Of a DNA stretch of 64,000 nt, positions 1-64,000 are shown in pieces (positions within the stretch are counted from its first letter, which is position 1; each line of letters starts with the position of its first letter). Location: positions 64,001-128,000 of the forward strand of contig CAWKHF010000007.1 in assembly GCA_963849325.1 (NCBI GenBank), written 5' to 3'. Position numbers and translations under genes: made by a program. The notes under the pieces are model-generated. The model made no database searches, was not told where the DNA came from, and saw only the letters and a program-made list of their open reading frames with translations. The DNA is from an uncultured Planctomycetota bacterium (GTDB taxonomy: Bacteria; Planctomycetota; Planctomycetia; Gemmatales; Gemmataceae).

Positions 1-61
1 CTTACCGCCGGACGTGCTGGCGCAGCTCTATCGGACAAACGCTTTGCATTTGCTAAAATGA
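1..61 (+). CDS. 3' end of a gene entering the window, possibly amidohydrolase family
   Basis: Frame 2 reads LPPDVLAQLYRTNALHLLK-stop(59-61), resembling the C-terminus of amidohydrolase_2 proteins; only 19 codons are visible. Confidence 0.4.
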   Translation, partial: LPPDVLAQLYRTNALHLLK

Positions 62-141
62 ACCACAGATGAACACAGATAAACACGGATGAAGAATTCC
101 GAAACGAATTGATCTGTGTTCATCCGTGTTCATCTGTGGTT
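61..141. repeat. Inverted repeat built from three tandem 10-mers per arm
   Basis: AACCACAGAT-GAACACAGAT-AAACACGGAT (61-90) and its near-perfect reverse complement (112-141). Confidence 0.9.
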
Positions 142-164
142 GATTGTTTTTGTTGAGGCGTTTC

Positions 165-1502
165 ATGCCGTCCGATACTCCTGTCCTTCCGCAACCCAAC
201 GGCGAGCCTCGGCGCGATCCGGGGCTGCCGACCGTGACGCCGCCGACGGGCAGCATGTTCTTCCGCCTTTTCGGCGTGCCGGCGCTGATCGTCGGCGGTC
301 TGGTGCTGCTGCTCATCCTCGCCCAGCCGTTCCTCGGCAAGGCCAGCAAGTTCCTGGTCGGCCGGGCCTGGGGCACGGCCACGCCGGAGCAGTTCTTGCG
401 CGACCTGGACGACACCAATGGCGAGGTCCGCTGGCGCGCCGCCAACGACCTCGCCCAAGTGCTGCTCCGCGACGACAACCTCGCCTCCGACAGCGCCTTC
501 GCCCTGCAACTCGTTCACCGTCTCCGCAAAGTCCTCGACAGCAGCGCCCCGTTCGAGAAGATCCACGCCGAACACTTCGCCAAGCTGTCGCCTCCAGACG
601 AGGCCGGCGAGTTGAAGAAGCTCGATCCCGACCGCAATTACATTCTGCTCTTGACTCAGTGTCTCGGTCATTTCATGGTTCCCGTGGGGGCGCCCACCCT
701 CGAAGAGATGGCCGCGCAGGAGAGCGGGCTTGATCCGCGCCCCCTCAACGCTCGGCGGCGGCAGGCGCTGTGGGCGCTGGCCAACCTAGGCGAGAACGTC
801 AAGCGCTTCGACGAGTTGCCGGCCGAGCAGCAAGCGTCCGTGCAGTCGCAGCTGGAGACGGCCGCCGGCTCCGGCGAGCCGTCCGCCGCGGCGAAGGCCG
901 CCCTCGACTATCTGAAGCGACGCCAGGAAGGCCGGCCGACTGCGTTGGGCGTGGATCGTGTCATCGAGAAGTGCGCCGCCGCCGAGGATCCGTCCCTGCG
1001 CGAGCTGGCGGCCTTCGTCGCCAATTTCTGGAGCGGCACGCCGGCAGAGAATGCTCGCATGGAGAAGACCTTGCTCCGCCTGTGCGACGACCCCGGCCGG
1101 GGCGAAGAGACCCTGGCCCAACTGGAGGAGGAGAATCGTCAGGAGGAGACGCGCAAGCTGGTCAAGAAGCCCGGCTTCCGCGTGCAGGTCAACGCCGCCA
1201 TCGCCCTGGCCCGCCACGGCTGGAAGGTCCGGCTTGGCCTGCTGCAAACCATGCTCGACATGGACGAGCTGCGGAGCATCTTCGTCTTGCAGTCGAAGAA
1301 GGGCGGCGCGGAACAGCCCGACGAGGCGGTCGTCGTGGAGACCGTCGTCAACGCTCTCAAGGCGGTCGCGGAACTGCACCGCATGGACCCGCGGCGCGAC
1401 CTCTCCAGCCTGCGGCCGAACATCGATAAGCTGGCCCATAACCCCAACCCGGCCGTGAGCACCGAGGCCGGCAAGGTCGTGCTCACCCTGAACCAACCCT
1501 GA
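165..1502 (+). CDS. Membrane-anchored HEAT-repeat-like protein
   Basis: N-terminal TM segment (LFGVPALIVGGLVLLLILA) followed by helical repeats (EVRWRAANDLA, RRRQALWALANLG, VQVNAAIALARHG); ATG at 165. Confidence 0.75.
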   Translation: MPSDTPVLPQPNGEPRRDPGLPTVTPPTGSMFFRLFGVPALIVGGLVLLLILAQPFLGKASKFLVGRAWGTATPEQFLRDLDDTNGEVRWRAANDLAQVLLRDDNLASDSAFALQLVHRLRKVLDSSAPFEKIHAEHFAKLSPPDEAGELKKLDPDRNYILLLTQCLGHFMVPVGAPTLEEMAAQESGLDPRPLNARRRQALWALANLGENVKRFDELPAEQQASVQSQLETAAGSGEPSAAAKAALDYLKRRQEGRPTALGVDRVIEKCAAAEDPSLRELAAFVANFWSGTPAENARMEKTLLRLCDDPGRGEETLAQLEEENRQEETRKLVKKPGFRVQVNAAIALARHGWKVRLGLLQTMLDMDELRSIFVLQSKKGGAEQPDEAVVVETVVNALKAVAELHRMDPRRDLSSLRPNIDKLAHNPNPAVSTEAGKVVLTLNQP

Positions 1503-1546
1503 CCCGAGCGAACTCGAACGAGGCGGAAGCAAGGAGTATCCATCCG

Positions 1547-2005
1547 ATGGCAGCGACGCGCGAGCAGATCCTGGACGCCTTGTGCAAGGCGTACAACATG
1601 GAACTGGAGACGGTCACCAACTACCTGGCCAACAGCATCAACCTGGACGGCGTCCGCGCCGACTTCGTCAAGCAGGCCCTCTCCGCCGACATCCAGGGCG
1701 AGCTGGGGCACGCTCAGCAGCTGGGCAATCGCATCAAGCAGCTCGGCGGCAGCGTGCCCGGCAGCCTCTCCCTGAAGATGACGCAGAAGTCCTTGCAGCC
1801 GCGCGAGGACACCACCGACGTCGTCGATGTCATTCGCGGAGTGCTGGAGGCCGAGGAAGAGGCGATCAACCATTACCGCACGATCATCAAGCTGACCGAT
1901 GGCGAGGACTACGTCACACAGGATCTCGCCATCACGCTGCTGACCGACGAGGAAGGGCATCGCCAGCAGTTCCAAGGTTATCTCAAAGAGTATACCAAGA
2001 AGTGA
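1547..2005 (+). CDS. Ferritin-like / bacterioferritin-family protein
   Basis: 152 aa with di-iron-type motifs (MELET, ELGHA, EAEEEAINHY, DEEGH); SD AAGGAG upstream. Confidence 0.85.
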   Translation: MAATREQILDALCKAYNMELETVTNYLANSINLDGVRADFVKQALSADIQGELGHAQQLGNRIKQLGGSVPGSLSLKMTQKSLQPREDTTDVVDVIRGVLEAEEEAINHYRTIIKLTDGEDYVTQDLAITLLTDEEGHRQQFQGYLKEYTKK

Positions 2006-2010
2006 TATGG

Positions 2011-2071
2011 TTAGCCGCGACGCGCAGCGGAGCGCGGGTCTGTCCTGCGCTCCGCTGCGCGTCGCGGCTAA
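2011..2071. repeat. REP-like palindrome, family B (TAGCCGCGACGCGCAGCGGAGCGC)
   Basis: Long inverted repeat; near-identical copy at 49326-49392 and a half copy near 31389-31410. Confidence 0.9.
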
Positions 2072-2086
2072 ACAAAGGAGGACGGC

Positions 2087-3085
2087 ATGGAAGCAGTCCA
2101 CATCATCGGCGCCGGCGGCATCGGCTGTGCCGTCGGCCATGCTCTTTGCACGATCGGCGTTCCCGTCACTTTCGTGGATGCCGATGTCGCCAAGATCGAT
2201 TGGGGCCGGCGACACGGCGTCGTCGTGGACGGTTTGTCGCCACGGCCCGCCGCCTTCGTCCCTTTCGCCGACTGGCAGCCGTCCGCCGACGCCGTCATCC
2301 TTCTCTGCACGAAATGCTACGACAACGCCGCCGTGCTCGAACGAGTTCCGGCGTCCGTTCGGCTTGTGCCGATCCAGAACGGTTTCGATCCGCTGCTGCA
2401 CTCTCGCGGCCACGCCATTGAGGGGATCGCCTCGTTCGTCTCCGAATGTCTGCCGCAGCGGACGCACACGCGCCTCACGCGCGCCGGCCGCCTGCATCTG
2501 GGCCATCGGTCCTCGGCGAGCGACGATCGATCGGAGTTCCCGGATTGCCTTGGGGTGCTGACCGAGGGCCGGCAGCCGATCGCGGGCGGACGCATCCGTG
2601 TCGAGACGGTCGAGGACATTCTGCCGTACAAGTACACGAAGTTGATGTACAACGCGGCCATCAGTCCGCTGGCCTCCGCCGCCGGCCTGGACAACGGTGA
2701 ATTGCTGCGCCGGCCGCGGTTGCGCGGCCTGTTCTTCGATCTACTCCGCGAGAACCATGCCATCTTGCGGCGTGCCGGCATCTGTCTGGGCAAGGTCGGT
2801 CCCCTGCATCCGTCCACCGTGGCCGCCATCCTGCGCCGGCCGCTGGTGGCGCACGCCCTGGCCTGGGCGTTCTACCCCAGTCTGCGGCGCACCTACTGCT
2901 CAATGTCCGGCGACCTGCCGACCGGCCGCACTGAGATCGATTATTACAATGGACATCTTCTCGAACTGGCCGGCGATGGCCCCTGTCCGCTCAACCGCCG
3001 CGTCTACGCTCTGGTCCAGCGCATGCAGCGCAAGCGCATCGCTCCGCATCCCGACGTCCTGGACGAACTGCCGCTCGCGGCCTAG
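2087..3085 (+). CDS. Ketopantoate reductase (ApbA/PanE) family protein
   Basis: Rossmann IIGAGGIG, LCTKCYD, IQNG, KLMYNAAI, SMSGDL...RTEIDYYNG motifs. Confidence 0.85.
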   Translation: MEAVHIIGAGGIGCAVGHALCTIGVPVTFVDADVAKIDWGRRHGVVVDGLSPRPAAFVPFADWQPSADAVILLCTKCYDNAAVLERVPASVRLVPIQNGFDPLLHSRGHAIEGIASFVSECLPQRTHTRLTRAGRLHLGHRSSASDDRSEFPDCLGVLTEGRQPIAGGRIRVETVEDILPYKYTKLMYNAAISPLASAAGLDNGELLRRPRLRGLFFDLLRENHAILRRAGICLGKVGPLHPSTVAAILRRPLVAHALAWAFYPSLRRTYCSMSGDLPTGRTEIDYYNGHLLELAGDGPCPLNRRVYALVQRMQRKRIAPHPDVLDELPLAA

Positions 3086-3147
3086 CGTTCCGCCGCCAGC
3101 GACTATAATGACGGTGTGAACCCTCGGTCTTCCAGGAGAACGCTGTC

Positions 3148-3510
3148 ATGTCCGCGTCCGGGTCGGAACCACTGACCCCGTTGTCCCTCCGCAAAGATGG
3201 TCCCGATCACCTGCTCATCGAGTGGAGCGACGGGCATCACAGCGTCTACACCTGGCAGCACCTGCGGGCCAATTGCCCCTGCGCCGGCTGCCGCGACGAG
3301 CGCGAGAAACCGCCCGATCCTTTCCGCATTCTCAAGCCCGGCGAGCTGGCGCCGCTGGCCCCGCTGCGCATGCCGCCGGTCGGTCGTTACGCCTACAAGA
3401 TCGTCTGGAGCGACGGTCACGATTCCGGCATCTACACCCTGGAACACCTGCGTTCCCTTTGTCAGTGTCCTCAATGCACCGTCCGAGCCGCGAGCGTTAG
3501 CGAGCGGTGA
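3148..3510 (+). CDS. DUF971 (GBBH-like N-terminal) protein
   Basis: [36 protein letters not shown] motifs. Confidence 0.9.
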
Positions 3511-3541
3511 AGCGAGCGCTCGCTAACGCTCGCGGCTCGGA
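3482..3541. repeat. REP-like palindrome, family A (CCGAGCCGCGAGCGTTAGCGAGCG)
   Basis: Perfect arms; overlaps the last codons and stop of the DUF971 gene. Confidence 0.9.
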
Positions 3542-3562
3542 TGGACTACTCGGAGAACTCCC

Positions 3563-4387
3563 ATGCAGCCTCACGCTGGCCCGTCGCAGAAGATCGCCCT
3601 GCCGAACATTCAGAACGTCGTGGCCGTGGCCAGCGGCAAAGGCGGCGTCGGCAAATCGACCGTGGCCGCCAATCTCGCCCTGGCCCTGGCACCGCATCAG
3701 CCCCCGCGTCGGACTGATGGACGCCGACATTTACGGACCCAGCGTGCCGATCATGATGGGCGTCCCCGGCGTCGTCGATCAGGCGACCACGCCGTTTCCG
3801 CTGGAGCGCTACGGCCTGAAACTCATGTCGATGGGCTTTCTGGTGCCGCCGTCGCAGGCGGTCATCTGGCGCGGCCCGATGGTGCATCGCGCCATCACGC
3901 AGTTTCTGACGGACATCAACTGGGGCGCCCTCGATTACCTGGTCATCGATCTGCCGCCGGGCACCGGCGACGCCCAGCTCGACGCTGACGCAGACGGCGC
4001 CGCTGTCCGGGGCGGTGATCGTGACGACGCCGCAGGACGTGGCCCTCATCGACGCGCGCAAGGGGCTGGAGATGTTCCGGCAAGTGCGCGTGCCGGTGCT
4101 GGGCATCGTCGAGAACATGAGCTATTTCGAGGGCGAGGACGGCAAGCGTGTCAACCTGTTCGGCCACGGCGGCGGCCGAAAGCTGGCGTCGGAGGCCGGC
4201 GTGCCGCTGCTGGGCGAAATCCCCATCGACCCGCGCGTGGCCGAGTGCGGCGACCAGGGTCGAGCCGATCGTTCACAAGTATCCCGATTCCGGCGTGGCG
4301 AAGGCGTATCAGGCGCTGGCGGCGACCGTGATCGAACAATTGCGTCGAACCGATAAAGGGCCGGAGCTACCCGAAGTGCAGCTGTAA
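3563..4387 (+). CDS. apbC: Mrp/NBP35 (ApbC) Fe-S cluster carrier ATPase, frameshifted in this sequence
   Basis: [50 protein letters not shown] spread over three frames (shifts near 3695, 3980, 4260). Confidence 0.9.
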
Positions 4388-4393
4388 AACGCA

Positions 4394-4439
4394 CCGAGCC
4401 TACAACGCTCCCGTCGTTAGGGGATCGCTGCAGGCTCGG
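4394..4439. terminator. Imperfect hairpin between convergent genes (possible bidirectional terminator or degenerate REP)
   Basis: CCGAGCCTACAACGCTCCC...GGGATCGCTGCAGGCTCGG. Confidence 0.45.
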
Positions 4440-4461
4440 CTCTTGAATGGGAAGGGTCAGG

Positions 4462-4620
4462 TCAATGAGAATGGTGTGGCCGCACCGGCGCGTACCGGCT
4501 TGCCTTGACGGGAGGAGATGACGATTTCCGAGCGGGCCTGACCGAGCGCGATGACCCTCCGAGGATCGGCCCGATGAAACAAGTCCACAAAGCAATGAAA
4601 GCCGCCCAGCGGAATTGCAT
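4462..4620 (-). CDS. Small 52-aa protein with hydrophobic N-terminus (absent from ORF track)
   Basis: MQFRWAAFIALWTCFIGPILGGSSRSVRPARKSSSPPVKASRYAPVRPHHSH-stop; AGGT upstream; directly downstream of a sigma-54 promoter. Confidence 0.55.
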   Translation of the reverse strand: MQFRWAAFIALWTCFIGPILGGSSRSVRPARKSSSPPVKASRYAPVRPHHSH

Positions 4621-4674
4621 GCGACACCTGGACGTACACTCCGGCGCGGCGAGGGGCGAATACCGAAGTCGTTT

Positions 4675-4690
4675 CGCAACTAACGTGCCG
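4675..4690 (-). promoter_or_regulatory. Sigma-54 (-24/-12) promoter
   Basis: Minus strand CGGCACGTTAGTTGCG = GG-N10-GC, matches TGGCACG-N4-TTGC. Confidence 0.7.
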
Positions 4691-4864
4691 CCCCCGAAGA
4701 GGACGAGCGTGTTGATCTCTTAACTACCTGGAAAATAAAGACCTATCGCACAGTCGAAGGGAAAGGACGCATCGACGAATCCGGGTTGGATGTATCCGGG
4801 ATTTGGCGCGGGAAACAGAGGGAGTGAAGGAAGGGAAACCATTGCTCGCTCGGCTTGGTCCTCC

Positions 4865-6326
4865 TCAACTCTCCGTCTCGTCGCCGCCGGTGATGGTGCG
4901 ATCGATGTGAATGCCGAGGTCGCGGATCTTGGTCCGCAGACTGCCGCGCGTGATGCCGAGAATCTTCGCCGCTTGCAGTTGGTTGCCGCCGGTGTGCCGC
5001 AGGACACGCATCAACAGCAAACGCTCCAGTCGCCGCACCGTCTCGGCGTACAGTTCCTCCGTGCCGGCCTGAAGCCGCGTCTCGATGAACTGCTCCAATC
5101 CCGCATCCCGCGGCGCCGCATCGTCCGTACCGCCGACGTCCGTTTCCTTCGCGACGGCCCCGGTGACACTCGTTGGTAGGAAGTCCGGCAACAGCAAAGG
5201 ACCGGCCGCCTTCAAGAGCGCTTGCTTGAGTACACTTTGCAGCTCGCGCACGTTGCCCGGCCACGGATAGCGTCGCAGCAGCTCCAGCGCCTCGGGCGAG
5301 ACGCCTTGCACGTCCTTGCCCAGCTCGCGGTTGAAGCGGCGCAGGTAGTGACCGATTAGCAGGCATAGATCGTCGCCGCGCATCCGCAGCGGCGGTAGGT
5401 GGATCGTGAACACACTCAGGCGGTAATACAAATCCTGCCGGAATTTCCCGGCGGCGACGGAGGACTCCAGATTAGCGTTCGTCGCCGCCAACATGCGCAC
5501 GTCGGTGCGGATCGTCTCGTTGCCGCCGAGGCGCTCGAACGTCTGTTCCTGCAAAACGCGCAGCAACTTGCTCTGCGTCAGCGAACTCATGGTGCCGACT
5601 TCATCGAGGAACAGCGTGCCGCCGGAACACTGCTCGAACTTGCCGATGCGGCGGCGGTCGGCGCCGGTGAAGGCGCCCTTCTCGTGGCCAAACAGCTCGC
5701 TCTCCAGCAGGTTCTCCGGGATGGCGGCGCAGTTGATGGGCAGAAACGGTCCATTCGCCCGCCGGCTGTGCTGATACAGAGCGCGAGCGACCAGTTCCTT
5801 GCCGGTGCCACTCTCGCCGGTAATCAGCACGGTCACGTCCTGGGCGGCAACGCGGCCGATGGCCTTGTACACCTCCTGCATGGCCGGGCAGGCGCCGACG
5901 ATGGCGTCGGCGCGCTCGTCCACTTCGTCGTCGGCGGCCAGCACCGCCGGCACGTGCATGAGGCGACCGATCGCCAAGGCGCGCTCGACGACTTGCCGCA
6001 GAGTGCTCAGCTCCAGCGGTTTGAGGAGATACTCGTAGGCGCCGAGCTTCATTGCCTCGATGGCGGTATCGGTCGTGCTCTTGCCGGTGATGAAGATGAC
6101 GAGGCTGCGTGCGTCCAGCTCGCGCAGCCGGCGCAGCATCTCCAGGCCGGACAGGTCGGGCAAATGCACGTCGAGGACGATGACGTCGGGCCGCTCCTGT
6201 CGGGCGATGTCCAAACCCTGCGCCGCGGTCTCGGCCGTAAGGACGGTGACGCTCGGGTCGCGGAAAGCCTTGCGAAAGGCCAGCAGGATGGAAGGCTCGT
6301 CATCGACGACCAGCAACGTCGCCCAT
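4865..6326 (-). CDS. Sigma-54-dependent response regulator (NtrC/AtoC type)
   Basis: Receiver (LVVDDE, VLDVHLPD), AAA+ with GESGTGKE and GAFTGA, Fis-type HTH; ATG at 6326 is one base out of frame (extra G in ATGGGCG). Confidence 0.95.
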
Positions 6327-6347
6327 GACTCTTCTCTCAAAGAAGCC

Positions 6348-6502
6348 ATCACCACGGAAAACACGGAAAAAGACCAGCACGAGTAGATCATGACAGGCGG
6401 ATGAAGCAACCCAAAGTGTAGCCGCGATATTTGTGGATCGCTTTCTCTCCTCTTGTTCTTTCTTTGTCTTTTTTCCGTGTCTTCCGTGTTTTCCGTGGTG
6501 AT
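6348..6502. repeat. Inverted repeat built from tandem 9-mers (CACGGAA core)
   Basis: ATCACCACGGAAAACACGGAAAAAGAC ... TTTTCCGTGTCTTCCGTGTTTTCCGTGGTGAT between kinase and regulator genes. Confidence 0.85.
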
Positions 6503-6510
6503 CGTTTTTT

Positions 6511-7977
6511 TCAAGACGGCAGGGTGAAGGTGAACACGGCGCCGCCTTCGGGGTCGTTCTCGCCGTGGATGCTGCCGCCGTTCGCTTCGAGCAGCCGCTG
6601 ACAGATCGACAGCCCCAGTCCCAGGCCGGTCTCCTTGCCGCTGACGAACGGCTCGAACAGCCGAGCGAGGATCGGCGCGGCGATGCCCGGCCCGCTGTCG
6701 TGCAGACACACCACCACTTGCGGCGGCTCGTCCATCGATCGCACGTCCAGGCGCAGGTCGCCACCATGCGGCATGGCATCCAGGGCGTTGAGCAGCAGGT
6801 TGACCAGCACCTGCTGGATCTGTTCGCCATCGATGAGCAACTCGACCGGATCGGGCGGCAGTTCCGTCTTGACGCGGACGTTCTGCCGGCGAACCCGTCC
6901 CTCGACCAGGGTAAGAGCGCGGCGAACGACCGCCAGCAGGTCGGTACGGCGGCGCTCGGCGCCGGGCGGACGAGCGAAGTCGAGGAAGGTCTGAATGCAC
7001 GCCTCCATGCGGCGAATCTCGTGCTCGATGATGGTCAGGTCTTCCGCGGGCAGGCCGCTCGGCGGTTCGCCTTCCAGGCCAGTCTGCACCAGCATCTTGA
7101 CCGACGTGAGCGGATTGCGCAGCTCGTGGGCCACGCCGGCGGCAACCTGGCCGACCGCCGCCAACTGTTCGGCGCGCAGCACCTCGCGCTCGCGCTGGTG
7201 CAGACGGCGAAAGACCTCCTCGATCTGCTCGCCGATGGCCTGCATCTGGCGATTCAGCGCCGACAGGTTGCCGTCGCCCTCCAGGGTGACCGGACGCAGC
7301 TCGCTGTTGAGCCGGCCGGCCGCGTCGCGGATGCGCACGCTCAACTGGTAGATCGACTGGTGCATCCGCCGCGCCACCGCGTAGCCGAGCAGCAGGCCGG
7401 CCAACGGCGCCCCGATGCCGACGGCCAACAGACCTCCCGTCAGACGATCAACGATGAGGCGATTGGTTTGGTCCGACTCGCTCACCTGCCGCGTGTTGTA
7501 CTCCAGCAGGCGCGAGCAGCGCTGCAACAAATCCTCGTCCAGCCGCAGCGCCAGTCCTCGGTCGAACTCCTCCAGCTCCTCGCGGGAGGTATGGCGCGGG
7601 CGTTTGCCCCACGCCTCCCGGTAGCGCGCCCAGCTCTCGGCCACTTGCCGGACGTGTGCCTTCTCCTCGTCGCTGTTGGCGTAGTCGGCGACTTTTTTCA
7701 ACTGGAGTTCGGCCCGATCGTGATGCTTGGTCAACTCCGCCGTCAGCTGTTCGGGCCGAGAGTGATCGCCGCGCAGCAGGGGAACGAGTTCATCCAGTGT
7801 CGTCTCCAACTCCTTGTCGGCGACGGTGCTGGCCGCGTTCTCCGTCAGGACGTGCGAGACCTGGCGATAGAGGTGGTTGAGGTAGATGGCCCCCAGAGTG
7901 CAGGCGGCGACGAGCAGCAGACTGCCGGCTGCCGCCGCCCAACGGACGACCGTTTCCATGCGGGTAGTAATGACCAC
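6511..7977 (-). CDS. Membrane sensor histidine kinase
   Basis: Two TM segments around a helical periplasmic domain; H-box AHELRNPL, N-box NLLLNALDA, DSGPGI, GLGLGL. Confidence 0.95.
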   Translation of the reverse strand: MVITTRMETVVRWAAAAGSLLLVAACTLGAIYLNHLYRQVSHVLTENAASTVADKELETTLDELVPLLRGDHSRPEQLTAELTKHHDRAELQLKKVADYANSDEEKAHVRQVAESWARYREAWGKRPRHTSREELEEFDRGLALRLDEDLLQRCSRLLEYNTRQVSESDQTNRLIVDRLTGGLLAVGIGAPLAGLLLGYAVARRMHQSIYQLSVRIRDAAGRLNSELRPVTLEGDGNLSALNRQMQAIGEQIEEVFRRLHQREREVLRAEQLAAVGQVAAGVAHELRNPLTSVKMLVQTGLEGEPPSGLPAEDLTIIEHEIRRMEACIQTFLDFARPPGAERRRTDLLAVVRRALTLVEGRVRRQNVRVKTELPPDPVELLIDGEQIQQVLVNLLLNALDAMPHGGDLRLDVRSMDEPPQVVVCLHDSGPGIAAPILARLFEPFVSGKETGLGLGLSICQRLLEANGGSIHGENDPEGGAVFTFTLPS

Positions 7978-8083
7978 GGCCCCTCAGCAACTCGTCGCGG
8001 ACAGGAACGACAAGGCGGACGTGGTAGGCATTATACCGCAAAGCTCCGCGACTCGGGGATGGACGTTGATCGGCGCGGAGGGC

Positions 8084-8115
8084 AAGAAAAAACCCGCGCC
8101 GGGGGGAGCGCGGGT
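8084..8115 (-). terminator. Rho-independent terminator
   Basis: Minus strand ACCCGCGC-loop-GCGCGGGT followed by a T-tract (TTTTTCTT). Confidence 0.75.
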
Positions 8116-8355
8116 GGGGGAGGGGAGGAAAGCGTTTGGACTATTCCCTCTATCGGCGGATGCGGCGAGGGTCGGTTCGCCGCACCCGCCCGTCCGGACA
8201 AGCCGGAGATTGATGGTCCTTCCGAAACGATGGCGTCGCCCGAGTCCGCCCAAGGGATCGAACGGACCCGGGCCACTACCATGCCGCTCGGGACATCGCC
8301 CGAGCCTCTTCTGTTCCAGCCCCGATTCAATCGCGTGGCGATTGCTGGCTGATGG
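8084..8355 (-). ncRNA. Candidate sigma-54-dependent sRNA or attenuator leader (~270 nt)
   Basis: Bounded by sigma-54 promoter and intrinsic terminator; internal hairpins; no convincing ORF. Confidence 0.4.
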
Positions 8356-8365
8356 CATAAGGAGA

Positions 8366-8382
8366 AGCAACTGCCATGCCAA
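8366..8382 (-). promoter_or_regulatory. Sigma-54 (-24/-12) promoter
   Basis: Minus strand TTGGCATGGCAGTTGCT, near-consensus with exact GG-N10-GC spacing. Confidence 0.75.
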
Positions 8383-8482
8383 CTTTCCGCAAGAAAAGGA
8401 CTGCTCGACGTAAGTTCTTGACGGATAAGGTTGACTTGAATCATGAGGTCGAGTCGGCTTCGGAACCGTGCGCGGGAGTAAA

Positions 8483-8500
8483 GCAATTGTTACAAATTGC
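8483..8500. promoter_or_regulatory. Candidate enhancer (UAS) palindrome
   Basis: GCAATT-GTTACA-AATTGC dyad about 100 bp upstream of the sigma-54 promoter. Confidence 0.4.
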
Positions 8501-8577
8501 CGCAAGGGGGCGTAAGAAATGCAACAATCTGCAAACCCCATTCTTCCCGGCATCATCCCAAACGGTCGGAGTGGCCT

Positions 8578-9915
8578 TCAAGAGTAGATCAGGATCACGC
8601 GCACGTCCATGACATTGGTCTGTGTCAGGCCCGTCTTGAGCAGGTCTCCCATCGCGTCAAAGAAGGTATAGGCGTCGTGGCGCTCCAGGCAGTCGGCCGG
8701 GTGCAACCCCTGCCGCGCTGCCCGAAGGAGGGTCGTCTCGTCGGCGATGGCGCCGGCGGCGTCGGTGGGTCCGTCCTCGCCGTCGGTGCCGCCGCTGAGG
8801 ACGACAACGTCTCGCAGTCCGGCCGCGCCGAGGTGGAGTGCGGCGGCGAGCACGAATTCCTGATTGCGACCGCCGCGGCCGTGCGATTGGCTCAGCGTCA
8901 CGGTCGTCTCGCCGCCCGACAGCACGCACACCGGCGGAGGCATCGGCTGGCCATCGACGCGGATACTGCGCACGATGCCGGCCAGCACGATCGCGGCCTG
9001 GCGCGTCTCGCCTTCGAGGAACGAACCGAGGTTGAGCACGGCATAGCCCAGCGCTTCCGCCTGTCGCCGGGCGGCGGCAAGGGCGCGGCTGTTGTTGCCG
9101 AGGATGAGGTTGTGTACAGACGAGGGCAGCGTCTTGGGCGTCTCCGCGATGGCACCGTCCTGGCCGCGTTCGAGATGGGCGAGCACGGCGGGCGGCACGC
9201 GCGGCCGCAGGGCGTAGCGATCGAGGACGGCCAGGGCGTCGGCGAACGTGGTGGGGTCGGCGGCGGTCGGGCCGGAGGCGATGACGTCGAGCGGATCGCC
9301 GATCACGTCGGAGATAATCAGGCTGAACAGGGGGCGTGCGCCGAACGCCTGGGCGAGCCGGCCGCCCTTGAAGGCGGACAGGTGTTTGCGGACGCAGTTC
9401 ATCTCGTTGATGGTGGCGCCGCAGGCGTGCAGCAGCGCGGTGACGTGCTGCTTGTCTGCCAGGGTGATGCCGGCGACGGGTGCCGGCAGCAGGGCCGAGC
9501 CGCCGCCGGAGAGCAGGCACAGACCGACGTCGCATGGCCCGGCACGGCCGACGAGATCGAGCATGGCCTGGACGCCGGCCACGCCCTCGGCGGTCGGTTG
9601 ATTGGTGCCGGCCGGTCGGGCGGCGTGCAGACGGATCGCTTGCAGCGGCCGCACCGTCTCGGCGGGCACGTTGACGACGCCGGCGAGGCGGTCGAGTCGA
9701 TCCGCCAAGGCCGCCTCGACGCCGGCGGCCATCGCCGCGCCGGCCTTGCCTCCTCCGACGACCAGAAGGCGTCCCGGTCCCGCCAGCGCCGCGGCCAGAG
9801 GAGGTGACGGTTGCCTCAAGGCGGTGCGTACCAACTCGAAGGGATTGGCAGCGGCGACAGCTGCCTGCCAGATGGCGCAGGCGTGATCGCGCAGGAGTGT
9901 GGGGGAATCCGTCAT
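8578..9915 (-). CDS. Glycerate 2-kinase (DUF4147/MOFRL, TtuD-like)
   Basis: GGGKAGAAMA, LLSGGGSAL, RKHLSAFKGGRLA, SGGETTV, GRGGRNQE, GTDGEDGPT, TNVMD. Confidence 0.95.
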   Translation of the reverse strand: MTDSPTLLRDHACAIWQAAVAAANPFELVRTALRQPSPPLAAALAGPGRLLVVGGGKAGAAMAAGVEAALADRLDRLAGVVNVPAETVRPLQAIRLHAARPAGTNQPTAEGVAGVQAMLDLVGRAGPCDVGLCLLSGGGSALLPAPVAGITLADKQHVTALLHACGATINEMNCVRKHLSAFKGGRLAQAFGARPLFSLIISDVIGDPLDVIASGPTAADPTTFADALAVLDRYALRPRVPPAVLAHLERGQDGAIAETPKTLPSSVHNLILGNNSRALAAARRQAEALGYAVLNLGSFLEGETRQAAIVLAGIVRSIRVDGQPMPPPVCVLSGGETTVTLSQSHGRGGRNQEFVLAAALHLGAAGLRDVVVLSGGTDGEDGPTDAAGAIADETTLLRAARQGLHPADCLERHDAYTFFDAMGDLLKTGLTQTNVMDVRVILIYS

Positions 9916-10092
9916 CGGGACACCTTGCCTCGCCTATTTCGGTTCGTTTTATCCATTTTCACATATTCGCGTCGGCACCCATTTGAGCTTGTTCGCATCT
10001 TATTCATCCGGTTAGAATCCCGCTCCTCGAACGCATCCCCGCGTCGAGTTGGCCGCAAACCCGGTTTCTCGCATGTTAAAAGGAGGTCGCCC

Positions 10093-10842
10093 ATTCGCCA
10101 TTACCTCGTCCTCGCCCTGGTCCTCACCGTCACCCTTGGAACCAGGCAAGCTCGCGCCGATCTGGTCACCTACAACATGACCGGCACCATTGAGGGTTCC
10201 GTCGTCCCCATCTCGCCCACAGGAGGCTACGCTCCTTCGCCGGTTGCCCTAGGCGACCACATGACCTGGACGCTGCAATATGATCCCAACACACCGGCCA
10301 CACTCAACAATGTTCCCTTGAGCAGTTCTTACGCTCCGGCGAGCCCTGTCATTTCCAATCTCGTCGATCAGACCACTGGCTTCCACTTCAGCACACCTTC
10401 CGCCACGAGCCTTCAATCTGGCTTGACCCTGTTCAACGCCCCACAAGGCGGCTTCCTGTCTGCCGGTGACACGCAAATGAGTTCCAATCAAGGTCCCCTC
10501 TACCAGGCCTTGCTCTCGCTGCTGGGACCGAGCAACGGTTTTTCCACCCTGGACCTGTCCCAATTACCTCTGGACCAGGCAGGCATCCAGATGACCGCCC
10601 CATACGGCGCCGCCAGCATCCTCAGCTATTACGGCATTCCAGCCGGCGACGGAGGAGTCCAGTTGAGCTTCACGGTCCAGGTGGCGTCGCTGTCTGCGGT
10701 CTCGACTCCGGAACCGGGGTCGCTCACGCTGTTCGTCCTCGGCGCCGTTGGGCTGGTCGCACGCCGCATCCATTCCCGGCTCCGGCGCGGGGGAGGTTTC
10801 CCGTTTGAGCGGGCGGTCGAACGGAACGCAAATGTACGGTAG
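10093..10842 (+). CDS. PEP-CTERM sorting-domain surface protein 1 (probable ATT start)
   Basis: Signal peptide ...RQARA/DLVTYNM; C-terminal TPEPGSLTLFVLGAVGLVARR; AGGAGGT-5nt-ATT at 10093. Confidence 0.85.
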   Translation: MRHYLVLALVLTVTLGTRQARADLVTYNMTGTIEGSVVPISPTGGYAPSPVALGDHMTWTLQYDPNTPATLNNVPLSSSYAPASPVISNLVDQTTGFHFSTPSATSLQSGLTLFNAPQGGFLSAGDTQMSSNQGPLYQALLSLLGPSNGFSTLDLSQLPLDQAGIQMTAPYGAASILSYYGIPAGDGGVQLSFTVQVASLSAVSTPEPGSLTLFVLGAVGLVARRIHSRLRRGGGFPFERAVERNANVR

Positions 10843-10868
10843 TTCGTCCGTTTCCCAGGAGGTCCGTC

Positions 10869-11562
10869 ATTCGTCCGTTCATCGCCATCGCGCTGACCCT
10901 CGCGGTCATGGGCGGAGCCAGGGAAGCTCACGCCGATCTGGTCACCTACAACATGACCGGCACCGTCACCAGTGCCGGTAACTCCGACTTCGGCACCATC
11001 GTGAACGCCGGTGGCAGCTTCGTCCCCGGTAGCGTCAACATTGGCGACCACATCTCCTGGACGCTGCAATATGACCGCTCGTCGCCCTGGGGGAACCTTT
11101 TCTACACGCCGACGGCCGCCGTCCTCTACAACGTCGTCGATCGAACGACCGGCGTGGCCCTGTACTGCGCCGCATCAGTCGAGTGACTTCCAATCCGCGA
11201 ATGTGATCCTGTTGACGGGTCCGCCATCCGGTACGGTGTTCGGTGCCAGCAGCGGCTGGGGATCGGCCAACCCATTACCCGGCTCGCCAATGACCGACAC
11301 TTCCCTGCTTCTGATGAAAAACCCAGACCCTGTGCCGCCGGCGAACCTGATGAACTTCCAGCCGGACAACTTCCCGTTCGACACCGGCACCTTCAGCTAC
11401 TCCTCCGGCGCCCCGGGGTTTGGAGGCACGGAATTCACCGCGCAGGTGGATCGGACGATCCTTCTGGCCTCGACGGCTCCCGAGCCGGGGTCGCTTACGC
11501 TGTTCCTCCTGGGAGCCATCGGGCTGGCCGCGCGCCGCCTTCGCCGCTGCTTCGGGGAGTGA
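10869..11562 (+). CDS. PEP-CTERM surface protein 2, paralog of protein 1 (probable ATT start; frameshift near 11165)
   Basis: Signal ...REAHA/DLVTYNMTGT, shared GDHxxWTLQYD, C-terminal APEPGSLTLFLLGAIGLAARR. Confidence 0.85.
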
Positions 11563-11688
11563 GAGACCACTTCGCGGCGCCCCGCCCCTTTGGACCTTCT
11601 CGGCCCCGGCCGCTTGCCTTTGACGGGACTTGATGACACATTAGTCCGTGATCGTTGTTACGGAGTGTGTCTTCAAGGAGCCGTGCCG

Positions 11689-12700
11689 ATGGCCAGCAAA
11701 CCGAAGGTCTTCGTGACGCGCCGCATCCCCGCCGCCGGACTCGATCGCATCCGCCAGCAGTGCGACGCCGAAGTCTGGCCCGAGCAGATGCCGCCGCCCT
11801 ACGACCTGATCCGCCGGAAGCTCGCCGACTGTGACGGCCTGGTGTCGCTCCTCACCGACCGCATCGACGCGGCCCTGCTGGACGCGGCGCCGCGCCTCAA
11901 GGTGGTGAGCAATTACGCCGTCGGTTTCAACAACATCGACGTGGCGGCGGCGACGGCACGCGGCATCGCCGTCGGCAACACGCCCGGCGTGCTGACCGAC
12001 GCCACCGCCGACATGGCCTTCTGTCTGCTGATCGCGGCGGCGCGGCGACTGGTCGACGGTCATCACTACGCCGGCTCCGGCCAGTGGAAGACGTGGGAGC
12101 CGCTCGGCCATCTCGGCCAGGATCTCGATCGGCCGCACGCTCGGCATCATCGGCATGGGGCGCATCGGCTACGCCCTGGCCCGTCGCTGTCATTTCGGCT
12201 GGGACATGCAGATCCTCTATCACGACACCTACCGCAACGAGAAGGCCGAGACGGAGCTGGACGCCCGGCAAGTCGATCTCGACACGCTGCTGGGCCAGGC
12301 GGATTTCGTCTCGGTCCACACCGACCTCAACGACAAGACACGCGGCCTGTTCAACCGGGAGCAGTTTCGCAAGATGAAGCCGACGGCGGTGTTCGTGAAC
12401 ACGGCGCGCGGCCCGATTGTCGTCGAGAAGGACCTGATCGCGGCGCTGAAGACGGGCGTGATCTTCGCGGCCGGTCTGGACGTGACTGACCCGGAGCCGC
12501 CGGAAGTGGAGAATGAATTGCTACGTCTGCCGAACCTGATCGTGGCGCCGCACATCGCCAGCGCCACAGTCGGCACACGCAACGCGATGGCCGAGATTTG
12601 CGCCAACAACCTGCTGGCGGGACTGAGCGGGCAACCGTTGCCGGCGCCGGTGAACCCGGAGGTCGAGGGCAAGCGTCGGACAGGCGAACGGCCGGCATAA
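11689..12700 (+). CDS. D-glycerate dehydrogenase / glyoxylate-hydroxypyruvate reductase (frameshift near 12128)
   Basis: NYAVGFNNID, NTPGVLT, GMGRIG, VNTARG, GLDVTDPEP, PHIASAT. Confidence 0.92.
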
Positions 12701-12842
12701 ACCGATTCCAGCGTCACGGCGCCAACCGGACGTGCGGATAGGCCCGGATTCGCCGAGCGGGTAGCGGCCTCATTTGCGCCCCTCGGGAAAGGTGTGCCTG
12801 GTGTGCGGTCCACGGTGGGTACAAACAGGATGAATGGCCCCC

Positions 12843-13125
12843 TCACACTGCGCGAGCGGTGCGTTCCACCAGTTTGCCGCGGGCCGTCCGCAGCGCTTCC
12901 AGCCATTGCCGCAGCGCTTCGATCTCGGTCGTCAGCGGCGCCAGTGCCTGTTCGGCGTTCCGTTCCGCCTGATCCAGGTGGGCCTGCAAGCGCTCGAGGC
13001 GCGGCTCGAACGCCGGCGCGAACGCCGGCGGGGCCGGCTCGGACGACGGCTCGACGGCGCTGCGCCAGCCAACGGCTGAGGTTGTCCTCGAAGGCGGCAA
13101 ACATCTCCGGCCAGTCCGTGGACAT
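12843..13125 (-). CDS. Small helical hypothetical protein (frameshift near 13060)
   Basis: MSTDWPEMFAAFEDNLSRWLA joins RLERLQAHLDQAERNAEQALAPL...EALRQWLEAL in the next frame; GGAGG SD. Confidence 0.5.
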
Positions 13126-13363
13126 GACGGCTTGTCCTCCAGGGGCGCGGGCGGCATCTTAGCCGTTCGCGGCCTTTGGGACACGGCCAGTTTTTTCGCA
13201 CTCCGGCCGGCGTACACTGGTCTTCCCCTGGAGACGGCGAAAGATTATAGTCCGGGCGCCGCGGCCGAAGCAGGGCCGCACAGCTCCACTCCATCGAATT
13301 CGCTGGTTGTTCCCAGGTCCGTGACGCCGTCAGGCGTTGAGCTAAGCAGAGCGGGAGGAAGCC

Positions 13364-14128
13364 TTGTTCGTCGCTTGTTCCACCTTGTGCTTTGGCCGAT
13401 TGTCGCTGGAGGACGCTCTGCGCGTCATCGGCGAGCTGGAGTTCAGCAAGTTCGAGGCGGCCCTCCACGAGCAGGGCAGCCAGCTGCGTCCCTCCGAGGT
13501 CGCCGCCGACGTCAGTCACGCCGCCGCCCGGCTCCGCCACGGACCCGGCTTGACCCCGGTGGCCTTCTCGGTCGAGATCGAGGCCGGCAGCGACGCGGAC
13601 TACGAGCGTCAGTTCCAGGCCGTTTGCCGGTTGGCGCGGATTTCCGCCGTGCCGCTGCTGACTCTCAAGGCCGCCGCGATCGGCGGCAGCCTCGATACCG
13701 AGGTCGATCGTCTCAAACGGCTGGTCCACCTCGCCGCCGCCGATGGCATTCAGGTGACGGTATCCACCCTCATCGGCACACTGACCGAGGATCCCGATGT
13801 CGCCCTGGCCCTGTGCCAGCGCGTCAAGGGACTGGGCCTGACGCTGGACCCCAGCCACTACATCGCCGGCCCGCACGCGGCCAAGAACCACGACGCGCTG
13901 TACCCGCACGTCAAGCACGTCCACCTGCGCGATACGGGCCGCGGTCCCAATCAGTTTCAGGTCCGCGTCGGCCAGGGCGAGGTCGAATACGGCCGCATCA
14001 TCGCCCAGCTGGCCCGCTACCAGTACGATCGCGTCCTCAGCGTGGACATTCGCGACATTCCCGACGCGCCGTTCGCCATGCAGCCGGAAGTGCGCAAGCT
14101 GAAATATCTGCTCGAAAGCCTGGTGTAA
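13364..14128 (+). CDS. Sugar phosphate isomerase/epimerase (xylose-isomerase-like TIM barrel)
   Basis: TTG start after GGAGG; GLTLDPSHY, HVHLRD, VGQGEVEY motifs. Confidence 0.85.
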   Translation: MFVACSTLCFGRLSLEDALRVIGELEFSKFEAALHEQGSQLRPSEVAADVSHAAARLRHGPGLTPVAFSVEIEAGSDADYERQFQAVCRLARISAVPLLTLKAAAIGGSLDTEVDRLKRLVHLAAADGIQVTVSTLIGTLTEDPDVALALCQRVKGLGLTLDPSHYIAGPHAAKNHDALYPHVKHVHLRDTGRGPNQFQVRVGQGEVEYGRIIAQLARYQYDRVLSVDIRDIPDAPFAMQPEVRKLKYLLESLV

Positions 14129-14135
14129 GAACGGG

Positions 14136-14212
14136 CGGACCCAACCGAGCCGCGACCGTAAGGGAGCGGTTGGCTTCTCCGCTCCCTTACGGTCGCGGCT
14201 CGGTTGGGTCCG
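14136..14212. repeat. REP-like palindrome, family A variant (CCGAGCCGCGACCGTAAGGGAGCG)
   Basis: Long perfect arms between convergent genes. Confidence 0.9.
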
Positions 14213-14218
14213 GCAGCG

Positions 14219-14848
14219 CTATCCGACGGGGACCAGGCGCCGGTAGGCGCGCATGGCGGCGTTGAGCCAGCGCGGGCTAGGCTTGGTCGCCAGGAACGAC
14301 GTGCCGTTGATCTGTAACGGCAGCTCCTGCTCCGTGAAGAACTCATCCACGGCCCGGCGGACGCCGGGGAAATCGTTGTTCAGATAGTCGTGTCCGCCGA
14401 GGACGCCACGACGTTTGACCTTGGCGAACCAGCACTGCAAGTCGCGGCGAACGGCCTCGTAGCCGTGGTCGGCGTCGAGGAACACGAAGTCGAGCGTGCC
14501 ATCCTCGAACAGGCTCGCCGCCTGCTCCGACGGCATCTTCAGCGGGCACAACACGTCATCGACGCCGGCGCGGCGGACATTGTGGATGAAGTGCCAGAAC
14601 ACGTCCGCCGACTCGGGCATTGGCGTTTGCGGCCGGTAATCGTCGTAAAACCAGCCGTCCCAGCAATCGACCACGTAGACGCGAATCTTTTTGCCGGACT
14701 GCTTGATGCGCGATGCCAAATAGACGGTGGATCGGCCAAGGTAGGCGCCGACCTCGACGAAGACGGCGCCATCGCTGGCTCGGGCAATCATGTCGTCGTA
14801 GATGCCGGGGAAGTCGAACCATCCCGGAATTTGTTCGTGGTAATTCAT
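14219..14848 (-). CDS. Class I SAM-dependent methyltransferase (Methyltransf_24-like)
   Basis: VEVGAYLGRST, DFVFLDADHGYE, GGHDY motifs. Confidence 0.9.
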   Translation of the reverse strand: MNYHEQIPGWFDFPGIYDDMIARASDGAVFVEVGAYLGRSTVYLASRIKQSGKKIRVYVVDCWDGWFYDDYRPQTPMPESADVFWHFIHNVRRAGVDDVLCPLKMPSEQAASLFEDGTLDFVFLDADHGYEAVRRDLQCWFAKVKRRGVLGGHDYLNNDFPGVRRAVDEFFTEQELPLQINGTSFLATKPSPRWLNAAMRAYRRLVPVG

Positions 14849-15119
14849 CCCAACTCCCTGCGCCCGAGCGTGGATCGTCGGCTCGGCGGTGAACTAGTGG
14901 ATGGAGCCAGAAGGGAGGATTCGGAACGCGGCGAACGAAACGACGGCGCATCCTGGCCTCACGTATGGGGCACCCTCCATGGTCCCGATGACGCGAAATG
15001 CTATCCCCCTCTCTCTTTTCTGTCAATCCATGCTCTCGCCGACGGTTGGCTGCCTCTTTGTCGAGGGTGGCCCGCTCGGCGAGCATCCGACGGAGGCGCA
15101 GCGCCGCGTCGCCGCGCGG

Positions 15120-15716
15120 CTACCCTTCGCTGGCCCCGCGCATCAGGCCCAACTCGTCCGCGATGGTTTTCATGGCGTCGATCTCAAACTGAATGTGTTC
15201 GCTCAGATCGACGCCGAAGTCGGCGGCACCGCGTTCAATGTCCTCGCGGTTGATACTGCGTGCGAAGCCCTTCGCTTTCATCTTCTTTTGGACGCTCAAC
15301 GCAGTCAGGTCGGTTATGCCGTTGGGCCGCAGCATCGCCGTCGCCGTGATGAGACCGGCCAACTCGTCGCAGGCGTACAGCGCCTTCTCGATGGGCCGAG
15401 TGCGCGGGTAGCGGTCCTGCAAGTAATCGGCATGGGAGAGGATGGCGTAAATCACGTCCTCCGGATAGCCGCGCTGGCGGAGGATCTCGGCGCCCTCGAG
15501 AGGGTGGTCCGGTGGGTTGGGCCAGCGTTCGTAATCGAAATCGTGCAAGAGGCCGACGATGCCCCATTTCTCCTCGTCCTGCGTCTGTTTGCGGGCATAG
15601 GCACGCATGGCCGCCTCGACCGCCAGCATATGACGGATCAGACTCCGATCCTTGACATATTCACTCAAGAGCGCGAAAGCGTCGGCTCGATTCATGCTTG
15701 ACGTCTCCGGTGCCAA
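15120..15716 (-). CDS. HD/HDIG-domain metal-dependent hydrolase
   Basis: RHMLAVEAAM, GLLHDFD, AILSHA, LYACDEL motifs. Confidence 0.9.
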   Translation of the reverse strand: MAPETSSMNRADAFALLSEYVKDRSLIRHMLAVEAAMRAYARKQTQDEEKWGIVGLLHDFDYERWPNPPDHPLEGAEILRQRGYPEDVIYAILSHADYLQDRYPRTRPIEKALYACDELAGLITATAMLRPNGITDLTALSVQKKMKAKGFARSINREDIERGAADFGVDLSEHIQFEIDAMKTIADELGLMRGASEG

Positions 15717-15719
15717 AAT

Positions 15720-15771
15720 AGCCCGGAGCGCAAGCGACGGGTTATTTCACCCGTCGCTTGCGCTCTGGGCT
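15720..15771. repeat. REP-like palindrome (GCCCGGAGCGCAAGCGACGGG)
   Basis: Near-perfect inverted repeat in intergenic space. Confidence 0.85.
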
Positions 15772-15797
15772 CGCGCTTTTGAAGCGGATTACGCTCC

Positions 15798-17100
15798 TCA
15801 CTTCTTCGCCCCCGACTTGCCGAAATGCTTGTCGGCGAAGTCGAGGAACACCTTCCAGTCGCCCTTCGTCATCGAGTGCTTGCCGGGGCGGATGTAATAG
15901 CCGAGCGTGCTGTCGATCAGCTGGCCCGGCTCCGGCATGTGCTTGGCTTCCAACCCGCCGGCGTCGAGCAAGCGATAAACCGGGTCGGCCCCCCGCAGCA
16001 CCTCGAACTGACCCGCCGGGTTGGCCCACTGGTCCTCGACGGCGTTGCTGAACAGCAGCGGCCGCGGCGCCACCAGGGCGGCGAGGCCGTTCTGATCGAA
16101 CGGCAGCCGTTCGGGCTGATCGTTGAACTGCTTGAAGGCGCCGTCGAACCAGTGCGGGAAGCTGGTGTTGATGCGCTTGACGGATTCGGCCTTGGGGTTG
16201 TTGGTGCGGCTGGGGGCCGTGCCGCCGCAGCCGGCCTGGTGCGGGATGGCCAGCGCGATGCGCTCGTCGAACGCCGCGGCTACCAAGGCCGTCTTGCCCA
16301 GGCGCGAATGTCCGACAACGGCGATCCGTTTTTTATCAATGTCCTCTTGCTCGCAGAGATAATCGACGACCCGGTGCGCTCCCCAGGCCCAGGCGGCGAT
16401 CGTGCCCCAGTCGTGAGGCCCGGGCTTTTCTCCCTTCTTGCGCAGGTGGGGTTGAATGCCCTCGCGCACGTCGGTTCGGTCGGGATCGACGTCGCCGTTG
16501 TAGAACGTGGCCACCGCGTAGCCGCGATCGACGGATTGTTCCAGCGCCCGAGACGTCGATCTGCTTGCCACGGCCGGCCTCGGTGGCGCGATGGTCCTTG
16601 ACCCCGCGATAGTTGGCGTACATCCACACCGTCGGCAGGCGCACGCCGGGGTCTTTGACCAGGGCGTGATTGCCGCAGAAGTTGATGCCGACGAAGACCG
16701 GGGCCGGCTTCTTGCGATTATGGGGAACGACCAGCAGGACGTGGATGGGCGGCGTATCGGGTGGGCCGAAGGAGATCCGCACTTCGCGGAGCGTGGCCTT
16801 GCCGTCGAACGCTTTCGCATTCTCGTACTCGACCTGGGAGCGAATCGGCAGCGGCGGCGGCAGATAGCCGTACATGTAATACTGGAACAACTCTTTCAAC
16901 TCGGGGCGTCGCTTATTGGACCACTGCCGCTTGCTCGTGACGCGCTCACCGTTGAACATCACGAGAGGATCGGGCAGGTTCGGCTGCGGCGGCAGCTTGT
17001 CGGCTTCGGGAAAATGCGGCTGCGGCATGGCGATCCTCGGGGTGATGAACGCGGTCAGCAGGGCCAGGAGAGTCGCGGTCGAGAGGGTCGTGCGGCGCAT
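15798..17100 (-). CDS. Secreted CE15-like esterase (glucuronoyl/acetylxylan esterase family; frameshift near 16545)
   Basis: Signal peptide, LPDPL, IAAWAWG, GHSRLGKTAL nucleophile motif, LPFDQ, LVAPRP. Confidence 0.88.
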
Positions 17101-17270
17101 GGCGGGATCTCCGAGGGCGGATCGAGGTTGGTCGCGGGGCTATTCTACACAAGGTCGCCGCTATTCGCACGGCTGCTGATTGACCCGGCCGTAATAGCTC
17201 CATATGGTGTGACGGAAGAGGCCCACCGCGATCTTCCCCGATGTGTATCCCCCACCGAAGGAGACTCCTC

Positions 17271-18096
17271 ATGCGAATGTGTTTGTACGGGCTGGCCGCT
17301 GCGTTGGTCGCGGCCCTGACCGTGCCGTCCTTCGCCGCGGCGGCGGACAAGGACAGCAAGAAACGCCTGCTGGTCATCACCGAATCGCAGGGCTTCCGTC
17401 ACGGTTGCGTCACGCGCAAAGGCGACGAGCTGTCCCTGGTCGAGAAGACACTGACCGAGCTGGGCGAGAAGAACGGTTTCGACGTGGTGTGCTCGCAGGA
17501 TTCGCGTTCGGTCCTCACGGCCGAGAACCTTAAGAACTTCGATGCCGTGTTCTTCTACACGACCGGCGAGCTGCCCCTGTCGGACACGCAGAAGGCCGAC
17601 TTGCTGCAATTCATCCGCTCGGGCAAGGGCTTCGCCGGCAGCCACAGCGCCACCGACACCTTCTATCGCTGGCCCGACTACGGCAATCTGATCGGCGGTT
17701 ATTTCGACGGCCATCCCTGGCACAAGAAGATCACCGTCCTCGTCGAGGACACCAAGCACCCGGCGACGAAGCACCTGGGCGATTCGTTCGTCATCACCGA
17801 CGAGATTTACCAGTTTCGGGCGCCTTACGATCGCTCGAAGCTGCACGTCCTCATGCGCATGGACATGAAGGACGAAAAGGGCGGCAAGCGCAAGGACAAC
17901 GATAACGCCCTGGCCTGGACGCACCGCTACGGCAATGGCCGGGTGTTTTACACCGCCCTGGGCCATCGGGACGAGGTGTGGAAGGACGAACGCTTCCAGA
18001 AGCACATCGTCGGCGGTCTGCGCGATCGTGTTTGGCCTGGAGAAAGGGGACGATACGCCGAGCGGGACGCCGAAAGAAAGCTCCGCGGGCAAGTGA
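17271..18096 (+). CDS. Secreted ThuA-like (class I glutamine amidotransferase fold) protein (frameshift near 18025)
   Basis: Signal peptide, GFRH, FDAVFFYTTG, HSATDT, GRVFYTALGH; alternate frame ends ...SSAGK-stop at 18096. Confidence 0.88.
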
Positions 18097-18121
18097 CGCG
18101 GAGCGCTCGAACCAAACGCCT

Positions 18122-18192
18122 CCGAGCCGGAAGCGTTAGCGAAGGAACGACAACCTTCGGTTGTCGTTCCTTCGCTAACGCTTCCGGCTCGG
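18122..18192. repeat. REP-like palindrome, family A (CCGAGCCGGAAGCGTTAGCGAAGG)
   Basis: Perfect arms of about 33 bp closed by a TTCG loop. Confidence 0.9.
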
Positions 18193-18354
18193 TCAATACG
18201 TGCAAACGTAGACGGCCAAGATCACCAGCGCCGCCAGCAGAATGGACACGAACGCGACGAGCAGCCCGACGTGGGAGATACGCCGCCTCATGCGTTCGAG
18301 GATGGCGTTGGGAGCGTGGTATTGCAGCGAGCGCGATTCTTCCTGAATTGGCAT
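18193..18354 (-). CDS. Small single-TM protein (53 aa)
   Basis: MPIQEE...VGLLVAFVSILLAALVILAVYVCTY; GGAGAGG upstream. Confidence 0.5.
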   Translation of the reverse strand: MPIQEESRSLQYHAPNAILERMRRRISHVGLLVAFVSILLAALVILAVYVCTY

Positions 18355-18472
18355 ACGGTCCTCTCCTCCGTTCCGACGCCGTCGCCTGCGTCCTGCGCAG
18401 TTCCGTCGCGCCGACACGGCAGCATATGTCAGAAGGGAGGGACGATGCAAGCGGAATCGATGGCCCGGATGC

Positions 18473-19442
<970 letters not shown>

Positions 19443-19659
19443 GGTCTTGGTCCTTCTCGGAGCGGGTGCGGCCCTGCGCCGTTGGCCATCCTGGCTGGGC
19501 GGGGACGTGGGGCGCCTAGCCTGCTAGAAAGATACCCGGAGTTGGAAGCAGCGACAAGAAATTTCACTCCGGCGGAGCCGACCGGCGCGATAAACTGTGC
19601 GGGTCGAAACGGCGGCTCTCCGCCTGCGGCCTTTTTTCCCCAAACGGAGGATGGTCTTC

Positions 19660-20427
19660 ATGTGTCCCTGGCGATGTGTGGCGATAGTGACGGTCGGCCT
19701 GCTGCTGGCGGGGTTGGGCCGAAGTGCCGAGCCTTACGGCGACATCAGCGACCTGAAATTGAACAAAGCCGAAGACAGGATGGACGTCAAGAGCGTTCCG
19801 CCGCCCAAGGACGCCCTCGTCCTGTTCGACGGCAAGGGGTTCGACAACTGGACGCACACCAACGGCAAAGCCGTCGAATGGAAGCTGCTGGACGGCGGCG
19901 TCATGCAGGTGCAGCCGGGCAAGGGCAACCTCATTACCAAGCAGAAATTCGACGGCTCGTTTCAGTTGCATGTCGAGTTCCGCGTCCCGTACATGCCCAA
20001 GTCCGGCGGCCAGGGTCGCGGCAACAGCGGCGTCTATCTGCAAGGCCGTTACGAAGTGCAGATTCTGGACAGCTATGGTCTGAAAAGCAAGGACAACGAT
20101 TGCGGCGGCATTTACACCGTCGCCGCGCCGGCGACCAACGCCTGCAAGGCGCCGACGGTGTGGCAGAGCTACGACATCGAGTTCACGGCCCCCAAGTGTA
20201 GCGACGGCAAGGTGACGGAGCCGGGACGGATGACGGCCTACCACAACGGCGTCAAGATCCACGACAACGTCAAGCTCGTCAAGGATGGCAAGCCGGTGAT
20301 GAACACGACGGCCGGACTCGGCGGCGACGTGTGCAAACCCGGCCCCATCATGCTGCAGGATCACGGCAACCCAGTGCAGTTCCGCAACGTTTGGCTGGTG
20401 CCGAGGATGGCGAACGGCCGGCGTTAG
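19660..20427 (+). CDS. Secreted DUF1080 (3-keto-disaccharide hydrolase-like) protein
   Basis: LFDGK, LHVEF, RGNSGVY, YEVQILDS, LQDHGNPVQFRNVW. Confidence 0.92.
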   Translation: MCPWRCVAIVTVGLLLAGLGRSAEPYGDISDLKLNKAEDRMDVKSVPPPKDALVLFDGKGFDNWTHTNGKAVEWKLLDGGVMQVQPGKGNLITKQKFDGSFQLHVEFRVPYMPKSGGQGRGNSGVYLQGRYEVQILDSYGLKSKDNDCGGIYTVAAPATNACKAPTVWQSYDIEFTAPKCSDGKVTEPGRMTAYHNGVKIHDNVKLVKDGKPVMNTTAGLGGDVCKPGPIMLQDHGNPVQFRNVWLVPRMANGRR

Positions 20428-20469
20428 CCGGCTGGTACAGGCTTCCACTAGCCGGCTAACGCCGGCCGT
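20414..20469. repeat. REP-like palindrome, family D (CGGCCGGCGTTAGCCGGCT)
   Basis: Overlaps DUF1080 stop; related copy at 57384-57449. Confidence 0.85.
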
Positions 20470-20478
20470 CCGCCCATA

Positions 20479-21111
20479 CTAGCGGGTGAGTCCGGCGGGA
20501 GGCGACGCCCGTGCGCCGTCCTTGCTCTCCACGTCCAGTTGCTCGATGAGTTCGGCGACTTCCTTGATCGCGGCATCAGGGCCGCTGATAAGGAGGCGAT
20601 TCGTTTGCATCAGGGACAGGATGCGGATGCCGTCGATGTCCAGTTCCTTGAGGATGTGGCCCATCGTGTCCGCACGAGCGTATTTCAGCTTGAACACCTG
20701 CAGGTTCTTGAGCTTGGGCATTGGTTTGCCGTCCGGCGGGTCCAGTACGGCGATGAGAGAGGCCGCCCACTGCAATTGCAAAGACAAACCGCGCATGACG
20801 ATCGACTGCGTGCGTTCATCAACCGTCAAACGATAACAATCGTCCGAATGTGTCCCAAGACCATTTGAGTACGTAGCTCTCGGCCCTGTGTTTCCCGGCG
20901 GACCCAGTAGTCCCTCCAGCGCTTGCCGCACTTCTTCCGGTTTGACGTGCTTGAGGCGGAAGACGCGGCTCTGTTTGGCCGACTGGGCTTTCTCCTTCGG
21001 CTTGGGCGAGACTTCCGCCGATGTCGCGTCGAAGGCCGGGGCCAGGGCCGCCAGCAGCAAGGTCCCGACCAGCAAGCGCTGCCACAATCGTTGCACGGTT
21101 CGCATCGGCAT
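20479..21111 (-). CDS. Secreted protein with two secretin-N (NolW-like) repeats and no secretin barrel
   Basis: Signal peptide; VFRLKH...DERTQSIVMRG...LIAVLD and VFKLKYA...TNRLLISG...LIEQLD. Confidence 0.75.
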   Translation of the reverse strand: MPMRTVQRLWQRLLVGTLLLAALAPAFDATSAEVSPKPKEKAQSAKQSRVFRLKHVKPEEVRQALEGLLGPPGNTGPRATYSNGLGTHSDDCYRLTVDERTQSIVMRGLSLQLQWAASLIAVLDPPDGKPMPKLKNLQVFKLKYARADTMGHILKELDIDGIRILSLMQTNRLLISGPDAAIKEVAELIEQLDVESKDGARASPPAGLTR

Positions 21112-21227
21112 ATCTCCTTCTTGGAGGGACCGGGGCCGCACCCCGGCGGTGGAGAGAATGGCGCCAACCAACAACATAACAACCCGGGGCATTTGCATCA
21201 AACGCGAATGGTCGCAGCCTGGCGGAG

Positions 21228-21521
21228 TCAGGCCGGAGAGGGGGCTGGCGTTCCCGGCGGGCTGGCTGGGGGAGTGAAAGGCGGCTGTCCCGCACCCAGC
21301 ATCTCCGCGCGCGTGACGTGCATGTACCAAACGACGGTCCAGCGATCAATGAGCGTATCCGTGGCGTCGGGGTCGAGCAGGCCGATGACCGCGAAGCGCC
21401 GGCCCGGTAGCACCACTTCTCGACTTCTCACGAGTACCGAGTTGCCATCGCTGAGCAGCAGGCGGAAAGGCACAAACGGCGTGGCGTTGAGCAGGGAGCG
21501 CATATCGTCGGCCGTAAACAT
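21228..21521 (-). CDS. Small hypothetical protein (PFxPFRLxLSDG motif)
   Basis: MFTADDMRSLLNATPFVPFRLLLSDG; GGAGG SD upstream. Confidence 0.7.
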   Translation of the reverse strand: MFTADDMRSLLNATPFVPFRLLLSDGNSVLVRSREVVLPGRRFAVIGLLDPDATDTLIDRWTVVWYMHVTRAEMLGAGQPPFTPPASPPGTPAPSPA

Positions 21522-21665
21522 ATCGCGAACCTCCTCCGTTTTCAGTTTAGCGAACGAGGATCGGCACGTCGATTCCCGCGCGATCCTTGGCTGTCTTTGT
21601 CCCTCCATGTATAGTAAACCGTTGATGGTCCCCAATATCCCGAGCGAGTTGGAGGTCTTGCGACC

Positions 21666-23420
21666 ATGGCCGAGACGAACGCGACACCGCTATCCGGAGC
21701 GACGATCCTGGTTCAGTGCTTGCTGAATCACGGTGTCGATGTCGTCTTCGCCTATCCCGGCGGCGCCAGCATGCCGATCCACCAGGCGTTGACGCAGGTG
21801 CAATCGCGGCTGCGCACCATCCTGCCGCGACACGAGCAGGGCGGCGGTTTCGCGGCCGAGGGATACGCGCGCAGTACCGGCAAGGTCGGCGTATGCGTGG
21901 CCACCAGCGGTCCCGGCGCCACCAACTTCGTCACCTGCCTGGCCGATGCCAAGATGGATTCGGTGCCGCTCGTCGCCATCACCGGACAGGTCGGCACCGC
22001 CGTCATCGGCACCGACGCCTTCCAGGAGACGCCCATCGTCGAGGTATGCCGGGCCGTCACCAAACACCATTATCTGGTGACGCGCACCGAGGATTTGCCG
22101 CGCGTCTTCAAGGAGGCGTTTCACATCGCCCGCACCGGCCGGCCCGGCCCGGTCCTCGTGGACGTGCCCAAGGACTTGCAGCAGCGCGAGATCGTCGTCG
22201 CCGACTGGGATCCGCCCATGAACCTGCCCGGCTACCGTCCCTACCGCCGGGCCACGCGGGCCGAGCTGGAGAAAGTCCTTGACCTCATCCGCCAGAGCCA
22301 GAAGCCGATCATCTACGCCGGCGGTGGCATCGTCAGCAGCGACGCCGCCGTGTATCTGCAAGCCTTCGCCGAGCGCACCGGCATCCCGGTGGCCCTGACG
22401 CTGCTGGGCCTGGGCGGTTTTCCCAGCGAGCATTTCCTGTGCGTGCAGATGCTGGGCATGCACGGCACCATCTACGCCAACTACGCCATCAACGACGCCG
22501 ACCTACTCTTGGCCCTGGGCGTCCGTTTCGACGACCGCGTCACCGGCAAGGTCAGCGAGTTCGCCAAGCACGGCAAGATCGTCCACATCGACATCGATCC
22601 GTCGGAGATCAACAAGAACAAGGTGGCCCACCTGCCCATCTTCGGCGACGTTTGCCACGCCCTGCAAGATCTGCTGAAGATCATGGACGAGCAGGGGTCG
22701 GCGGCGCCGGCCCGCGGCGGCCGCTACGCCGAGTGGATTCGGCAGATCGAGCACTGGCGCGAGACCGAGCCGCTGCGCTACGCCGACCGCGACGACGCCA
22801 TCCTGCCGCAGTACGCCATCGAGCGGATGTGGCAAATCCTCCACGAGCGCGGCCAGCTCGACAACACCATCGTCGCCACCGGCGTCGGCCAGCATCAGAT
22901 GTGGGCGGCGCAATATTTTCATTTCAATACGCCGCGGCACTGGCTCACCAGCGGCGGACTCGGCGCGATGGGCTTCGGCCTGCCCGCCGCCGTCGGGGCA
23001 CAAGCAGCCCATCCCGACAAGACCGTCATCGACATCGACGGCGACGGCAGCTTCCTCATGAACATTCAGGAGTTGGCCTGCGCTTTCACCGAGAAGCTGC
23101 CGGTCAAGGTGCTGCTGTTGAACAACCAGCACCTGGGCATGGTGGTGCAGTGGGAGGACCGCTTCCACGCCGGCAACCGGGCGCACACCTACCTCGGCGC
23201 CGGTCACGGCGAGGAGCCGTATCCCGATTTCGTGACGCTGGCCAAGGGCTTCCGCTGCGGCGCCAACCGCGTCCGCAACAAAGAGGACTTCGACGACGCC
23301 CTCAAGGAAATGCTCGACAGCAAGGGGCCGTACGTACTCGATGTCATGGTGCCCTATCAGGAACACGTTTTGCCGATGATCCCCAGCGGCCGCACGGTGC
23401 GCGACATCATCAAGGCATAA
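21666..23420 (+). CDS. ilvB: Acetolactate synthase large subunit (biosynthetic type)
   Basis: [58 protein letters not shown]. Confidence 0.97.
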
Positions 23421-23481
23421 GCGCGGGTCCGACCTCCGCAAACCCGGGAAGGGAGGAGTTGTGGGACCCGCGAGGCCGGAA

Positions 23482-25354
23482 ATGTTGGAATCGCCCCCCT
23501 TACCGCCGGCGAAGGAATACGCTCGACGGCTGGAACAACGACGTCTGCCGCACTGTCCGACTGGCCCGACAGGAGCGGTTGGCCGGCAATTCTCGCGTCC
23601 TCGTTTTCCTGATCGGCGTGCTCGTCCTCTTGCTCGCGTTCGGGGCACATTACCTATCCGCTTGGTGGCTGGTACTGCCGGTCCTGATTTACTCCGCCTT
23701 GCTGGTCCACCACGAACGAGTGACACGGGCCTGGCACCGCTCGCGGCGGGCCGTCGCCTTTTACGAGAATGGCCTGGCCCGGCTGAGCGACGACTGGAAA
23801 GGACGCGGCCAGAACGGCGCTCGTTTCCGAGACGATACGCACCCCTACGCCGGCGACCTGGACCTGTTCGGCCCCGGTTCGCTGTTCGAGTTGCTGTGTA
23901 CGGCCCGCACACGCACCGGCGAGGACACCCTGGCCGCCTGGCTGCGCCAGGCCGCGTCGCCGTCGGAGGTCCGCGCTCGTCAGGCCGCCGTCGCCGAATT
24001 GCGTCCGCTGCTCGATCTGCGCGAAGACCTCGCCCTGCTGGGCGGCGACGTGCCGGCCGGCGTCGATTTCGACGGCCTGGCCGCATGGGGGGCCGGTTCC
24101 CCCGTGCTGACGGCGCGGTGGCCGCGCTGGGCGGCGCTGGCCGTCGGTCTGCTCACCACGACCGCCCTCCTCGGCTGGCTCCTGGCGCTGTTCGGCCTGC
24201 TCGATGGCAGCACCCTCTTCGGTCGTTTCTTCCTCCAGGCGCGTTCGCTGCCGTTCGCTATCCTGCTCGTCGTGCAACTGAGCTTCGCCGGCTGGCTGCA
24301 CAAGCGGGTCCATGCCGTGCTCGCTGCCGTTGAGCGCCGCGGCCGCGACCTCGCCCTGCTGTCGAGCGTGCTGGCCCGGCTGGAGCGTTCGACCTTCACG
24401 GCCCCGCGCCTGTGCGAGCTGCGCGCCGCCCTCGACACCTCTGCTCACCCCGGCGCCGGCCGGGCCGTGCCGCCGTCGGAGCGCATCGCCCAGCTGGGCA
24501 ACCTGCTCGATCTGCTCAATTCACGCCGCAATCAGTTGTTCTTGCCGCTGGCCTATCTGCTGATGTGGGGCACGCAGATGGCCCATGCCATCGAGTCGTG
24601 GCGCGGTATCGCCGGCCCGGCCATCGCCCGCTGGCTGGACGTCGTCGGCCAGTTCGAGGCCCTGTGTTCGCTGGCCGCCTACGCCTACGAGAACCCGGAC
24701 GATCCCTTTCCCGAGATCGTGACCGAGGGCGGTCCATGCTACGACGGCGAGCAGCTGGGCCATCCCCTGTTGCCGGAATCGCGCTGCGTGCGCAACGACC
24801 TGCACCTGACGGATGGCCTGCGTCTGCTAATCGTCAGCGGCTCGAACATGTCCGGCAAGAGCACGTTCCTGCGGACGGTGGGCATCAACGCCGTGCTGGC
24901 CCTGGCCGGTGCGCCGGTGCGCGCGCGGCGTCTGCGTCTCTCGCCCCTGGCCGTGGGCGCGACGCTGCGGATCCAAGATTCCCTTCAGGAAGGACGCTCA
25001 CGCTTCTACGCCGAGATCCTGCGCGTGCGGCAGATCGTGGACCTGACGCGCGGCTCGCTGCCGCTTTTGTTCCTGCTCGACGAGATTTTCGCCGGCACCA
25101 ACTCGCACGACCGCCGCCTCGGCGCCGAGGCCGTGGTCCGCGGACTGGTCGAATCCGGGGCGATGGGGCTGGTGACGACGCACGACCTGTCGCTGACGCA
25201 CATCGCCGAGCAGCTTGGCCCTCGCGCCGCCAACGTCCACTTCGCCGATCACTTCGACAACGGCGTCATGACCTTCGACTATCGGCTGCAAGCCGGCGTC
25301 GTTCAGCACAGCAACGCCCTGGCACTGATGCGGGCCGTGGGACTTGAGGTTTAG
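23482..25354 (+). CDS. MutS-related ATPase with N-terminal TM segments (frameshift near 23550)
   Basis: DLDLFGPGSLF, GHPLL, SGSNMSGKSTFLR, DSLQEGRSRFYAEI, LLDEIFAGTNS, TTHDL; no mismatch-binding domain. Confidence 0.88.
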
Positions 25355-26115
25355 ATCATGGTCCCCACCGTGCCAAGCAGTCGGCCCAGCAGGTTATCCT
25401 GCGGATAGCCGTGACCGAGATGCTGGCGAAAGGCCTCGGCGAAGGCGACGCCGGCCTGCCGGCCGCGCTCGGCGCACCAGTCGCGCATGGATTGCACGTA
25501 ATGATCCATGCCGTGATGCTTGAGCAGCCAGTCGCGCTGGCTGGCGTGGGCGGCGAGCATGGCGGCCTTCGTCTCCACCACGCCGCTGACGTCGATGCGG
25601 AAGGCCGGCTCCACGGGGCGTCCCAGGGCGTCCTTGCCCTCGATGGCATCGCAGTAATACAGGTGCGGGATGGAGGTGAGGACGGGCGGGTGGCCGTGGG
25701 CCGCGAAGAAGTTCGGGATCGGCGCGCCGAAGACGGCGGCCCGCACCAGAGTGGACGTCATCTCGTGGTCGAGCATGTAGTCGGCCGGGCTGTGCGTCAG
25801 GACCATGCGCGGCCGAACCGTGCGCAGCAGGCGGGTGATGCGCTCCAGCGGCCGCTCGTGATAGAAGATCAGCAGGTCGCGTTCTTCCAGGCAATGATAG
25901 GTGCCGCCAAGGACGGCGGCGGCGCGAGCGCCTTCCTCGCGGCGGATACGGGCGATGTCGTCCGGCCCGTGCTCGACCGAGCCGCAATCGCCGGGCGTCA
26001 TGCTGGCGATGTGGACTTGCCAGCCGTGTTCACGCGCCAGGCGGACCAGCGCGCCGGCGCACAGGAACTCGGCGTCGTCGGGGTGGGCCAGCACGCTCAG
26101 GACGACATCGGCCAT
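25351..26115 (-). CDS. PIG-L/LmbE family deacetylase
   Basis: AHPDDAE, RREEG, DYMLDH, HASQ, AEAF motifs. Confidence 0.92.
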   Translation of the reverse strand: MADVVLSVLAHPDDAEFLCAGALVRLAREHGWQVHIASMTPGDCGSVEHGPDDIARIRREEGARAAAVLGGTYHCLEERDLLIFYHERPLERITRLLRTVRPRMVLTHSPADYMLDHEMTSTLVRAAVFGAPIPNFFAAHGHPPVLTSIPHLYYCDAIEGKDALGRPVEPAFRIDVSGVVETKAAMLAAHASQRDWLLKHHGMDHYVQSMRDWCAERGRQAGVAFAEAFRQHLGHGYPQDNLLGRLLGTVGTMI

Positions 26116-26126
26116 GAAATTACCCT

Positions 26127-26182
26127 ATCCGAGCCTGAAGCGTAAGCGAAGGGCTTCCTTCGCTTACGCTTCAGGCTCGGAT
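26127..26182. repeat. REP-like palindrome, family A (CCGAGCCTGAAGCGTAAGCGAAGG)
   Basis: Perfect arms. Confidence 0.9.
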
Positions 26183-26191
26183 TTCGCCGGT

Positions 26192-28229
26192 TCACCGACT
26201 GGTTTGATTTGGATACAGCCGCTGGAGGATGCGCGTCCGCGTCGTCTCCTCGACCAGCGGAACGCCCTCGTCGTCGGAAATGTCAAACGGCCCGCCCAGG
26301 AGCGGGCTGTTCCAGTCGCCACGGATCACCGGCGACAACCAGGCGGCGAAACCGGCGGGGCAAACGCCCGTGCCGGGAGGGTTCAGCATCGGAACCAGCG
26401 CCAGGCGGGCCGCCTGCGCCTTGTAGCCGTTGCCGCCCAGTTCCGTGTACAAATCGACGTACTTCATCTGGATCTCGCAGGTCTGTTCCTGGATGAGGGA
26501 GTCGCGGCGGAAATCCTTGTTCTTGAGCAGAACTTTGTCGCGCCAGGCCCGCAACGCGCCGGGATCCTCGTATTTCTCCAGCGCTCGGATCGTCCGGTTC
26601 CTCAGACGCAGCGTCTCGGCCTCAAAGAACAGTTTGCGGGCGTGGACGGTCTCTTCCTTGGCCTCGACGAAGGCGCGATTGTAATGGTGAGCGAAGTGGC
26701 TCACCTGGCGGTAAAAGTCGTACCACTTCATGAATTGCCAGGCAAAGAACTCGGCGCGAGTCTCGGCGTCGAGTTCCTCCTCGCGCAGCGACGGCACCGG
26801 CGAAGTCGCGGTCAGGTTGTACTTGGCGGCGAAGACGCGGGCGCGCTGCTGCATGTTCTCCTGCTCGGACAGACCGCCGCTGAAAAGCAGGTGGTTGGCC
26901 TCGCCGTGCGTGCGCCACAACTCATAAGTTTTCTGCCAGGCTTCCAGCCCCCACTTGCGGCCGCCGCCGACGTTGGCCGGCTCGCCGTCGGCAAACTTAT
27001 CGCCCTGTTCGTGGAACCAGTCGGGAATGTCCCAGCCCGATTCGTCGTACCAGCCCTCGGCTTGCAGACGTTCGGCGCTGAAGCGCTGCGCCTGCGCCGG
27101 GTAATCGCGGAAGATGAGCGTCGTCATGTGGCGCGGCAGGCGCTGGCGGACGCGATCAACGATCGGCTGACTGTGGCCGGGCAGTTCGTCCGGCGGCGGC
27201 AGCGGCTCCAGCGAATAGCTGTACCACGCTCGCGAGATCTGGTAGATGTCGTCCTCGTCGCGCAGCTGCGAGTCGGTCGTCAGGGCGTTGGGGTCGAACA
27301 CCTGCTGCGGCGGCTTGGCCACGTGCGGCGGCGGCAGGACGGGGAAGCGTTCGGCCACCGGACGCAGCTTGTCCTGGCGCGGCTGCCACGAGCCGGGCGC
27401 CGACGGCAGGCTGTCCTCCCACAGCGACGGCACGCGGAAATTGTCGGCCAAAAACTGCACCACTTCCTCGGCCCGTCCACAGCGGAATTGCAGCAGGTTG
27501 GCGTGCCGCGTTTCCCATCGGATGCCCTCGCGCAGACGGCGCACCAACTGCGGATGCTTCTTGCAGAAGTCCTCGAACTCCTTGAGGTCCAGCTCCTGCC
27601 GGCCGCCGCGTACCACCTGGAACCGCGCCGGATCGCGTTCGTTGGGCGGGATCATGCTCAGCTGCGACAGCGAACGCAGCGTGTTCGTCTCGTCGCTCTG
27701 GCCGATCTTGTGCTGTCGAGAAGAAGCCGATCGACCAGCGGATGTCGGGGTTGTCGCGGTTCTGCCGTTCGCCCTCGGCCAGCAGCTGGATGCCGCGCGC
27801 GATGTAGAAGTACTTGTCGTTGATGCGGTCGGACTCCACCGACACGTTGTAGGACAGGTTCCAGCTCTGGAAGATCCAGGGCGTGATGAAGTGCGGCTGC
27901 AGCTTGGTCAGCGAGCGGACGTACAATTCCAGCTCGTTCCACTGGTTCTTCTTCTGCGAATCCATGGCGTTGACCCACAGCACGCAGGTGGCCACGCCGC
28001 GCGAGCCGATGGTGCTGAGGCGGACGATGGCCCCGGTCAGATCGACGTCGCCGCGGCTCTGCTCGCGGATGGCCAGGTCGCGGGCCTGGGCGTCCACGCC
28101 CTTGACGTCCATGCCGAAGGCGCGGAACTCGGCGTGACGCCAACTGTACGCCGCCGTGAACAGCACCAGGATCAGGCCCGCGTAGATCAGCTTGCGCTGC
28201 AACGCCTGCTGCTGGAAGGGACTCGCCAT
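26192..28229 (-). CDS. Membrane-anchored helical hypothetical protein associated with ABC transporter (frameshift near 27718)
   Basis: N-terminal TM; motif LQPHFITPWIFQSWNLSYNVS; long helical C-terminal region. Confidence 0.7.
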
Positions 28230-28246
28230 GATGGAGGCTCCACAGG

Positions 28247-28309
28247 CCGGCGAGCGGGGGGCGTCAGCCCCCTGTTGTCGAACAGGGGGCTGACGCCCCC
28301 GCTCGCCGG
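28247..28309. repeat. REP-like palindrome, family C (GAGCGGGGGGCGTCAGCCCCCTG)
   Basis: Related copy at 51534-51599. Confidence 0.9.
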
Positions 28310-28314
28310 GACGA

Positions 28315-30219
28315 TTACGTCGGCGCCGCGATTTCGCGCCACTTGATCAGGTAATAAGCCAGGACGACCCACGGCAGCAGATACAGGGCCAGCGTCCCGG
28401 CGTCGAGGAGCAGTTGCGTGGCCGTGATGTTGAAGCCCTCGCCGACGTAGCTGGTCAGGTCATAGCGGTCCACGTCGGGAATGAGTCCAGTCACGCGGCG
28501 GATGAACCAGCGGAAGATCGTGTCGGAACTGGTGGCCACCGTCTTGGCGGCGCTGTCCTCCAGCGGGATAAGGGCGACCTGCCGGTTGGCCAAACGCACC
28601 AGCGCTTCCATCGGGCCGCCGCCGGGGGCCGTGCCCAGGCCGATCGATTGCAGATAGCCCATGACTCCGCCGCCGAGGTACAACATGCCGGCCACCAACA
28701 TGCTGATGACTCCGCTGAGGTAGGTGCTCAGGGCCACCGACAGGCCGATCACCAGGCACAGACGCATCCACAGGCCGAACGCACCCTTGTAGAAGTTCCA
28801 GGTGAAGGCCGCCTTCTCGCTGCCGGCGTAGGGGTCGTCCTGCCGCAAGTAGAGGTCGTACTTGGCCATGCCGACATACTGCGTCGGACTACGGCACGGA
28901 CACGCGCACCTGCAAGGCGGGGAGCGGTCCACTCGGCGACGAACGGGTCGGGGCCGGCTGGTCCTGCAAGGCGTTGCGGAACAGGCCGGCCGGGATGTCG
29001 ATGTACTGCGTGTGATAGTCGGTGACGTCCTTGCCCGGCACCACGAAATAGCCGATACTTCTCGGCCAGCTGGTCGTCGATGTCGGCCTCGGAAGGCCGG
29101 CCCGGCTCGGCCAGGCGCTCGGTGCGTTCCTGGCTATACTGGTCCAGGCGGGACTTGTCGAAGTGGGCCGTCTGGAACTGGAAGCGGCACGTCAGGCCGC
29201 GGTTCTCGAAGCCCTTGGTGGTGCGGTAGATGTCGAAGGTGAATTCGCAGCGAATCGTTTTGCGGTCGGCCAGGGAGCGCGGCAGCGAAGCGAAGTTCCA
29301 GACGGCATAGGGCGTCGGCTGGTTGGGCGCGGCCGTGCTGATGTAGCTGCGATAGTCCCATTCGCGGCCGACGTTGGTGCCCTGGTGCTCGTTGCCGGTG
29401 TTCTCGAAGTGCAAGTCGCCGTAGAGCGGCTCGCGGGCCTTGAGGCTCTCGGCCGCCGCCGCCGGATCGATGCCGCGCAGCACGTAGACCACGCTCAGCG
29501 TTGTCATCAACAGCAGCACCAGCGTCATCAGGGCCGTGAAGCCGAGGAAGCGGCCCAGCAGGATCTCGAAGCGCTCGACCGGCTTGGTGATGATGGTGTG
29601 AATGGTCTGCTGGCGGATGTCGGTGGGGATGCTGAAGGCGGCGATGATGATGGCGGCAACCAGCAGCAGCAACGTCATCGCCCAGTAGACGACACCGACA
29701 TAGGTGCGCACCTGATCTTCCGGCTTGTGCGGGATGAACCAACTGCCGAACAGGAAGACCAGGAGCAGGAAGGAGAAGGCGTAGAGGACGCGGCTGCGGA
29801 TGGCCTCCTTGAAGCTCAGCTGGGTCAGCGCCCAGATGCGGCGGAAGCGCAGCGACGAGAAGTCCGACGACGAAGGGCAGCCCGGCGGCGACCAGGGCGC
29901 CGGCCCCGCCGACCGTCAGGCAAATGGCCGCGAACAGTTGCGGCCCGGTCCGAGTTGGTGGCCAGTACGGCGACGATCACGGCCGCCGAAGGCGAGCAAC
30001 GTAGCCGAGAGCGGACACGGCCACACCGGCGAGGAAAACCTTTTTTGCCAGGCCGGAATGCGTGCCCGGTCCACGCCGCGCATCCGCGTGTAACCGAGCA
30101 GCAGCCACAACAGCACGCCGAACGGCCGCCCACCCGCCCGCGTTCTGAATCCAGTAGACGATCCCGCCGGGAACGTCCTGCAGACGCAGCGGGTCGCGCT
30201 CGAAAACCATCGCAAACAT
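28315..30219 (-). CDS. ABC transporter permease with large extracytoplasmic domain (several frameshifts)
   Basis: Multiple TM segments; SIPTDIRQQTIHTIITKPVERFEILLGRFLG ABC-2 permease motif; C-terminal YYLIKWREIA. Confidence 0.8.
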
Positions 30220-30236
30220 GACAGGTCTCATCTCGA

Positions 30237-31213
30237 TTATCGGCGTTCCGTGATGCCCGTCGGGCCATCCGCATCGCCCGCGTCCTCGGGACGCTTGAAT
30301 CGATCGGTGCGAGGGACTTCCGGACCCGGCTGGAAGCGCCGGCCCGGATGCGCCTTGCTCTCCTCGACGATGCGCAGGAAGTAGTCTTCCAGCGTCGTCG
30401 TCGGATGGCCGATCGTATCCAGCTTGCCGCCGTGCTTGCGCAGCACCTCTTCGAGGTCGCGGCGCAGCTCGTCGGTCAGCTGCAGGTCGCTGGCCCGCAT
30501 CTCGACGCGCCGATGATCTTGCAGCAGCGTCTGCACTTCGCCGAAGGCCTGCAACTCGCCCTCGTTGAGGATGGCGATGCGGTCGCAAATGTCCTGCACG
30601 TCTTCCAGGCGATGGCTGCACATGATGACCGTCTTGCCCAGGTTGCGCAGGTCGAGGATGAGGTCCTTCATCCAGCGCGCCCCCAGCGGATCGAGGCCGG
30701 AGGTCGGCTCGTCGAGGATGACGAGGTCGGGGTCGTTGATGAGCGCCTGGGCCAGGCCGATGCGCTGCCGCATGCCCTTGGAGTATTCGCGGAGGATGCG
30801 CTTGCGGTCGGCCTTGAGGCCGACCTTCTCGATGAGTTCCTGGGCCTTGGTCTGCCGCTGTCCGGGCGGCATGTTGAAGAGCCGGCCGTAGAAGTCGAGC
30901 GTCTCCTCGGCGTTGAGGAAGCGGTAGAGGTACGATTCCTCGGGCAGATAGCCGATGCGTTCGTTCTTGCGCACGTCGGCGGCGGGCTGGCCGAAGACGA
31001 ACGCTTCGCCGTCGGTGGGGAAGAGCAGGCCGAGCAGCAGCTTGATGGTGGTGGTCTTGCCGGAGCCGTTGGGCCCGAGCAGGCCGAAGATTTCGCCCTG
31101 GCGGATCTCGAGGTTGAGGCGCGGAGGGCGGTCTTCTTCTGCCGGCCCCAGAAGTCGCGGTAGATCTTGGTCAGCTTGCGCGTTTCGACGATCACGTTGG
31201 GGGGCATGGCCAC
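30237..31213 (-). CDS. ABC transporter ATP-binding protein (frameshift near 31115)
   Basis: [35 protein letters not shown]. Confidence 0.95.
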
Positions 31214-31435
31214 CTCGTCAAGTCCGCCGGCGAGTCGGGTTCATCCGCTAGTACGCAGCCCGCGCCGGAAACGTTCGCGGCTTTCGTCCAACTTCTGTCG
31301 GCAGACGGGTCGGCGTCGCAAAGATTAGAAACACTGCCAATTTAGGGATCAGGGTGGGCAAATGCAAGCCGCTGGTGTTCTCTCTGTTTCGCCGCGACGC
31401 GCAGCGGAGTAAGATGCAGGGGAAAGGAGATTGCC

Positions 31436-31678
31436 ATGATCGAGTTGACCGAACAGCAGTGGCAGCAATTGAGAGCGACCGACACGTCCCGGATTCTGGA
31501 CCCGGCAACGGGGAAGACCTACGTCTTGGTGCCAACGGAGATCTATGAGCGGCTCAAAGGGTTCCTGGAAGATGAACCCGGAGTAACGGGTGAGATGGTG
31601 GACCGATTGATGGAGGAGGAGGACCGAGATGACCCCACCCTGGCGTTTTACCAACAGCAATACGGCCGCAAGTCATGA
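31436..31678 (+). CDS. Putative antitoxin
   Basis: 80-aa acidic protein overlapping (ATGA) the downstream PemK/MazF gene. Confidence 0.7.
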   Translation: MIELTEQQWQQLRATDTSRILDPATGKTYVLVPTEIYERLKGFLEDEPGVTGEMVDRLMEEEDRDDPTLAFYQQQYGRKS

Positions 31679-32022
31679 TTCAACGTTGTGACGTCGTCAT
31701 GGTCGAATTCCCCTACACGGATGCGGCACAGTCCAAGGTACGCCCGGCGGTCGTGGTGCTGAACGACCGGGACAACCAGCGGCTTCGCAAGACCGTTGTT
31801 GCCATGATTACGGGCAACCTGCGTCGCCGAGGGGATCCGAGTCATCTCTTCATTGATCCGGCCGTCGAACCATCCTCGGGCCTTCGCTTTCCCTCTCTGG
31901 TCTCCTGCAACAACCTCCTGACGGCGGAACAGATGGACATCCGGCAAACGATTGGCCACCTATCCGATGCCCTCAAGCAGCAACTCAATGCCTGCTTGAA
32001 AGCGGCTCTGGAGTTGCCTTGA
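31675..32022 (+). CDS. mazF: PemK/MazF family toxin
   Basis: RCDVVMVEFPYTD...KVRPAVVV, MIT, SGLRFPS, IGHLS. Confidence 0.9.
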   Translation: MIQRCDVVMVEFPYTDAAQSKVRPAVVVLNDRDNQRLRKTVVAMITGNLRRRGDPSHLFIDPAVEPSSGLRFPSLVSCNNLLTAEQMDIRQTIGHLSDALKQQLNACLKAALELP

Positions 32023-32030
32023 TTCGTGGG

Positions 32031-32243
32031 CTACGGCGGGCGAGTGAAGGTTTCGTCGTCAATGGAGCCAAAGGTTTTCTCAAAATATCCCGGCGGCCAG
32101 CCGCGCTCTTCCGGCGTGGTTGCGACGGTCTTGGGTTGCAAGACGACCACCACCTCGTATTCCGCTTCCGGCTGGCCTAGTGGGATGCGCAAGAATAGCG
32201 TCCCATCTTTTCCCGTCTTTTCCAGCACACGAATCGTTTGCAT
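32031..32243 (-). CDS. Orphan antitoxin-like protein
   Basis: MQTIRVLEKTGKDGTLFLRIP...GWPPGYFEKTFGS resembles antitoxins found upstream of PIN toxins; AGGAGGT SD. Confidence 0.6.
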   Translation of the reverse strand: MQTIRVLEKTGKDGTLFLRIPLGQPEAEYEVVVVLQPKTVATTPEERGWPPGYFEKTFGSIDDETFTRPP

Positions 32244-32272
32244 GGCACCACCTCCTTTTTCGGCTTCCTCAA

Positions 32273-33017
32273 CTAAACGCGAAAATCGCGCCAGACCCCG
32301 TCCTCCCCGCGCAGCTGGTTGGGCACGAAGCGCGGCTTGTACGACATGGAGCCGCAGCCCTCGACGTAGTAGCCGAGATAGACGTGGGGCAGCCGCCGCC
32401 GCGCCGCTTCCTCAATGAGGCAGAGCACGTTCCAGGTGCCCAGCGCAGCGCTGTCGCTGCCGCGGGTCGTAAAAGAAATAGATGGCCGACAACCCCCCCA
32501 GCGGCTCCTCGAACCCGGCCGGCGGGCCGGGCAGTACATCGACGTAGCCGACGCCGACCAGTTGGCCGTTGACGTAGTAGCACCACTCCTCGACGGGGAA
32601 GGGATGATGGACGAACGAATCGGCGTAGCTGGAGGCGTCGCGCCGGGCGTGAGGCGGCCAACCCTTGTGGTCGGACTGAAAGGCGTGATAGCGGTCGTAC
32701 AGGGCGAGCTTGGCGCGGTTGACGGACGGTTCGCCGATGTGCAGCTCGACGACGCCTTCGTTGGTCTGTCGGCAGCGGCGCTGGCTGCGGTCGGGGCGAA
32801 AATGCGGCACGACAACGCGCAGCGAGCGGCAGGCGCGGCACGTCTGACAGACCGGACGGAACAGCATGTGGCCGAAGCGGCGCCAGTTGTCGAGCATGCG
32901 GCCGAGGTACTCGGCCGGCGTCATGTCGGCGACGTAGTCGTACTCCAGGCGCCACCTCTGTTCGGGCAGATAGCCGCACCGCGTCGGCGTGGCCACATAA
33001 TGAAACAGCGATTCCAT
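32273..33017 (-). CDS. Arginyl-tRNA-protein transferase-like (ATE1/Bpt family; frameshift near 32450)
   Basis: CGYLP, WRRFG..FRPVCQTCRAC, RSQRR, LSAIYFFYDP, YLGYYVEGCGSMSYK. Confidence 0.92.
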
Positions 33018-33024
33018 GAACGGC

Positions 33025-33797
33025 TCACTTCTTCATCTTGCGCGCCGACTCGGCGCGTCAGCCAATCGCTGACCGGCTGCGGCGTGTGCCGCAGCAAGCG
33101 CAGCTTCCAGGCGGTGCGGGCCGGGAACGCCAGGAACGGCTTGCGAGCGCGGAGGCCGCGCACGATGAGGCGGACAGCCTCCCTCACGTCCATCATATCC
33201 GAGGCGGGCACGTCGAGGGGAGCGGTCAAGGGCGTGCGCACCCAGCCGGGGCAGATCGTCGTCACGGCGATGCCCAGCGGCGCGCAGCTCGACGCGCAGA
33301 GAGTCGAGCAGGCTGTTGAGTCCGGCCTTACTGGCGCAGTAGCCGGCCATGCGCGGCAGGCCGCGATACGAGGCCATGCTCGACAGAGCGGCCAGGTGTC
33401 CCCGGCGGCGCTGGCACATGCCGGGCAGGACGGCGTCGATGGTGTTGGCGACGCCGATGAGGTTGACCTGGACCTGGGCCGCGAAGTCCTCGCCGCGGAA
33501 GGCGTCGGCCGGCGTCTCGATGCCGATGCCGGCGCTGGCCACGAGCAAGTCCGTCGGCCCGAGCTGCCCTTCCAGCTGGGCCACGGCCGCGCGCACCGCC
33601 GACAGGTCCGTGACGTCGGCAACGGCGCAGGCGATGGTCTGTCCTTTCAACTCGGCGGCGAGGCTGTCGAGGGCTTCGGTCTGCCGATCCAGGGCGGCGA
33701 TGCGTGCGCCCGCGGAGGCCAACGTAACGGCAAGTTCTCGACCGATGCCGCTGGCCGCTCCGGTGATGAGTGCGACGCGATTGCGAAAGGAGTCCAT
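33025..33797 (-). CDS. Short-chain dehydrogenase/reductase (frameshift near 33280)
   Basis: ITGAASGIG, SAGIG, VNLIG, SS, YCASK, PGWVRT. Confidence 0.9.
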
Positions 33798-33806
33798 GCT
33801 TTCTCG

Positions 33807-33923
33807 TAGGGTTTCGGGTTTCGGGTAAAGAACAGCCGACTGCCTCCACCCGTCGTCCTCGTCTCCCGGCCCCTCTTACCCTAACCTCTAAACCCGAAAC
33901 CCTAAACCCTAAAACCTAAAACC
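33807..33923. repeat. Inverted repeat built from 7-mers (CCCTAAA/CCCGAAA)
   Basis: TAGGGTTTCGGGTTTCGGGTAA ... TTACCCTAACCTCTAAACCCGAAACCCTAAACCCTAAAACCTAAAACC. Confidence 0.85.
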
Positions 33924-34019
33924 TTGACCCGTTTACCCTCCCCATACAAGAATAAGATGGAGCCTGCCACGACGCCGGCGAGCGTTCCTCGTTGCGGCAG
34001 GCGCGATCGAGGAGCGACG

Positions 34020-35268
34020 ATGTCCGCACGGGAGCGTCCACAGTTACGTCCGCATCTGGCGGCGACGCCGGAAGGACGAGGGGGGTACGTCATCTGGGAC
34101 CAGTTACGCCTCGCGGATCGCCGCATCCGCGTGTCGCCCCTGGAAATGACCTGGCTGCGTCTGTTCGATGGCCGGCACACGCTCCGCGACATCCAGGCCG
34201 AGGCCATGCGGCACATCGATGGCCAGCTGGTCCCGCTGGAAGTTTTCACTCGTCTCGTCCAGGAACTCGACGACGCCTTTTTCCTCGAAGGTCCGCGTTT
34301 CCGCAACCTCCTCCGCGAGTACGCCAACCACCCCATCCGGCCACCCTCGTGTACCGCCAGTTATGGGCAGGATCCCGTACACATCCGCCGACTGTTCGAT
34401 GCCCTGTTCACCGGACCCGGCGGGCCGGGGCGTCCGGCACCGCGCCAGCCGGACGAGCGTTTTCGCGCCGCCCTCATCCCGCACATCGATTATCCGCGCG
34501 GCGGACGCACCTACGCCTGGGCCTTCAAGGAACTCTTCGAGCACACGCCGGCGCGGCTGTTCGTCATCGTCGGCACCTCGCACTACAGCTATCACCGTTT
34601 CACGCTCACGCGCAAGCACTTCCAGACACCGCTCGGCATCGCTCGGACGGACCAGTCGTACATCGACCGCCTGGCCGCTCGCTACGGCGATGGCCTTTTC
34701 GACGATGAATTGGCGGCCCATTTGCCGGAGCACTCGATTGAGCTGGAGGTGGTATTCTTGCAGTATCTCTATCCGGAAACGCCCTTTCGCATCGTGCCGC
34801 TGGTGGTCGGCTCCTTCCACGACTGCATCGCGCTGGGCCGCGAGCCGGTCGGACAGGACGACATCGGCCGCATGATCGAGGCACTGCGGGCCGTCGAGCG
34901 GGAAACGCCGGAGCCGATCTGCTACATCATCAGCGGCGACCTGGCCCACGTCGGCCCGAAGTTCGGCGATCCGCGGCCGGTCGGCCCGACCCTTCTGACG
35001 CACAGCCGCCGTCAGGACCACGCTCTCTTACACGAACTCGGCGAGGCGGCGCGGAAGACGTCCCCCACCGCACCGCCGGACACGGCAGCGTATTTCCGCG
35101 TCATCGCCGAGGAAGGCGACGCGCCGCCGCATCTGTGGGCTGCCGCCCACCTACACGGTCCTCGAAGCCATCCGTCCCGGCAGCGGCAAGCTGCTGCACT
35201 ACGATCAATATGTCCATCCCGACGGTTACGAGAGTGTCAGCTTCGCCAGCATGGTGTTTTACCAATGA
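34020..35268 (+). CDS. amrB: AmmeMemoRadiSam system protein B (MEMO1 family) with N-terminal extension (frameshift near 35122)
   Basis: PHIDY, VGTSH, FQTPLG, EHSIE, SGDLAHVG; alternate frame ICGLPP...SVSFAS ends at TGA 35266-35268. Confidence 0.88.
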
Positions 35269-36251
35269 AGGACAAGCTATCCCTGGAGTGCGCCGACTCG
35301 GCCCCTCGACCTGACCCTGTACGGGAGAACTGCCCCGGCGGCAGCGCCCACGACTGTGCCCTGTCCTGCGCCGACGTGTGTGCCCTGCATCCGGGCGAGA
35401 AGGTTGAGCCGATTGTCTTGTCCGAGGCGCTGGAGCGCTTCGCGCGCGAGGCGGTGCAAGGCACCTGCGACACGAGCCGCTATCGTCTGCCGTACTACAC
35501 CTGGGGCGAAGGACCGCCCTTGTTGTTCGTGCATGGCGTCGGCGACAGCAGCCGCTCGTTCCTCCAGCCGATTTCGCGTCTGTCGGCCCATTTCCGCTGC
35601 ATCGCCTACGACCTGCCGAGCGGCCGCCGCGACGGCGCCCGCCTGCGCCGCTATTCCCACGACCATCTCGTCGCGGACGTCTGGGCGCTGCTCGATCACC
35701 TGGGACTGCGGCAGAGTTACATCCTCGGCTCGTCGTTCGGCGCGACGATCGTCTTGAAGGCGATGCACGACCAGCCGGAGCGTCTGCCGCGCGGCATCCT
35801 GCAAGGCGGGTTGGCGTATCGGCCGCTGCGGCGCGCCGAGCGGTTCCTGGCGTACTGGGGACGTTTCCTGCCCGGCTCGATGGCTGGTCTGCCGCTGCGC
35901 GAGAAGGTGCTGCTCAAGACCACCGGCAGCGCCTTCAAGGAGTTGTTCCCCGAGGTGTGGAATCATTTCCTCGACACATCCGGCCGGGCGCGGCTGGCGG
36001 CCTTCGCCTGCCAGGCGCACATGCTGCACCAGCTCGACCTGCGGCCGATCCTGCCCGGTGTTCGTCAGCCGGTGCTCCTCATCTGCGGCGATCAGGACCG
36101 CGTGGTGCCGCGGCCCTACGAAGAGGTGCTTCTACAAGGGCTGCCCAACGCCGGCCGCGTGGTGATCCAGGGCTGCGGCCACGTCCCCAGCTATACCCAT
36201 CCCGAGGTGTACGCCGAAGTGATCCGGCAGTTTTTGACGCCGTCTCCATGA
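35265..36251 (+). CDS. Alpha/beta hydrolase with Cys-rich N-terminus
   Basis: ATGA overlap with amrB; FVHG, GSSFG nucleophile elbow, GDQD, GH; N-terminal Cx7Cx3Cx3C. Confidence 0.88.
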   Translation: MKDKLSLECADSAPRPDPVRENCPGGSAHDCALSCADVCALHPGEKVEPIVLSEALERFAREAVQGTCDTSRYRLPYYTWGEGPPLLFVHGVGDSSRSFLQPISRLSAHFRCIAYDLPSGRRDGARLRRYSHDHLVADVWALLDHLGLRQSYILGSSFGATIVLKAMHDQPERLPRGILQGGLAYRPLRRAERFLAYWGRFLPGSMAGLPLREKVLLKTTGSAFKELFPEVWNHFLDTSGRARLAAFACQAHMLHQLDLRPILPGVRQPVLLICGDQDRVVPRPYEEVLLQGLPNAGRVVIQGCGHVPSYTHPEVYAEVIRQFLTPSP

Positions 36252-36384
36252 CAACGGTACGGTCGTTGGTTAGCGATGGCTCTCCGAACCGCCGTTAAAC
36301 GTTGTCGTCTCGGCGGACATCCTGCTGCGCGCATCGTATACCATCCTCCACAAGGGACACCTCGCCGGCCCACAGGATCGAACC

Positions 36385-37644
36385 GTGAACACCCCTGAAC
36401 CGCGCATCCACATCATCGGTATCGGCAGCGACGGCCTCGCCGGACTGACCAGCCGCGCCCGCGATCTGCTGCTGTCGGCCGACGTCGTCTTCGGCTCCGA
36501 GCACACGCTGAAATTGCTGCCGGAAATCAAGGCCGAGCGCCGACCGCTGGGGTCCGACATGCAGGAAGCCGTCAGCACCCTCACCAGTCTTCTCGGCCGC
36601 AAGCGGCTAGCGATCGTGGCCAGTGGCGATCCGCTCTTTTACGGCGTGGCTCGCTACCTGTGCGATCGGCTGGGCAAGGAGCGTTTCGAGGTGCTACCGC
36701 ACGTCAGCAGCATGCAGTTGGCCTTCGCGCGGATCAAGGAGACGTGGGAGGAAGCCTACCTGACCAATCTGCAAACGCATCCTCTGGAGAGCGTGCTCGA
36801 TCGCATCCGCACGGCCGAGACGGTCGGCCTGTTCCCCTCCGAGAAGGAGGGACCGGCGGAGATCGCTCGCACGCTGCTGGCTCGCGGACTCGACTACTTC
36901 CGCGCCTACGTCTGCGAGAACCTCGGAGGGCCGGACGAGCGCGTCACCCAGGGCGAGCTGCGCGACATCCAGGACATGGAGTTCGCCCCGCTCAACGTGG
37001 TCGTCCTCAAACGCAAGCCAGGCCGGCCGGATCGTCCGGCGACGGCGGCGCGCTTCCGGCCGTTCGGCAACCCCGACGACGTGTTCGCCCAGAGTCGGCC
37101 CAAGAGCGGACTCATCACCCAGGCCGAGGTACGCTCGATCGCCCTGGCGGAACTGGCCATTCAGCCGGCCGCCGTCGTCTGGGACATCGGCGCCGGCTCC
37201 GGCTCGGTCGCCATTGAGGCGGCCCGGCTGAGCGATCCCGGCCCCGTCTACGCCATCGAGCAGGACGCCGCCGACTATCACCTGATTCTGGCCAATGCTT
37301 CGGCGTTCGGCGCCACCAACCTGCACGCGATCCACGGCATCGCCCCGGACGTTTTCGCCGACCTGCCGGCGCCGGACGCCGTCTTCGTCGGCGGCACCGG
37401 CCATGAGGTCGCGCGGTTGCTCGAATCGGCCTGGGACGCGCTGCGGCCAGGCGGACAGATGGTTGTCAACGTGGCCACACTGGAGAGCCTCAGCGCAACG
37501 CATGCCGTGCTGAAACGCTTGGCTGGGAGTGTGCGCGTGCTGCTGGTGAACATCGTGCGCGGCAATGAGCAGCTGGAGACGCTGCGCTTTGAGGCGGTCA
37601 ATCCGACGTTTTTGCTTGCCATCGGCAAACCGGCCGCAAGGTAA
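36385..37644 (+). CDS. cobL: Bifunctional precorrin-6Y C5,15-methyltransferase (CbiE/CbiT)
   Basis: IIGIG, ASGDPLFYG, SSMQLAFAR, ITQAEVR, WDIGAGSGSV, PDAVFVGG. Confidence 0.93.
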   Translation: MNTPEPRIHIIGIGSDGLAGLTSRARDLLLSADVVFGSEHTLKLLPEIKAERRPLGSDMQEAVSTLTSLLGRKRLAIVASGDPLFYGVARYLCDRLGKERFEVLPHVSSMQLAFARIKETWEEAYLTNLQTHPLESVLDRIRTAETVGLFPSEKEGPAEIARTLLARGLDYFRAYVCENLGGPDERVTQGELRDIQDMEFAPLNVVVLKRKPGRPDRPATAARFRPFGNPDDVFAQSRPKSGLITQAEVRSIALAELAIQPAAVVWDIGAGSGSVAIEAARLSDPGPVYAIEQDAADYHLILANASAFGATNLHAIHGIAPDVFADLPAPDAVFVGGTGHEVARLLESAWDALRPGGQMVVNVATLESLSATHAVLKRLAGSVRVLLVNIVRGNEQLETLRFEAVNPTFLLAIGKPAAR

Positions 37645-37651
37645 GCACCAT

Positions 37652-37688
37652 CAGTTAAGTTCATGTCCATGACAGGCTGGACGCTCAT
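37652..37688 (-). pseudogene. N-terminal remnant of a DUF5615 (PIN-like) toxin
   Basis: ATGA-coupled to DUF433 stop; reads MSVQPVMDMNLT (DMNL motif) then runs into the convergent cobL end. Confidence 0.5.
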
Positions 37689-37912
37689 GGGCCGACCAAA
37701 GTTTCTTCCCGTTCTTCCAGCCGCCAAGCCGCGTAAGTCAGCGCAGCATCAATGTCTTCGGATTCCAAGTAGGGATACGCTTGCAGAATCCGTTCGCGGG
37801 AATGGCCGGGAGCAAGGAGGCCGAGGATTGTGCCCACCGTGACACGAAGTCCGCGAATACAAGGCTTACCCCCCATTACAGCGGGATTGTGAGTAATTCG
37901 AGAGATCTGCAT
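37685..37912 (-). CDS. DUF433 family antitoxin
   Basis: RITHNPAVMGGKPCIRGLRVTV...YPYLESEDIDAALTYA. Confidence 0.93.
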   Translation of the reverse strand: MQISRITHNPAVMGGKPCIRGLRVTVGTILGLLAPGHSRERILQAYPYLESEDIDAALTYAAWRLEEREETLVGP

Positions 37913-37945
37913 GGGAAGACTCCTCCTTATCTAATTCTTTGCTGC

Positions 37946-40454
37946 TCACACCATACCCCAGCGCCGGCGCAGCAGCCATTCGACCGACAGCAACGTCACA
38001 AACAGCACAAAGAAGAGCGGGAAAAACGCCGATCGCCCCGTCGTTCGCCAGTCCGGCCGCAGGGACAGCTTCGGTTTGTTGCGCGCCAGGTTCTCCGTCT
38101 GCATGCGTCGCAGGAACGCCGGCAATTCCTCGACGCGGTGAAAGTCGCCGCCGCCGGCCGCGGCCAACTTCTTGAGGAAATCGTGATCGGCGGCGCGACG
38201 GCTCATCTCGACGTCCTCGTCGTAGACGATGAAATGGGCCGACGCCTCGCCCTTGACCACCTCGTCCGCGACGGGGTCTTTCGCCTCGCCATGCACGGTG
38301 ATGCAGTATTCGCCGGGAACGTCGGTGCTGACGAAGGTGCCGCGGTCGTCGGTCGCCGTCCGCGCCGTCGGCACCGGCGTCTTGACGCCGCCGGGTCCGA
38401 CGACCTCGACAGTGTACTTGCCGTCCGGCAGCTCGACGCCGCCGCGACTGCGGACGCCGACGCTGAAGCCGAGGTCGTTGCGAACCGGCAGCCGCCGCGT
38501 GTCCGGCTTGATCCACACGCTGCCCTCGGCGTTCTCCTGCTTCGCCAGCCACAGGACCACCTGTCGCCAGAACCGCGCGTGCATCTGCTGCTTGGCGCGG
38601 TTGACGATCCAGCGGTGCGTCGTGTCGCCGGCGAAGGCCAGTACCCGTCCCGTGCCGTAAATCTGGGAGATCAGGATCGGCTCGCCCTTGTCCGACTCGG
38701 CCAGCACGGTCTCCTGCAATCCCTTCTTCGACTTGTGCAAACGGGCGATGCCTTCCAGCTCGGGCAAGTCCTCCCAGACCTTTTTCGGGTCTTTTTCGTC
38801 GTTCAAGCGCAGAATGTAACCGAACTTGCGCAGCCCGGCCTGCGTCGGCAGCATCTTGCGGTCCTCCTCGATCTGACCCCGCGAACGTCTCCATGTCGAT
38901 CGGCAGCATCTTCTCGATCGGCGTGCCCTGCCAGTCGCTGTTGCCGAACGAGGAATAACCGCCAAGCATGAGGAAGCCGGCCCCCTGTTCGACCAGGTGC
39001 TCGATGGCCGGCAGCGCCTGCGGGCTGACGGCCCGCATCTGGGCGGCGGTCACGTCGCCAAGAATGATGACGTCGTAGGGCTGTTTGTCGAAGCGAAACA
39101 GGTCGCCGCTGTTGGCGTCGAGCGTCTGTCCGCCGCGCAGCCAGACCGGCGTGACGCGGATACGCGGATCGGTACACAGCGCGTCGCAAATGAGCTGCGG
39201 CTCCCAGGGCCGTTGTTTGTCCACCAGCAGGACGCTGACGCCCTCCTTGGTGACGGTGACGAACGTCTCGATCTTGTTGTTGAGCGGGAACAGGTCGCCG
39301 GCCGGCGCCTGGTCTTTGCGGTGCGGATCGTCCGCCTGCACGCGCAACTTGACCTCGCCGGGCCGGGCCGGAGCGTTGCATTCGAGCTTGACCGCGTTGC
39401 CGTTCGTCAGCGGCAACACCTCATCGCGAGCCAGCACTTCCTTCTCGTCGAGGAAGAGACGGAGACGCACGGTGCTGTTCTCGAAGCCGGGCGCGTCCAG
39501 GAGCAGCTTGACGGTCAGCCGGCCCTTGCTCGGCACCAGGGCCGGCTCGGTGGCGATGGAGGTAATGGCGACGTCGCTCTGGCGGTCGGCCGTGGTCGAA
39601 TTGCCGCTAGCGAAGGCGTGAATCGGAGAGGGCAGGTTGCGCCAGCGGGCGGCCTCGGATAGCGCCGGCGTGCGGGGGCTGCCGTTATCGGCGCCGTCGC
39701 TGAGCAGCAGGAGATAACGCGGAGGCCGACCGCCCTCGCGCTGGTCGTACAGGGCGCGGAGCATGGCGCCGGTGTCGGTGCGCTGGCCGTCCGCAGCGCC
39801 GGGGTCATCGGGCTGGAACTCGACCACGTCGCCGGCGAACTTGTAAAAGCGCACGTCCACTTGCTGCTCTTCGCGCAGCCGATCCAGTTCCGGGCCGCTC
39901 TCGCGCAGCGTTTGCAGAAGCAATTCCCAGCGCGACAAGTGGTTGGACTCGTCCTGGATGGTCATGCTCCCGGAGTGATCGCAGACGATGAGGAGTAGGC
40001 CGCGGAGTTGGTTGCGTTCGGCGAAGGCCAGGGCCGGCCGGACGATCGCCAACCCGGTCAGCAGGAAGGCGAGCAGGCGCAGGGCGAGCACGACCGCGAT
40101 TCGTCGGCGGCTCGCTCCCGGACTGCCGAGATACGTCGAGATGGTCAGGCCGATCAGTCCGAGGGGCACAACGACCAGGAAGGCCATCGCCAGGCCGTGC
40201 CAGCGGCCGGCCGGCGCGCTGCTGACGTGTCCGGTGTGAAGGACCACCCAGCCGAACAGCAGGACCAGCAGGATGCCTCCGCCGCGCACCAGCTGACGCG
40301 GGCTCACGCCATAGGGCCGCCTCCGCCACAGGATCGGCAGGGCGAAGGCCGTCAGACCGGACAGCACGAGGGCGAGGACGACGTCGGAACTCGCCGACGA
40401 CAGGAATGGTCCCAGGTAAGACCACGGCCACAAGGGGTCCAGATGTACGGTCAT
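37946..40454 (-). CDS. Membrane protein with vWA and glutamine-amidotransferase-like domains (frameshift near 38880)
   Basis: N-terminal TMs, DHSGSM MIDAS, LLSDG, YDVIILGD, FLMLGG, C-terminal EWLLRRRWG. Confidence 0.85.
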
Positions 40455-42699
40455 GATTGGGCTTGCCCCCCGACGGCCGTCTCTCCCGCTGCGGGGACGG
40501 CATGGCGATAGAAGCGGTTGGCCAGCAGGCTTTCGACTGTCAGCACGATCAGCACGGCCATCATGAGCCAGGGGAGCAACTCCAGAGGCGGCGGCCGCGT
40601 CGCCAGCAGCGCGTCCTTGAGACTAACCGTGCGTCCGACCTGGAGTAGCGTGTCTTTGCCCAGCACCGATTCGATCTCCTCCGCCGGCACCCGCTCCAGG
40701 ACGCTCTCTTGCGGGCGGACGTTCAGACTGCAGCCGGCGACGAGGTGTTTGTTGGCATCGCGCACGGCGTAATTGCCGGGCGCCGCCGCCTGCGGCAGCG
40801 ACAAGCGCGTCTCGCCCTCGACGGCCTTGAGGTTCGTCTCGGCGACGGCCAGGCCCGGACCATCCAGTGTGTACGGCGGTGCCGTCGGCTGGGACGGGAG
40901 CATGGCCTGCGGCACCTGGCCGCAGAAGTAGTTCAGCTCCGGCATCGCCGAGTCGCCGGCCAGGAAGCGGCACACCTGGTCTTCGAGCACCAGGCCAAAC
41001 GAGGAAGGACCCCAGTAATTGTGCCAGTAGCGATGGCCGCTCAGCTCCCGTGCATCCAGCGGCGTCGTGAAGAGGATGACGTGGCCGCCTCCGACGGCGC
41101 GGTCGAGCAGGGCTGGACTGCTTTTGCCATCGTCATAGTTCGCCAACACGATCGTGTCCTTCTCGGCCGGACCCACGGTCCAGTAGGCGTTGACACCCGG
41201 CCGTGACTGCTTCTTGGCGAAGTCGATGTCACCGCTGAGGATTACTTTGCGGAAATAGGCCGGGATGGGGTGTTTCACCTCGAAGCCGGACCAGCGAATG
41301 AGCGGCCGATCCGGGGCGTTTTCCTCGATCTTGTTCAGCGCGGCCGGCAAGAGTCCCGACTTTTTCCCTTCGTCGTTGTACGCCTGCAACCGCGGCCGCA
41401 TCTCCTCGCCGCTGGGCACCAGGACCACGCCGCCGCCGGCCTGGACGTAGCGCCCCAGCTTCGTCCACAGCTCCGCGTCCGGCACGCACTGAAACACACA
41501 GACAACGGCGTAGTCGCGCAGCTGCCGATCCTCCAGCTTGCCGGCCTCGGCCACGGGACGCACCTCGCACTGGAACATCTCGACCGCTTCCATCGCCCCC
41601 TTCCACGCCTTCCAAGGTTCCGGCCCCCTCGCGGGAGGATTGTCGGTCACGATGGTCAGCACCTTGCGCGGCGGCGCACCAGAAACGTGGCGAACGAGGT
41701 GTTGTTGAACGGCAGCGCGTCCGGCGTCTGGTGCTTGACCGTCACTTGATACGTCATCTCGCCGAGTCCGCCCGTCGGCCGCGGCGGCGCCTCGCGCTCG
41801 AAGACGAAGACACGCCTCTGCCCGGCGGAGAGCTGGATCGCCTGTTTCTTGTCGCTGTCCGGTTCGCTGTCGAGCTGGCACAGCAGTTCCGTGTCGAAGT
41901 CGGCGCCGGTGGCGGCGACGGTGACGTGAATCTGAATGCGGCCGCCGGGCGCAACGACCGCCGGCACCACTTCCACTTTCTCGATGGCCAGATCCTTCGG
42001 CTTGTCCGCGCCGACATCGACGAACAGAGCGTGGAGGCTGTCGGGTATCGACTTCGGGCCGGCCTGCGCATCCCAGCAGGCGCGCGTGCGATCGGAGAAC
42101 ACGTACAGGAAGCGCGGCGGCGGATCGTCGCCCTCGCCGACCTTCTCCAGCATCCGCACCGCCCGGTCGAGTTGCCGGTTCAGGACCGCGTTGGCGGGAC
42201 GAATGCGCAAGCTCTCGATGCGCGTCTGCGCCAGGGCTGGCGACACCCATTCCGCGCCGACATCGCCGGCGTCGTCGCCGCTGTCGAGCAGGGCGATCTG
42301 GCTGCCGGCGTCCATCTCGTCGAGCAGTTCGCGGGCGCGCTGCTTGGCCTCATCGAGACGGCTGCGGCCGGCGGCGCTGTACTCCATGCTGGCGCTGGTA
42401 TCGAAGACGAGCACGGCGGCGACGGGACGTTCGCCGCTGAACAGCGCGGCCACGCGCTGGGCAGCGATGCGCGGCCGGGCCAGGGCCAGGCACAGGGCCG
42501 CGATCACTCCCATACGCAGCAGCAACAACAGCAGGTGTTGCAGGCGCAGCTTGCGGCGGTTGATGAGGTGGCGCTGCGCAGGAAGCGGAAAGCGGGGAAC
42601 GGCAAATGCCGCGGCTTCTGCCGCATGAATGAGATGCAGCAGCACCGGCACGCCGACGAGCACCAGGCCGGCCAGAAGGTATCCGTGGATGAAGGTCAT
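40451..42699 (-). CDS. BatA-domain / vWA membrane protein (frameshifts near 42600 and 41670)
   Basis: GVPVLLHLI...LLLLLRM BatA N-terminus, FDTSASM, FSD, C-terminal TM ESLLANRFY. Confidence 0.85.
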
Positions 42700-42813
42700 G
42701 CCTCGCTCACTCCCTCTTTCGCCTCGACGGACAGGGGGATTTGACGGCCATCCTTACTTTACCGGATCGACGGACGGGCAACGCCACGGTTCGCCCCGCA
42801 AGCGGCTTACGCA

Positions 42814-43711
42814 TCAAAAGCGCCGCTGCCGCTGCACCAGATATTCCATCAGCGCCTTGTCGAAACTGACGCTCGTGTCGATCGGCACATAGTCGATGTT
42901 GGCCTTGGCGCATTCGCGCCGATAGAGCTCCTGAAATTCGCGGATCGCCTGCAGGTAGTCGCCGCGCATGCCCTTGGCGTCGAGCGTCAGCCGATCCGGC
43001 GACTCCACGTCCTCGAACTCGATCAGGCCCTCGAACGGGAAGTGGACCTCGGCCTCGTCGAGGATGTGAAACAGGATGATCTCGTTGCCGCGGTGGCGCA
43101 GATGGTGCAGGCTCTGCAGCACCGGCTCGGGATCGGTCAGCAGGTCGCTGAAGATCATGACCAGGCTCTTGCCGCGGATCATGCTCGCCAGCTGGTGCAG
43201 CGCACGCGGCGACGTCGGTCTCGCCGGCCGGCTTGAGGTTGGCGAGCACCGACAGGATGGTGCCCAGGTGCGTTCGCTTGCTGCGCGGCGGCAGGCTGGT
43301 CTGGATGCGCGTGTCGAACGTGACCAGGCCGACGGGGTCTTGCTGGTGGATCATCAGGTAGCCCAGGGCCGCCGCCAGGCAGATGGCGTACTCGAACTTG
43401 GTCAGCTCCTGGCGATAGGTGTAGGCCATCGACGCGCTGAGGTCCATGACCAGGTAGCCGGTCACGTTCGTCTCGGCCTGGAATTTTTTGAGATAATACT
43501 TGTCCGTCTTGGCGTAGACGTTCCAGTCGAGGTCTTTGAGGTCGTCGCCGGGGACGTATTTGCGGTGCTCGGAGAACTCGACGCTGAAGCCCTGGAAGGG
43601 GCTGGCGTGCAGGCCGGCGAGGAAGCCCTCGACGATGAACTTGGCCCGCAGGTCGAGCCGGGCGACCTGGCGGATCACTTTGGGCTGCAGGTATTTCTCG
43701 GCGGCGCTCAT
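42814..43711 (-). CDS. DUF58 protein (frameshift near 43200)
   Basis: GLHASPFQGFSVEFSEHRKYVPGDD, DWNVYA, DLSASM, IFSD. Confidence 0.93.
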
Positions 43712-43751
43712 GAAGACATTCTATCGGCCGAAGGAGGTGCTTTCCCAGCGA

Positions 43752-44194
43752 TCATTCCGGGACCAGCAATGTCCCGTCAGCGGCGAAGAAGCCGCGCTCG
43801 TCGATCTGGTAGACGCCGGCGGTGCTGGCGGCGAGGAAGCGGCACAGGCCGAGGCACACGGTTTCGGCCGGCGTCGAGGCCTCGACGCGGTGCAGGGTGA
43901 AGAGCTGCGTCGTCTGGATCATGCGCTCCATCAGGCGGACTGTGTTCGGCATCGCCGTCGCGCGTCTCCAGCCAGGCGGCCCAGCTATTCAGCTCGGCGC
44001 GGATGCCTTCCTCTTCGGCGAGATAGCGTTCCAGCTGCAAAGCCACGCCGTCCACGACGAGGTCGGCCTGATACCAGCCGGAGGCGTCCGCCGCGAATTC
44101 GCCGGAGACGGACGCGCCCTGGCCGGAGACAGAATCAAGGACCGCCGCGGACGCCGGCATCTCGGAGGTGGCTGCCGAAGACGCGATACCACAC
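43752..44194 (-). CDS. Hypothetical protein in MoxR operon (two frameshifts)
   Basis: AGGAGG then GTG-WYRVFG; pieces [15 protein letters not shown] and [21 protein letters not shown]. Confidence 0.6.
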
Positions 44195-44219
44195 GGCCGT
44201 CCTCCTTCCGGGAGGTTCG

Positions 44220-45244
<1,025 letters not shown>

Positions 45245-45329
45245 CGTGCGGTTCCTCGGCAGGCAGGGACGAAGGCAGACCACGATGGATGTATTGTAAA
45301 GAAGGAGGACGGGGAAAGGCAAAGGGCCA

Positions 45330-45392
45330 TAACGGAATGCCGCTTGCGGCTTAGCGTTGACACACGCGAAGCCGCAAGCGGCTCCTTTCGTT
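45330..45392. repeat. REP-like palindrome, family E (GCCGCTTGCGGCTT)
   Basis: Imperfect inverted repeat; half copies near 42796 and 49406. Confidence 0.75.
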
Positions 45393-45430
45393 GGTGACTC
45401 TCTAGTTGCGAGGCAACGGACTCCCACGGT

Positions 45431-48400
45431 ATGATGACGGGCATGTCTACTCCATCATCCAATCCTTCGCGTCCCGCGCTGGAGTATCGTATCCTCGGCG
45501 CGATGGTGGGAGTGCTGGGGGCCGCCTTGCTGCTGGCGCTGGGGAGCCGAGGCGCCGAGACGCCCAGCAAACTCACCGCCGAGAAAGTACGGCAACTCCA
45601 GGCGAAATACCAGGAAGAACGCGCCGCCGCCGACAAGGAAGGGCTGACGACAAAGTTCTCTCCCGAGTGGTACGAGAACGCCGCCAAACTGGCGAAGCAG
45701 GGCGACGAGGCGCTGACGGCCGGCCGGCTCGTCGAGGCGTCCGAGAGCTTTCACCGAGCCGCGTTGGAGTCTGCCGGGTCTGCCGCCGCACCTGCCGGAG
45801 CACGTCGGCCGTATCTTCGGCGACGGCCGGCTGCGCTTTACCGGCCCGGTGCTGGCCCTGGCCTACAGCCCGGATGGCCGGCGCCTGGTCACCGCCGCCG
45901 GCGATGCCGTCGTCCGCGTCTGGGACACCGACAACGGCCGCGAGGTCTGCCAGTATAACGGCCACAACGACGAGGTCTATGCCGTCGCCTTCCACCCGGA
46001 CGGCAAGTTGATCGCCTCGGCCGACAAGAGCAACGCCGAGATCAAACTGTGGAACGCCGACACCGGCAAGCCCGTCAAGGGCTTGCAGGGGTACAAGGAG
46101 TTCGTGACCAGTATCGCCTTCAGTCCCGACAGGCAATTGCTGGCCGCCGGCGGCGACAAGGACGTGCGCGTCTACGACATGGCCACGGGAGCCACCAAGC
46201 ATGTTCTGCGCGGCCACACTCAGCTGGTCCGCAGCGTGGCCTTCAGCCCGGACGGCAAATCGCTCGTATCGGCCGGCGCCGACAAGATCGTCCGTTGCTG
46301 GGACACGACGACGTGGACGGATCGCTTCGCCACGCCGCCTTTCCGCGGCGATCTCTTCGGCATCGCCTTCCATCCGGACAGCCAGACGTTTGCCGTCGCC
46401 ACCACCGACCCCAATGGGGCCAAGCTGCTGTCGGCGGTGGACGGCAGTGAACGGCAGAGCTTCGAGGGCCACAGCAAAGAAGTCATTTCCCTGGCCTTCA
46501 GCAAGGATGGCAAGCGCCTGGCCACCGGCAGCAACGACCAGGGCATTCGTCTGTGGGACGTCGCTACCGGCCAGACCCTGCGCACGCTCCAGGGCGGACA
46601 CAGCGCGGGCGTGACGTGCCTGGCCTTCAGCCCGGACGGCCGAACGCTGGCCTCCGGCAGCACGGACCAGACGGTGCGGCTGTGGGAGGTCGGCAGTGAC
46701 GAGCAGGCGCGCGAGCTGGCCGGCCACCAGGGCGCGGTCTGGTCCGCCCTGTTCAGCCCGGATGGCCGGCACATCGTCTCGGCGGGGGCCGATAAGCTGG
46801 TCCGCATCTGGGAGACGCTCACCGGCAAGGAAGAGCGCGTCCTCAAGGGCCATCATTCGCCGGTAACGGCGGCGGTGTACAGCCCGGATGGCAAATTCAT
46901 TGTCTCGTGCAGCGGCGACAAGCTGCTCAAACTGTGGGACGCCGCGACCGGCCAGGAAGTGCGCACCTTCACCGGCCACACCGCTGCCGTCACCAGCGCC
47001 GCCTTCAGCCCCGACGGCAAACAACTCGTCTCCGGGGCGGCGGATCGTCTCGTCAAGGTTTGGGAGGTCGAGACCGGCAAGGAGCTGCACTCGCTGCCGG
47101 GCCACGCCTCGGTCATCAGCGCCGTGGCCTGGGGCCGCGACGGCAAGCGCCTCGCCTCGGCCGGCGGCGACAACACAATCCGGCTATGGGACGCCGGCAC
47201 GATGAAGGAGGAGCGCACGCTGCTGGGCCACGGCGGCGCCGTCAGCTCGATCGCCTTCAGCCCGGACGGGCGGCAGCTGGCCTCGTGCGGCGGCGATCAG
47301 CGCATCCTGCTGTGGAACGTGGACGGCTCCGGTTCGCCGCGGGCCTTCCTCGGCCACAGCAGCGTCATCAGCTCGGTGGCCTTCAGCCCCAACGGCAAGC
47401 TGCTGGCCTCCGGCGGCGGCGATCAGGTCGTCAAGCTGTGGGACGTGCAGGCCGGCATCGAGCTGCACTCCTACCAGGGCCACAAAAACTGGATCAGCTC
47501 GGTCGCTTTTAGCCCGGACGGCCACTACCTCGTCTCGGGCAGCGTCGATCGGACGATCAAGCTGTGGGAGTTGGCCGGCCAGGCCGGCGGCGCCGCCTTC
47601 GGCCACACCAAGGAGGTCCGTGCCCTCGCGGTCAGTCCCGACGGCAAGCTGCTCGCCTCGGGCGGTGCCGACCAGAGCGTGCGCTTGTGGGAGCTGGCGA
47701 CCGGCCGCGAGCTGTTCGTGCTGGAAGGACGAATAGCGGGACAAGTCAAGGAGATCACGGCCCTGGCCTTCACGCCGGACAGCAAAATGCTGGTGTCCGC
47801 CGACGAGGACAACACACTCAAGTTCTGGAACACGGCAACAGGTAACGAAGTCCGCGCCCTCCGCAACGAGAGTCCGTCGCCCCTGGGCATCCCCGTCCTG
47901 ACGGTGACGCCCGACGGCAAACACCTGATTGCCTGGGTCGCCACCACGGAGGTCAGCACCTACACGCTGGCCGACGGCAAGCAGACCGCCGCCTTCGCCG
48001 TCGGCGACAGCAGCTCGAAGATCAACAGTCTGTCGTTCAGCGCCGACGGCACCATCGCCGCCCTGGGCGGAACCGACGGCGTTGTTCGCCTCTGGGACGT
48101 CGTCAAGAAGCAGCGCCTCGGCGATGACCTGAAAGCCCACGACAAGGAGGTCATGGACCTGTCGCTGACGCCGGACAAGAAGATGCTCGTGACGGCCGAC
48201 CGCGCCGGCGAGGTGAAGGTGTGGGACCTGGGCAAGCGGCAGGTCGTGCGCACGATCGCCGCGCATAAACAGAAAATCATCGCCGTGGCCATGAGCCCGG
48301 ACGGCTCGCGCTTCGCCACGGCGGCGGCGGACAACGTCGTCAAGCTGTGGGACCGAGCGACCGGCAAGGAGCTGCGGCAATGGGACTTGCACGTCCCGGT

Positions 48401-48515
48401 GCTGACCAACAGCGACAAGGCCCCGTTCGTCCGCGCCTTGCTGTTCGCACCCGATGGCAAGCACCTGGCGACCGGCAACGCCGATACGACGCTGTATTTG
48501 CTCGATTGTCCGTAG
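45431..48515 (+). CDS. Secreted WD40-repeat protein, about 20 repeats (frameshift near 45765)
   Basis: Signal-like N-terminus, then regular GH...FSPDG...WD repeats over ~890 aa. Confidence 0.92.
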
Positions 48516-48588
48516 TCGGGAACAAAACCTCCGACAACGGCGTCTCATGTTTCGCGCTCCCTTCCGTTCTCCTTGAAAGCGAGGCTCT

Positions 48589-49311
48589 ATGAAACGACTT
48601 CTGGCATTGGGGTTCCTGCTCGGTCTGATTGGTCTGGTCGTGCCGGCGCCGGCCGCCGACTCGACCGACAAGGCGGCGTCCAAGGAAGCCCTCCAAGAAC
48701 TTCAGGATTTCATCGGCGGCTGGAAGGGCAACGGTGGCCCCGACAAGCCGCGTCCCAGTCCCCGCGATCCCGTCTGGAGCGAAAACGTCAGCTGGAGCTG
48801 GCGCTTCAAGGGCGACGACGCCTGGCTGACCATGACCGTCAAGGACGGCAAGATCTTCAAGTCCGGCGAGATGCGCTACCTGCCGGACAAGAAGCTGTAC
48901 CAGTTGACCACCACCGACAAGGACGGCAAGAAGGCCGTCTTCGAGGGCCAGATCAAGAGCGAGACCCTGACGCTCACCCACGTCGATCCCGCTACGAAAG
49001 TGACACGGCAGATCCAGATGAACACCGCCGCCGAGGGCGTGCGCTTCATCTACCGCGTCGCCCACAAGGACAAGGGTTCGACCATCTGGAAGAAGGATTA
49101 CGTGGTCGCCTGCACCAAGGAAGGCGAGAGCCTGGGCAAAGCGGAGAAGAAAAACATCTGCGTCGTCTCCGGCGGCGTCGGTACCATGCCGATCAGTTAC
49201 AAGGGCGAGACGTATTACGTCTGCTGCTCCGGTTGCGCCGAGGCGTTCAAGGAAACGCCGGAGAAGTACATCGCCGAGTACAAGGCCAAGAAAGCGGGCA
49301 AGAAGAAATAA
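48589..49311 (+). CDS. Secreted protein with C-terminal YHS-like domain
   Basis: Signal peptide; ICVVSGG...YKGETYYVCCSGCAEAFKETPEKY. Confidence 0.85.
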   Translation: MKRLLALGFLLGLIGLVVPAPAADSTDKAASKEALQELQDFIGGWKGNGGPDKPRPSPRDPVWSENVSWSWRFKGDDAWLTMTVKDGKIFKSGEMRYLPDKKLYQLTTTDKDGKKAVFEGQIKSETLTLTHVDPATKVTRQIQMNTAAEGVRFIYRVAHKDKGSTIWKKDYVVACTKEGESLGKAEKKNICVVSGGVGTMPISYKGETYYVCCSGCAEAFKETPEKYIAEYKAKKAGKKK

Positions 49312-49325
49312 AGGCAAATTTCCTT

Positions 49326-49392
49326 CGTTTAGCCGCGACGCGCAGCGGAGCGCGGGAGTATCCCGCGCTCCGCTGCGCGTCGCGGCTAAACG
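49326..49392. repeat. REP-like palindrome, family B
   Basis: Near-identical to 2011-2071. Confidence 0.9.
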
Positions 49393-49537
49393 GGGACCTT
49401 TCCGAGCCGCTTGCGGCGTAGTGTCCCGACAACGCTACGCCGCGAGCGGTTTCGCTTTTCCGGAAAAAAGTAAAAGCACTCCTCGCCCTCAGGGCAGTGA
49501 TAAATAGAGACACGGATTCGCTGGGAGGGTTGGATAC

Positions 49538-51515
49538 GTGGCCCCCGCGCGCTGGCGTCCGGTGATTGACTATCTGCGCATGATCGCGCGACGTCCGCAG
49601 CCGGAGGAGCGCGGCGACGCCTGGCTGCTGGCTCGCTTCGTCGCCGACCGCGACGAGTCGGCGTTCGCCGCCCTGGTGCATCGGCACGGCCCGATGGTAT
49701 TCGCCACCTGTCGCTGTATCCTGGGCGACGTTCACGATGCCGAGGACTGCTTGCAAGCCGTCTTCCTCGTTCTGGCGCAAGGCCGCCTCGCTCCGCAATC
49801 CCGATCGTCTGGCCAACTGGTTGTACGGCGTCGCCCGCCGCACTGCTGCCAAGGCGCGCGTGCGCAGCGTCCGGCGGCGAAGGCACGAAATGCCTCTCGT
49901 GGATGTTCCCGGCCAAGGGAGCGACGATCTCATCTGGCGTGAGTTGCGGCCGGTCCTCGACGAGGAAATCGCGCGTCTACCCGCTCGCTATCGGCCGGCA
50001 GTGGTCCTGTGCTATCTCGAAGGAGCGAGCAACGCCGAGGCGGCGCGGCGGCTCGGCTGGCCGCGCGGCACGGTAGCGACGCGCCTGGCCTGGGCGCGGC
50101 AGCGGCTGCGCTCCCGACTGGAGTGGCGCGGCATCACCCTGCCGGCCGGCGCCCTGACGGCGCTTCTGGCACAGGAGACGGCCGAGGCCGCTATCTCGGG
50201 GAGACTGGCGAAAACGACCGTCGAGGCGTCTCTGCGCTTCGCCGTGGGACAGGGAATGACCGCCGCCACGACGTCGGCGGTGATGCTGGCGAAAGGAGTG
50301 CTCACGAGCATGACCATGACCAAGGTGCAGTTCGCCGTCCTGATGGTGCTGACCGCCAGCGTGGTCGGCGTCGGTACGGGCTGGCTGGTGCGCTCTCTGT
50401 CGAGCGGCGAGCGACCGCAGGCTGTCGCCCCGCCCTCCGTCGCACGAGCCGAACCCGACCGCAACGAGATCCTGAAAGAGGAGATCGCGGTCCTGCAACG
50501 TGAGCTGCGAGAGCTGAAGAAGTCGCCGGCCGCGAAACCGACGCCGCCGGAAGCGAAAGAGACAGCGGCCGCCGACTCGCTGCCTCTCCTGTATCAAGGA
50601 AAGCCTGCCAGCGCCTGGTTGGTGACGCTCCGCGACCGCGATCCGGATTACCGCGTCAAGGGCATTAAGGCGCTCGATTCTCTCGCGCAGGTGGACCCGT
50701 CGTTGATCCCGGCAATTATGGGATCTTTGAAAGATAACGACCCAGAAGTCCGCACGGCGGCGGTCAATGCCCTCGGCGACATCGGTTCGCCGGCCGGTGA
50801 AGCCGTGCCCCTCATCCTGCGGAGCGGCTGTTCCATCCAGAACATCCTGAATGCCCTGGACGAGATCGATCCCAAGGGTCAGCGGGCCATGCCAGCCGCG
50901 TTGGCTGTCTTGAAGGAGACGGAAGCGCGACCACGACAGACAGCCGCTTTCGTCCTGCTGCACTTCGACAAGTCCAAGATGCGTCTTGGCATGACCGGCT
51001 TTGTCGATGCCTTCCAAGCGGAGGACGAGAATTTCTTCTGGTATGATCGAACGACGAAGGCAAGCGAGAGTGTCACGGTGCATCTCATCGCCGCGTGGGC
51101 GCTGGAGCAGATTGGGTCCCAGGCGCGCGAAGCCGTGCCGGCCTTGGTGCGAGCGCTCCATTCTCCCCTGCATAACTCGGATGCCGTCAGAGCGTGTAGT
51201 TCCGCTTTGACAAGCGTGGACCCGGAAGGCAAGGAAGCGATTCCGTTGTTGATAAAAGAATTGGCTTCCATGAAACAACCTCTCGATGATTCCGATAGAG
51301 GAGAGCGGACTTGTGTGATCCGCGCTCTGGCCTTGTATGGTCCAAAGGCCAAGGCGGCGATTCCGACTCTGCGAGAAATCGTCAAGAAAATCGAATCCTC
51401 GAAACACCCCAATTTCGCAGAAGGACTGCATTTTGTCGCTATCGACGCCCTTAACAAGATCGATCCCAAGAAGCCGCCAACTAGCAAATCGAACAAGGCG
51501 GCGAAAGAGAATTAG
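49538..51515 (+). CDS. ECF sigma factor with TM segment and C-terminal HEAT repeats (frameshift near 49775)
   Basis: AFAALVHRHGPMV, DAED.LQAVFLVL, WLYGVA, LPARYR..VVLCYLEG, GTVATRL; TM; repeats EAVPAL/EAIPLL/AAIPTL. Confidence 0.9.
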
Positions 51516-51533
51516 ATGTCTCGGAGCAAATTC

Positions 51534-51650
51534 CCTGAGCGGGGGGCGTTAGCCCCCTGAGTCTTGCGAAACTCAGGGGGCTGACGCCCCCCGCTCAGGT
51601 GGAACTGCGTCAGCGCCCCGAGTATCCCACGATCTCGGGGCGCTGACGCA
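51534..51650. repeat. Two adjacent REP-like palindromes (family C and relative)
   Basis: CCTGAGCGGGGGGCGTTAGCCCCCTGAG...CTCAGGGGGCTGACGCCCCCCGCTCAGG and TGCGTCAGCGCCCCGAG...CTCGGGGCGCTGACGCA. Confidence 0.85.
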
Positions 51651-51777
51651 ACCCTGCTCGCCAGGCATACCCCATCTCTTTTCCCTTTCCTCTCCCCGTA
51701 CCGACCGATATGATCGCTGGCAGATACCCCCCCTGCCTTGGGGCCTTCCCTCGCCTCCTTCCTTGCGAGAATGCACC

Positions 51778-53813
51778 ATGAACGTCTCGTCTCTTTCTTC
51801 CTTGTGCTTGCGTATACTGCTGGGTGCCGCCGTCATGCTGGCGTGGGCCGGCCACGGACAGGCGCAGAAACCGGCCCCGCTGCCGGTCAACCCGCAGGCG
51901 CCGGTGCTGAAGCCGGCCGTGCCGCTGGGCATGCAGCGCGGCACCACACTGGAGCTAAACCTTACCGGGACCAATCTCGCCGAGCCGACCGGCCTGTGGA
52001 CCAGCTTTCCCGCCAAGGTCGCCATCCCCACCGAGGGCAACAACGGCAAGGACAATACGAAACTGCTCGTCCGTCTCGACGTACCCAAGGACGCCCCGGT
52101 CGGCTTCCATGCGATCCGGCTGGCGACGCGGCGCGGCATGTCGAACCTGCGCCTGTTCTGCATCGACGATCTGCCGCAGGTGCTGGAGACGAGCACGAAC
52201 CACGCGCCGGCCACGGCCCAGGCCGTGCCGGTGCCGTGCGTCGTCGCGGCCAAGGCCGACGCCGAGACGACCGATTACTTCAAGTTCCGCGTCACCGCCG
52301 GTCAGCGCGTCAGCTTCGAGGTCCTGGGCCGGCGGCTGGGCAGCCTGTTCGATCCGCAGTTGCAACTCCTCGACGCCGCCACCGGACGCGAATTGCCGGG
52401 CGCCTACAGCAACGATGCGCCGGGCTTGCAGACCGACGCCCGCATGACTTACACCTTCAAGAATGCCGGCGAGTATCTCGTGGCCGTGCGCGACGTCAGC
52501 TATCGCGGCGGCGACGACTTCCATTACCGCCTGCGCATCGGCGATTTTCCCTGCGCCACCACAACGCTGCCGCTGGCCGCCAAGCGCGGCAGCAAGGTGT
52601 CCGTGCGCTTCGCTGGTCCCACCGTGGACGGCGTTGCTCCCGTCGAGGTGACGGTGCCGGCCGACCCGGCGGTCGAATCACTGGTACTGGCGCCGCGCGG
52701 GGCCAACGGCTTGCACGGCTGGCCGGTCAGCCTGGCGGTCTCCGACCTGGACGAGACGCTGGAGCAGGAGCCGAACAACGAACCGGCGAAGGCCAACCGT
52801 ATTGCCGGTGCCCGGTGCCGTCACCGCTCGCTTCGAGCAGAAGGGCGACATCGATTCCTTCGTCTTCGCACTGAAGAAGGGCGTGCGTTACACCATCGAG
52901 GTACAGACGCACGAACTCGGTTCGCCGACCGAGGTGTACATGACCCTGCGCGATGCCAAGGGGGCACAGCTGCAAGCGAGCAATCCGACGACGGCGCCGC
53001 GGCTGGACTTCACGCCGCCGGCCGACGGCGATTACACGCTGCAAGTGGAACACCTGCACCTGTGGGGCGGGCCGGACGAGGTCTACCGCGTCCGCGTCGC
53101 GCCCTCCGAACCGGGCTTCGATCTGACCGTGGCGCTGGACCGCTACGATGTCGGCCAGGGCGGCAAGCTGTCGATCCCCGTCCTGGCGCCGCGGCGCGAC
53201 TTCGGCGGTCCCATCGAAATCAGCGTCCTGGGACCGAAGGGCATCAGCGGTCATCTTGCCGTCGCCGCCGGCAAGGCGCCGCCGGCCAATCAGCCGATCG
53301 GCACGTTGACCGTCAACGTGGCCGACGACGTGCCGCTGGGTGCGTATGCCTTCCGCATCCAGGGCAAGGCGACAATCGACGGCAAGGTGGTGACGAGGTT
53401 GGCCAGCGCTCGCACGGCCGTCAGCCAGGGGTTGGCCAACCTGCCGCTGCCGCCGAGGGAGATGCTGACCACGATAGGCCTGGCCGTCACGCCGAAACCG
53501 CCGTTCACCCTGGCCGCGAAGCTCGACGCCCCGTCGTACATGCCCGGCAAGCCGGCGACGCTGACGGTCACGGCCACGCGCTCGGCCGGCTTCACGGCCG
53601 AGATCGTCCTGAGCGCCGCCGGCCTTCCGCCCGGCGTCACGGCGGCGTCTGAAAAACATCCCGGCCAATCAGAACGAGGTCAAGGTGCAGCTGACTCTGA
53701 CGCCGCAGACCAAGGTCGGCCAAACCTCCCTCGTCCTCACGGGCAAAGCCAATCACCAGGGCCGCGATGTGACGGCTACTGCGCCGCCGGTCGCCCTCGT
53801 GGTCAAGAAATAA
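51778..53813 (+). CDS. Secreted PPC (pre-peptidase C-terminal)-domain protein (frameshifts near 52805 and 53650)
   Basis: Signal peptide, PLGMQRG, DYFKF, RLGS.FDP, EQEPNN, repeated beta domains; ends VALVVKK-stop. Confidence 0.82.
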
Positions 53814-53827
53814 AAACGCCATCCATC

Positions 53828-54253
53828 CTACGGCCCTTGTCTGTATTTCCGGGCGATTGCTAATATCACATGGATGATGATGAGGAGGAGAGTGCCGCCC
53901 GCGAACGACCACAGACCGGCCTGTATCGTCCTACGGGTTCCGGTGAGAAAGCCAGCGATAAAACATGCGGCCCCGATGGCCTGTAGTAGGCAGGCAATGT
54001 AGAATCCGAATTCAGAGGCAAGCGGCTTCTGTTTATGTCTCCATTTGATTACTAAGATCATGGAGCTGAGAATCATGAGAAGAACGGCGCCGGTGAATAA
54101 GGGAACGCACAACCATACCCCAACAATAACGAGCTGTCTAAGGCCAGCGAAAAAGCCAATGATCTCACACAGCAATCCTAGAAGTCCCAGTATTGCTGCA
54201 ACCCGGACGCAAAAATCGATAGAAAGCAGCTTGCCTGACATTCGGACAATCAC
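53828..54253 (-). CDS. Small 4-TM membrane protein, possible immunity protein
   Basis: Low-GC ORF, four hydrophobic segments, two similar halves. Confidence 0.6.
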   Translation of the reverse strand: MIVRMSGKLLSIDFCVRVAAILGLLGLLCEIIGFFAGLRQLVIVGVWLCVPLFTGAVLLMILSSMILVIKWRHKQKPLASEFGFYIACLLQAIGAACFIAGFLTGTRRTIQAGLWSFAGGTLLLIIIHVILAIARKYRQGP

Positions 54254-54283
54254 TGCCTATGGCTGTGACGCAGCCCAATATCT

Positions 54284-54627
54284 CTATGTTCGCTCATCCT
54301 GGTGTAGTTCACCATCACTGGTATCAGGAGAGGGTGCATCATATAGCTCGTATCGCACGCCTTCTACTTCACCGGAGGCGATTGGCTTCGCACTGGTTGG
54401 TTGATACTCTGCGAGGATCTGCGAAACAGTGCGGTTATTCATTCTCTCGTAGCGCCTTCAATTCCATACCATCCAACATAGTTCCGTAGGATGGTACGAA
54501 GTTGCTTACTCAATACTGGCGGCAATGCCTGAATGGCTTTCGTCAAAGAGATGGACACTTCCTGAAGGCTTGAGCCTGAAATCAATCTTCCCCCATGATC
54601 TGTCACGGCATTTCTCCGCAATAACAC
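54284..54627 (-). CDS. Putative immunity gene(s) behind the deaminase cassette: 62-aa ORF (54439-54627) ATGA-coupled to 52-aa ORF (54284-54442)
   Basis: GTG starts 1 nt after the deaminase stop; second ORF MNNRTVSQILAEYQP...; may be one frameshifted gene. Confidence 0.4.
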
Positions 54628-54748
54628 GTTATGGCTTCACGAGAAGCACTCCATTCCTCCATGCCCATTGGCTTCCAGCGCTATCAATATACCATATATC
54701 CATTTGGAATTGCTGAGATGCCCACTGCATAAGACTTTGGCAATCTCT

Positions 54749-56280
54749 CTGTACTTTCCGTGATTTTCTCATAGTTCGCCATAAGCGACAACTTCGGGAG
54801 ATAATTCTTGGTGAGGTCGAGCAACATGGCAGCGACGGGCGGGTGGACGATAACCGGCTCCCCGGACACGATGAGGGGTGACTACCGTCCCTCGTCTCGC
54901 CAAGGAGCCGGCCATGCCATTGTCGCAACTGCCCACCTCGTTGTCCGCCTGGCTGTCCGACATCACCGCTGCCCTCGATCGCCGCTCCGCCCCGCGACTG
55001 CTCCTGCTGCTGGTCGGGGCCCTGTTCGCCAAAGGACGCCGTACCGTCATCTCCTGGTTCCACGCCGCCGGCATCACCACCGACTTCCGGCCCGCCTACA
55101 ACGCCTTGGGGGCTGCTGGCCGCCGCGTCGATGCCCTGAGCTACCGCCTGCTTGGCATCGCCCTCAAGCCGCTGATGCGTCGCATCCCCGGCGACCGTCT
55201 GCTGTTCGCCATCGACGATACGCCGACGGCGCGCTACGGACCCTGCGTGCAGGGCGCCGGCATCCACCACAACCCCAGCCCCGGCCCCGCCGGCGAAAAG
55301 TTCGTCTACGGTCACGTCTGGGTCAGCCTCGCCTGGTTGGCCCATCACCCGGCCTGGCACACGCTGGCCCTGCCGTTGCGTGCCCTGTTGTACGTCCGCG
55401 CCAAGGACGTGCCGGCGTTGGCCGAGAACTACCCCTGGCCGTTCCGCACCAAGCTGGAACTGGCTGCGGAGTTGGTCCGCTGGTTGACGGTCTGGGTGGG
55501 CGGTCTGGGCCGGACCTTGTGGCTGGCGGTCGATGGGGCCTACGCCAAGCGACCGTTTTTGCAGCCGGTGATGGCGTTGGGAGTGGTGGTCGTCAGCCGG
55601 CTGCGCAAGGACGCTCACCTGATGACCCTGCCACCGACCCGACGTCGGCACGGACAGCGTGGACCGTTGCCGACCTACGGCAAGGAGCGGATCGACCTGG
55701 CCAAGCGTGCCGGACAGCAGCGGGGCTGGCGGCGGCTGGAGTGCGTGCAGTACGGAGAGCGGGTGGTCAAGCAGATCAAGACGTTCCAGGCGACCTGGCG
55801 GCCGGCGGGCGGCTGCATCTGCGTGGTGCTCGTGCGTGAGGACGACGGCTGGCTGGCCTACTTCTGCACGGACCCGGAGGCGACGGCGACGCAGGTGCTG
55901 GAAGCGATGGCCGACCGAGGTGCGATCGAGCAGATGTTCAAGGATGTCAAGGAGGTCTGGGGTGCCGGCCAGCAGCAGGTGCGGAACGTGTACGCCAGCA
56001 TCGGAGCCTGGGCGGTGAACCTGGTGATGTACAGCGTGGTGGAGGCGTGGGCTTGGACGCATGAGGAGGAGGAGTTGGTGGACCGCCGTCGGTCGCCGTG
56101 GGACACCAAGGATCGTCGGCCGTCGCACGCGGACAAGCGGAAGGCGTTGCAACGGCTGATCCTCCGAGAAGAAATCCGCGCGGCTGTCGAGGGTCGGCCC
56201 GAGTCGGAAGGGTTTCGGAACGTGGCTATCCGCCTGCTCGATTTAGCCGCCTGACTGTAAGACTCTCACGGAAAGTACAG
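54749..56280 (+). mobile_element. Complete IS701-like insertion sequence (1532 bp)
   Basis: 15-bp perfect terminal IR CTGTACTTTCCGTGA (54749-54763 / 56266-56280); 7-bp flanking direct repeat AATCTCT (54742-54748, 56281-56287). Confidence 0.92.
54914..56254 (+). CDS. DDE transposase (IS701-like)
   Basis: AIDDTP, VDGAYA, SRLRKDA, RGAIEQMFKDVK motifs; AAGGAG SD. Confidence 0.93.
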   Translation: MPLSQLPTSLSAWLSDITAALDRRSAPRLLLLLVGALFAKGRRTVISWFHAAGITTDFRPAYNALGAAGRRVDALSYRLLGIALKPLMRRIPGDRLLFAIDDTPTARYGPCVQGAGIHHNPSPGPAGEKFVYGHVWVSLAWLAHHPAWHTLALPLRALLYVRAKDVPALAENYPWPFRTKLELAAELVRWLTVWVGGLGRTLWLAVDGAYAKRPFLQPVMALGVVVVSRLRKDAHLMTLPPTRRRHGQRGPLPTYGKERIDLAKRAGQQRGWRRLECVQYGERVVKQIKTFQATWRPAGGCICVVLVREDDGWLAYFCTDPEATATQVLEAMADRGAIEQMFKDVKEVWGAGQQQVRNVYASIGAWAVNLVMYSVVEAWAWTHEEEELVDRRRSPWDTKDRRPSHADKRKALQRLILREEIRAAVEGRPESEGFRNVAIRLLDLAA

Positions 56281-56751
56281 AATCTCTGCAAGCTGGGAGG
56301 ATTCCATCGAAAGTCAGCCTCATTCCCGGCCCCAACTTCCCTGCTTCGGCCAACTCGGCGATAACTTTTCCTTCAGTATGAGTGTACCAGGCTTGTTCAG
56401 GAAATGTCAACTTGGTTCCCTTGGGGAAGGTAACTTCGGCACCACTTATCGCAGTTCCGCCTGCGATTCTCCCACCTCTTGGACCTGTAAATTCCCAATC
56501 AGCCACATGTGGAGTATTCGACGCTCGTCCGAACCAGCCTCCCAGCCCGGCGAAGGCCATCGTCAGTACTGCGGGCGTGAAGTCGCCAATGGTCTTCGCC
56601 GTTCCCTCACTCGCTCCCAGGCCACTTGCAGCCGAATAACCCAGATACGCAATCACCGAGGAGTTGGACTGTCCCGAACCCCAGTCGGCCACTCCCGCGA
56701 TGATCTGATCTACCCCCACCGACATCAAGCCCACACCCGACACTACCGCAT

Positions 56752-57198
56752 TTATGTGGGCGAACTCGCAAAATACATGTCCTCTTCAAACGTGAACGAG
56801 AAGCACCAGCCACCGTCCTTGGCAATCACATATAGCGATTGAGGTTCTGTCAACAATCTTGAGAATACATCAAGAAGTACGCCAAAAGTCATCTCCAAAG
56901 CGACTGAAGTTGTATTGTCTCCAACTACCACACATCTGTCGCTCGAATTAAGCCCAGCGGCCAATTCAAATTGTTCTAGAAATTCTCGGATTTCGCTTTC
57001 CTTATCGGCTATCGGAACGCGAGGGAACCTTGCTGGGCGGAATTGTGTACTCGGAAGTTGTTCCCAGCAGATTCCACTCGCACGCACAGGGAAACGCTGA
57101 CTGAGGAGATTGAACCACGGTTTATCGCTTTCATGGACAGTGATCAGTCCCGCAGCGACTTCACTTGCGAGGCATTCCAGCCAATCTTGCTGGTTCAT
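56752..57198 (-). CDS. Orphan immunity protein, CdiI-like
   Basis: 148 aa, AGGAG SD; FP...I.W, VGDN, PQSLYVI..DGGWCFSFTFEEDMYF pattern resembling CDI immunity proteins. Confidence 0.6.
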   Translation of the reverse strand: MNQQDWLECLASEVAAGLITVHESDKPWFNLLSQRFPVRASGICWEQLPSTQFRPARFPRVPIADKESEIREFLEQFELAAGLNSSDRCVVVGDNTTSVALEMTFGVLLDVFSRLLTEPQSLYVIAKDGGWCFSFTFEEDMYFASSPT

Positions 57199-57260
57199 GA
57201 TGCAACTCTCCTAGGGCTATTGGCCACCAAACAGTTGTCGAAGGACTGCGAGGTAGAAGG

Positions 57261-57500
57261 CGAAAAATAGACAAAAAATGCATAAGATACTTTTAGAGTC
57301 TGTCCCAAAAGCCCCTCTCCCCCGAATCGGGGGAGAGGGGCTTTTGGGACAGACTCTTAATGCATTAGAGGCACTAACAAAAAGGCGAACGGCCGGCGTG
57401 AGCCGGCTGGTTTTGGCCCCCACCAGCCGGCTCACGCCGGCCGTTCGCCCAAAAAGTTAGTGGCTCTTAAAACCATCTTATGCGTTTTCTGCTTTTTACA
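57261..57500. repeat. Nested composite palindrome (outer AT-rich IR enclosing two REP-like hairpins)
   Basis: Outer AAAATGCATAAGAT.../...ATCTTATGCGTTTT; inner perfect hairpins 57293-57359 and 57384-57449. Confidence 0.85.
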
Positions 57501-57521
57501 CCTTTTCTCCTTTCATTGGGA

Positions 57522-57977
57522 CTATTCTTTTTGCATTCGCTTAGTTAGCTCGCCAAGGATTTCTGCGACAAAGTTTGAGTTGGTCGCTAGGCATGTCCTT
57601 TCCCCGGTGTCCGGCTTAGTGAAGAACACGCTTCTTATAGGCACTCTCCGCACAGAATCAATGAGGTCTTGCGTGACATTCGCATCCGGAAGTCTGCCCA
57701 ATAGGTGAAACGCCGTACAGCAGACTGACGCTTCTTCGTGCGCGAGAAAGTGCGGCAAATGTGGACCGAAAATCTGCGGGGAATGAACCATCCCTAGCTC
57801 AAGAGCATATACGAGGTGGTACTTATCGTAATTAGGCAAGTCCGATAACATGCGCCCAAGTGATTCTTCGGAAACCCTTGTCGCTGGATCGTTGAGCAAG
57901 GGCTCCATGTAAGCAGCTAGGGCCGAGTTGGCAAGGGCGACAAACGTATCGTACTCGAAAACAGGTGTTGTGGCCAT
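57522..57977 (-). CDS. Putative cognate immunity protein (151 aa)
   Basis: ATG overlaps the toxin stop (TAATG); low GC; helical/HEAT-like sequence. Confidence 0.7.
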   Translation of the reverse strand: MATTPVFEYDTFVALANSALAAYMEPLLNDPATRVSEESLGRMLSDLPNYDKYHLVYALELGMVHSPQIFGPHLPHFLAHEEASVCCTAFHLLGRLPDANVTQDLIDSVRRVPIRSVFFTKPDTGERTCLATNSNFVAEILGELTKRMQKE

Positions 57978-60900
57978 TAGAATCCCCATCGGATAACTTT
58001 TCCGGTCGAGTCGATTACCACAGCTCCATACGCTTGAACGAAGCCACGACCTGATGCCTGCCAGGCCAGATCGTGAAAACGGGCAACGAACACTCGCCCA
58101 TTTACAACGAGAGCAGGCCAAGGTCCTGCGCCAAGACCTGGAGCAACTATGGCCTGACTTCCCACAATTGCACCGCGAGCACCTAGCGAAGGTGGCGGCG
58201 ACGTTGCGGTCCCCGGTCCCCTCGCCAGTCCTGGGACGTTCGGTGCCGCCGGGGATTGAGGCCCTCTTCCAAACCAATTCCCCAGCCCCGCGAACGCCAT
58301 CGCCAGCACTGCGGGCGTGAAGTCGCCGATGGTCTGCGCCGTACTCTCACTCGCGCCCAGCCCGCTCGCAGCCGAATAGCCCAGGTATTGGTATAACGAA
58401 GGGTTGGGCTGCGATGAACCCCAGTTGGCCACCCCCGCAATTATCTGATCCACCCCCACCGACATCAAGCCCACGCCCAGCGGCACCACCACGCCGCCAC
58501 CGTTGCCCAGCGTCATCACCGCCCCGCCAATCACGTCGGCGATGCCCACGCCGATCTGCAACACGCTGCCGCCATTTGCCAGCAACCATTGCACCCCCGC
58601 ATCACGCAGGAAGTCCGCTTTCAATTGGTCCCACGTCGTCGTACCCGACGCGCCCGGCCACGACAAGTCCTCTTCCGTGTCGATCGATGGCGACGGCTTG
58701 GCGTCACCCCACGGCGATACCGCACCCGACTTCCGATCCGTCGTCGCACCCCAACTCGCCGACCACAAGTACGTCTTGCGACCACCATCCCCCGACGAAG
58801 AATCACCCTTCGCCCAAGAACGATACACACCGATCTGCCAGCTATTGTTCGTGTTGGTGCTCGCGGGCGACACGAACACCCGACTCGTCCAGTTCTCGCT
58901 GCCGGCCCGCTCATCGATGTCGCGCAGGCTCAACTGACGCTGACCGCCCACTGATGTGCCGGCGATGTTCTTGTGATACGACTGGAAACCGTCGGCATAA
59001 TTACGAATGGTAAAGCCGTCGGCCGTGTCCAGGTTGAACACCTTCTGCCGCGACCATTCCGTCTTCTGCTGGTCGCCCTTGCGGTTGAAACTGAAAGTGT
59101 AATTGTCCGGCGTGCCCTTCTCGACCGTGGTTTCGCTGGTGGAGTTGCTCATGTCCAACTTGTGCCGCCACGACGACTCGACTGCCGGATTGCCGTTGTC
59201 GTACTCGTCGCCTTCGTCGTCCTCCGCATCAGCGGCCGGATGGTACGACTGGTCCTTCTCGTGGAACTCGCTGCTGTTGCTGTCGCTGTGATCGATAGAG
59301 AACTGCCGGCCCGTCTCGCTCCAGCCCGAGTCAGTGCTCTTCTGGTTGACGGTCAGTGTATCGTCTACCGAGGACGATGCCTGGGCTTTGTATCTCCAGT
59401 CGCCGGTGCGGCCCTGACCGTCATCGAGCTTGCCGTTGGCGGCCATCGAGCTATTGCCGCTGCTCTGCTGCGTGAAGCCGGTGGTGCGCGTCGCTTCCGC
59501 ATTACCGTCGCTCAACGTGATGGTCACCGTGTCGGTGCTGCTGACCTTGCCGCTGCCGCCGGCGTTGATCTGGGCATGCAAGACATCGTTATCGCGGTCG
59601 ATCTTGCGATTGATTCCATAGTCGGCGGCGGCGCTGTTGTCGGTCCCCATCGTGATGGTGCCGCTGGCTTGATCGCCGCACAACGTCAAGTCCAGGCCCA
59701 GCGAGTCGCCGCTGTGGCTGTGGTTGTGATTGGTATCGTTGACTTGGCCGGTGCCGTCGGACAGCGGCACGCTGCCCTTGACGGTGTTGACTACGTCGGT
59801 ATCGCTGGCGTCGCTGCCACTGGCGGTCAGCGTGCCGTTGGCCGTGCCCGCGTCGTCGTAGGTCAGGTCGGCTGTGGCGTTGCCGCTGGAACTGCTGCTG
59901 GCCGTGGACAGCGACGTTTGCGTGGGCTGGTTGGTCCCCGCTTGCTTCGACCACACAAAGCCGCCGCCGGACTGGTTGCTCTGCGCCTGGTCGTAGCTGC
60001 TGCCGTCGGTCAGCTGGCCGTCGCTATTGACATTGCCCTTGGCCTTGGACGTGCCCGAGGTACTCGCCGTGTTGCTGGCGAAGACGATGGCGCTCCCTTG
60101 CAGCGAGCCATCGGCAGCGGTGAAGTCGGCCTTGTTGAAGCCCGAGGCGGCGCTCTTGCTCTGGTAGCTGCCGCTGTCGTCGATGCTGTTGACCTTGGCC
60201 ACCTGGTCGGACGCGCCGGAGACGACGCCGTCGCTGTGACTACTGCTGTTGGCCTGGGATGAGTACGTGCCCACCGTCTGACCGGCGGGGGCACCACTGC
60301 TGGAGTCGGCACCGACGGCGATGGTGGAGCCGCCGCTGTCGCTCTGCGACATCTTGGCGTCACTGCTGAGCTGCGAACGGTAGGTCTGCTGGTCCTGGGT
60401 GGCCGAACCGTCGGCGTAGGTCTGGTCCAACGTCTGATCGTCGCTGTAGCTGCCGCTGCTGTCGCTCTGGTAGCGGGAGGTGCCGTCGCTGGCGGCATCG
60501 CCGCCGCGGTGGTAGGCATCGGTGACGGCGTAATGGTTGGTCTGGTTGCCGCTATCGTGGTCCTCGCGGCCCTGCGTGCCCGACTGCGACAAGCCGCCGG
60601 CATCGGTTAGGTTGGTGTCCTGGTTACCGTCGTCTTCATCGAAGCTCTGGTTGTCGATGTCCCAACGGAACTGATCGCGGTCGCCACTGGTGGGATCGCT
60701 GGCGCTAGTGCTGTTCTGGAAGTAATAGCGTGAGGCGACCTGATCGTGGTAATCGTTGTGGGCGTTGATGGCCTGCTGGGTGAGGATGCCGAAGGAGCCG
60801 TAGGTGTTCGTGATCGTGCTGTTACTGTTGAGGAAACCACTGGCGGAAGAGAGTTGTAGGTAATGTGTGCCGTCGGCCGGCGCGGCGGACGGGTCGGGAG

Positions 60901-62479
60901 CGGGGCTGTTATCGTCGGTGGGGAAGTTGGCGGCGTTGTCGCTTTGGATCAACTCGCTGTTGTAAGTGCTTCCTTGCCGGGAGGTCGAGACCGCCGTGCC
61001 CGAGCCGTCGGACTCGCTTTCCTCGGACGTGCCATCATCCGGCGTGCTATCAGCATTCGAGGAGGCCGCGTCGGTCCAGGTGGACGACTGGTTGGACCAG
61101 TCGGTGCGACTGGAGTGGTTGACGAACTGATAGCGGCCGCCGTTGTCGGCGGTGTAGCTGCCGGAGGCCTCGAAGGTGATCGACCCGTTCCAGCTGGTGT
61201 GGTCCCACGTCATGTAGCCGAAGCCATAAGTCGGCACGTAGCCGCCGAGCGGCATGCCTTGCATGGCGATGCTGGGATCGATGGGCGTGCTGAAGGGCGT
61301 CACCTCGTTCTCCACATCGAAGTTCCAGCCATAATCGGTGTGCAAGGAGGCGGTGGCGGTGGTAGTTCCGGTCAGCACCCAGGAGGCGCCGGCCGCGGCC
61401 TGATCGCCGGTAGCCGGCGCGATGGCGGCGTCGAGGGTGACGTCGAGGGAGAAGGAACCATCCTTGCTGCCGCCGCTGTAAGTGTAGTGCTGCACATAAT
61501 GGCTGGAGTCGATCTGGATGGCAGGCGTGGCCGTGGCACTGGTGGTGCTATCGTCCGAGGTGGCGGCACTGGTATCGTCGGCCGTGGTATCGGTGGCGTC
61601 GGTGGTGTCTGCCGTCAGGTCCGCCGGCAGGTCGGGGGCGGTGGTGATGTCGGGTGGCGTGTAGTCGGAGTTATCCACGGCGGGGCCGGCGGAGGTATCC
61701 GGTGCATCGCTGGTGTCGGTGCTGCTGCTATCGGGCCCCCAATCATCGTCCGTGCTGGAGTCATCCGGCGGGGTGGTGTCATCGCTGCTGACATCCGTCG
61801 GCAGGATCAGCCCCGGTTGCGGCGACGTGGCGTCGGCGGTGGAGTCGGTCGGGGCGGGATCATTGTTGGGGCTGGCCGATAGGGAGCTGGTCCACCACGA
61901 ACCGTTGGCAAGCAGCGTCTGAGGATCGAGAGGAGCGGCACTGTCATCGGCGGGGGTGGTGCTGGTGTCGCCCGCGGATGGTCCTATGGCTTGCGCCGCG
62001 AGTGCGCCGCTGGCCGGGTCGATCGGGGACGCCAGGTTGGGATCATCGCCCGCGTTATCGGCAGAGGAATCGGACGGCTGTGCGAGTGTATCGGCAGCGG
62101 TCGCGGTCGCGGTCGCTGTCGCCGGCATGGCAGCCATGTACTGGGCGTAAGCGGTGTAGGACGAGAAGGGCAGGTCCGGGGTGGAGGATGCGGCGGCGTC
62201 GGCATTCGGAGTCCCATCCGTGCCGGTGTTATCGGCAGCGGGGGAAGTCGCGGTCGCGGCCGTTGGCGTGGCGGCGTAGAGGTCCGCATAAGTCGTGGTG
62301 CCGGCTGAGGAAGTCGGGTCCGGGGGCAGCCATGCGGCCGACAGCAAGACGCGCTCCTCCAAGCTTTCCAGGCGGAGGTCCACGTACCGAGGTTTGCTCG
62401 ACCGTGGTCTCCGGCTGCGGAGGTGGGAGGTGGAAATATGAGGCAGAAGATGGCTTTTCAGCCAGGAGAAAAAGGTCAT
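57977..62479 (-). CDS. Large LEPR-XLL-type exoprotein, putative polymorphic toxin (1500 aa)
   Basis: N-terminal RRPR...LRLESLEERVLLS motif, D/T/S/A-rich linker, S/D/N/G-rich central region, Gly-rich hydrophobic segment, WFGR, 95-aa C-terminal domain. Confidence 0.85.
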   Translation of the reverse strand: MTFFSWLKSHLLPHISTSHLRSRRPRSSKPRYVDLRLESLEERVLLSAAWLPPDPTSSAGTTTYADLYAATPTAATATSPAADNTGTDGTPNADAAASSTPDLPFSSYTAYAQYMAAMPATATATATAADTLAQPSDSSADNAGDDPNLASPIDPASGALAAQAIGPSAGDTSTTPADDSAAPLDPQTLLANGSWWTSSLSASPNNDPAPTDSTADATSPQPGLILPTDVSSDDTTPPDDSSTDDDWGPDSSSTDTSDAPDTSAGPAVDNSDYTPPDITTAPDLPADLTADTTDATDTTADDTSAATSDDSTTSATATPAIQIDSSHYVQHYTYSGGSKDGSFSLDVTLDAAIAPATGDQAAAGASWVLTGTTTATASLHTDYGWNFDVENEVTPFSTPIDPSIAMQGMPLGGYVPTYGFGYMTWDHTSWNGSITFEASGSYTADNGGRYQFVNHSSRTDWSNQSSTWTDAASSNADSTPDDGTSEESESDGSGTAVSTSRQGSTYNSELIQSDNAANFPTDDNSPAPDPSAAPADGTHYLQLSSASGFLNSNSTITNTYGSFGILTQQAINAHNDYHDQVASRYYFQNSTSASDPTSGDRDQFRWDIDNQSFDEDDGNQDTNLTDAGGLSQSGTQGREDHDSGNQTNHYAVTDAYHRGGDAASDGTSRYQSDSSGSYSDDQTLDQTYADGSATQDQQTYRSQLSSDAKMSQSDSGGSTIAVGADSSSGAPAGQTVGTYSSQANSSSHSDGVVSGASDQVAKVNSIDDSGSYQSKSAASGFNKADFTAADGSLQGSAIVFASNTASTSGTSKAKGNVNSDGQLTDGSSYDQAQSNQSGGGFVWSKQAGTNQPTQTSLSTASSSSSGNATADLTYDDAGTANGTLTASGSDASDTDVVNTVKGSVPLSDGTGQVNDTNHNHSHSGDSLGLDLTLCGDQASGTITMGTDNSAAADYGINRKIDRDNDVLHAQINAGGSGKVSSTDTVTITLSDGNAEATRTTGFTQQSSGNSSMAANGKLDDGQGRTGDWRYKAQASSSVDDTLTVNQKSTDSGWSETGRQFSIDHSDSNSSEFHEKDQSYHPAADAEDDEGDEYDNGNPAVESSWRHKLDMSNSTSETTVEKGTPDNYTFSFNRKGDQQKTEWSRQKVFNLDTADGFTIRNYADGFQSYHKNIAGTSVGGQRQLSLRDIDERAGSENWTSRVFVSPASTNTNNSWQIGVYRSWAKGDSSSGDGGRKTYLWSASWGATTDRKSGAVSPWGDAKPSPSIDTEEDLSWPGASGTTTWDQLKADFLRDAGVQWLLANGGSVLQIGVGIADVIGGAVMTLGNGGGVVVPLGVGLMSVGVDQIIAGVANWGSSQPNPSLYQYLGYSAASGLGASESTAQTIGDFTPAVLAMAFAGLGNWFGRGPQSPAAPNVPGLARGPGTATSPPPSLGARGAIVGSQAIVAPGLGAGPWPALVVNGRVFVARFHDLAWQASGRGFVQAYGAVVIDSTGKVIRWGF

Positions 62480-62672
62480 GGGCGTCCCCGCTCGTCCCAA
62501 GGAAACCTAAAGAAACCGTAATGAAAGTCTTTGGGGAAGAGTCATGTCGAAACCGCATTTGTCAAGGAAGTGAATACGTTTTTAATCTTTAGCCGTTGGT
62601 ATGGTAATTGCGGTGAAACATCGAAAGGGCGCCGGACGTTCGCGCCTTTGTAGGTTCCCTAAGGAGGAATTT

Positions 62673-63522
62673 ATGGCTTCTAATCCTCCCCCTGGCTCGT
62701 ATCCGGTTCCCCCTAGTCAACCTGTCGCCATCCCACCGGGGACTCCGGTGGCGACTCCCGTGACGTATCAAACCGTCCCTGTGGCCCCCGCACCCCAATC
62801 CGTCCCCGCTCCCCAGCATGAGCACAAGGACCATCGTGAGGAAGTGCGGGTTTACAGCCACTCGACCTTCTTTTACTGGTGGCCGGTGTGGTTGACGGGT
62901 TACATCATGGCCCTGGTCACGCGCTTCGACGGGCAACTCATCGACATCGGCGGCTCGGCAAGTCTGGGTCCACCGCAGCAAGAACCTCGGCGTACTGTTC
63001 ACGCTGATGTTCTTCCTGGTCATCCTCATCACCAACGTGACGCTGCGCGGCCTGGCCTCGGTGGTGGCCATCCTCGCCGTCGCGTTTGGCGCCCTGCTGC
63101 TGGCCTACTACGGCTTGTGGGAAGACGTGCTCAACTGGATGGGCAAGGTGTCGATCTACATGAACATGGGTTTCTACGTCTTCTTCTCGACGCTGGTGCT
63201 CTTCGTCTGGGCCTTCTCGGTGTTCGTCTACGACCGCTTCAGCTACTGGCGGGTGACGCCCGGCCAGCTCACGTACGACGCGGTCATCGGCGGCGCCCAG
63301 AAGAGTTACGACACGCGCGGCATGGTCTTCGAGAAGCACCGGCAAGACCTGTTCCGCCACTGGGTGCTGGGTCTCGGCTCGGGCGACATCCAGATTTCGA
63401 CGACCGGCGCCCGCCGCGAGACATTGAACATCCCCAATGTCCTGTTCGTGGACGCCAAGGTCAGCGAGATCCAGAAGATGATCGCCATGCAGCCGGACCA
63501 GTTCCAAACGCCGGTCGCTTGA
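62673..63522 (+). CDS. Membrane protein with C-terminal bacterial PH-like domain (frameshift near 62960)
   Basis: Pro-rich N-terminus, YSHSTFFYWWPVW, several TMs, LGLGSGDIQI...IPNV; AAGGAGG SD. Confidence 0.75.
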
Positions 63523-63545
63523 GATGTCCTCGAAAAAAGACGTAA

Positions 63546-63636
63546 AAACCACGAATCACACGAATAACACGAATAAAAAAAGAGCGATATTTCTCGGGAT
63601 TTCTTTTTATTCGTGTTTTCGTGTGATTCGTGGTTT
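63546..63636. repeat. Inverted repeat built from tandem 9-mers (CACGAAT core)
   Basis: AAACCACGAATCACACGAATAACACGAAT ... ATTCGTGTTTTCGTGTGATTCGTGGTTT. Confidence 0.88.
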
Positions 63637-63669
63637 CCCTCTTACTTCCCGTGGTTCTGAGAGAGGAAA

Positions 63670-64000
63670 TCATTGCTCGGCGGGCAGGATGCAAGCGCTC
63701 ACCGTGCCGAAGCCGACGCGATAGCCGTCGCCCTGGCACCAACCCGTCAACATGACGCGGTCGCCATCGTGCAGGAAGGTCCGGGTCTCACTCCCCACGT
63801 TCAGCGGCCGTGTTCCGCGCCAGGCGAGTTCGAGCAAACTGCCGTAGGAGTCCGGCGTCGGCCCGCTGATCGTACCGGAGGCCAGCAGATCGCCCGGCCG
63901 TAAGTTGCAGCCGTTGACCGTGTGATGGGCCAGTTGCTGGGCGAGCGTCCAGTACAGGTACTTGAAGTTGGACGCGCAAATACGCTGCGGTTCGGCCATC
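63670..64000 (-). CDS. fahA: Fumarylacetoacetase, 3' part (gene continues beyond window)
   Basis: [47 protein letters not shown]. Confidence 0.93.

Follow-up and report, generated by a model that had tools for sequence, protein, structure and literature searches.

PT-HINT toxins (PF07591) are polymorphic toxins in which a HINT domain stands ahead of the toxin, and they are described by Zhang et al. (2012, Biol Direct 7:18) as having a long carrier with a conserved region ahead of a hypervariable C-terminal toxin, a downstream immunity gene and orphan cassettes. Planctomycetes appear in the text of that paper in phyletic tables only, and its main text does not name Gemmata, Isosphaera, Pirellula, Rhodopirellula, Singulisphaera or Planctomyces. 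The same text treats toxins of the signal-peptide type as possibly diffusible. The Pput_2613-like deaminase toxins correspond to PF14427 (Iyer et al. 2011, NAR 39:9473). In the open-access literature, no experimental study of interbacterial toxin delivery in planctomycetes was found, and no paper on the stalk and pre-toxin family described below. Tse6 and the prePAAR type VI effectors feature Gly-rich hydrophobic helices that are thought to insert in the target membrane and to pass the toxin across; these helices are N-terminal and need a type VI secretion system (T6SS) with chaperones. In the type V CdiA/CdiI loci, the gene for the full-length toxin is followed by its coupled immunity gene and by orphan CT/immunity modules with the same pre-toxin sequence, and the filamentous carrier presents the C-terminus. 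Displaced C-terminal cassettes are also found in Rhs (YD-repeat) systems, and in Neisseria MafB/MafI the toxin is conserved in its N-terminal part and variable at its C-terminus, with immunity genes and alternative C-terminal cassettes downstream.

The locus described here is encoded by an uncultured member of the Gemmataceae and was found in a stretch of 64,000 nucleotides, referred to below as the window. It occupies positions 53828–62500 on the minus strand and has four parts, a main gene, ORF2, ORF3 and an orphan cassette (Table 1). With a probability of roughly 85%, it is a polymorphic toxin-immunity locus on an undescribed carrier.

Layout of the locus and its main protein

Table 1. Features of the locus, in window coordinates
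Feature	Position	Strand	Remarks
Main toxin gene	57977–62500	−	intact; 1507 aa from TTG 62500, 1500 aa from ATG 62479
N-terminal leader	62327–62500	−	aromatic/Trp-basic start, basic Ser-rich linker, then LRLESLEERVLLS
Conserved stalk	58610–61516	−	about 970–1000 aa; no known family
Pre-toxin domain	58265–58591	−	Gly-rich, hydrophobic, helical, ~107 aa; C-terminal end WFGR
CT1	57980–58264	−	Pro/Gly-rich linker and small alpha/beta putative toxin domain (last 67 aa, 57980–58180) with conserved R-F-H motif
ORF2	57522–57977	−	151 aa; TAATG-coupled to main gene
Two intergenic palindromes	57287–57365; 57384–57449		39-nt arms; perfect 28-nt arms
ORF3	56752–57198	−	orphan immunity-like gene, 148 aa; without own toxin upstream
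Orphan cassette pieces	56243–56743; 54629–54742 (3′ piece)	−	pre-toxin end fused to putative deaminase
Orphan copy of the last 72–73 pre-toxin residues	56525–56743	−	82% protein and 84% DNA identity to main gene
CT2, 5′ part	56282–56524	−	putative Pput_2613-like deaminase with H-T-E motif; cut after ..LPACRD
CT2, 3′ part	54629–54742	−	37 codons; first codon is the second Cys of the CxxC motif
IS701-family element	54748–56281	+	1534 bp; transposase 54878–56254
Candidate deaminase immunity gene	54284–54627	−	62-aa and 52-aa ORFs; frameshift or sequencing error
Predicted membrane protein	53828–54253	−	141 aa; four hydrophobic stretches, low GC; marks end of low-GC island

The outline given in the original prediction agrees with this layout. 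Its 1500-aa ORF is present and is identical to the database protein P0001 when read from the ATG, its TAATG-coupled small ORF is the 151-aa ORF2, which starts in the overlap at 57979–57975, and its orphan immunity-like ORF is the 148-aa ORF3. The predicted second copy of the pre-C-terminal segment with another C-terminus proved to be a direct repeat of about 215 nt with 84% identity, after which the sequences are unrelated. The further small ORFs are of low GC as claimed, but two of them, of 62 and 52 aa, are halves of one gene.

The GC content is 0.46–0.57 over 53.8–58.2 kb, with the IS excluded, versus 0.62–0.70 on both sides of this interval. The genes that flank the locus are those of a fumarylacetoacetase, an MFS transporter, an esterase and a trypsin-like protease. 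The 141-aa membrane protein has no Pfam family above cut-off. The second palindrome is a genome-wide REP-like repeat with 91 matches in the genome, palindromes being counted on both strands. ORF3 has no match in Pfam, and the 267 genomes of the order contain a single partial relative; its nearest language-model clusters in the ESM Atlas include CdiI_ImmP-type immunity proteins, DUF2947 and DUF6756, a lead of low recognition value.

The main protein features an LExR/LEPR-XLL-like leader, a Ser/Thr/Asp-rich stalk, the pre-toxin domain and a C-terminus of 95 aa, termed CT1. Because no Pfam family matches it at E ≤ 1, it is considered to be free of RHS/YD and haemagglutinin repeats, as originally stated, and the whole protein has no match among PDB sequences. 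The leader motif, LRLESLEERVLLS at residues 43–55, reads LEERVLL in place of the LEPRxLL of the LEPR-XLL family. Searches with NF012209 (LEPR-XLL, an N-terminal domain of ~24 residues; cut-off 17) gave 9.7 bits for the whole protein, 17.9 bits for residues 1–57 and, in a six-frame search of the genome, 19.9 bits for the leader, the best score in the genome. The match is borderline and exceeds the cut-off only when the N-terminus is scanned alone. The leader lacks the hydrophobic core of a signal peptide, the maximum of the 19-residue Kyte-Doolittle mean (KD19) being 0.49 in the first 100 aa. Leaders of like type are also found in P0015, P0022, P0040, P0034 and G655, that of P0040 scoring below the NF012209 cut-off.

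Ser, Thr, Asp, Ala and Gly together make up 59.7% of the stalk, whose sole copy in the genome is that of the main gene. The remark that no described class with this stalk was recognised is borne out for the stalk and the pre-toxin domain alike: the stalk has no sequence match in Pfam, NCBIfam or PDB, and the pre-toxin domain matched no NCBIfam or PDB entry and, in 42 members, no Pfam family at E ≤ 0.01, PT-TG (PF14449) included. BLASTP with the stalk revealed co-linear matches in 9 of 13 long relatives over 597–970 residues with 25–45% identity. In seven of these nine the similarity stops at WFGR (about residue 1391–1406), and it extends to residue 1425 in P0022 and to residue 1453 in P0005.

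CT1 and its candidate immunity protein

The AF2 model of CT1 has a pLDDT of 94.1. No Pfam family was matched by CT1, PDB sequences returned designed propeller repeats only, the best E value in Foldseek was 0.79, the best Z in a wide VIA-align search was 3.6 and the ESM Atlas held no usable match. Since neither a recognisable fold nor a catalytic signature is present, any activity assigned to CT1 is a guess. Relatives of CT1 are the C-terminal ends of Rhs-core proteins and of other carriers. In two carriers the RHS repeat-associated core (TIGR03696) stands directly ahead of CT1 with 45.9 and 53.2 bits (cut-off 32.5), and one of the two also features an RHS repeat. The same toxin domains thus occur on unrelated delivery scaffolds, CT1 on RHS-core carriers and the CT2 deaminase behind PT-HINT. 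The last ~60–67 residues of CT1 are a putative small mobile toxin domain.

ORF2 matches no immunity family in Pfam or NCBIfam and has three relatives in the database. Relatives were also found at 11 metagenome loci, and in nine of them a relative of CT1 lies on the same strand and ends at most about 80 nt upstream; the nine loci are eight distinct cases because L043 and L044 are near-identical. Orphan immunity genes without a toxin were found at L047 and L049. An ipSAE of 0.74 (median of 3 runs) was obtained for the predicted CT1-ORF2 complex versus 0.02 for the best of three controls. Among solved complexes this value was reached by 58 of 80, and among mismatched pairs by 2 of 110; both counts apply only roughly because the analysis used its own alignments. 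At least 88% of the contacts agree between runs, the partner pLDDT is at least 90, and the centre of the modelled interface is formed by the R-F-H residues 34–36. CT1 and ORF2 are predicted by these models to bind each other, and ORF2 is a candidate for the cognate immunity protein of CT1. A toxin-antitoxin addiction module was also considered and was rejected because of the 1400-aa carrier.

The orphan cassette and the pre-toxin family

The direct repeat pairs 56524–56738 with 58264–58478, and the similarity breaks off sharply at GVGLMSVG and WFGR. The orphan copy of the pre-toxin sequence is likely a recombination handle. The CT2 sequence that follows it is found in two pieces. The 5′ part scores 15 bits against PF14427 (E 0.022; cut-off 25) and is 75% identical to residues 113–193 of P0046, and the 3′ part, which alone has no match to PF14427, aligns with residues 193–229 of P0046 (19/37 identical, E 6e-15). 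The pieces abut at the same P0046 residue, and when they are taken in order the HTE and PACRD/C motifs can be read across the IS. PF14427 is present in intact relatives that are 76%, 69% and 64% identical, in one of them together with PT-HINT; the 76% and 69% relatives score 29.4 and 25.1 bits, and P0046 and P0047 are above the cut-off of 25. CT2 is classed as a putative Pput_2613-like nucleic-acid deaminase, the two window pieces having been scored separately.

The element between the two pieces encodes an IS701 transposase (NF049999, 289.8 bits, cut-off 170) and features 28-nt inverted ends (54748–54775 and 56254–56281) and a 5-bp target duplication (54743–54747 and 56282–56286). Over its positions 1–1532, two other copies in the genome are 83% and 78% identical to it. 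The insertion, which the original prediction overlooked, interrupts the CT2 deaminase within its CxxC motif. Downstream of CT2, the 62-aa and 52-aa ORFs match, with 39% and 62% identity, one continuous 121-aa ORF of a second genome (G001, L060 344–706). That ORF stands after a deaminase fragment, and the position of the partner gene is kept in this genome. Judged from its reading frames, the orphan cassette is inactivated by the IS701 insertion and a frameshift. A search with P0046 across the order returned mostly PT-HINT ends and few deaminases, adding G001 alone for the deaminase; HINT toxins are common in the order, since this search reached 120 of 267 genomes.

Hydrophobic stretches occur at just two places in the main protein, both in the pre-toxin domain, with KD19 ≥ 1.6 only at P0001 residues 1306–1324 and 1329–1348. 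The AF2 model of this domain is all-helical and weak, and no fold search was done because a pLDDT of 64.6 was too low. A word-based search with residues 1150–1506 against proteins of 828–2638 aa found the main protein alone, and the relatives came from an exhaustive search instead. This search, of 1.84 billion proteins, gave 42 representatives at E ≤ 0.001, one of them spurious, leaving 41 cluster representatives. The domain profile was built from alignment A3. With a narrower alignment (A4), a single genome locus was recovered, which lies in a Gemmataceae MAG. The family is rare: it is present in 15 of the 267 genomes of the order and in none of 400 sampled genomes from elsewhere in the phylum, with 10 candidates scored per genome.

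In the long members, the pre-toxin domain lies 57–249 residues ahead of the C-terminus. The C-termini that follow it are diverse, since 39 tails of at least 50 aa make up 30 unrelated groups. Of 42 members, 8 have PT-HINT inserted ahead of the toxin, after the pre-toxin domain, and one has an XOO_2897-like deaminase. The downstream genes differ as well. They include two Imm11 genes (cut-off 22.1), one of which is ATGA-coupled and scores 30.9 bits and the other 24.2 bits, two DUF4259 genes (49.9 and 24.3 bits, cut-off 22.8) and, in one relative, a HEAT-repeat gene. Orphan cassettes also occur elsewhere: G003 carries a HINT remnant with a second immunity gene, G013 an orphan HINT and CT, and G550 and G592 feature arrays of orphan cassettes. 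The proposed homolog check, in which relatives would share the stalk and vary after WFGR together with their downstream genes, had the expected outcome.

These relatives bear on a reading of the main protein as a surface fibre or adhesin, whose C-terminus would be varied for antigen or receptor by cassette replacement, as in the silent loci of pilin, with ORF2 as a chaperone or assembly factor. The long Ser/Thr/Asp-rich stalk, a silent cassette with a common handle and a CT1 without a known toxin fold would all fit a fibre. It is nevertheless highly improbable, because the C-termini of the relatives include deaminases and stand after PT-HINT, Imm11 is among their downstream genes, and CT1 follows the Rhs core elsewhere, which is the position of Rhs toxin cargo.

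The state of the island raises a different question, namely whether the main gene is a relic that is no longer exported or functional and is kept only by an addictive toxin-immunity pair. The orphan cassette with its IS and frameshift, the invasion of the island by the IS and REP-like repeats and the missing PT-HINT of the relatives could be taken as signs of decay. The main frame, however, is unbroken over 4.5 kb, while other genes of the genome show frame breaks, and its coupling to ORF2 is intact. The HINT end motif is also absent in 36 of 45 members with a complete pre-toxin domain, which makes the HINT-less form the commoner one. A relic is accordingly a poor prospect, if somewhat less so than an adhesin, and a functional polymorphic toxin locus is the preferred reading.

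Proposed mechanism and comparison with known systems

In the mechanism proposed for this locus, the main protein would be exported by means of its LExR-type leader and not by a Sec signal peptide, and the stalk would display the C-terminus on the cell surface or farther out. The pre-toxin domain, by its two hydrophobic helices, may insert in a membrane and help the C-terminal domain to enter a neighbouring cell; this role is suggested by hydropathy and by the weak model (pLDDT 64.6). In the relatives PT-HINT would cut the toxin free. The window protein is without a PT-HINT domain that would explain toxin release, and its Pro/Gly-rich linker might serve as the cleavage site. CT1 would then act as an enzyme in the target cytoplasm by using its invariant His, ORF2 would cover this site so that the producer and its kin are protected, and homologous recombination within the 215-nt common segment could bring in new C-termini.

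From this arrangement we infer a LEPR-XLL export route and an interbacterial target. No transporter genes were found within 14 kb upstream of the main gene, TssC, the T6SS sheath gene, was not found in the 84.7%-complete genome, and its two ShlB-type genes are both on other contigs. The lack of a contact-dependent apparatus nearby and of a T6SS sheath gene would also suit a true polymorphic toxin that is freely secreted at eukaryotic grazers or distant microbes, with immunity serving only against self-intoxication before export; the possible diffusibility of signal-peptide-type toxins in the text of Zhang et al. (2012) points the same way. This free secretion is unlikely, though better placed than a relic. 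Orphan immunity genes without a toxin (ORF3, L047 and L049) and multi-immunity arrays are the pattern of attack among like neighbours, and a ~1000-aa stalk suggests surface presentation; none of these three points is decisive. A bolder reading is a planctomycete-specific delivery class, in which a core-less LExR leader (LEPR-XLL type) that is cleaved or recognised sends a ~1000-aa fibre through an undescribed export route, the two-helix module works as a translocon for interchangeable toxins into neighbours and CT1 is a new enzymatic fold shared with Rhs. This reading is tentative and less likely than not.

The locus offers an intact and concrete candidate, in which CT1 and ORF2 are an obvious pair for experiments. 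It adds a small putative toxin domain of unrecognised fold that is used by Rhs systems too, as well as members of a little-studied deaminase toxin family and a candidate inhibitor. Additionally, because the leader is unlike a Sec signal, the export of giant planctomycete proteins with LExR leaders becomes an approachable question.

The locus and its relatives feature the hallmarks of polymorphic toxins, which are variable C-termini on a common carrier, an adjoining immunity gene that varies along with the toxin domain, orphan cassettes and toxins shared across scaffolds. The layout is the same as that of CdiA/CdiI, including a long carrier suited to present the C-terminus, but the TPS domain, FHA repeats and VENN motif of CdiA are absent and no CdiB/ShlB gene is adjacent or nearby. 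With Rhs systems the locus shares displaced C-terminal cassettes and also its cargo, since Rhs carriers, too, bear CT1 right behind the RHS-associated core and come with an ORF2 partner; the window protein itself, in contrast to these carriers, lacks both YD/RHS repeats and the core domain. MafB/MafI loci are alike in their order of parts, whereas the DUF1020/MafB N-terminal domain and classical signal peptide of MafB are absent here and the window carrier is far longer. The likeness to Tse6 and prePAAR effectors is a functional analogy only: hydrophobic helices adjoin a toxin that acts in the cytoplasm, as proposed for the pre-toxin domain, but in the window protein they stand just ahead of the toxin and not at the N-terminus, and the genome yielded no T6SS sheath gene. 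Read across its two pieces, the orphan CT2 shows the H-x-E and P-x-C-x-x-C motifs of the Pput_2613-like deaminases, the window copy being split by IS701.

PT-HINT toxins share with the locus the long carrier, the hypervariable C-terminal toxin, the downstream immunity and the orphan cassettes. No HINT domain stands ahead of the toxin in the window protein, while its direct relatives carry one (8/42); its recombination handle is a hydrophobic helical domain instead of HINT, and no curated library contains its leader, its stalk or this hydrophobic domain. The original prediction of a new polymorphic toxin class therefore holds for the toxin layout and the new scaffold but not for the kind of system. 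The carrier is a new scaffold within a known kind of toxin system, because its relatives use PT-HINT and one of them, P0040, is already named by its source as a 'polymorphic toxin-type HINT domain-containing protein'.

Organization of the toxin locus

The main gene encodes a long protein in which no Pfam families are found at E <= 1, in line with the original prediction of a long ORF without RHS/YD or haemagglutinin repeats, and translation from the ATG at position 62479 gives 1500 aa, identical to the database protein P0001. The features of the locus are collected in the table. The predicted small ORF coupled through TAATG (ORF2, the candidate immunity gene), orphan immunity-like ORF (ORF3) and second copy of the pre-C-terminal segment are all present. 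The start of the orphan ORF is a copy of the final 72 residues of the segment preceding the C-terminus of the big protein, and at the DNA level this copy is a direct repeat of ~215 nt with 84% identity (56524-56738 versus 58264-58478), in which the similarity begins at GVGLMSVG and ends directly past WFGR. The GC content is 0.46-0.57 over the C-terminal and downstream region, the insertion sequence (IS) excepted, and 0.62-0.70 outside. Further small low-GC ORFs had also been predicted and are present, but two of them, of 62 aa and 52 aa, are one broken gene.

Features of the toxin locus
Feature	Position	Strand	Remarks
Main toxin ORF, 1507 aa	57977-62500	minus	from the ORF list and the sequence
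ORF2, 151 aa	57522-57977	minus	start overlaps the main ORF stop in TAATG
ORF3, 148 aa	56752-57198	minus	separated from ORF2 by a palindrome-rich spacer of 320 nt
Orphan ORF, 166 aa	56243-56743	minus	nine nt past ORF3
IS701 element, 1534 bp	54748-56281		inside the orphan C-terminus; overlooked in the original prediction
3' continuation of CT2 (orphan C-terminus), 37 codons	54629-54742	minus	true continuation of the orphan frame
Candidate deaminase partner gene, 62-aa and 52-aa ORFs	54284-54627	minus	match one 121-aa ORF

The spacer between ORF2 and ORF3 features a palindrome with perfect 28-nt arms (57384-57449) that belongs to a genome-wide REP-like repeat with 91 matches in the genome, both strands counted. 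An adjacent palindrome with 39-nt arms (57287-57365) occurs at a single other locus in the genome. The edge of the low-GC island features an ORF of 141 aa that has four hydrophobic stretches (53828-54253, minus strand), and a 97-aa membrane ORF has a similar position in the related locus L031. The secreted-protein gene at 51763-53863 (plus strand) has an apparent reading-frame change near 52800-52830, and is covered by overlapping ORFs of 629 aa and 353 aa that each look genuine in one half; the cause is either a frameshift or faulty assembly.

The C-terminus of the orphan cassette, CT2, is interrupted by the IS701 element, whose transposase scores 289.8 bits against NF049999. The element features 28-nt inverted ends and a 5-bp duplication on either side, the duplication being read from the sequence, and its ends are fixed because two additional IS701 copies in the genome match positions 1-1532 with 83% and 78% identity. 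The orphan reading frame enters the IS for 12 codons and then reaches a stop. The 5' piece of CT2 scores 15 bits against the Pput_2613-like deaminase family of Pfam, below the cut-off of 25. Three CT2 relatives (76%, 69%, and 64% identity) are assigned to this family in precomputed annotation, one of them also with PT-HINT, and on rescan two exceed the cut-off with 29.4 and 25.1 bits. The 5' piece aligns with residues 113-193 of P0046, an intact deaminase relative, and the 3' piece with residues 193-229; the two pieces adjoin in this alignment, therefore the IS lies between the two cysteines of a CxxC motif. Downstream, both ORFs of the candidate partner gene match a 121-aa ORF that is continuous in a same-genus genome (L060, 344-706), where a deaminase fragment again precedes it, and they are therefore one gene, broken. 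Either a frameshift or a sequencing error accounts for the break near 54443-54465 in this ~120-aa gene. In this genome the orphan cassette is undergoing decay.

The carrier family, its C-termini and downstream genes

An exhaustive, profile-free search of 1.84 billion proteins with residues 1250-1412, which cover the hydrophobic pre-toxin domain, gave 42 cluster representatives at E <= 0.001; one of these, the repeat protein P0038, is spurious. The window's own genome has two copies of the domain, both at this locus. Within the order, and with the window's genome counted, 15 of 267 genomes have the domain (8/145 of the high-quality ones), and a phylum-wide sample of 400 other genomes gave none; one related contig is labelled as a Gemmataceae MAG. 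BLASTP matched the stalk in 9 of the 13 relatives of at least 900 residues as a single co-linear segment of 597-970 residues with 25-45% identity. Seven of the nine matches stop at WFGR, residue 1391-1406 of P0001, and the other two continue to residue 1425 (P0022) and residue 1453 (P0005). The remaining four long relatives have the pre-toxin domain alone in common, or nothing detectable by BLASTP.

For the tails, a trimmed profile placed the domain in 50 sequences, of which 41 were representatives and nine were genome ORFs, the window orphan included. Five sequences with a truncated last domain hit and six with fewer than 50 residues after the domain were left out, and tails were taken past the HINT end where present. 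Single-linkage BLASTP grouping at E <= 1e-3 gave 30 C-terminal groups among 39 tails, and the downstream genes also differ among relatives, which agrees with the expectation of a common stalk followed by variable C-termini. Pfam assigns PT-HINT to 8/42 members and an XOO_2897-like deaminase to 1/42, and in the 42 members no Pfam family, PT-TG included, matches the hydrophobic pre-toxin domain. HExxH-like motifs can be read in many tails. The metagenomic member P0035 carries the pre-toxin domain in two tandem copies. In locus L008 of genome G003 the leader (MKLLAWLKRY..., 2256-2537) is in another frame than the 1572-aa main ORF (2384-7099), which points to a frameshift, or an error in the MAG, at the 5' end.

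In genome G013 the toxin has HINT and a C-terminus of ~110 aa, and is coupled through ATGA to an Imm11 protein (30.9 bits against a cut-off of 22.1). Next come a second Imm11, an orphan fragment of HINT whose C-terminus differs (64 bits for PT-HINT), and another low-GC ORF. The database protein P0040, from a species available in culture, has the sequence of the G013 ORF and the source name 'polymorphic toxin-type HINT domain-containing protein'. The toxin of G003 is followed by two DUF4259 genes with a HINT-domain remnant between them and by a HEAT-repeat gene, and G027 features a coupled 109-aa ORF and an IS3-type transposase. L030 (G550) and L031 (8700-12000, G592) feature arrays in which truncated ORFs of pre-toxin domain and C-terminus, one of them ending in an HExxH-type tail, alternate with paralogous ORFs of 178-213 aa. 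The latter are of the MNSDQREFLRRL... type, have no Pfam match and probably form a new immunity family.

The window's genome has another polymorphic toxin locus on contig 12 (241-247 kb). This is a separate PT-HINT array, whose three or four PT-HINT matches fall within 6 kb of a single strand, and it was unmatched by the stalk and pre-toxin queries in own-genome searches. PT-HINT ends are very common in the order: a query that starts with a HINT end of 70 residues had matches in 120/267 genomes, with several in many of these genomes, and the matching ORFs reach 5000 aa or more.

CT1 and its candidate immunity protein

Relatives of ORF2 were found in three database entries and 11 metagenome loci. 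In 9/11 of these loci a relative of CT1, the C-terminus of the main protein (last ~60 residues, 37-60% identity), precedes the ORF2 relative on the same strand and ends no more than ~80 nt before it; L043 and L044 have nearly the same sequence, and the distinct cases therefore number eight. In the other two loci the ORF2 relative occurs without CT1, the pattern of an orphan immunity gene. The CT1 carriers differ: in two, CT1 directly follows an RHS repeat-associated core domain (45.9 and 53.2 bits against a cut-off of 32.5), and one of these two also has an RHS repeat; the others are short or unrelated.

The AF2 model of the last 67 residues of CT1, built from nine sequences, shows a four-stranded sheet and one helix (pLDDT 94.1, pTM 0.82), and no solved structure resembling it was found with Foldseek (best E 0.79) or VIA-align (best Z 3.6). 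The predicted complex of CT1 with ORF2 scored 0.74, and the best control 0.02; a score of 0.74 was reached by 58/80 solved complexes and 2/110 mismatched pairs, counts that are rough since own alignments were used. At least 88% of contacts agree between runs, and the partner has a pLDDT of 90 or more. On the ORF2 side, the lowest-error contacts involve conserved residues around 52-56 and 83-91, and on the CT1 side residues 34-36 (R-F-H), of which the His is invariant in the alignment. The complex model supports the predicted binding of CT1 by ORF2.

Export, proposed mechanism and relation to known systems

Against LEPR-XLL, which has a cut-off of 17 bits, the first 57 residues of the main protein reach 17.9 bits, a six-frame search gave 19.9 bits, the best of the genome, and the whole protein scores 9.7 bits, below the cut-off. 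Five other N-terminally complete members have the same plan of a Trp/aromatic-basic start, a basic linker and LxLExLExR. No signal-peptide core was found in the first 100 residues (highest 19-residue Kyte-Doolittle mean 0.49), and hydropathy places the only two hydrophobic stretches of the whole protein in the pre-toxin domain, which is modelled as helical with low confidence. The 14 kb upstream of the main gene encode ordinary enzymes and an MFS-type transporter. TssC was not found in the genome, which is 84.7% complete, and two identical ShlB-type genes are located on contigs other than the window's.

The protein would be exported through its leader, and the stalk may present the C-terminus at the surface. 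Some type VI effectors carry transmembrane helices, and by analogy the hydrophobic hairpin may insert into a membrane. Release of the toxin would occur at the Pro/Gly-rich linker instead of by HINT self-cleavage. CT1 may be an enzyme with a cytoplasmic target, which is suggested because its soluble partner is predicted to cover the invariant His. Cassettes could be exchanged via the 215-nt repeat.

Sequence comparison across the family shows a conserved carrier, interchangeable C-termini, cognate downstream genes that include curated immunity families, and orphan cassettes, and it shows that toxin domains of the locus also occur on Rhs and HINT scaffolds; the locus therefore fits the definition of a polymorphic toxin system. 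No description of the family was found in open-access text on LEPR-XLL, planctomycete polymorphic toxins, or Gemmataceae toxin/immunity proteins, and mentions of LEPR-XLL in this literature are, by their listings, incidental. In Zhang et al. (2012), the phyletic tables of toxin and immunity domains include planctomycetes, signal-peptide/T2SS export is the default class, and the names Gemmata, Isosphaera, Pirellula, Rhodopirellula, Singulisphaera, and Planctomyces are absent from the main text. CT1 and ORF2 are a putative new toxin/immunity pair. The novelty of the locus otherwise concerns its leader, stalk and pre-toxin scaffold, undescribed in the literature searched; the logic of the system and part of its modules are those of polymorphic toxins already known, and the proposed class is thus a new scaffold of a known kind.

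Follow-up and report, generated by a model that had tools for sequence, protein, structure and literature searches.

Organization of the locus

The window considered here is a stretch of 64,000 nucleotides from an uncultured planctomycete of the family Gemmataceae, whose available genome comprises 8.16 Mb in 14 contigs and is 84.7% complete. The main toxin gene (57977..62500, minus strand) encodes a large secreted protein of 1507 amino acids if translation begins with the TTG at 62500. Its database entry, P0002, has 1500, which fits a start at a methionine seven codons downstream of the TTG. The N terminus carries the motif LESLEERVLLS and leads through a low-complexity linker into a β-strand stalk of about 950 residues (residues ~328-1278). 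This is followed by a helical module (residues 1288-1412), a Pro/Gly linker, and a tip of about 60 residues. No Pfam family matches the protein at E ≤ 1, and its sole NCBIfam match, to LEPR-XLL, scores 9.7 bits, under the cut-off of 17.

The main tip as it follows the module (57980..58264, minus strand) has 95 residues, divided into a Pro/Gly-rich disordered linker of about 35 and a domain of about 60, for which AF2 confidence is low. It has no Pfam match at E ≤ 10 and recurs at the C terminus of the Rhs protein P0068 (64% identity, last 61 residues), where it comes after the end of the Rhs core (...DPSGL). Immediately downstream lies a 151-residue open reading frame (57522..57977, minus strand), the ATG of which overlaps the stop codon of the main toxin gene (TAATG). 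It matches no Pfam or NCBIfam family and is a candidate immunity gene by position only.

Between this first cassette and the orphan region is a block of REP-like palindromic repeat units (57280..57480, no strand assigned), which have 91 matches on both strands of the genome and are also found in unrelated metagenome contigs. Beyond it, an immunity-like reading frame of 148 residues (56752..57198, minus strand) ends 13 nt before the homology of the orphan begins. Again no Pfam or NCBIfam family was matched; an Atlas feature search placed it, with scores of 0.90-0.94, near clusters of which 10-70% of the members carry DUF2947, DUF6756, CdiI_ImmP, or YxiF, and this is a lead only.

The orphan cassette (56243-56743, minus strand) consists of a 71-codon stub of the module joined to a different tip. 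It has no stalk upstream, the GTG at 56743 is its only candidate start, and a scan of 56200-58100 for promoters and terminators gave nothing useful, with no start signal evident for the orphan. The N-terminal part of its tip (56281..56524, minus strand) resembles the Pput_2613-like deaminases and contains an HTE motif and the residues PAC RD, the start of a PxCxxC motif. The fragment itself matches PF14427 at E 0.02 with a score of 15 bits, where the cut-off is 25. The deaminase assignment, made in an earlier note on this DNA, is supported by the intact homologs P0073, P0074, and P0075 (76, 73, and 63% identical), all of which carry PF14427 and whose homology starts 5 residues past the WFGR tetrapeptide that ends the module. 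This tip, too, recurs on PT-HINT and other scaffolds. A further candidate, the G069 protein, was rejected as an extension of the similarity, the alignment being weak and gapped and showing no common tip.

The PxCxxC motif is split by an insertion sequence of 1532 bp (54749..56280, plus strand), the insertion point being the codon for the second zinc ligand of the deaminase. The element encodes a DDE_5 transposase (54878-56254, Pfam E 3.4e-16), has terminal inverted repeats that begin CTGTACTTTCCGTGA, and is flanked by 7-bp target duplications (AATCTCT, 54742-54748 and 56281-56287). Two more copies with the same ends are present in the genome, on contigs C2 and C10 (83 and 78% identity). On its far side is the remainder of the deaminase, about 37 codons and a stop (54629..54741, minus strand), which is collinear with the C-terminal ~37 residues of these homologs, so that both fragments of the orphan tip align with them in order. 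Directly past the deaminase stop is a small reading frame of 62 codons from a GTG (54439..54627, minus strand) in a stretch of low GC content (0.47-0.51). No family was matched by its product, and it is a possible cognate immunity gene.

The repeated segment

The segment common to the two cassettes was described in the earlier note as a duplication of 213 bp. Its coordinates hold, local DNA alignment extending each copy by one base on either side (copy A in the orphan, 56524..56738; copy B in the main gene, 58264..58478; both minus strand), and the peptides given for the two copies agree with the translations. In each case, it corresponds to the 71 codons with which the module ends. In the pairwise alignment that the note had proposed, made in frame and without gaps, the copies share 172 of 213 nucleotides and 60 of 71 amino acids, which goes far beyond chance. 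The 41 differences are divided 12/4/25 over codon positions 1, 2, and 3; of the codons that differ, 19 are changed synonymously and 11 non-synonymously. By the NG86 method, dN is 0.107 and dS is 0.707, and the resulting dN/dS of 0.15 indicates that the orphan stub has diverged under protein-level constraint.

The loss of similarity after WFGR is as abrupt as originally reported, with identity falling to chance level (18 of 60 nt), and it is lost equally sharply upstream, before GVGLM (17 of 60 nt). A six-frame search of the whole genome returned just these two copies (E 2e-42 and 3e-33) and no third, the next matches being at E about 0.5.

The pre-toxin module

The repeat is the 3' part of a module of ~120 residues (58265..58639, minus strand; residues 1288-1412). 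Modeled by AF2 from a 34-row alignment, the module forms four helices (residues 3-45, 52-75, 82-93, and 98-124 of the construct) with a block pLDDT of 74-96, a confidence limited to the module-centered alignment, the same segment having a pLDDT below 50 in the AF2 run on the stalk. The hydrophobic helices anticipated in the earlier note are seen both in the model and in the Kyte-Doolittle profile, in which only two stretches of the whole main protein exceed 1.6, both of them inside the module. WFGR (residues 1409-1412) is predicted to form the last turn of the fourth helix, which in the model stops at the G of WFG and gives way to a linker of ~50 residues with pLDDT below 50.

No Pfam or NCBIfam model matches the module, and a Pfam search at E ≤ 10 yielded nothing beyond one meaningless row at E 2.4. 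Searched against the sequences of solved structures, the module profile found nothing better than E 0.47. With the AF2 model as query, the best Foldseek match was at E 0.45, all matches being generic membrane helices, and the best VIA-align match was at Z 8.1, under the noise level for helical models. Among known membrane-insertion domains, no structural or sequence match was found. In one relative, DUF4225 lies over the module at a sub-threshold 19.7 bits (cut-off 25.9). From its hydrophobic helical character, a role for the module in membrane insertion or translocation of the tip is plausible.

A family of proteins that change at the junction

A profile of the module, of the kind that the earlier note had suggested for collecting whatever follows the junction, was searched against 1.84 billion representatives and detected 65 protein clusters with E ≤ 1e-3. 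For 50 of 58 relatives, the local BLAST alignment to the main protein breaks off between its residues 1335 and 1416, and the 44 tails of at least 60 residues found behind the module form 25 groups unrelated to one another, of which 17 have a single member. PT-HINT is present in 10 of the 65 family proteins scanned, with its cysteine no more than 8 residues from the module end in 8 of these 10. Other tails include an XOO_2897 deaminase (E 7e-28) and Ntox10 (E 8e-32), on one protein each, and most match no Pfam family. What follows the junction is, in short, either PT-HINT or one of many unrelated tails.

The family consensus for the module end is TPAxLS...WG(G), with further conserved columns in G..DQI..G. 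The letters WFGR are carried only by the two copies in this genome. The proposal that WFGR is the counterpart of the VENN motif of CdiA or the DPxG motif of Rhs proteins therefore stands as regards the position, a true domain junction at which relatives change, but not as regards the tetrapeptide, which is local to this genome. With relatives changing there and both tips recurring on other scaffolds, the position marks a real boundary between cassettes.

Homologs of the stalk are present in 17 database proteins, in which it occurs together with the module. The closest full-length relatives combine stalk, module, PT-HINT (PF07591) directly behind the module, and tip, the PT-HINT toxins being those of Zhang et al. 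2012 (PMC3482391). P0003, for instance, is 46% identical to the main protein over 1178 residues, with the same stalk and module, then PT-HINT and a tip; a relative from Telmatocola sphagniphila has stalk and module followed by PT-HINT and is named at NCBI a "polymorphic toxin-type HINT domain-containing protein". The main protein differs in having the Pro/Gly linker in place of a HINT domain, and the module itself lies outside PF07591. In the PT-HINT relatives the module sits upstream of this self-cleaving domain, and so it need not travel with the toxin.

The module is also found behind other N-terminal parts: in short proteins, and in one that its source names RHS repeat-associated and that matches the RHS repeat weakly. 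Of 63 other clusters, 11 start within the module. One related genome has two stalk-less module stubs 3 kb apart. A search by pattern in species genomes gave one locus, L017; this and the related locus L019 have one module copy each. No neighbor genes common to the present locus and L012, L017, L018, and L019 were found. Three features of polymorphic toxins in the sense of Zhang et al. are seen in this family: a stalk and module conserved against unrelated C-terminal domains, recognized toxin domains among those tails, and a standalone cassette with a pre-toxin stub. For a fourth, a cognate immunity gene directly downstream of the toxin, the locus offers candidates.

Comparison with known delivery systems

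Polymorphic toxins with orphan tips are textbook material in the Proteobacteria and Firmicutes. In CdiA, the pre-toxin region is conserved up to a sharp boundary, beyond which the tips are polymorphic, and orphan pairs of tip and immunity gene keep a pre-toxin stub. The present locus shares both the boundary and the orphan with its stub but has no TPS domain, FHA repeats, VENN motif, or adjacent CdiB; the genome contains two ShlB-type genes, located on contigs C4 and C6, with the toxin locus on C7. It also resembles Rhs main/orphan loci such as those of Salmonella: a large conserved delivery protein with a variable C-terminal toxin, an immunity gene (here a candidate) after it, and a downstream orphan that keeps a conserved stretch and is devoid of start and export signals. 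It differs in that no RHS/YD repeat or DPxGL core was found with Pfam or NCBIfam at E ≤ 1, and in that a hydrophobic helical module, not an Rhs aspartyl-protease core, comes to its end at the junction.

Hydrophobic helical delivery segments are familiar from prePAAR/TMD effectors of the type VI secretion system and from the T domain of diphtheria toxin. Like these and the heads of the ClyA-family pore formers, the module is predicted to place glycine-rich hydrophobic helical hairpins beside a toxin domain; unlike them, it is C-terminal to a β-stalk, not N-terminal. The module matches MakA and Nhe-L1 in sequence at E 4.5-5.6, and AhlB at Z 6.7 over 75 residues with 28% identity, all of this at noise level. 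The genome, at its 84.7% completeness, yielded no T6SS sheath gene.

Proposed tip exchange and alternative explanations

We consider, with a probability of roughly three in four, that this is a polymorphic toxin locus in which stalk and junction module carry variable tips and in which an orphan cassette, derived from tip exchange, has been inactivated by an IS. The conserved delivery part would end at WFGR, where exchangeable cassettes of tip and immunity gene would begin. The orphan, a module stub with a deaminase tip, would most likely have remained from, or arrived with, an exchange of tips by homologous recombination within the module, a route put forward in the earlier note and proposed here by analogy with Rhs loci, and the IS would have inserted later. 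For Rhs, PMC3967940 reports experimentally that the main rhs gene recombines with its orphan fragment and so activates the orphan toxin.

An alternative that we regard as unlikely is that the orphan is a decaying relic, its homology to the main gene having no role, and that tips are exchanged by whole-gene transfer or illegitimate recombination. Its deaminase is disrupted: the toxin in any fusion formed at present would be broken, and the orphan tip is not currently a usable spare. Moreover, with 81% identity and longest identical stretches of only 23 and 20 nt, recombination between the two copies would be rare, and both the lack of an evident start signal or promoter and the single module copies of L017 and L019 accord with a relic. 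Against this stand the protein-level constraint on the stub, the recombinogenic nature of the same architecture in the Rhs loci of PMC3967940, and the fact that the stub stops exactly at the family-wide junction, within a family of which other members likewise start inside the module.

A second alternative, no more probable than the relic, concerns the module: it might be a structural part that acts on the producer side, as a plug or cargo holder in a β-shell or barrel formed by the stalk, or as an anchor in the producer membrane. The AF2 model of residues 325-1412, with about 40 long antiparallel strands and a mean pLDDT of 75, is in keeping with a shell, as are weak Foldseek matches of the stalk to YD-shells and Tc/Rhs cocoons (E 2e-3 to 0.1, TM ~0.04) and VIA-align matches to large and outer-membrane β-barrels (Z 9-13, rmsd 10-29 Å). 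The joint occurrence of stalk and module in the 17 proteins and the position of the module ahead of the cleavage domain in PT-HINT relatives point the same way. The structural matches of the stalk, however, have TM-scores of ~0.03-0.11 with rmsd 10-29 Å, its strongly polar composition (S+T+D 39%) is unlike that of a lipid-facing barrel, and the module also occurs on stalk-less stubs and behind other N-terminal parts.

A more far-reaching proposal, possible though on the doubtful side, is that stalk, module, and tip constitute a delivery system of their own with no obvious dependence on type 5, 6, or 7 secretion, the examples so far coming for the most part from Gemmataceae-like planctomycetes and from metagenomes. 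Here the stalk, a sheet of long β-hairpins, would form a shell or barrel that presents or encloses the module, which would insert into the target membrane and carry the tip across, and the module would represent a new class of translocation domain that doubles as a landing pad for recombination.

That the module is a divergent form of the pre-toxin domain PT-TG (PF14449) is very improbable. PT-TG likewise precedes the tip or PT-HINT; the preprint 10.1101/2025.10.01.679605 describes it before PT-HINT and after Big domains, and a PT-TG cluster appears at rank 15 of the Atlas feature search (score 0.89, a lead only). Yet that source's description of PT-TG is of a loop-like or disordered region, in contrast to the four predicted helices of the module, and no sequence or profile relationship was detected: at E ≤ 10 PF14449 does not match the module, the genome scanned in six frames has no match at the locus at E ≤ 1, and when a profile of 64 module sequences was compared by hhalign with one of 16 PT-TG regions from planctomycetes, the probability was 0.3% (E 0.2).

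An assembly artefact, against which the preponderance of third-position changes had already been held, is scarcely credible, since a collapsed or duplicated assembly would not produce 19% divergence concentrated at third positions, each copy has flanks of its own, each tip has independent homologs, and the IS has a target-site duplication.

Significance of the junction module

The preferred reading, a polymorphic toxin locus with exchangeable tips, describes a design familiar from bacterial warfare, built around a junction module that is uncatalogued. Polymorphic-toxin delivery parts are essentially undescribed in the Planctomycetota, and of 327 papers that mention Gemmataceae, Gemmata, or Telmatocola, the 12 ranked highest contain neither "polymorphic toxin" nor "PT-HINT". 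With the module and the conserved β-strand stalk as a starting point, genomes can be mined for toxin and immunity domains that are new, and deaminase tips such as that of the orphan may interest those seeking new nucleic-acid deaminases. Module and stalk also raise the question of how a toxin tip crosses the target envelope without a known secretion apparatus.

Read data and base composition

No public read run covers the locus: in each of the six candidate runs, no more than 0.10 of the sampled words are present. In the four that were aligned, coverage is all but confined to the IS and the REP-like element, with traces in two of the other 30 bins. Base composition supports the junction and sets the cassettes apart from their surroundings: the cassette region has a GC of 0.47-0.53, compared with 0.65-0.70 on either side, and GC3 is 0.83 in the stalk, 0.76 in the main module, 0.69 in the orphan module, and 0.46 in both tips.

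The locus and the duplicated segment

The locus holds a polymorphic toxin system of an ordinary kind, complete with orphan cassette, in a lineage that is unusual for it. It has an uncatalogued helical module at the junction with the toxin tip and an uncatalogued beta stalk ahead of it. The main gene (62500-57977, minus strand) encodes 1507 residues, and the database copy of 1500 residues fits initiation at the Met seven codons further in. Its product has no Pfam hit at E<=1, and the sole NCBIfam match, of LEPR-XLL to the N-terminal LESLEERVLLS, scores 9.7 bits, below the cut-off of 17. Overlapping the main-gene stop as TAATG is the start of a 151-aa ORF on the same strand (57977-57522), the candidate immunity gene.

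The 3' part of the module occurs a second time in the downstream, stalk-less orphan. Local alignment of both regions places the two minus-strand coding copies at 58264-58478 (main gene) and 56524-56738 (orphan), with in-frame identity of 172/213 nt and 60/71 aa, and identity falls to chance level in the 60 nt on either side (17/60 and 18/60). The duplication reported in the earlier note is thus real, and the pairwise comparison it had proposed gives 41 differences, distributed 12/4/25 over codon positions 1, 2, and 3, with dN 0.107, dS 0.707, and dN/dS 0.15. Scanned in all six frames, the whole genome (8.16 Mb in 14 contigs, 84.7% complete) yielded these two copies only (E 2e-42 and 3e-33), the next matches lying at E ~0.5.

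Sequence change at the junction

Both copies end in WFGR, residues 1409-1412 of the main protein, which continues for another 95 residues. When the protein was compared by BLAST with its stored relatives, 58 gave alignments that enter the module, and 50 of these end at residues 1335-1416; the remaining eight extend 6-48 residues more, into a Pro/Gly/Ala-rich linker. Among 64 proteins in which the module scores above 35 bits, 11 have a match that breaks off ahead of profile position 105, nine have tails shorter than 60 aa, and 44 have tails of at least 60 aa. The latter fall into 25 BLAST groups, 17 of them singletons and the largest (n = 10) united by PT-HINT; recognized toxin domains past the module include the XOO_2897 deaminase and Ntox10. 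Relatives therefore change sequence at the junction, where the earlier note had regarded an unchanged boundary as fatal to its proposal, and its placing of the C-terminal boundary at WFGR stands.

Composition also shifts at this point, third-position GC falling from 0.83 in the stalk, and from 0.76 and 0.69 in the main and orphan module copies, to 0.46 in each of the tips. A homolog of the main tip, 64% identical, closes P0068, a metagenomic protein of 217 aa named by its source "RHS repeat-associated protein," where it stands behind ...DPSGL. Between that core end and the shared tip, P0068 has a Gly/Val/Ala-rich hydrophobic stretch; a hydrophobic segment therefore precedes the main tip on two unrelated scaffolds.

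The pre-toxin module as a family

The duplicated segment closes a conserved pre-toxin module. A profile built from four sequences (~120 aa) and searched against 1.84 billion representatives matched 65 proteins, that of the window among them, at E<=1e-3; 39 of these reach <=1e-10 and seven <=1e-30. Collecting what follows the module, as had been suggested, yielded the varied tails described here. The closest relatives are P0003, a 1509-aa "Hint domain-containing protein" from a Gemmataceae metagenome-assembled genome, and P0004, a 384-aa fragment, in both of which the module ends ...TPAxLS..F..WGGLTA with the Cys of a PT-HINT domain directly after. Conserved across the family are the columns G..D...G, PG.GL..G.DQI..G, S, GL, and TPAxLS...WG, whereas the letters WFGR are confined to the two copies in this genome. 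The earlier reading was therefore right about the junction but not about WFGR as a family signature, which proves to be a local motif.

No Pfam family covers the module in the 65 family proteins scanned, the sole near-match being one sub-threshold DUF4225, and the module sequences alone returned nothing from Pfam at E<=10 except a meaningless row at E 2.4. Elsewhere in the family the module is preceded by He_PIG or Big_3_5 repeats, or belongs to a protein that its source names RHS repeat-associated and that has one weak RHS-repeat match. The profile matches four genomes, this one among them, out of 151 in the family to which the window belongs, and none of 400 genomes sampled from the rest of the phylum. 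PT-TG was considered as a possible identity because of its like position and a lead from the protein Atlas (0.89). PF14449 gives no match to the module. When 64 module sequences were compared, profile to profile, with 16 PT-TG regions from 13 of the 14 planctomycete genomes that had a match, the probability was 0.3%. Judged by these comparisons, the module is not PT-TG.

Predicted structures of module and stalk

AlphaFold2 (34-row alignment) predicts four helices for the module, at residues 3-45, 52-75, 82-93, and 98-124 of the modeled construct (WFGR at 122-125), with block pLDDT of 74-96. Beyond them come a linker of ~50 residues with pLDDT <50 and a small, low-confidence tip rich in beta structure. 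Searches of solved structures gave no match, the best sequence hit lying at E 0.47 and the best fold hits at E 0.45 (Foldseek) and Z 8.1 (VIA-align); the weak structure rows, all at noise level, are membrane helices, among them the hydrophobic heads of ClyA-family pore formers. In a 19-residue scan, Kyte-Doolittle hydropathy of the main protein rises above 1.6 only at positions centered on residues 1322 and 1345-1346. A membrane-active module is thus plausible, and the translocation role that the earlier note suggested for it is an inference.

The stalk (58478-61528, aa 325-1278) matches no Pfam model and is common to 17 proteins, mostly metagenomic, identity being 23-46% across as many as ~1200 residues; Ser, Thr, and Asp make up 39% of it. 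For residues 325-1412, AlphaFold2 (16 rows) predicts ~40 antiparallel strands of 15-30 residues at a mean pLDDT of 75, with many blocks above 90; the module falls below 50 in this run. Foldseek puts teneurin YD shells, Tc toxin cocoons, and an Rhs core first (E 2e-3 to 0.1, TM ~0.04), and VIA-align ranks large outer-membrane barrels highest (Z 9-13, rmsd 10-29 Å). The stalk may be a fiber, a shell, or a barrel.

The orphan cassette

The orphan ORF (56743-56243, minus strand) consists of a 71-codon module stub followed by a tip that matches the Pput_2613-like deaminase PF14427 weakly (E 0.02; 15 bits, below the cut-off of 25). Three intact homologs, 76, 73, and 63% identical and annotated PF14427, are collinear with both fragments of the tip in the window, and PT-HINT precedes the tip in two of them. 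The orphan tip is most likely a deaminase, as the earlier note had supposed, and it is broken by an IS element. Homology to the intact proteins starts at ...SPH(V/I)ADWEL..., in the window five residues past WFGR, so that the boundary of the orphan tip itself coincides with the junction.

The IS element (54749-56280) is bounded by terminal inverted repeats and encodes a DDE_5 transposase (E 3.4e-16) whose ORF converges on the orphan. Its ends are set by two further copies in the genome, 83% and 78% identical, and it is flanked by a 7-bp direct repeat (54742-54748 and 56281-56287). The insertion falls inside the codon for the second Cys of a PxCxxC motif, and the orphan reading frame resumes beyond the element for ~37 codons, to 54629. 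At least three copies, diverged to 78-83% identity, are present in the genome, the others at C2:191685-193221 and C10:521326-522853, with fragments on contigs C4 and C13. In a low-GC stretch downstream of the deaminase remainder lies a 141-aa ORF (53828-54256, minus strand) with about four hydrophobic helices and no family above threshold.

Possible tip exchange, and delivery

The architecture is the one known from main/orphan loci of both Rhs and CdiA. For Rhs, PMC3967940 showed that the orphan toxin becomes active when the main gene recombines with its orphan, and by analogy tips at this locus might be exchanged in the same manner. Consistent with such swapping, the orphan stub stops exactly at the junction, its divergence is mainly synonymous, 11 of 63 other clusters have a module-internal start, and the related genome G126 carries two stalk-less module stubs 3 kb apart (locus L018 on contig C85, 8729-11941, minus strand), one a 306-aa ORF with an HExxH motif in its tail and a hydrophobic C terminus. 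Against active swapping in this genome today are the 81% identity of the repeat, in which no identical run is longer than 23 nt, and the IS within the orphan tip.

As for delivery, no T6SS sheath gene was found in the genome (84.7% complete), and its two ShlB-type genes both lie on contigs other than that of the locus. No neighbor gene is common to the loci compared. Between the L018 stubs, two paralogous ORFs of ~220 aa (8960-9634 and 9595-10251) look like duplicated immunity genes.

Surrounding features

Upstream of the toxin region, with no evident link to the locus, are an 888-aa protein made up almost wholly of WD40 repeats (45849-48515, plus strand) and a sigma-70 region-4/HEAT-repeat fusion protein (49737-51515, plus strand). 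ORF148 (57198-56752, minus strand) stops 13 bases ahead of the start of orphan homology; in the protein Atlas it lies close to clusters some of whose members have DUF2947, DUF6756, CdiI_ImmP, or YxiF (0.90-0.94), which serves as a lead only. REP-like palindromic units of ~66 bp occupy 57280-57480, with 91 matches genome-wide on both strands, and such units also occur on contigs of unrelated metagenome runs.
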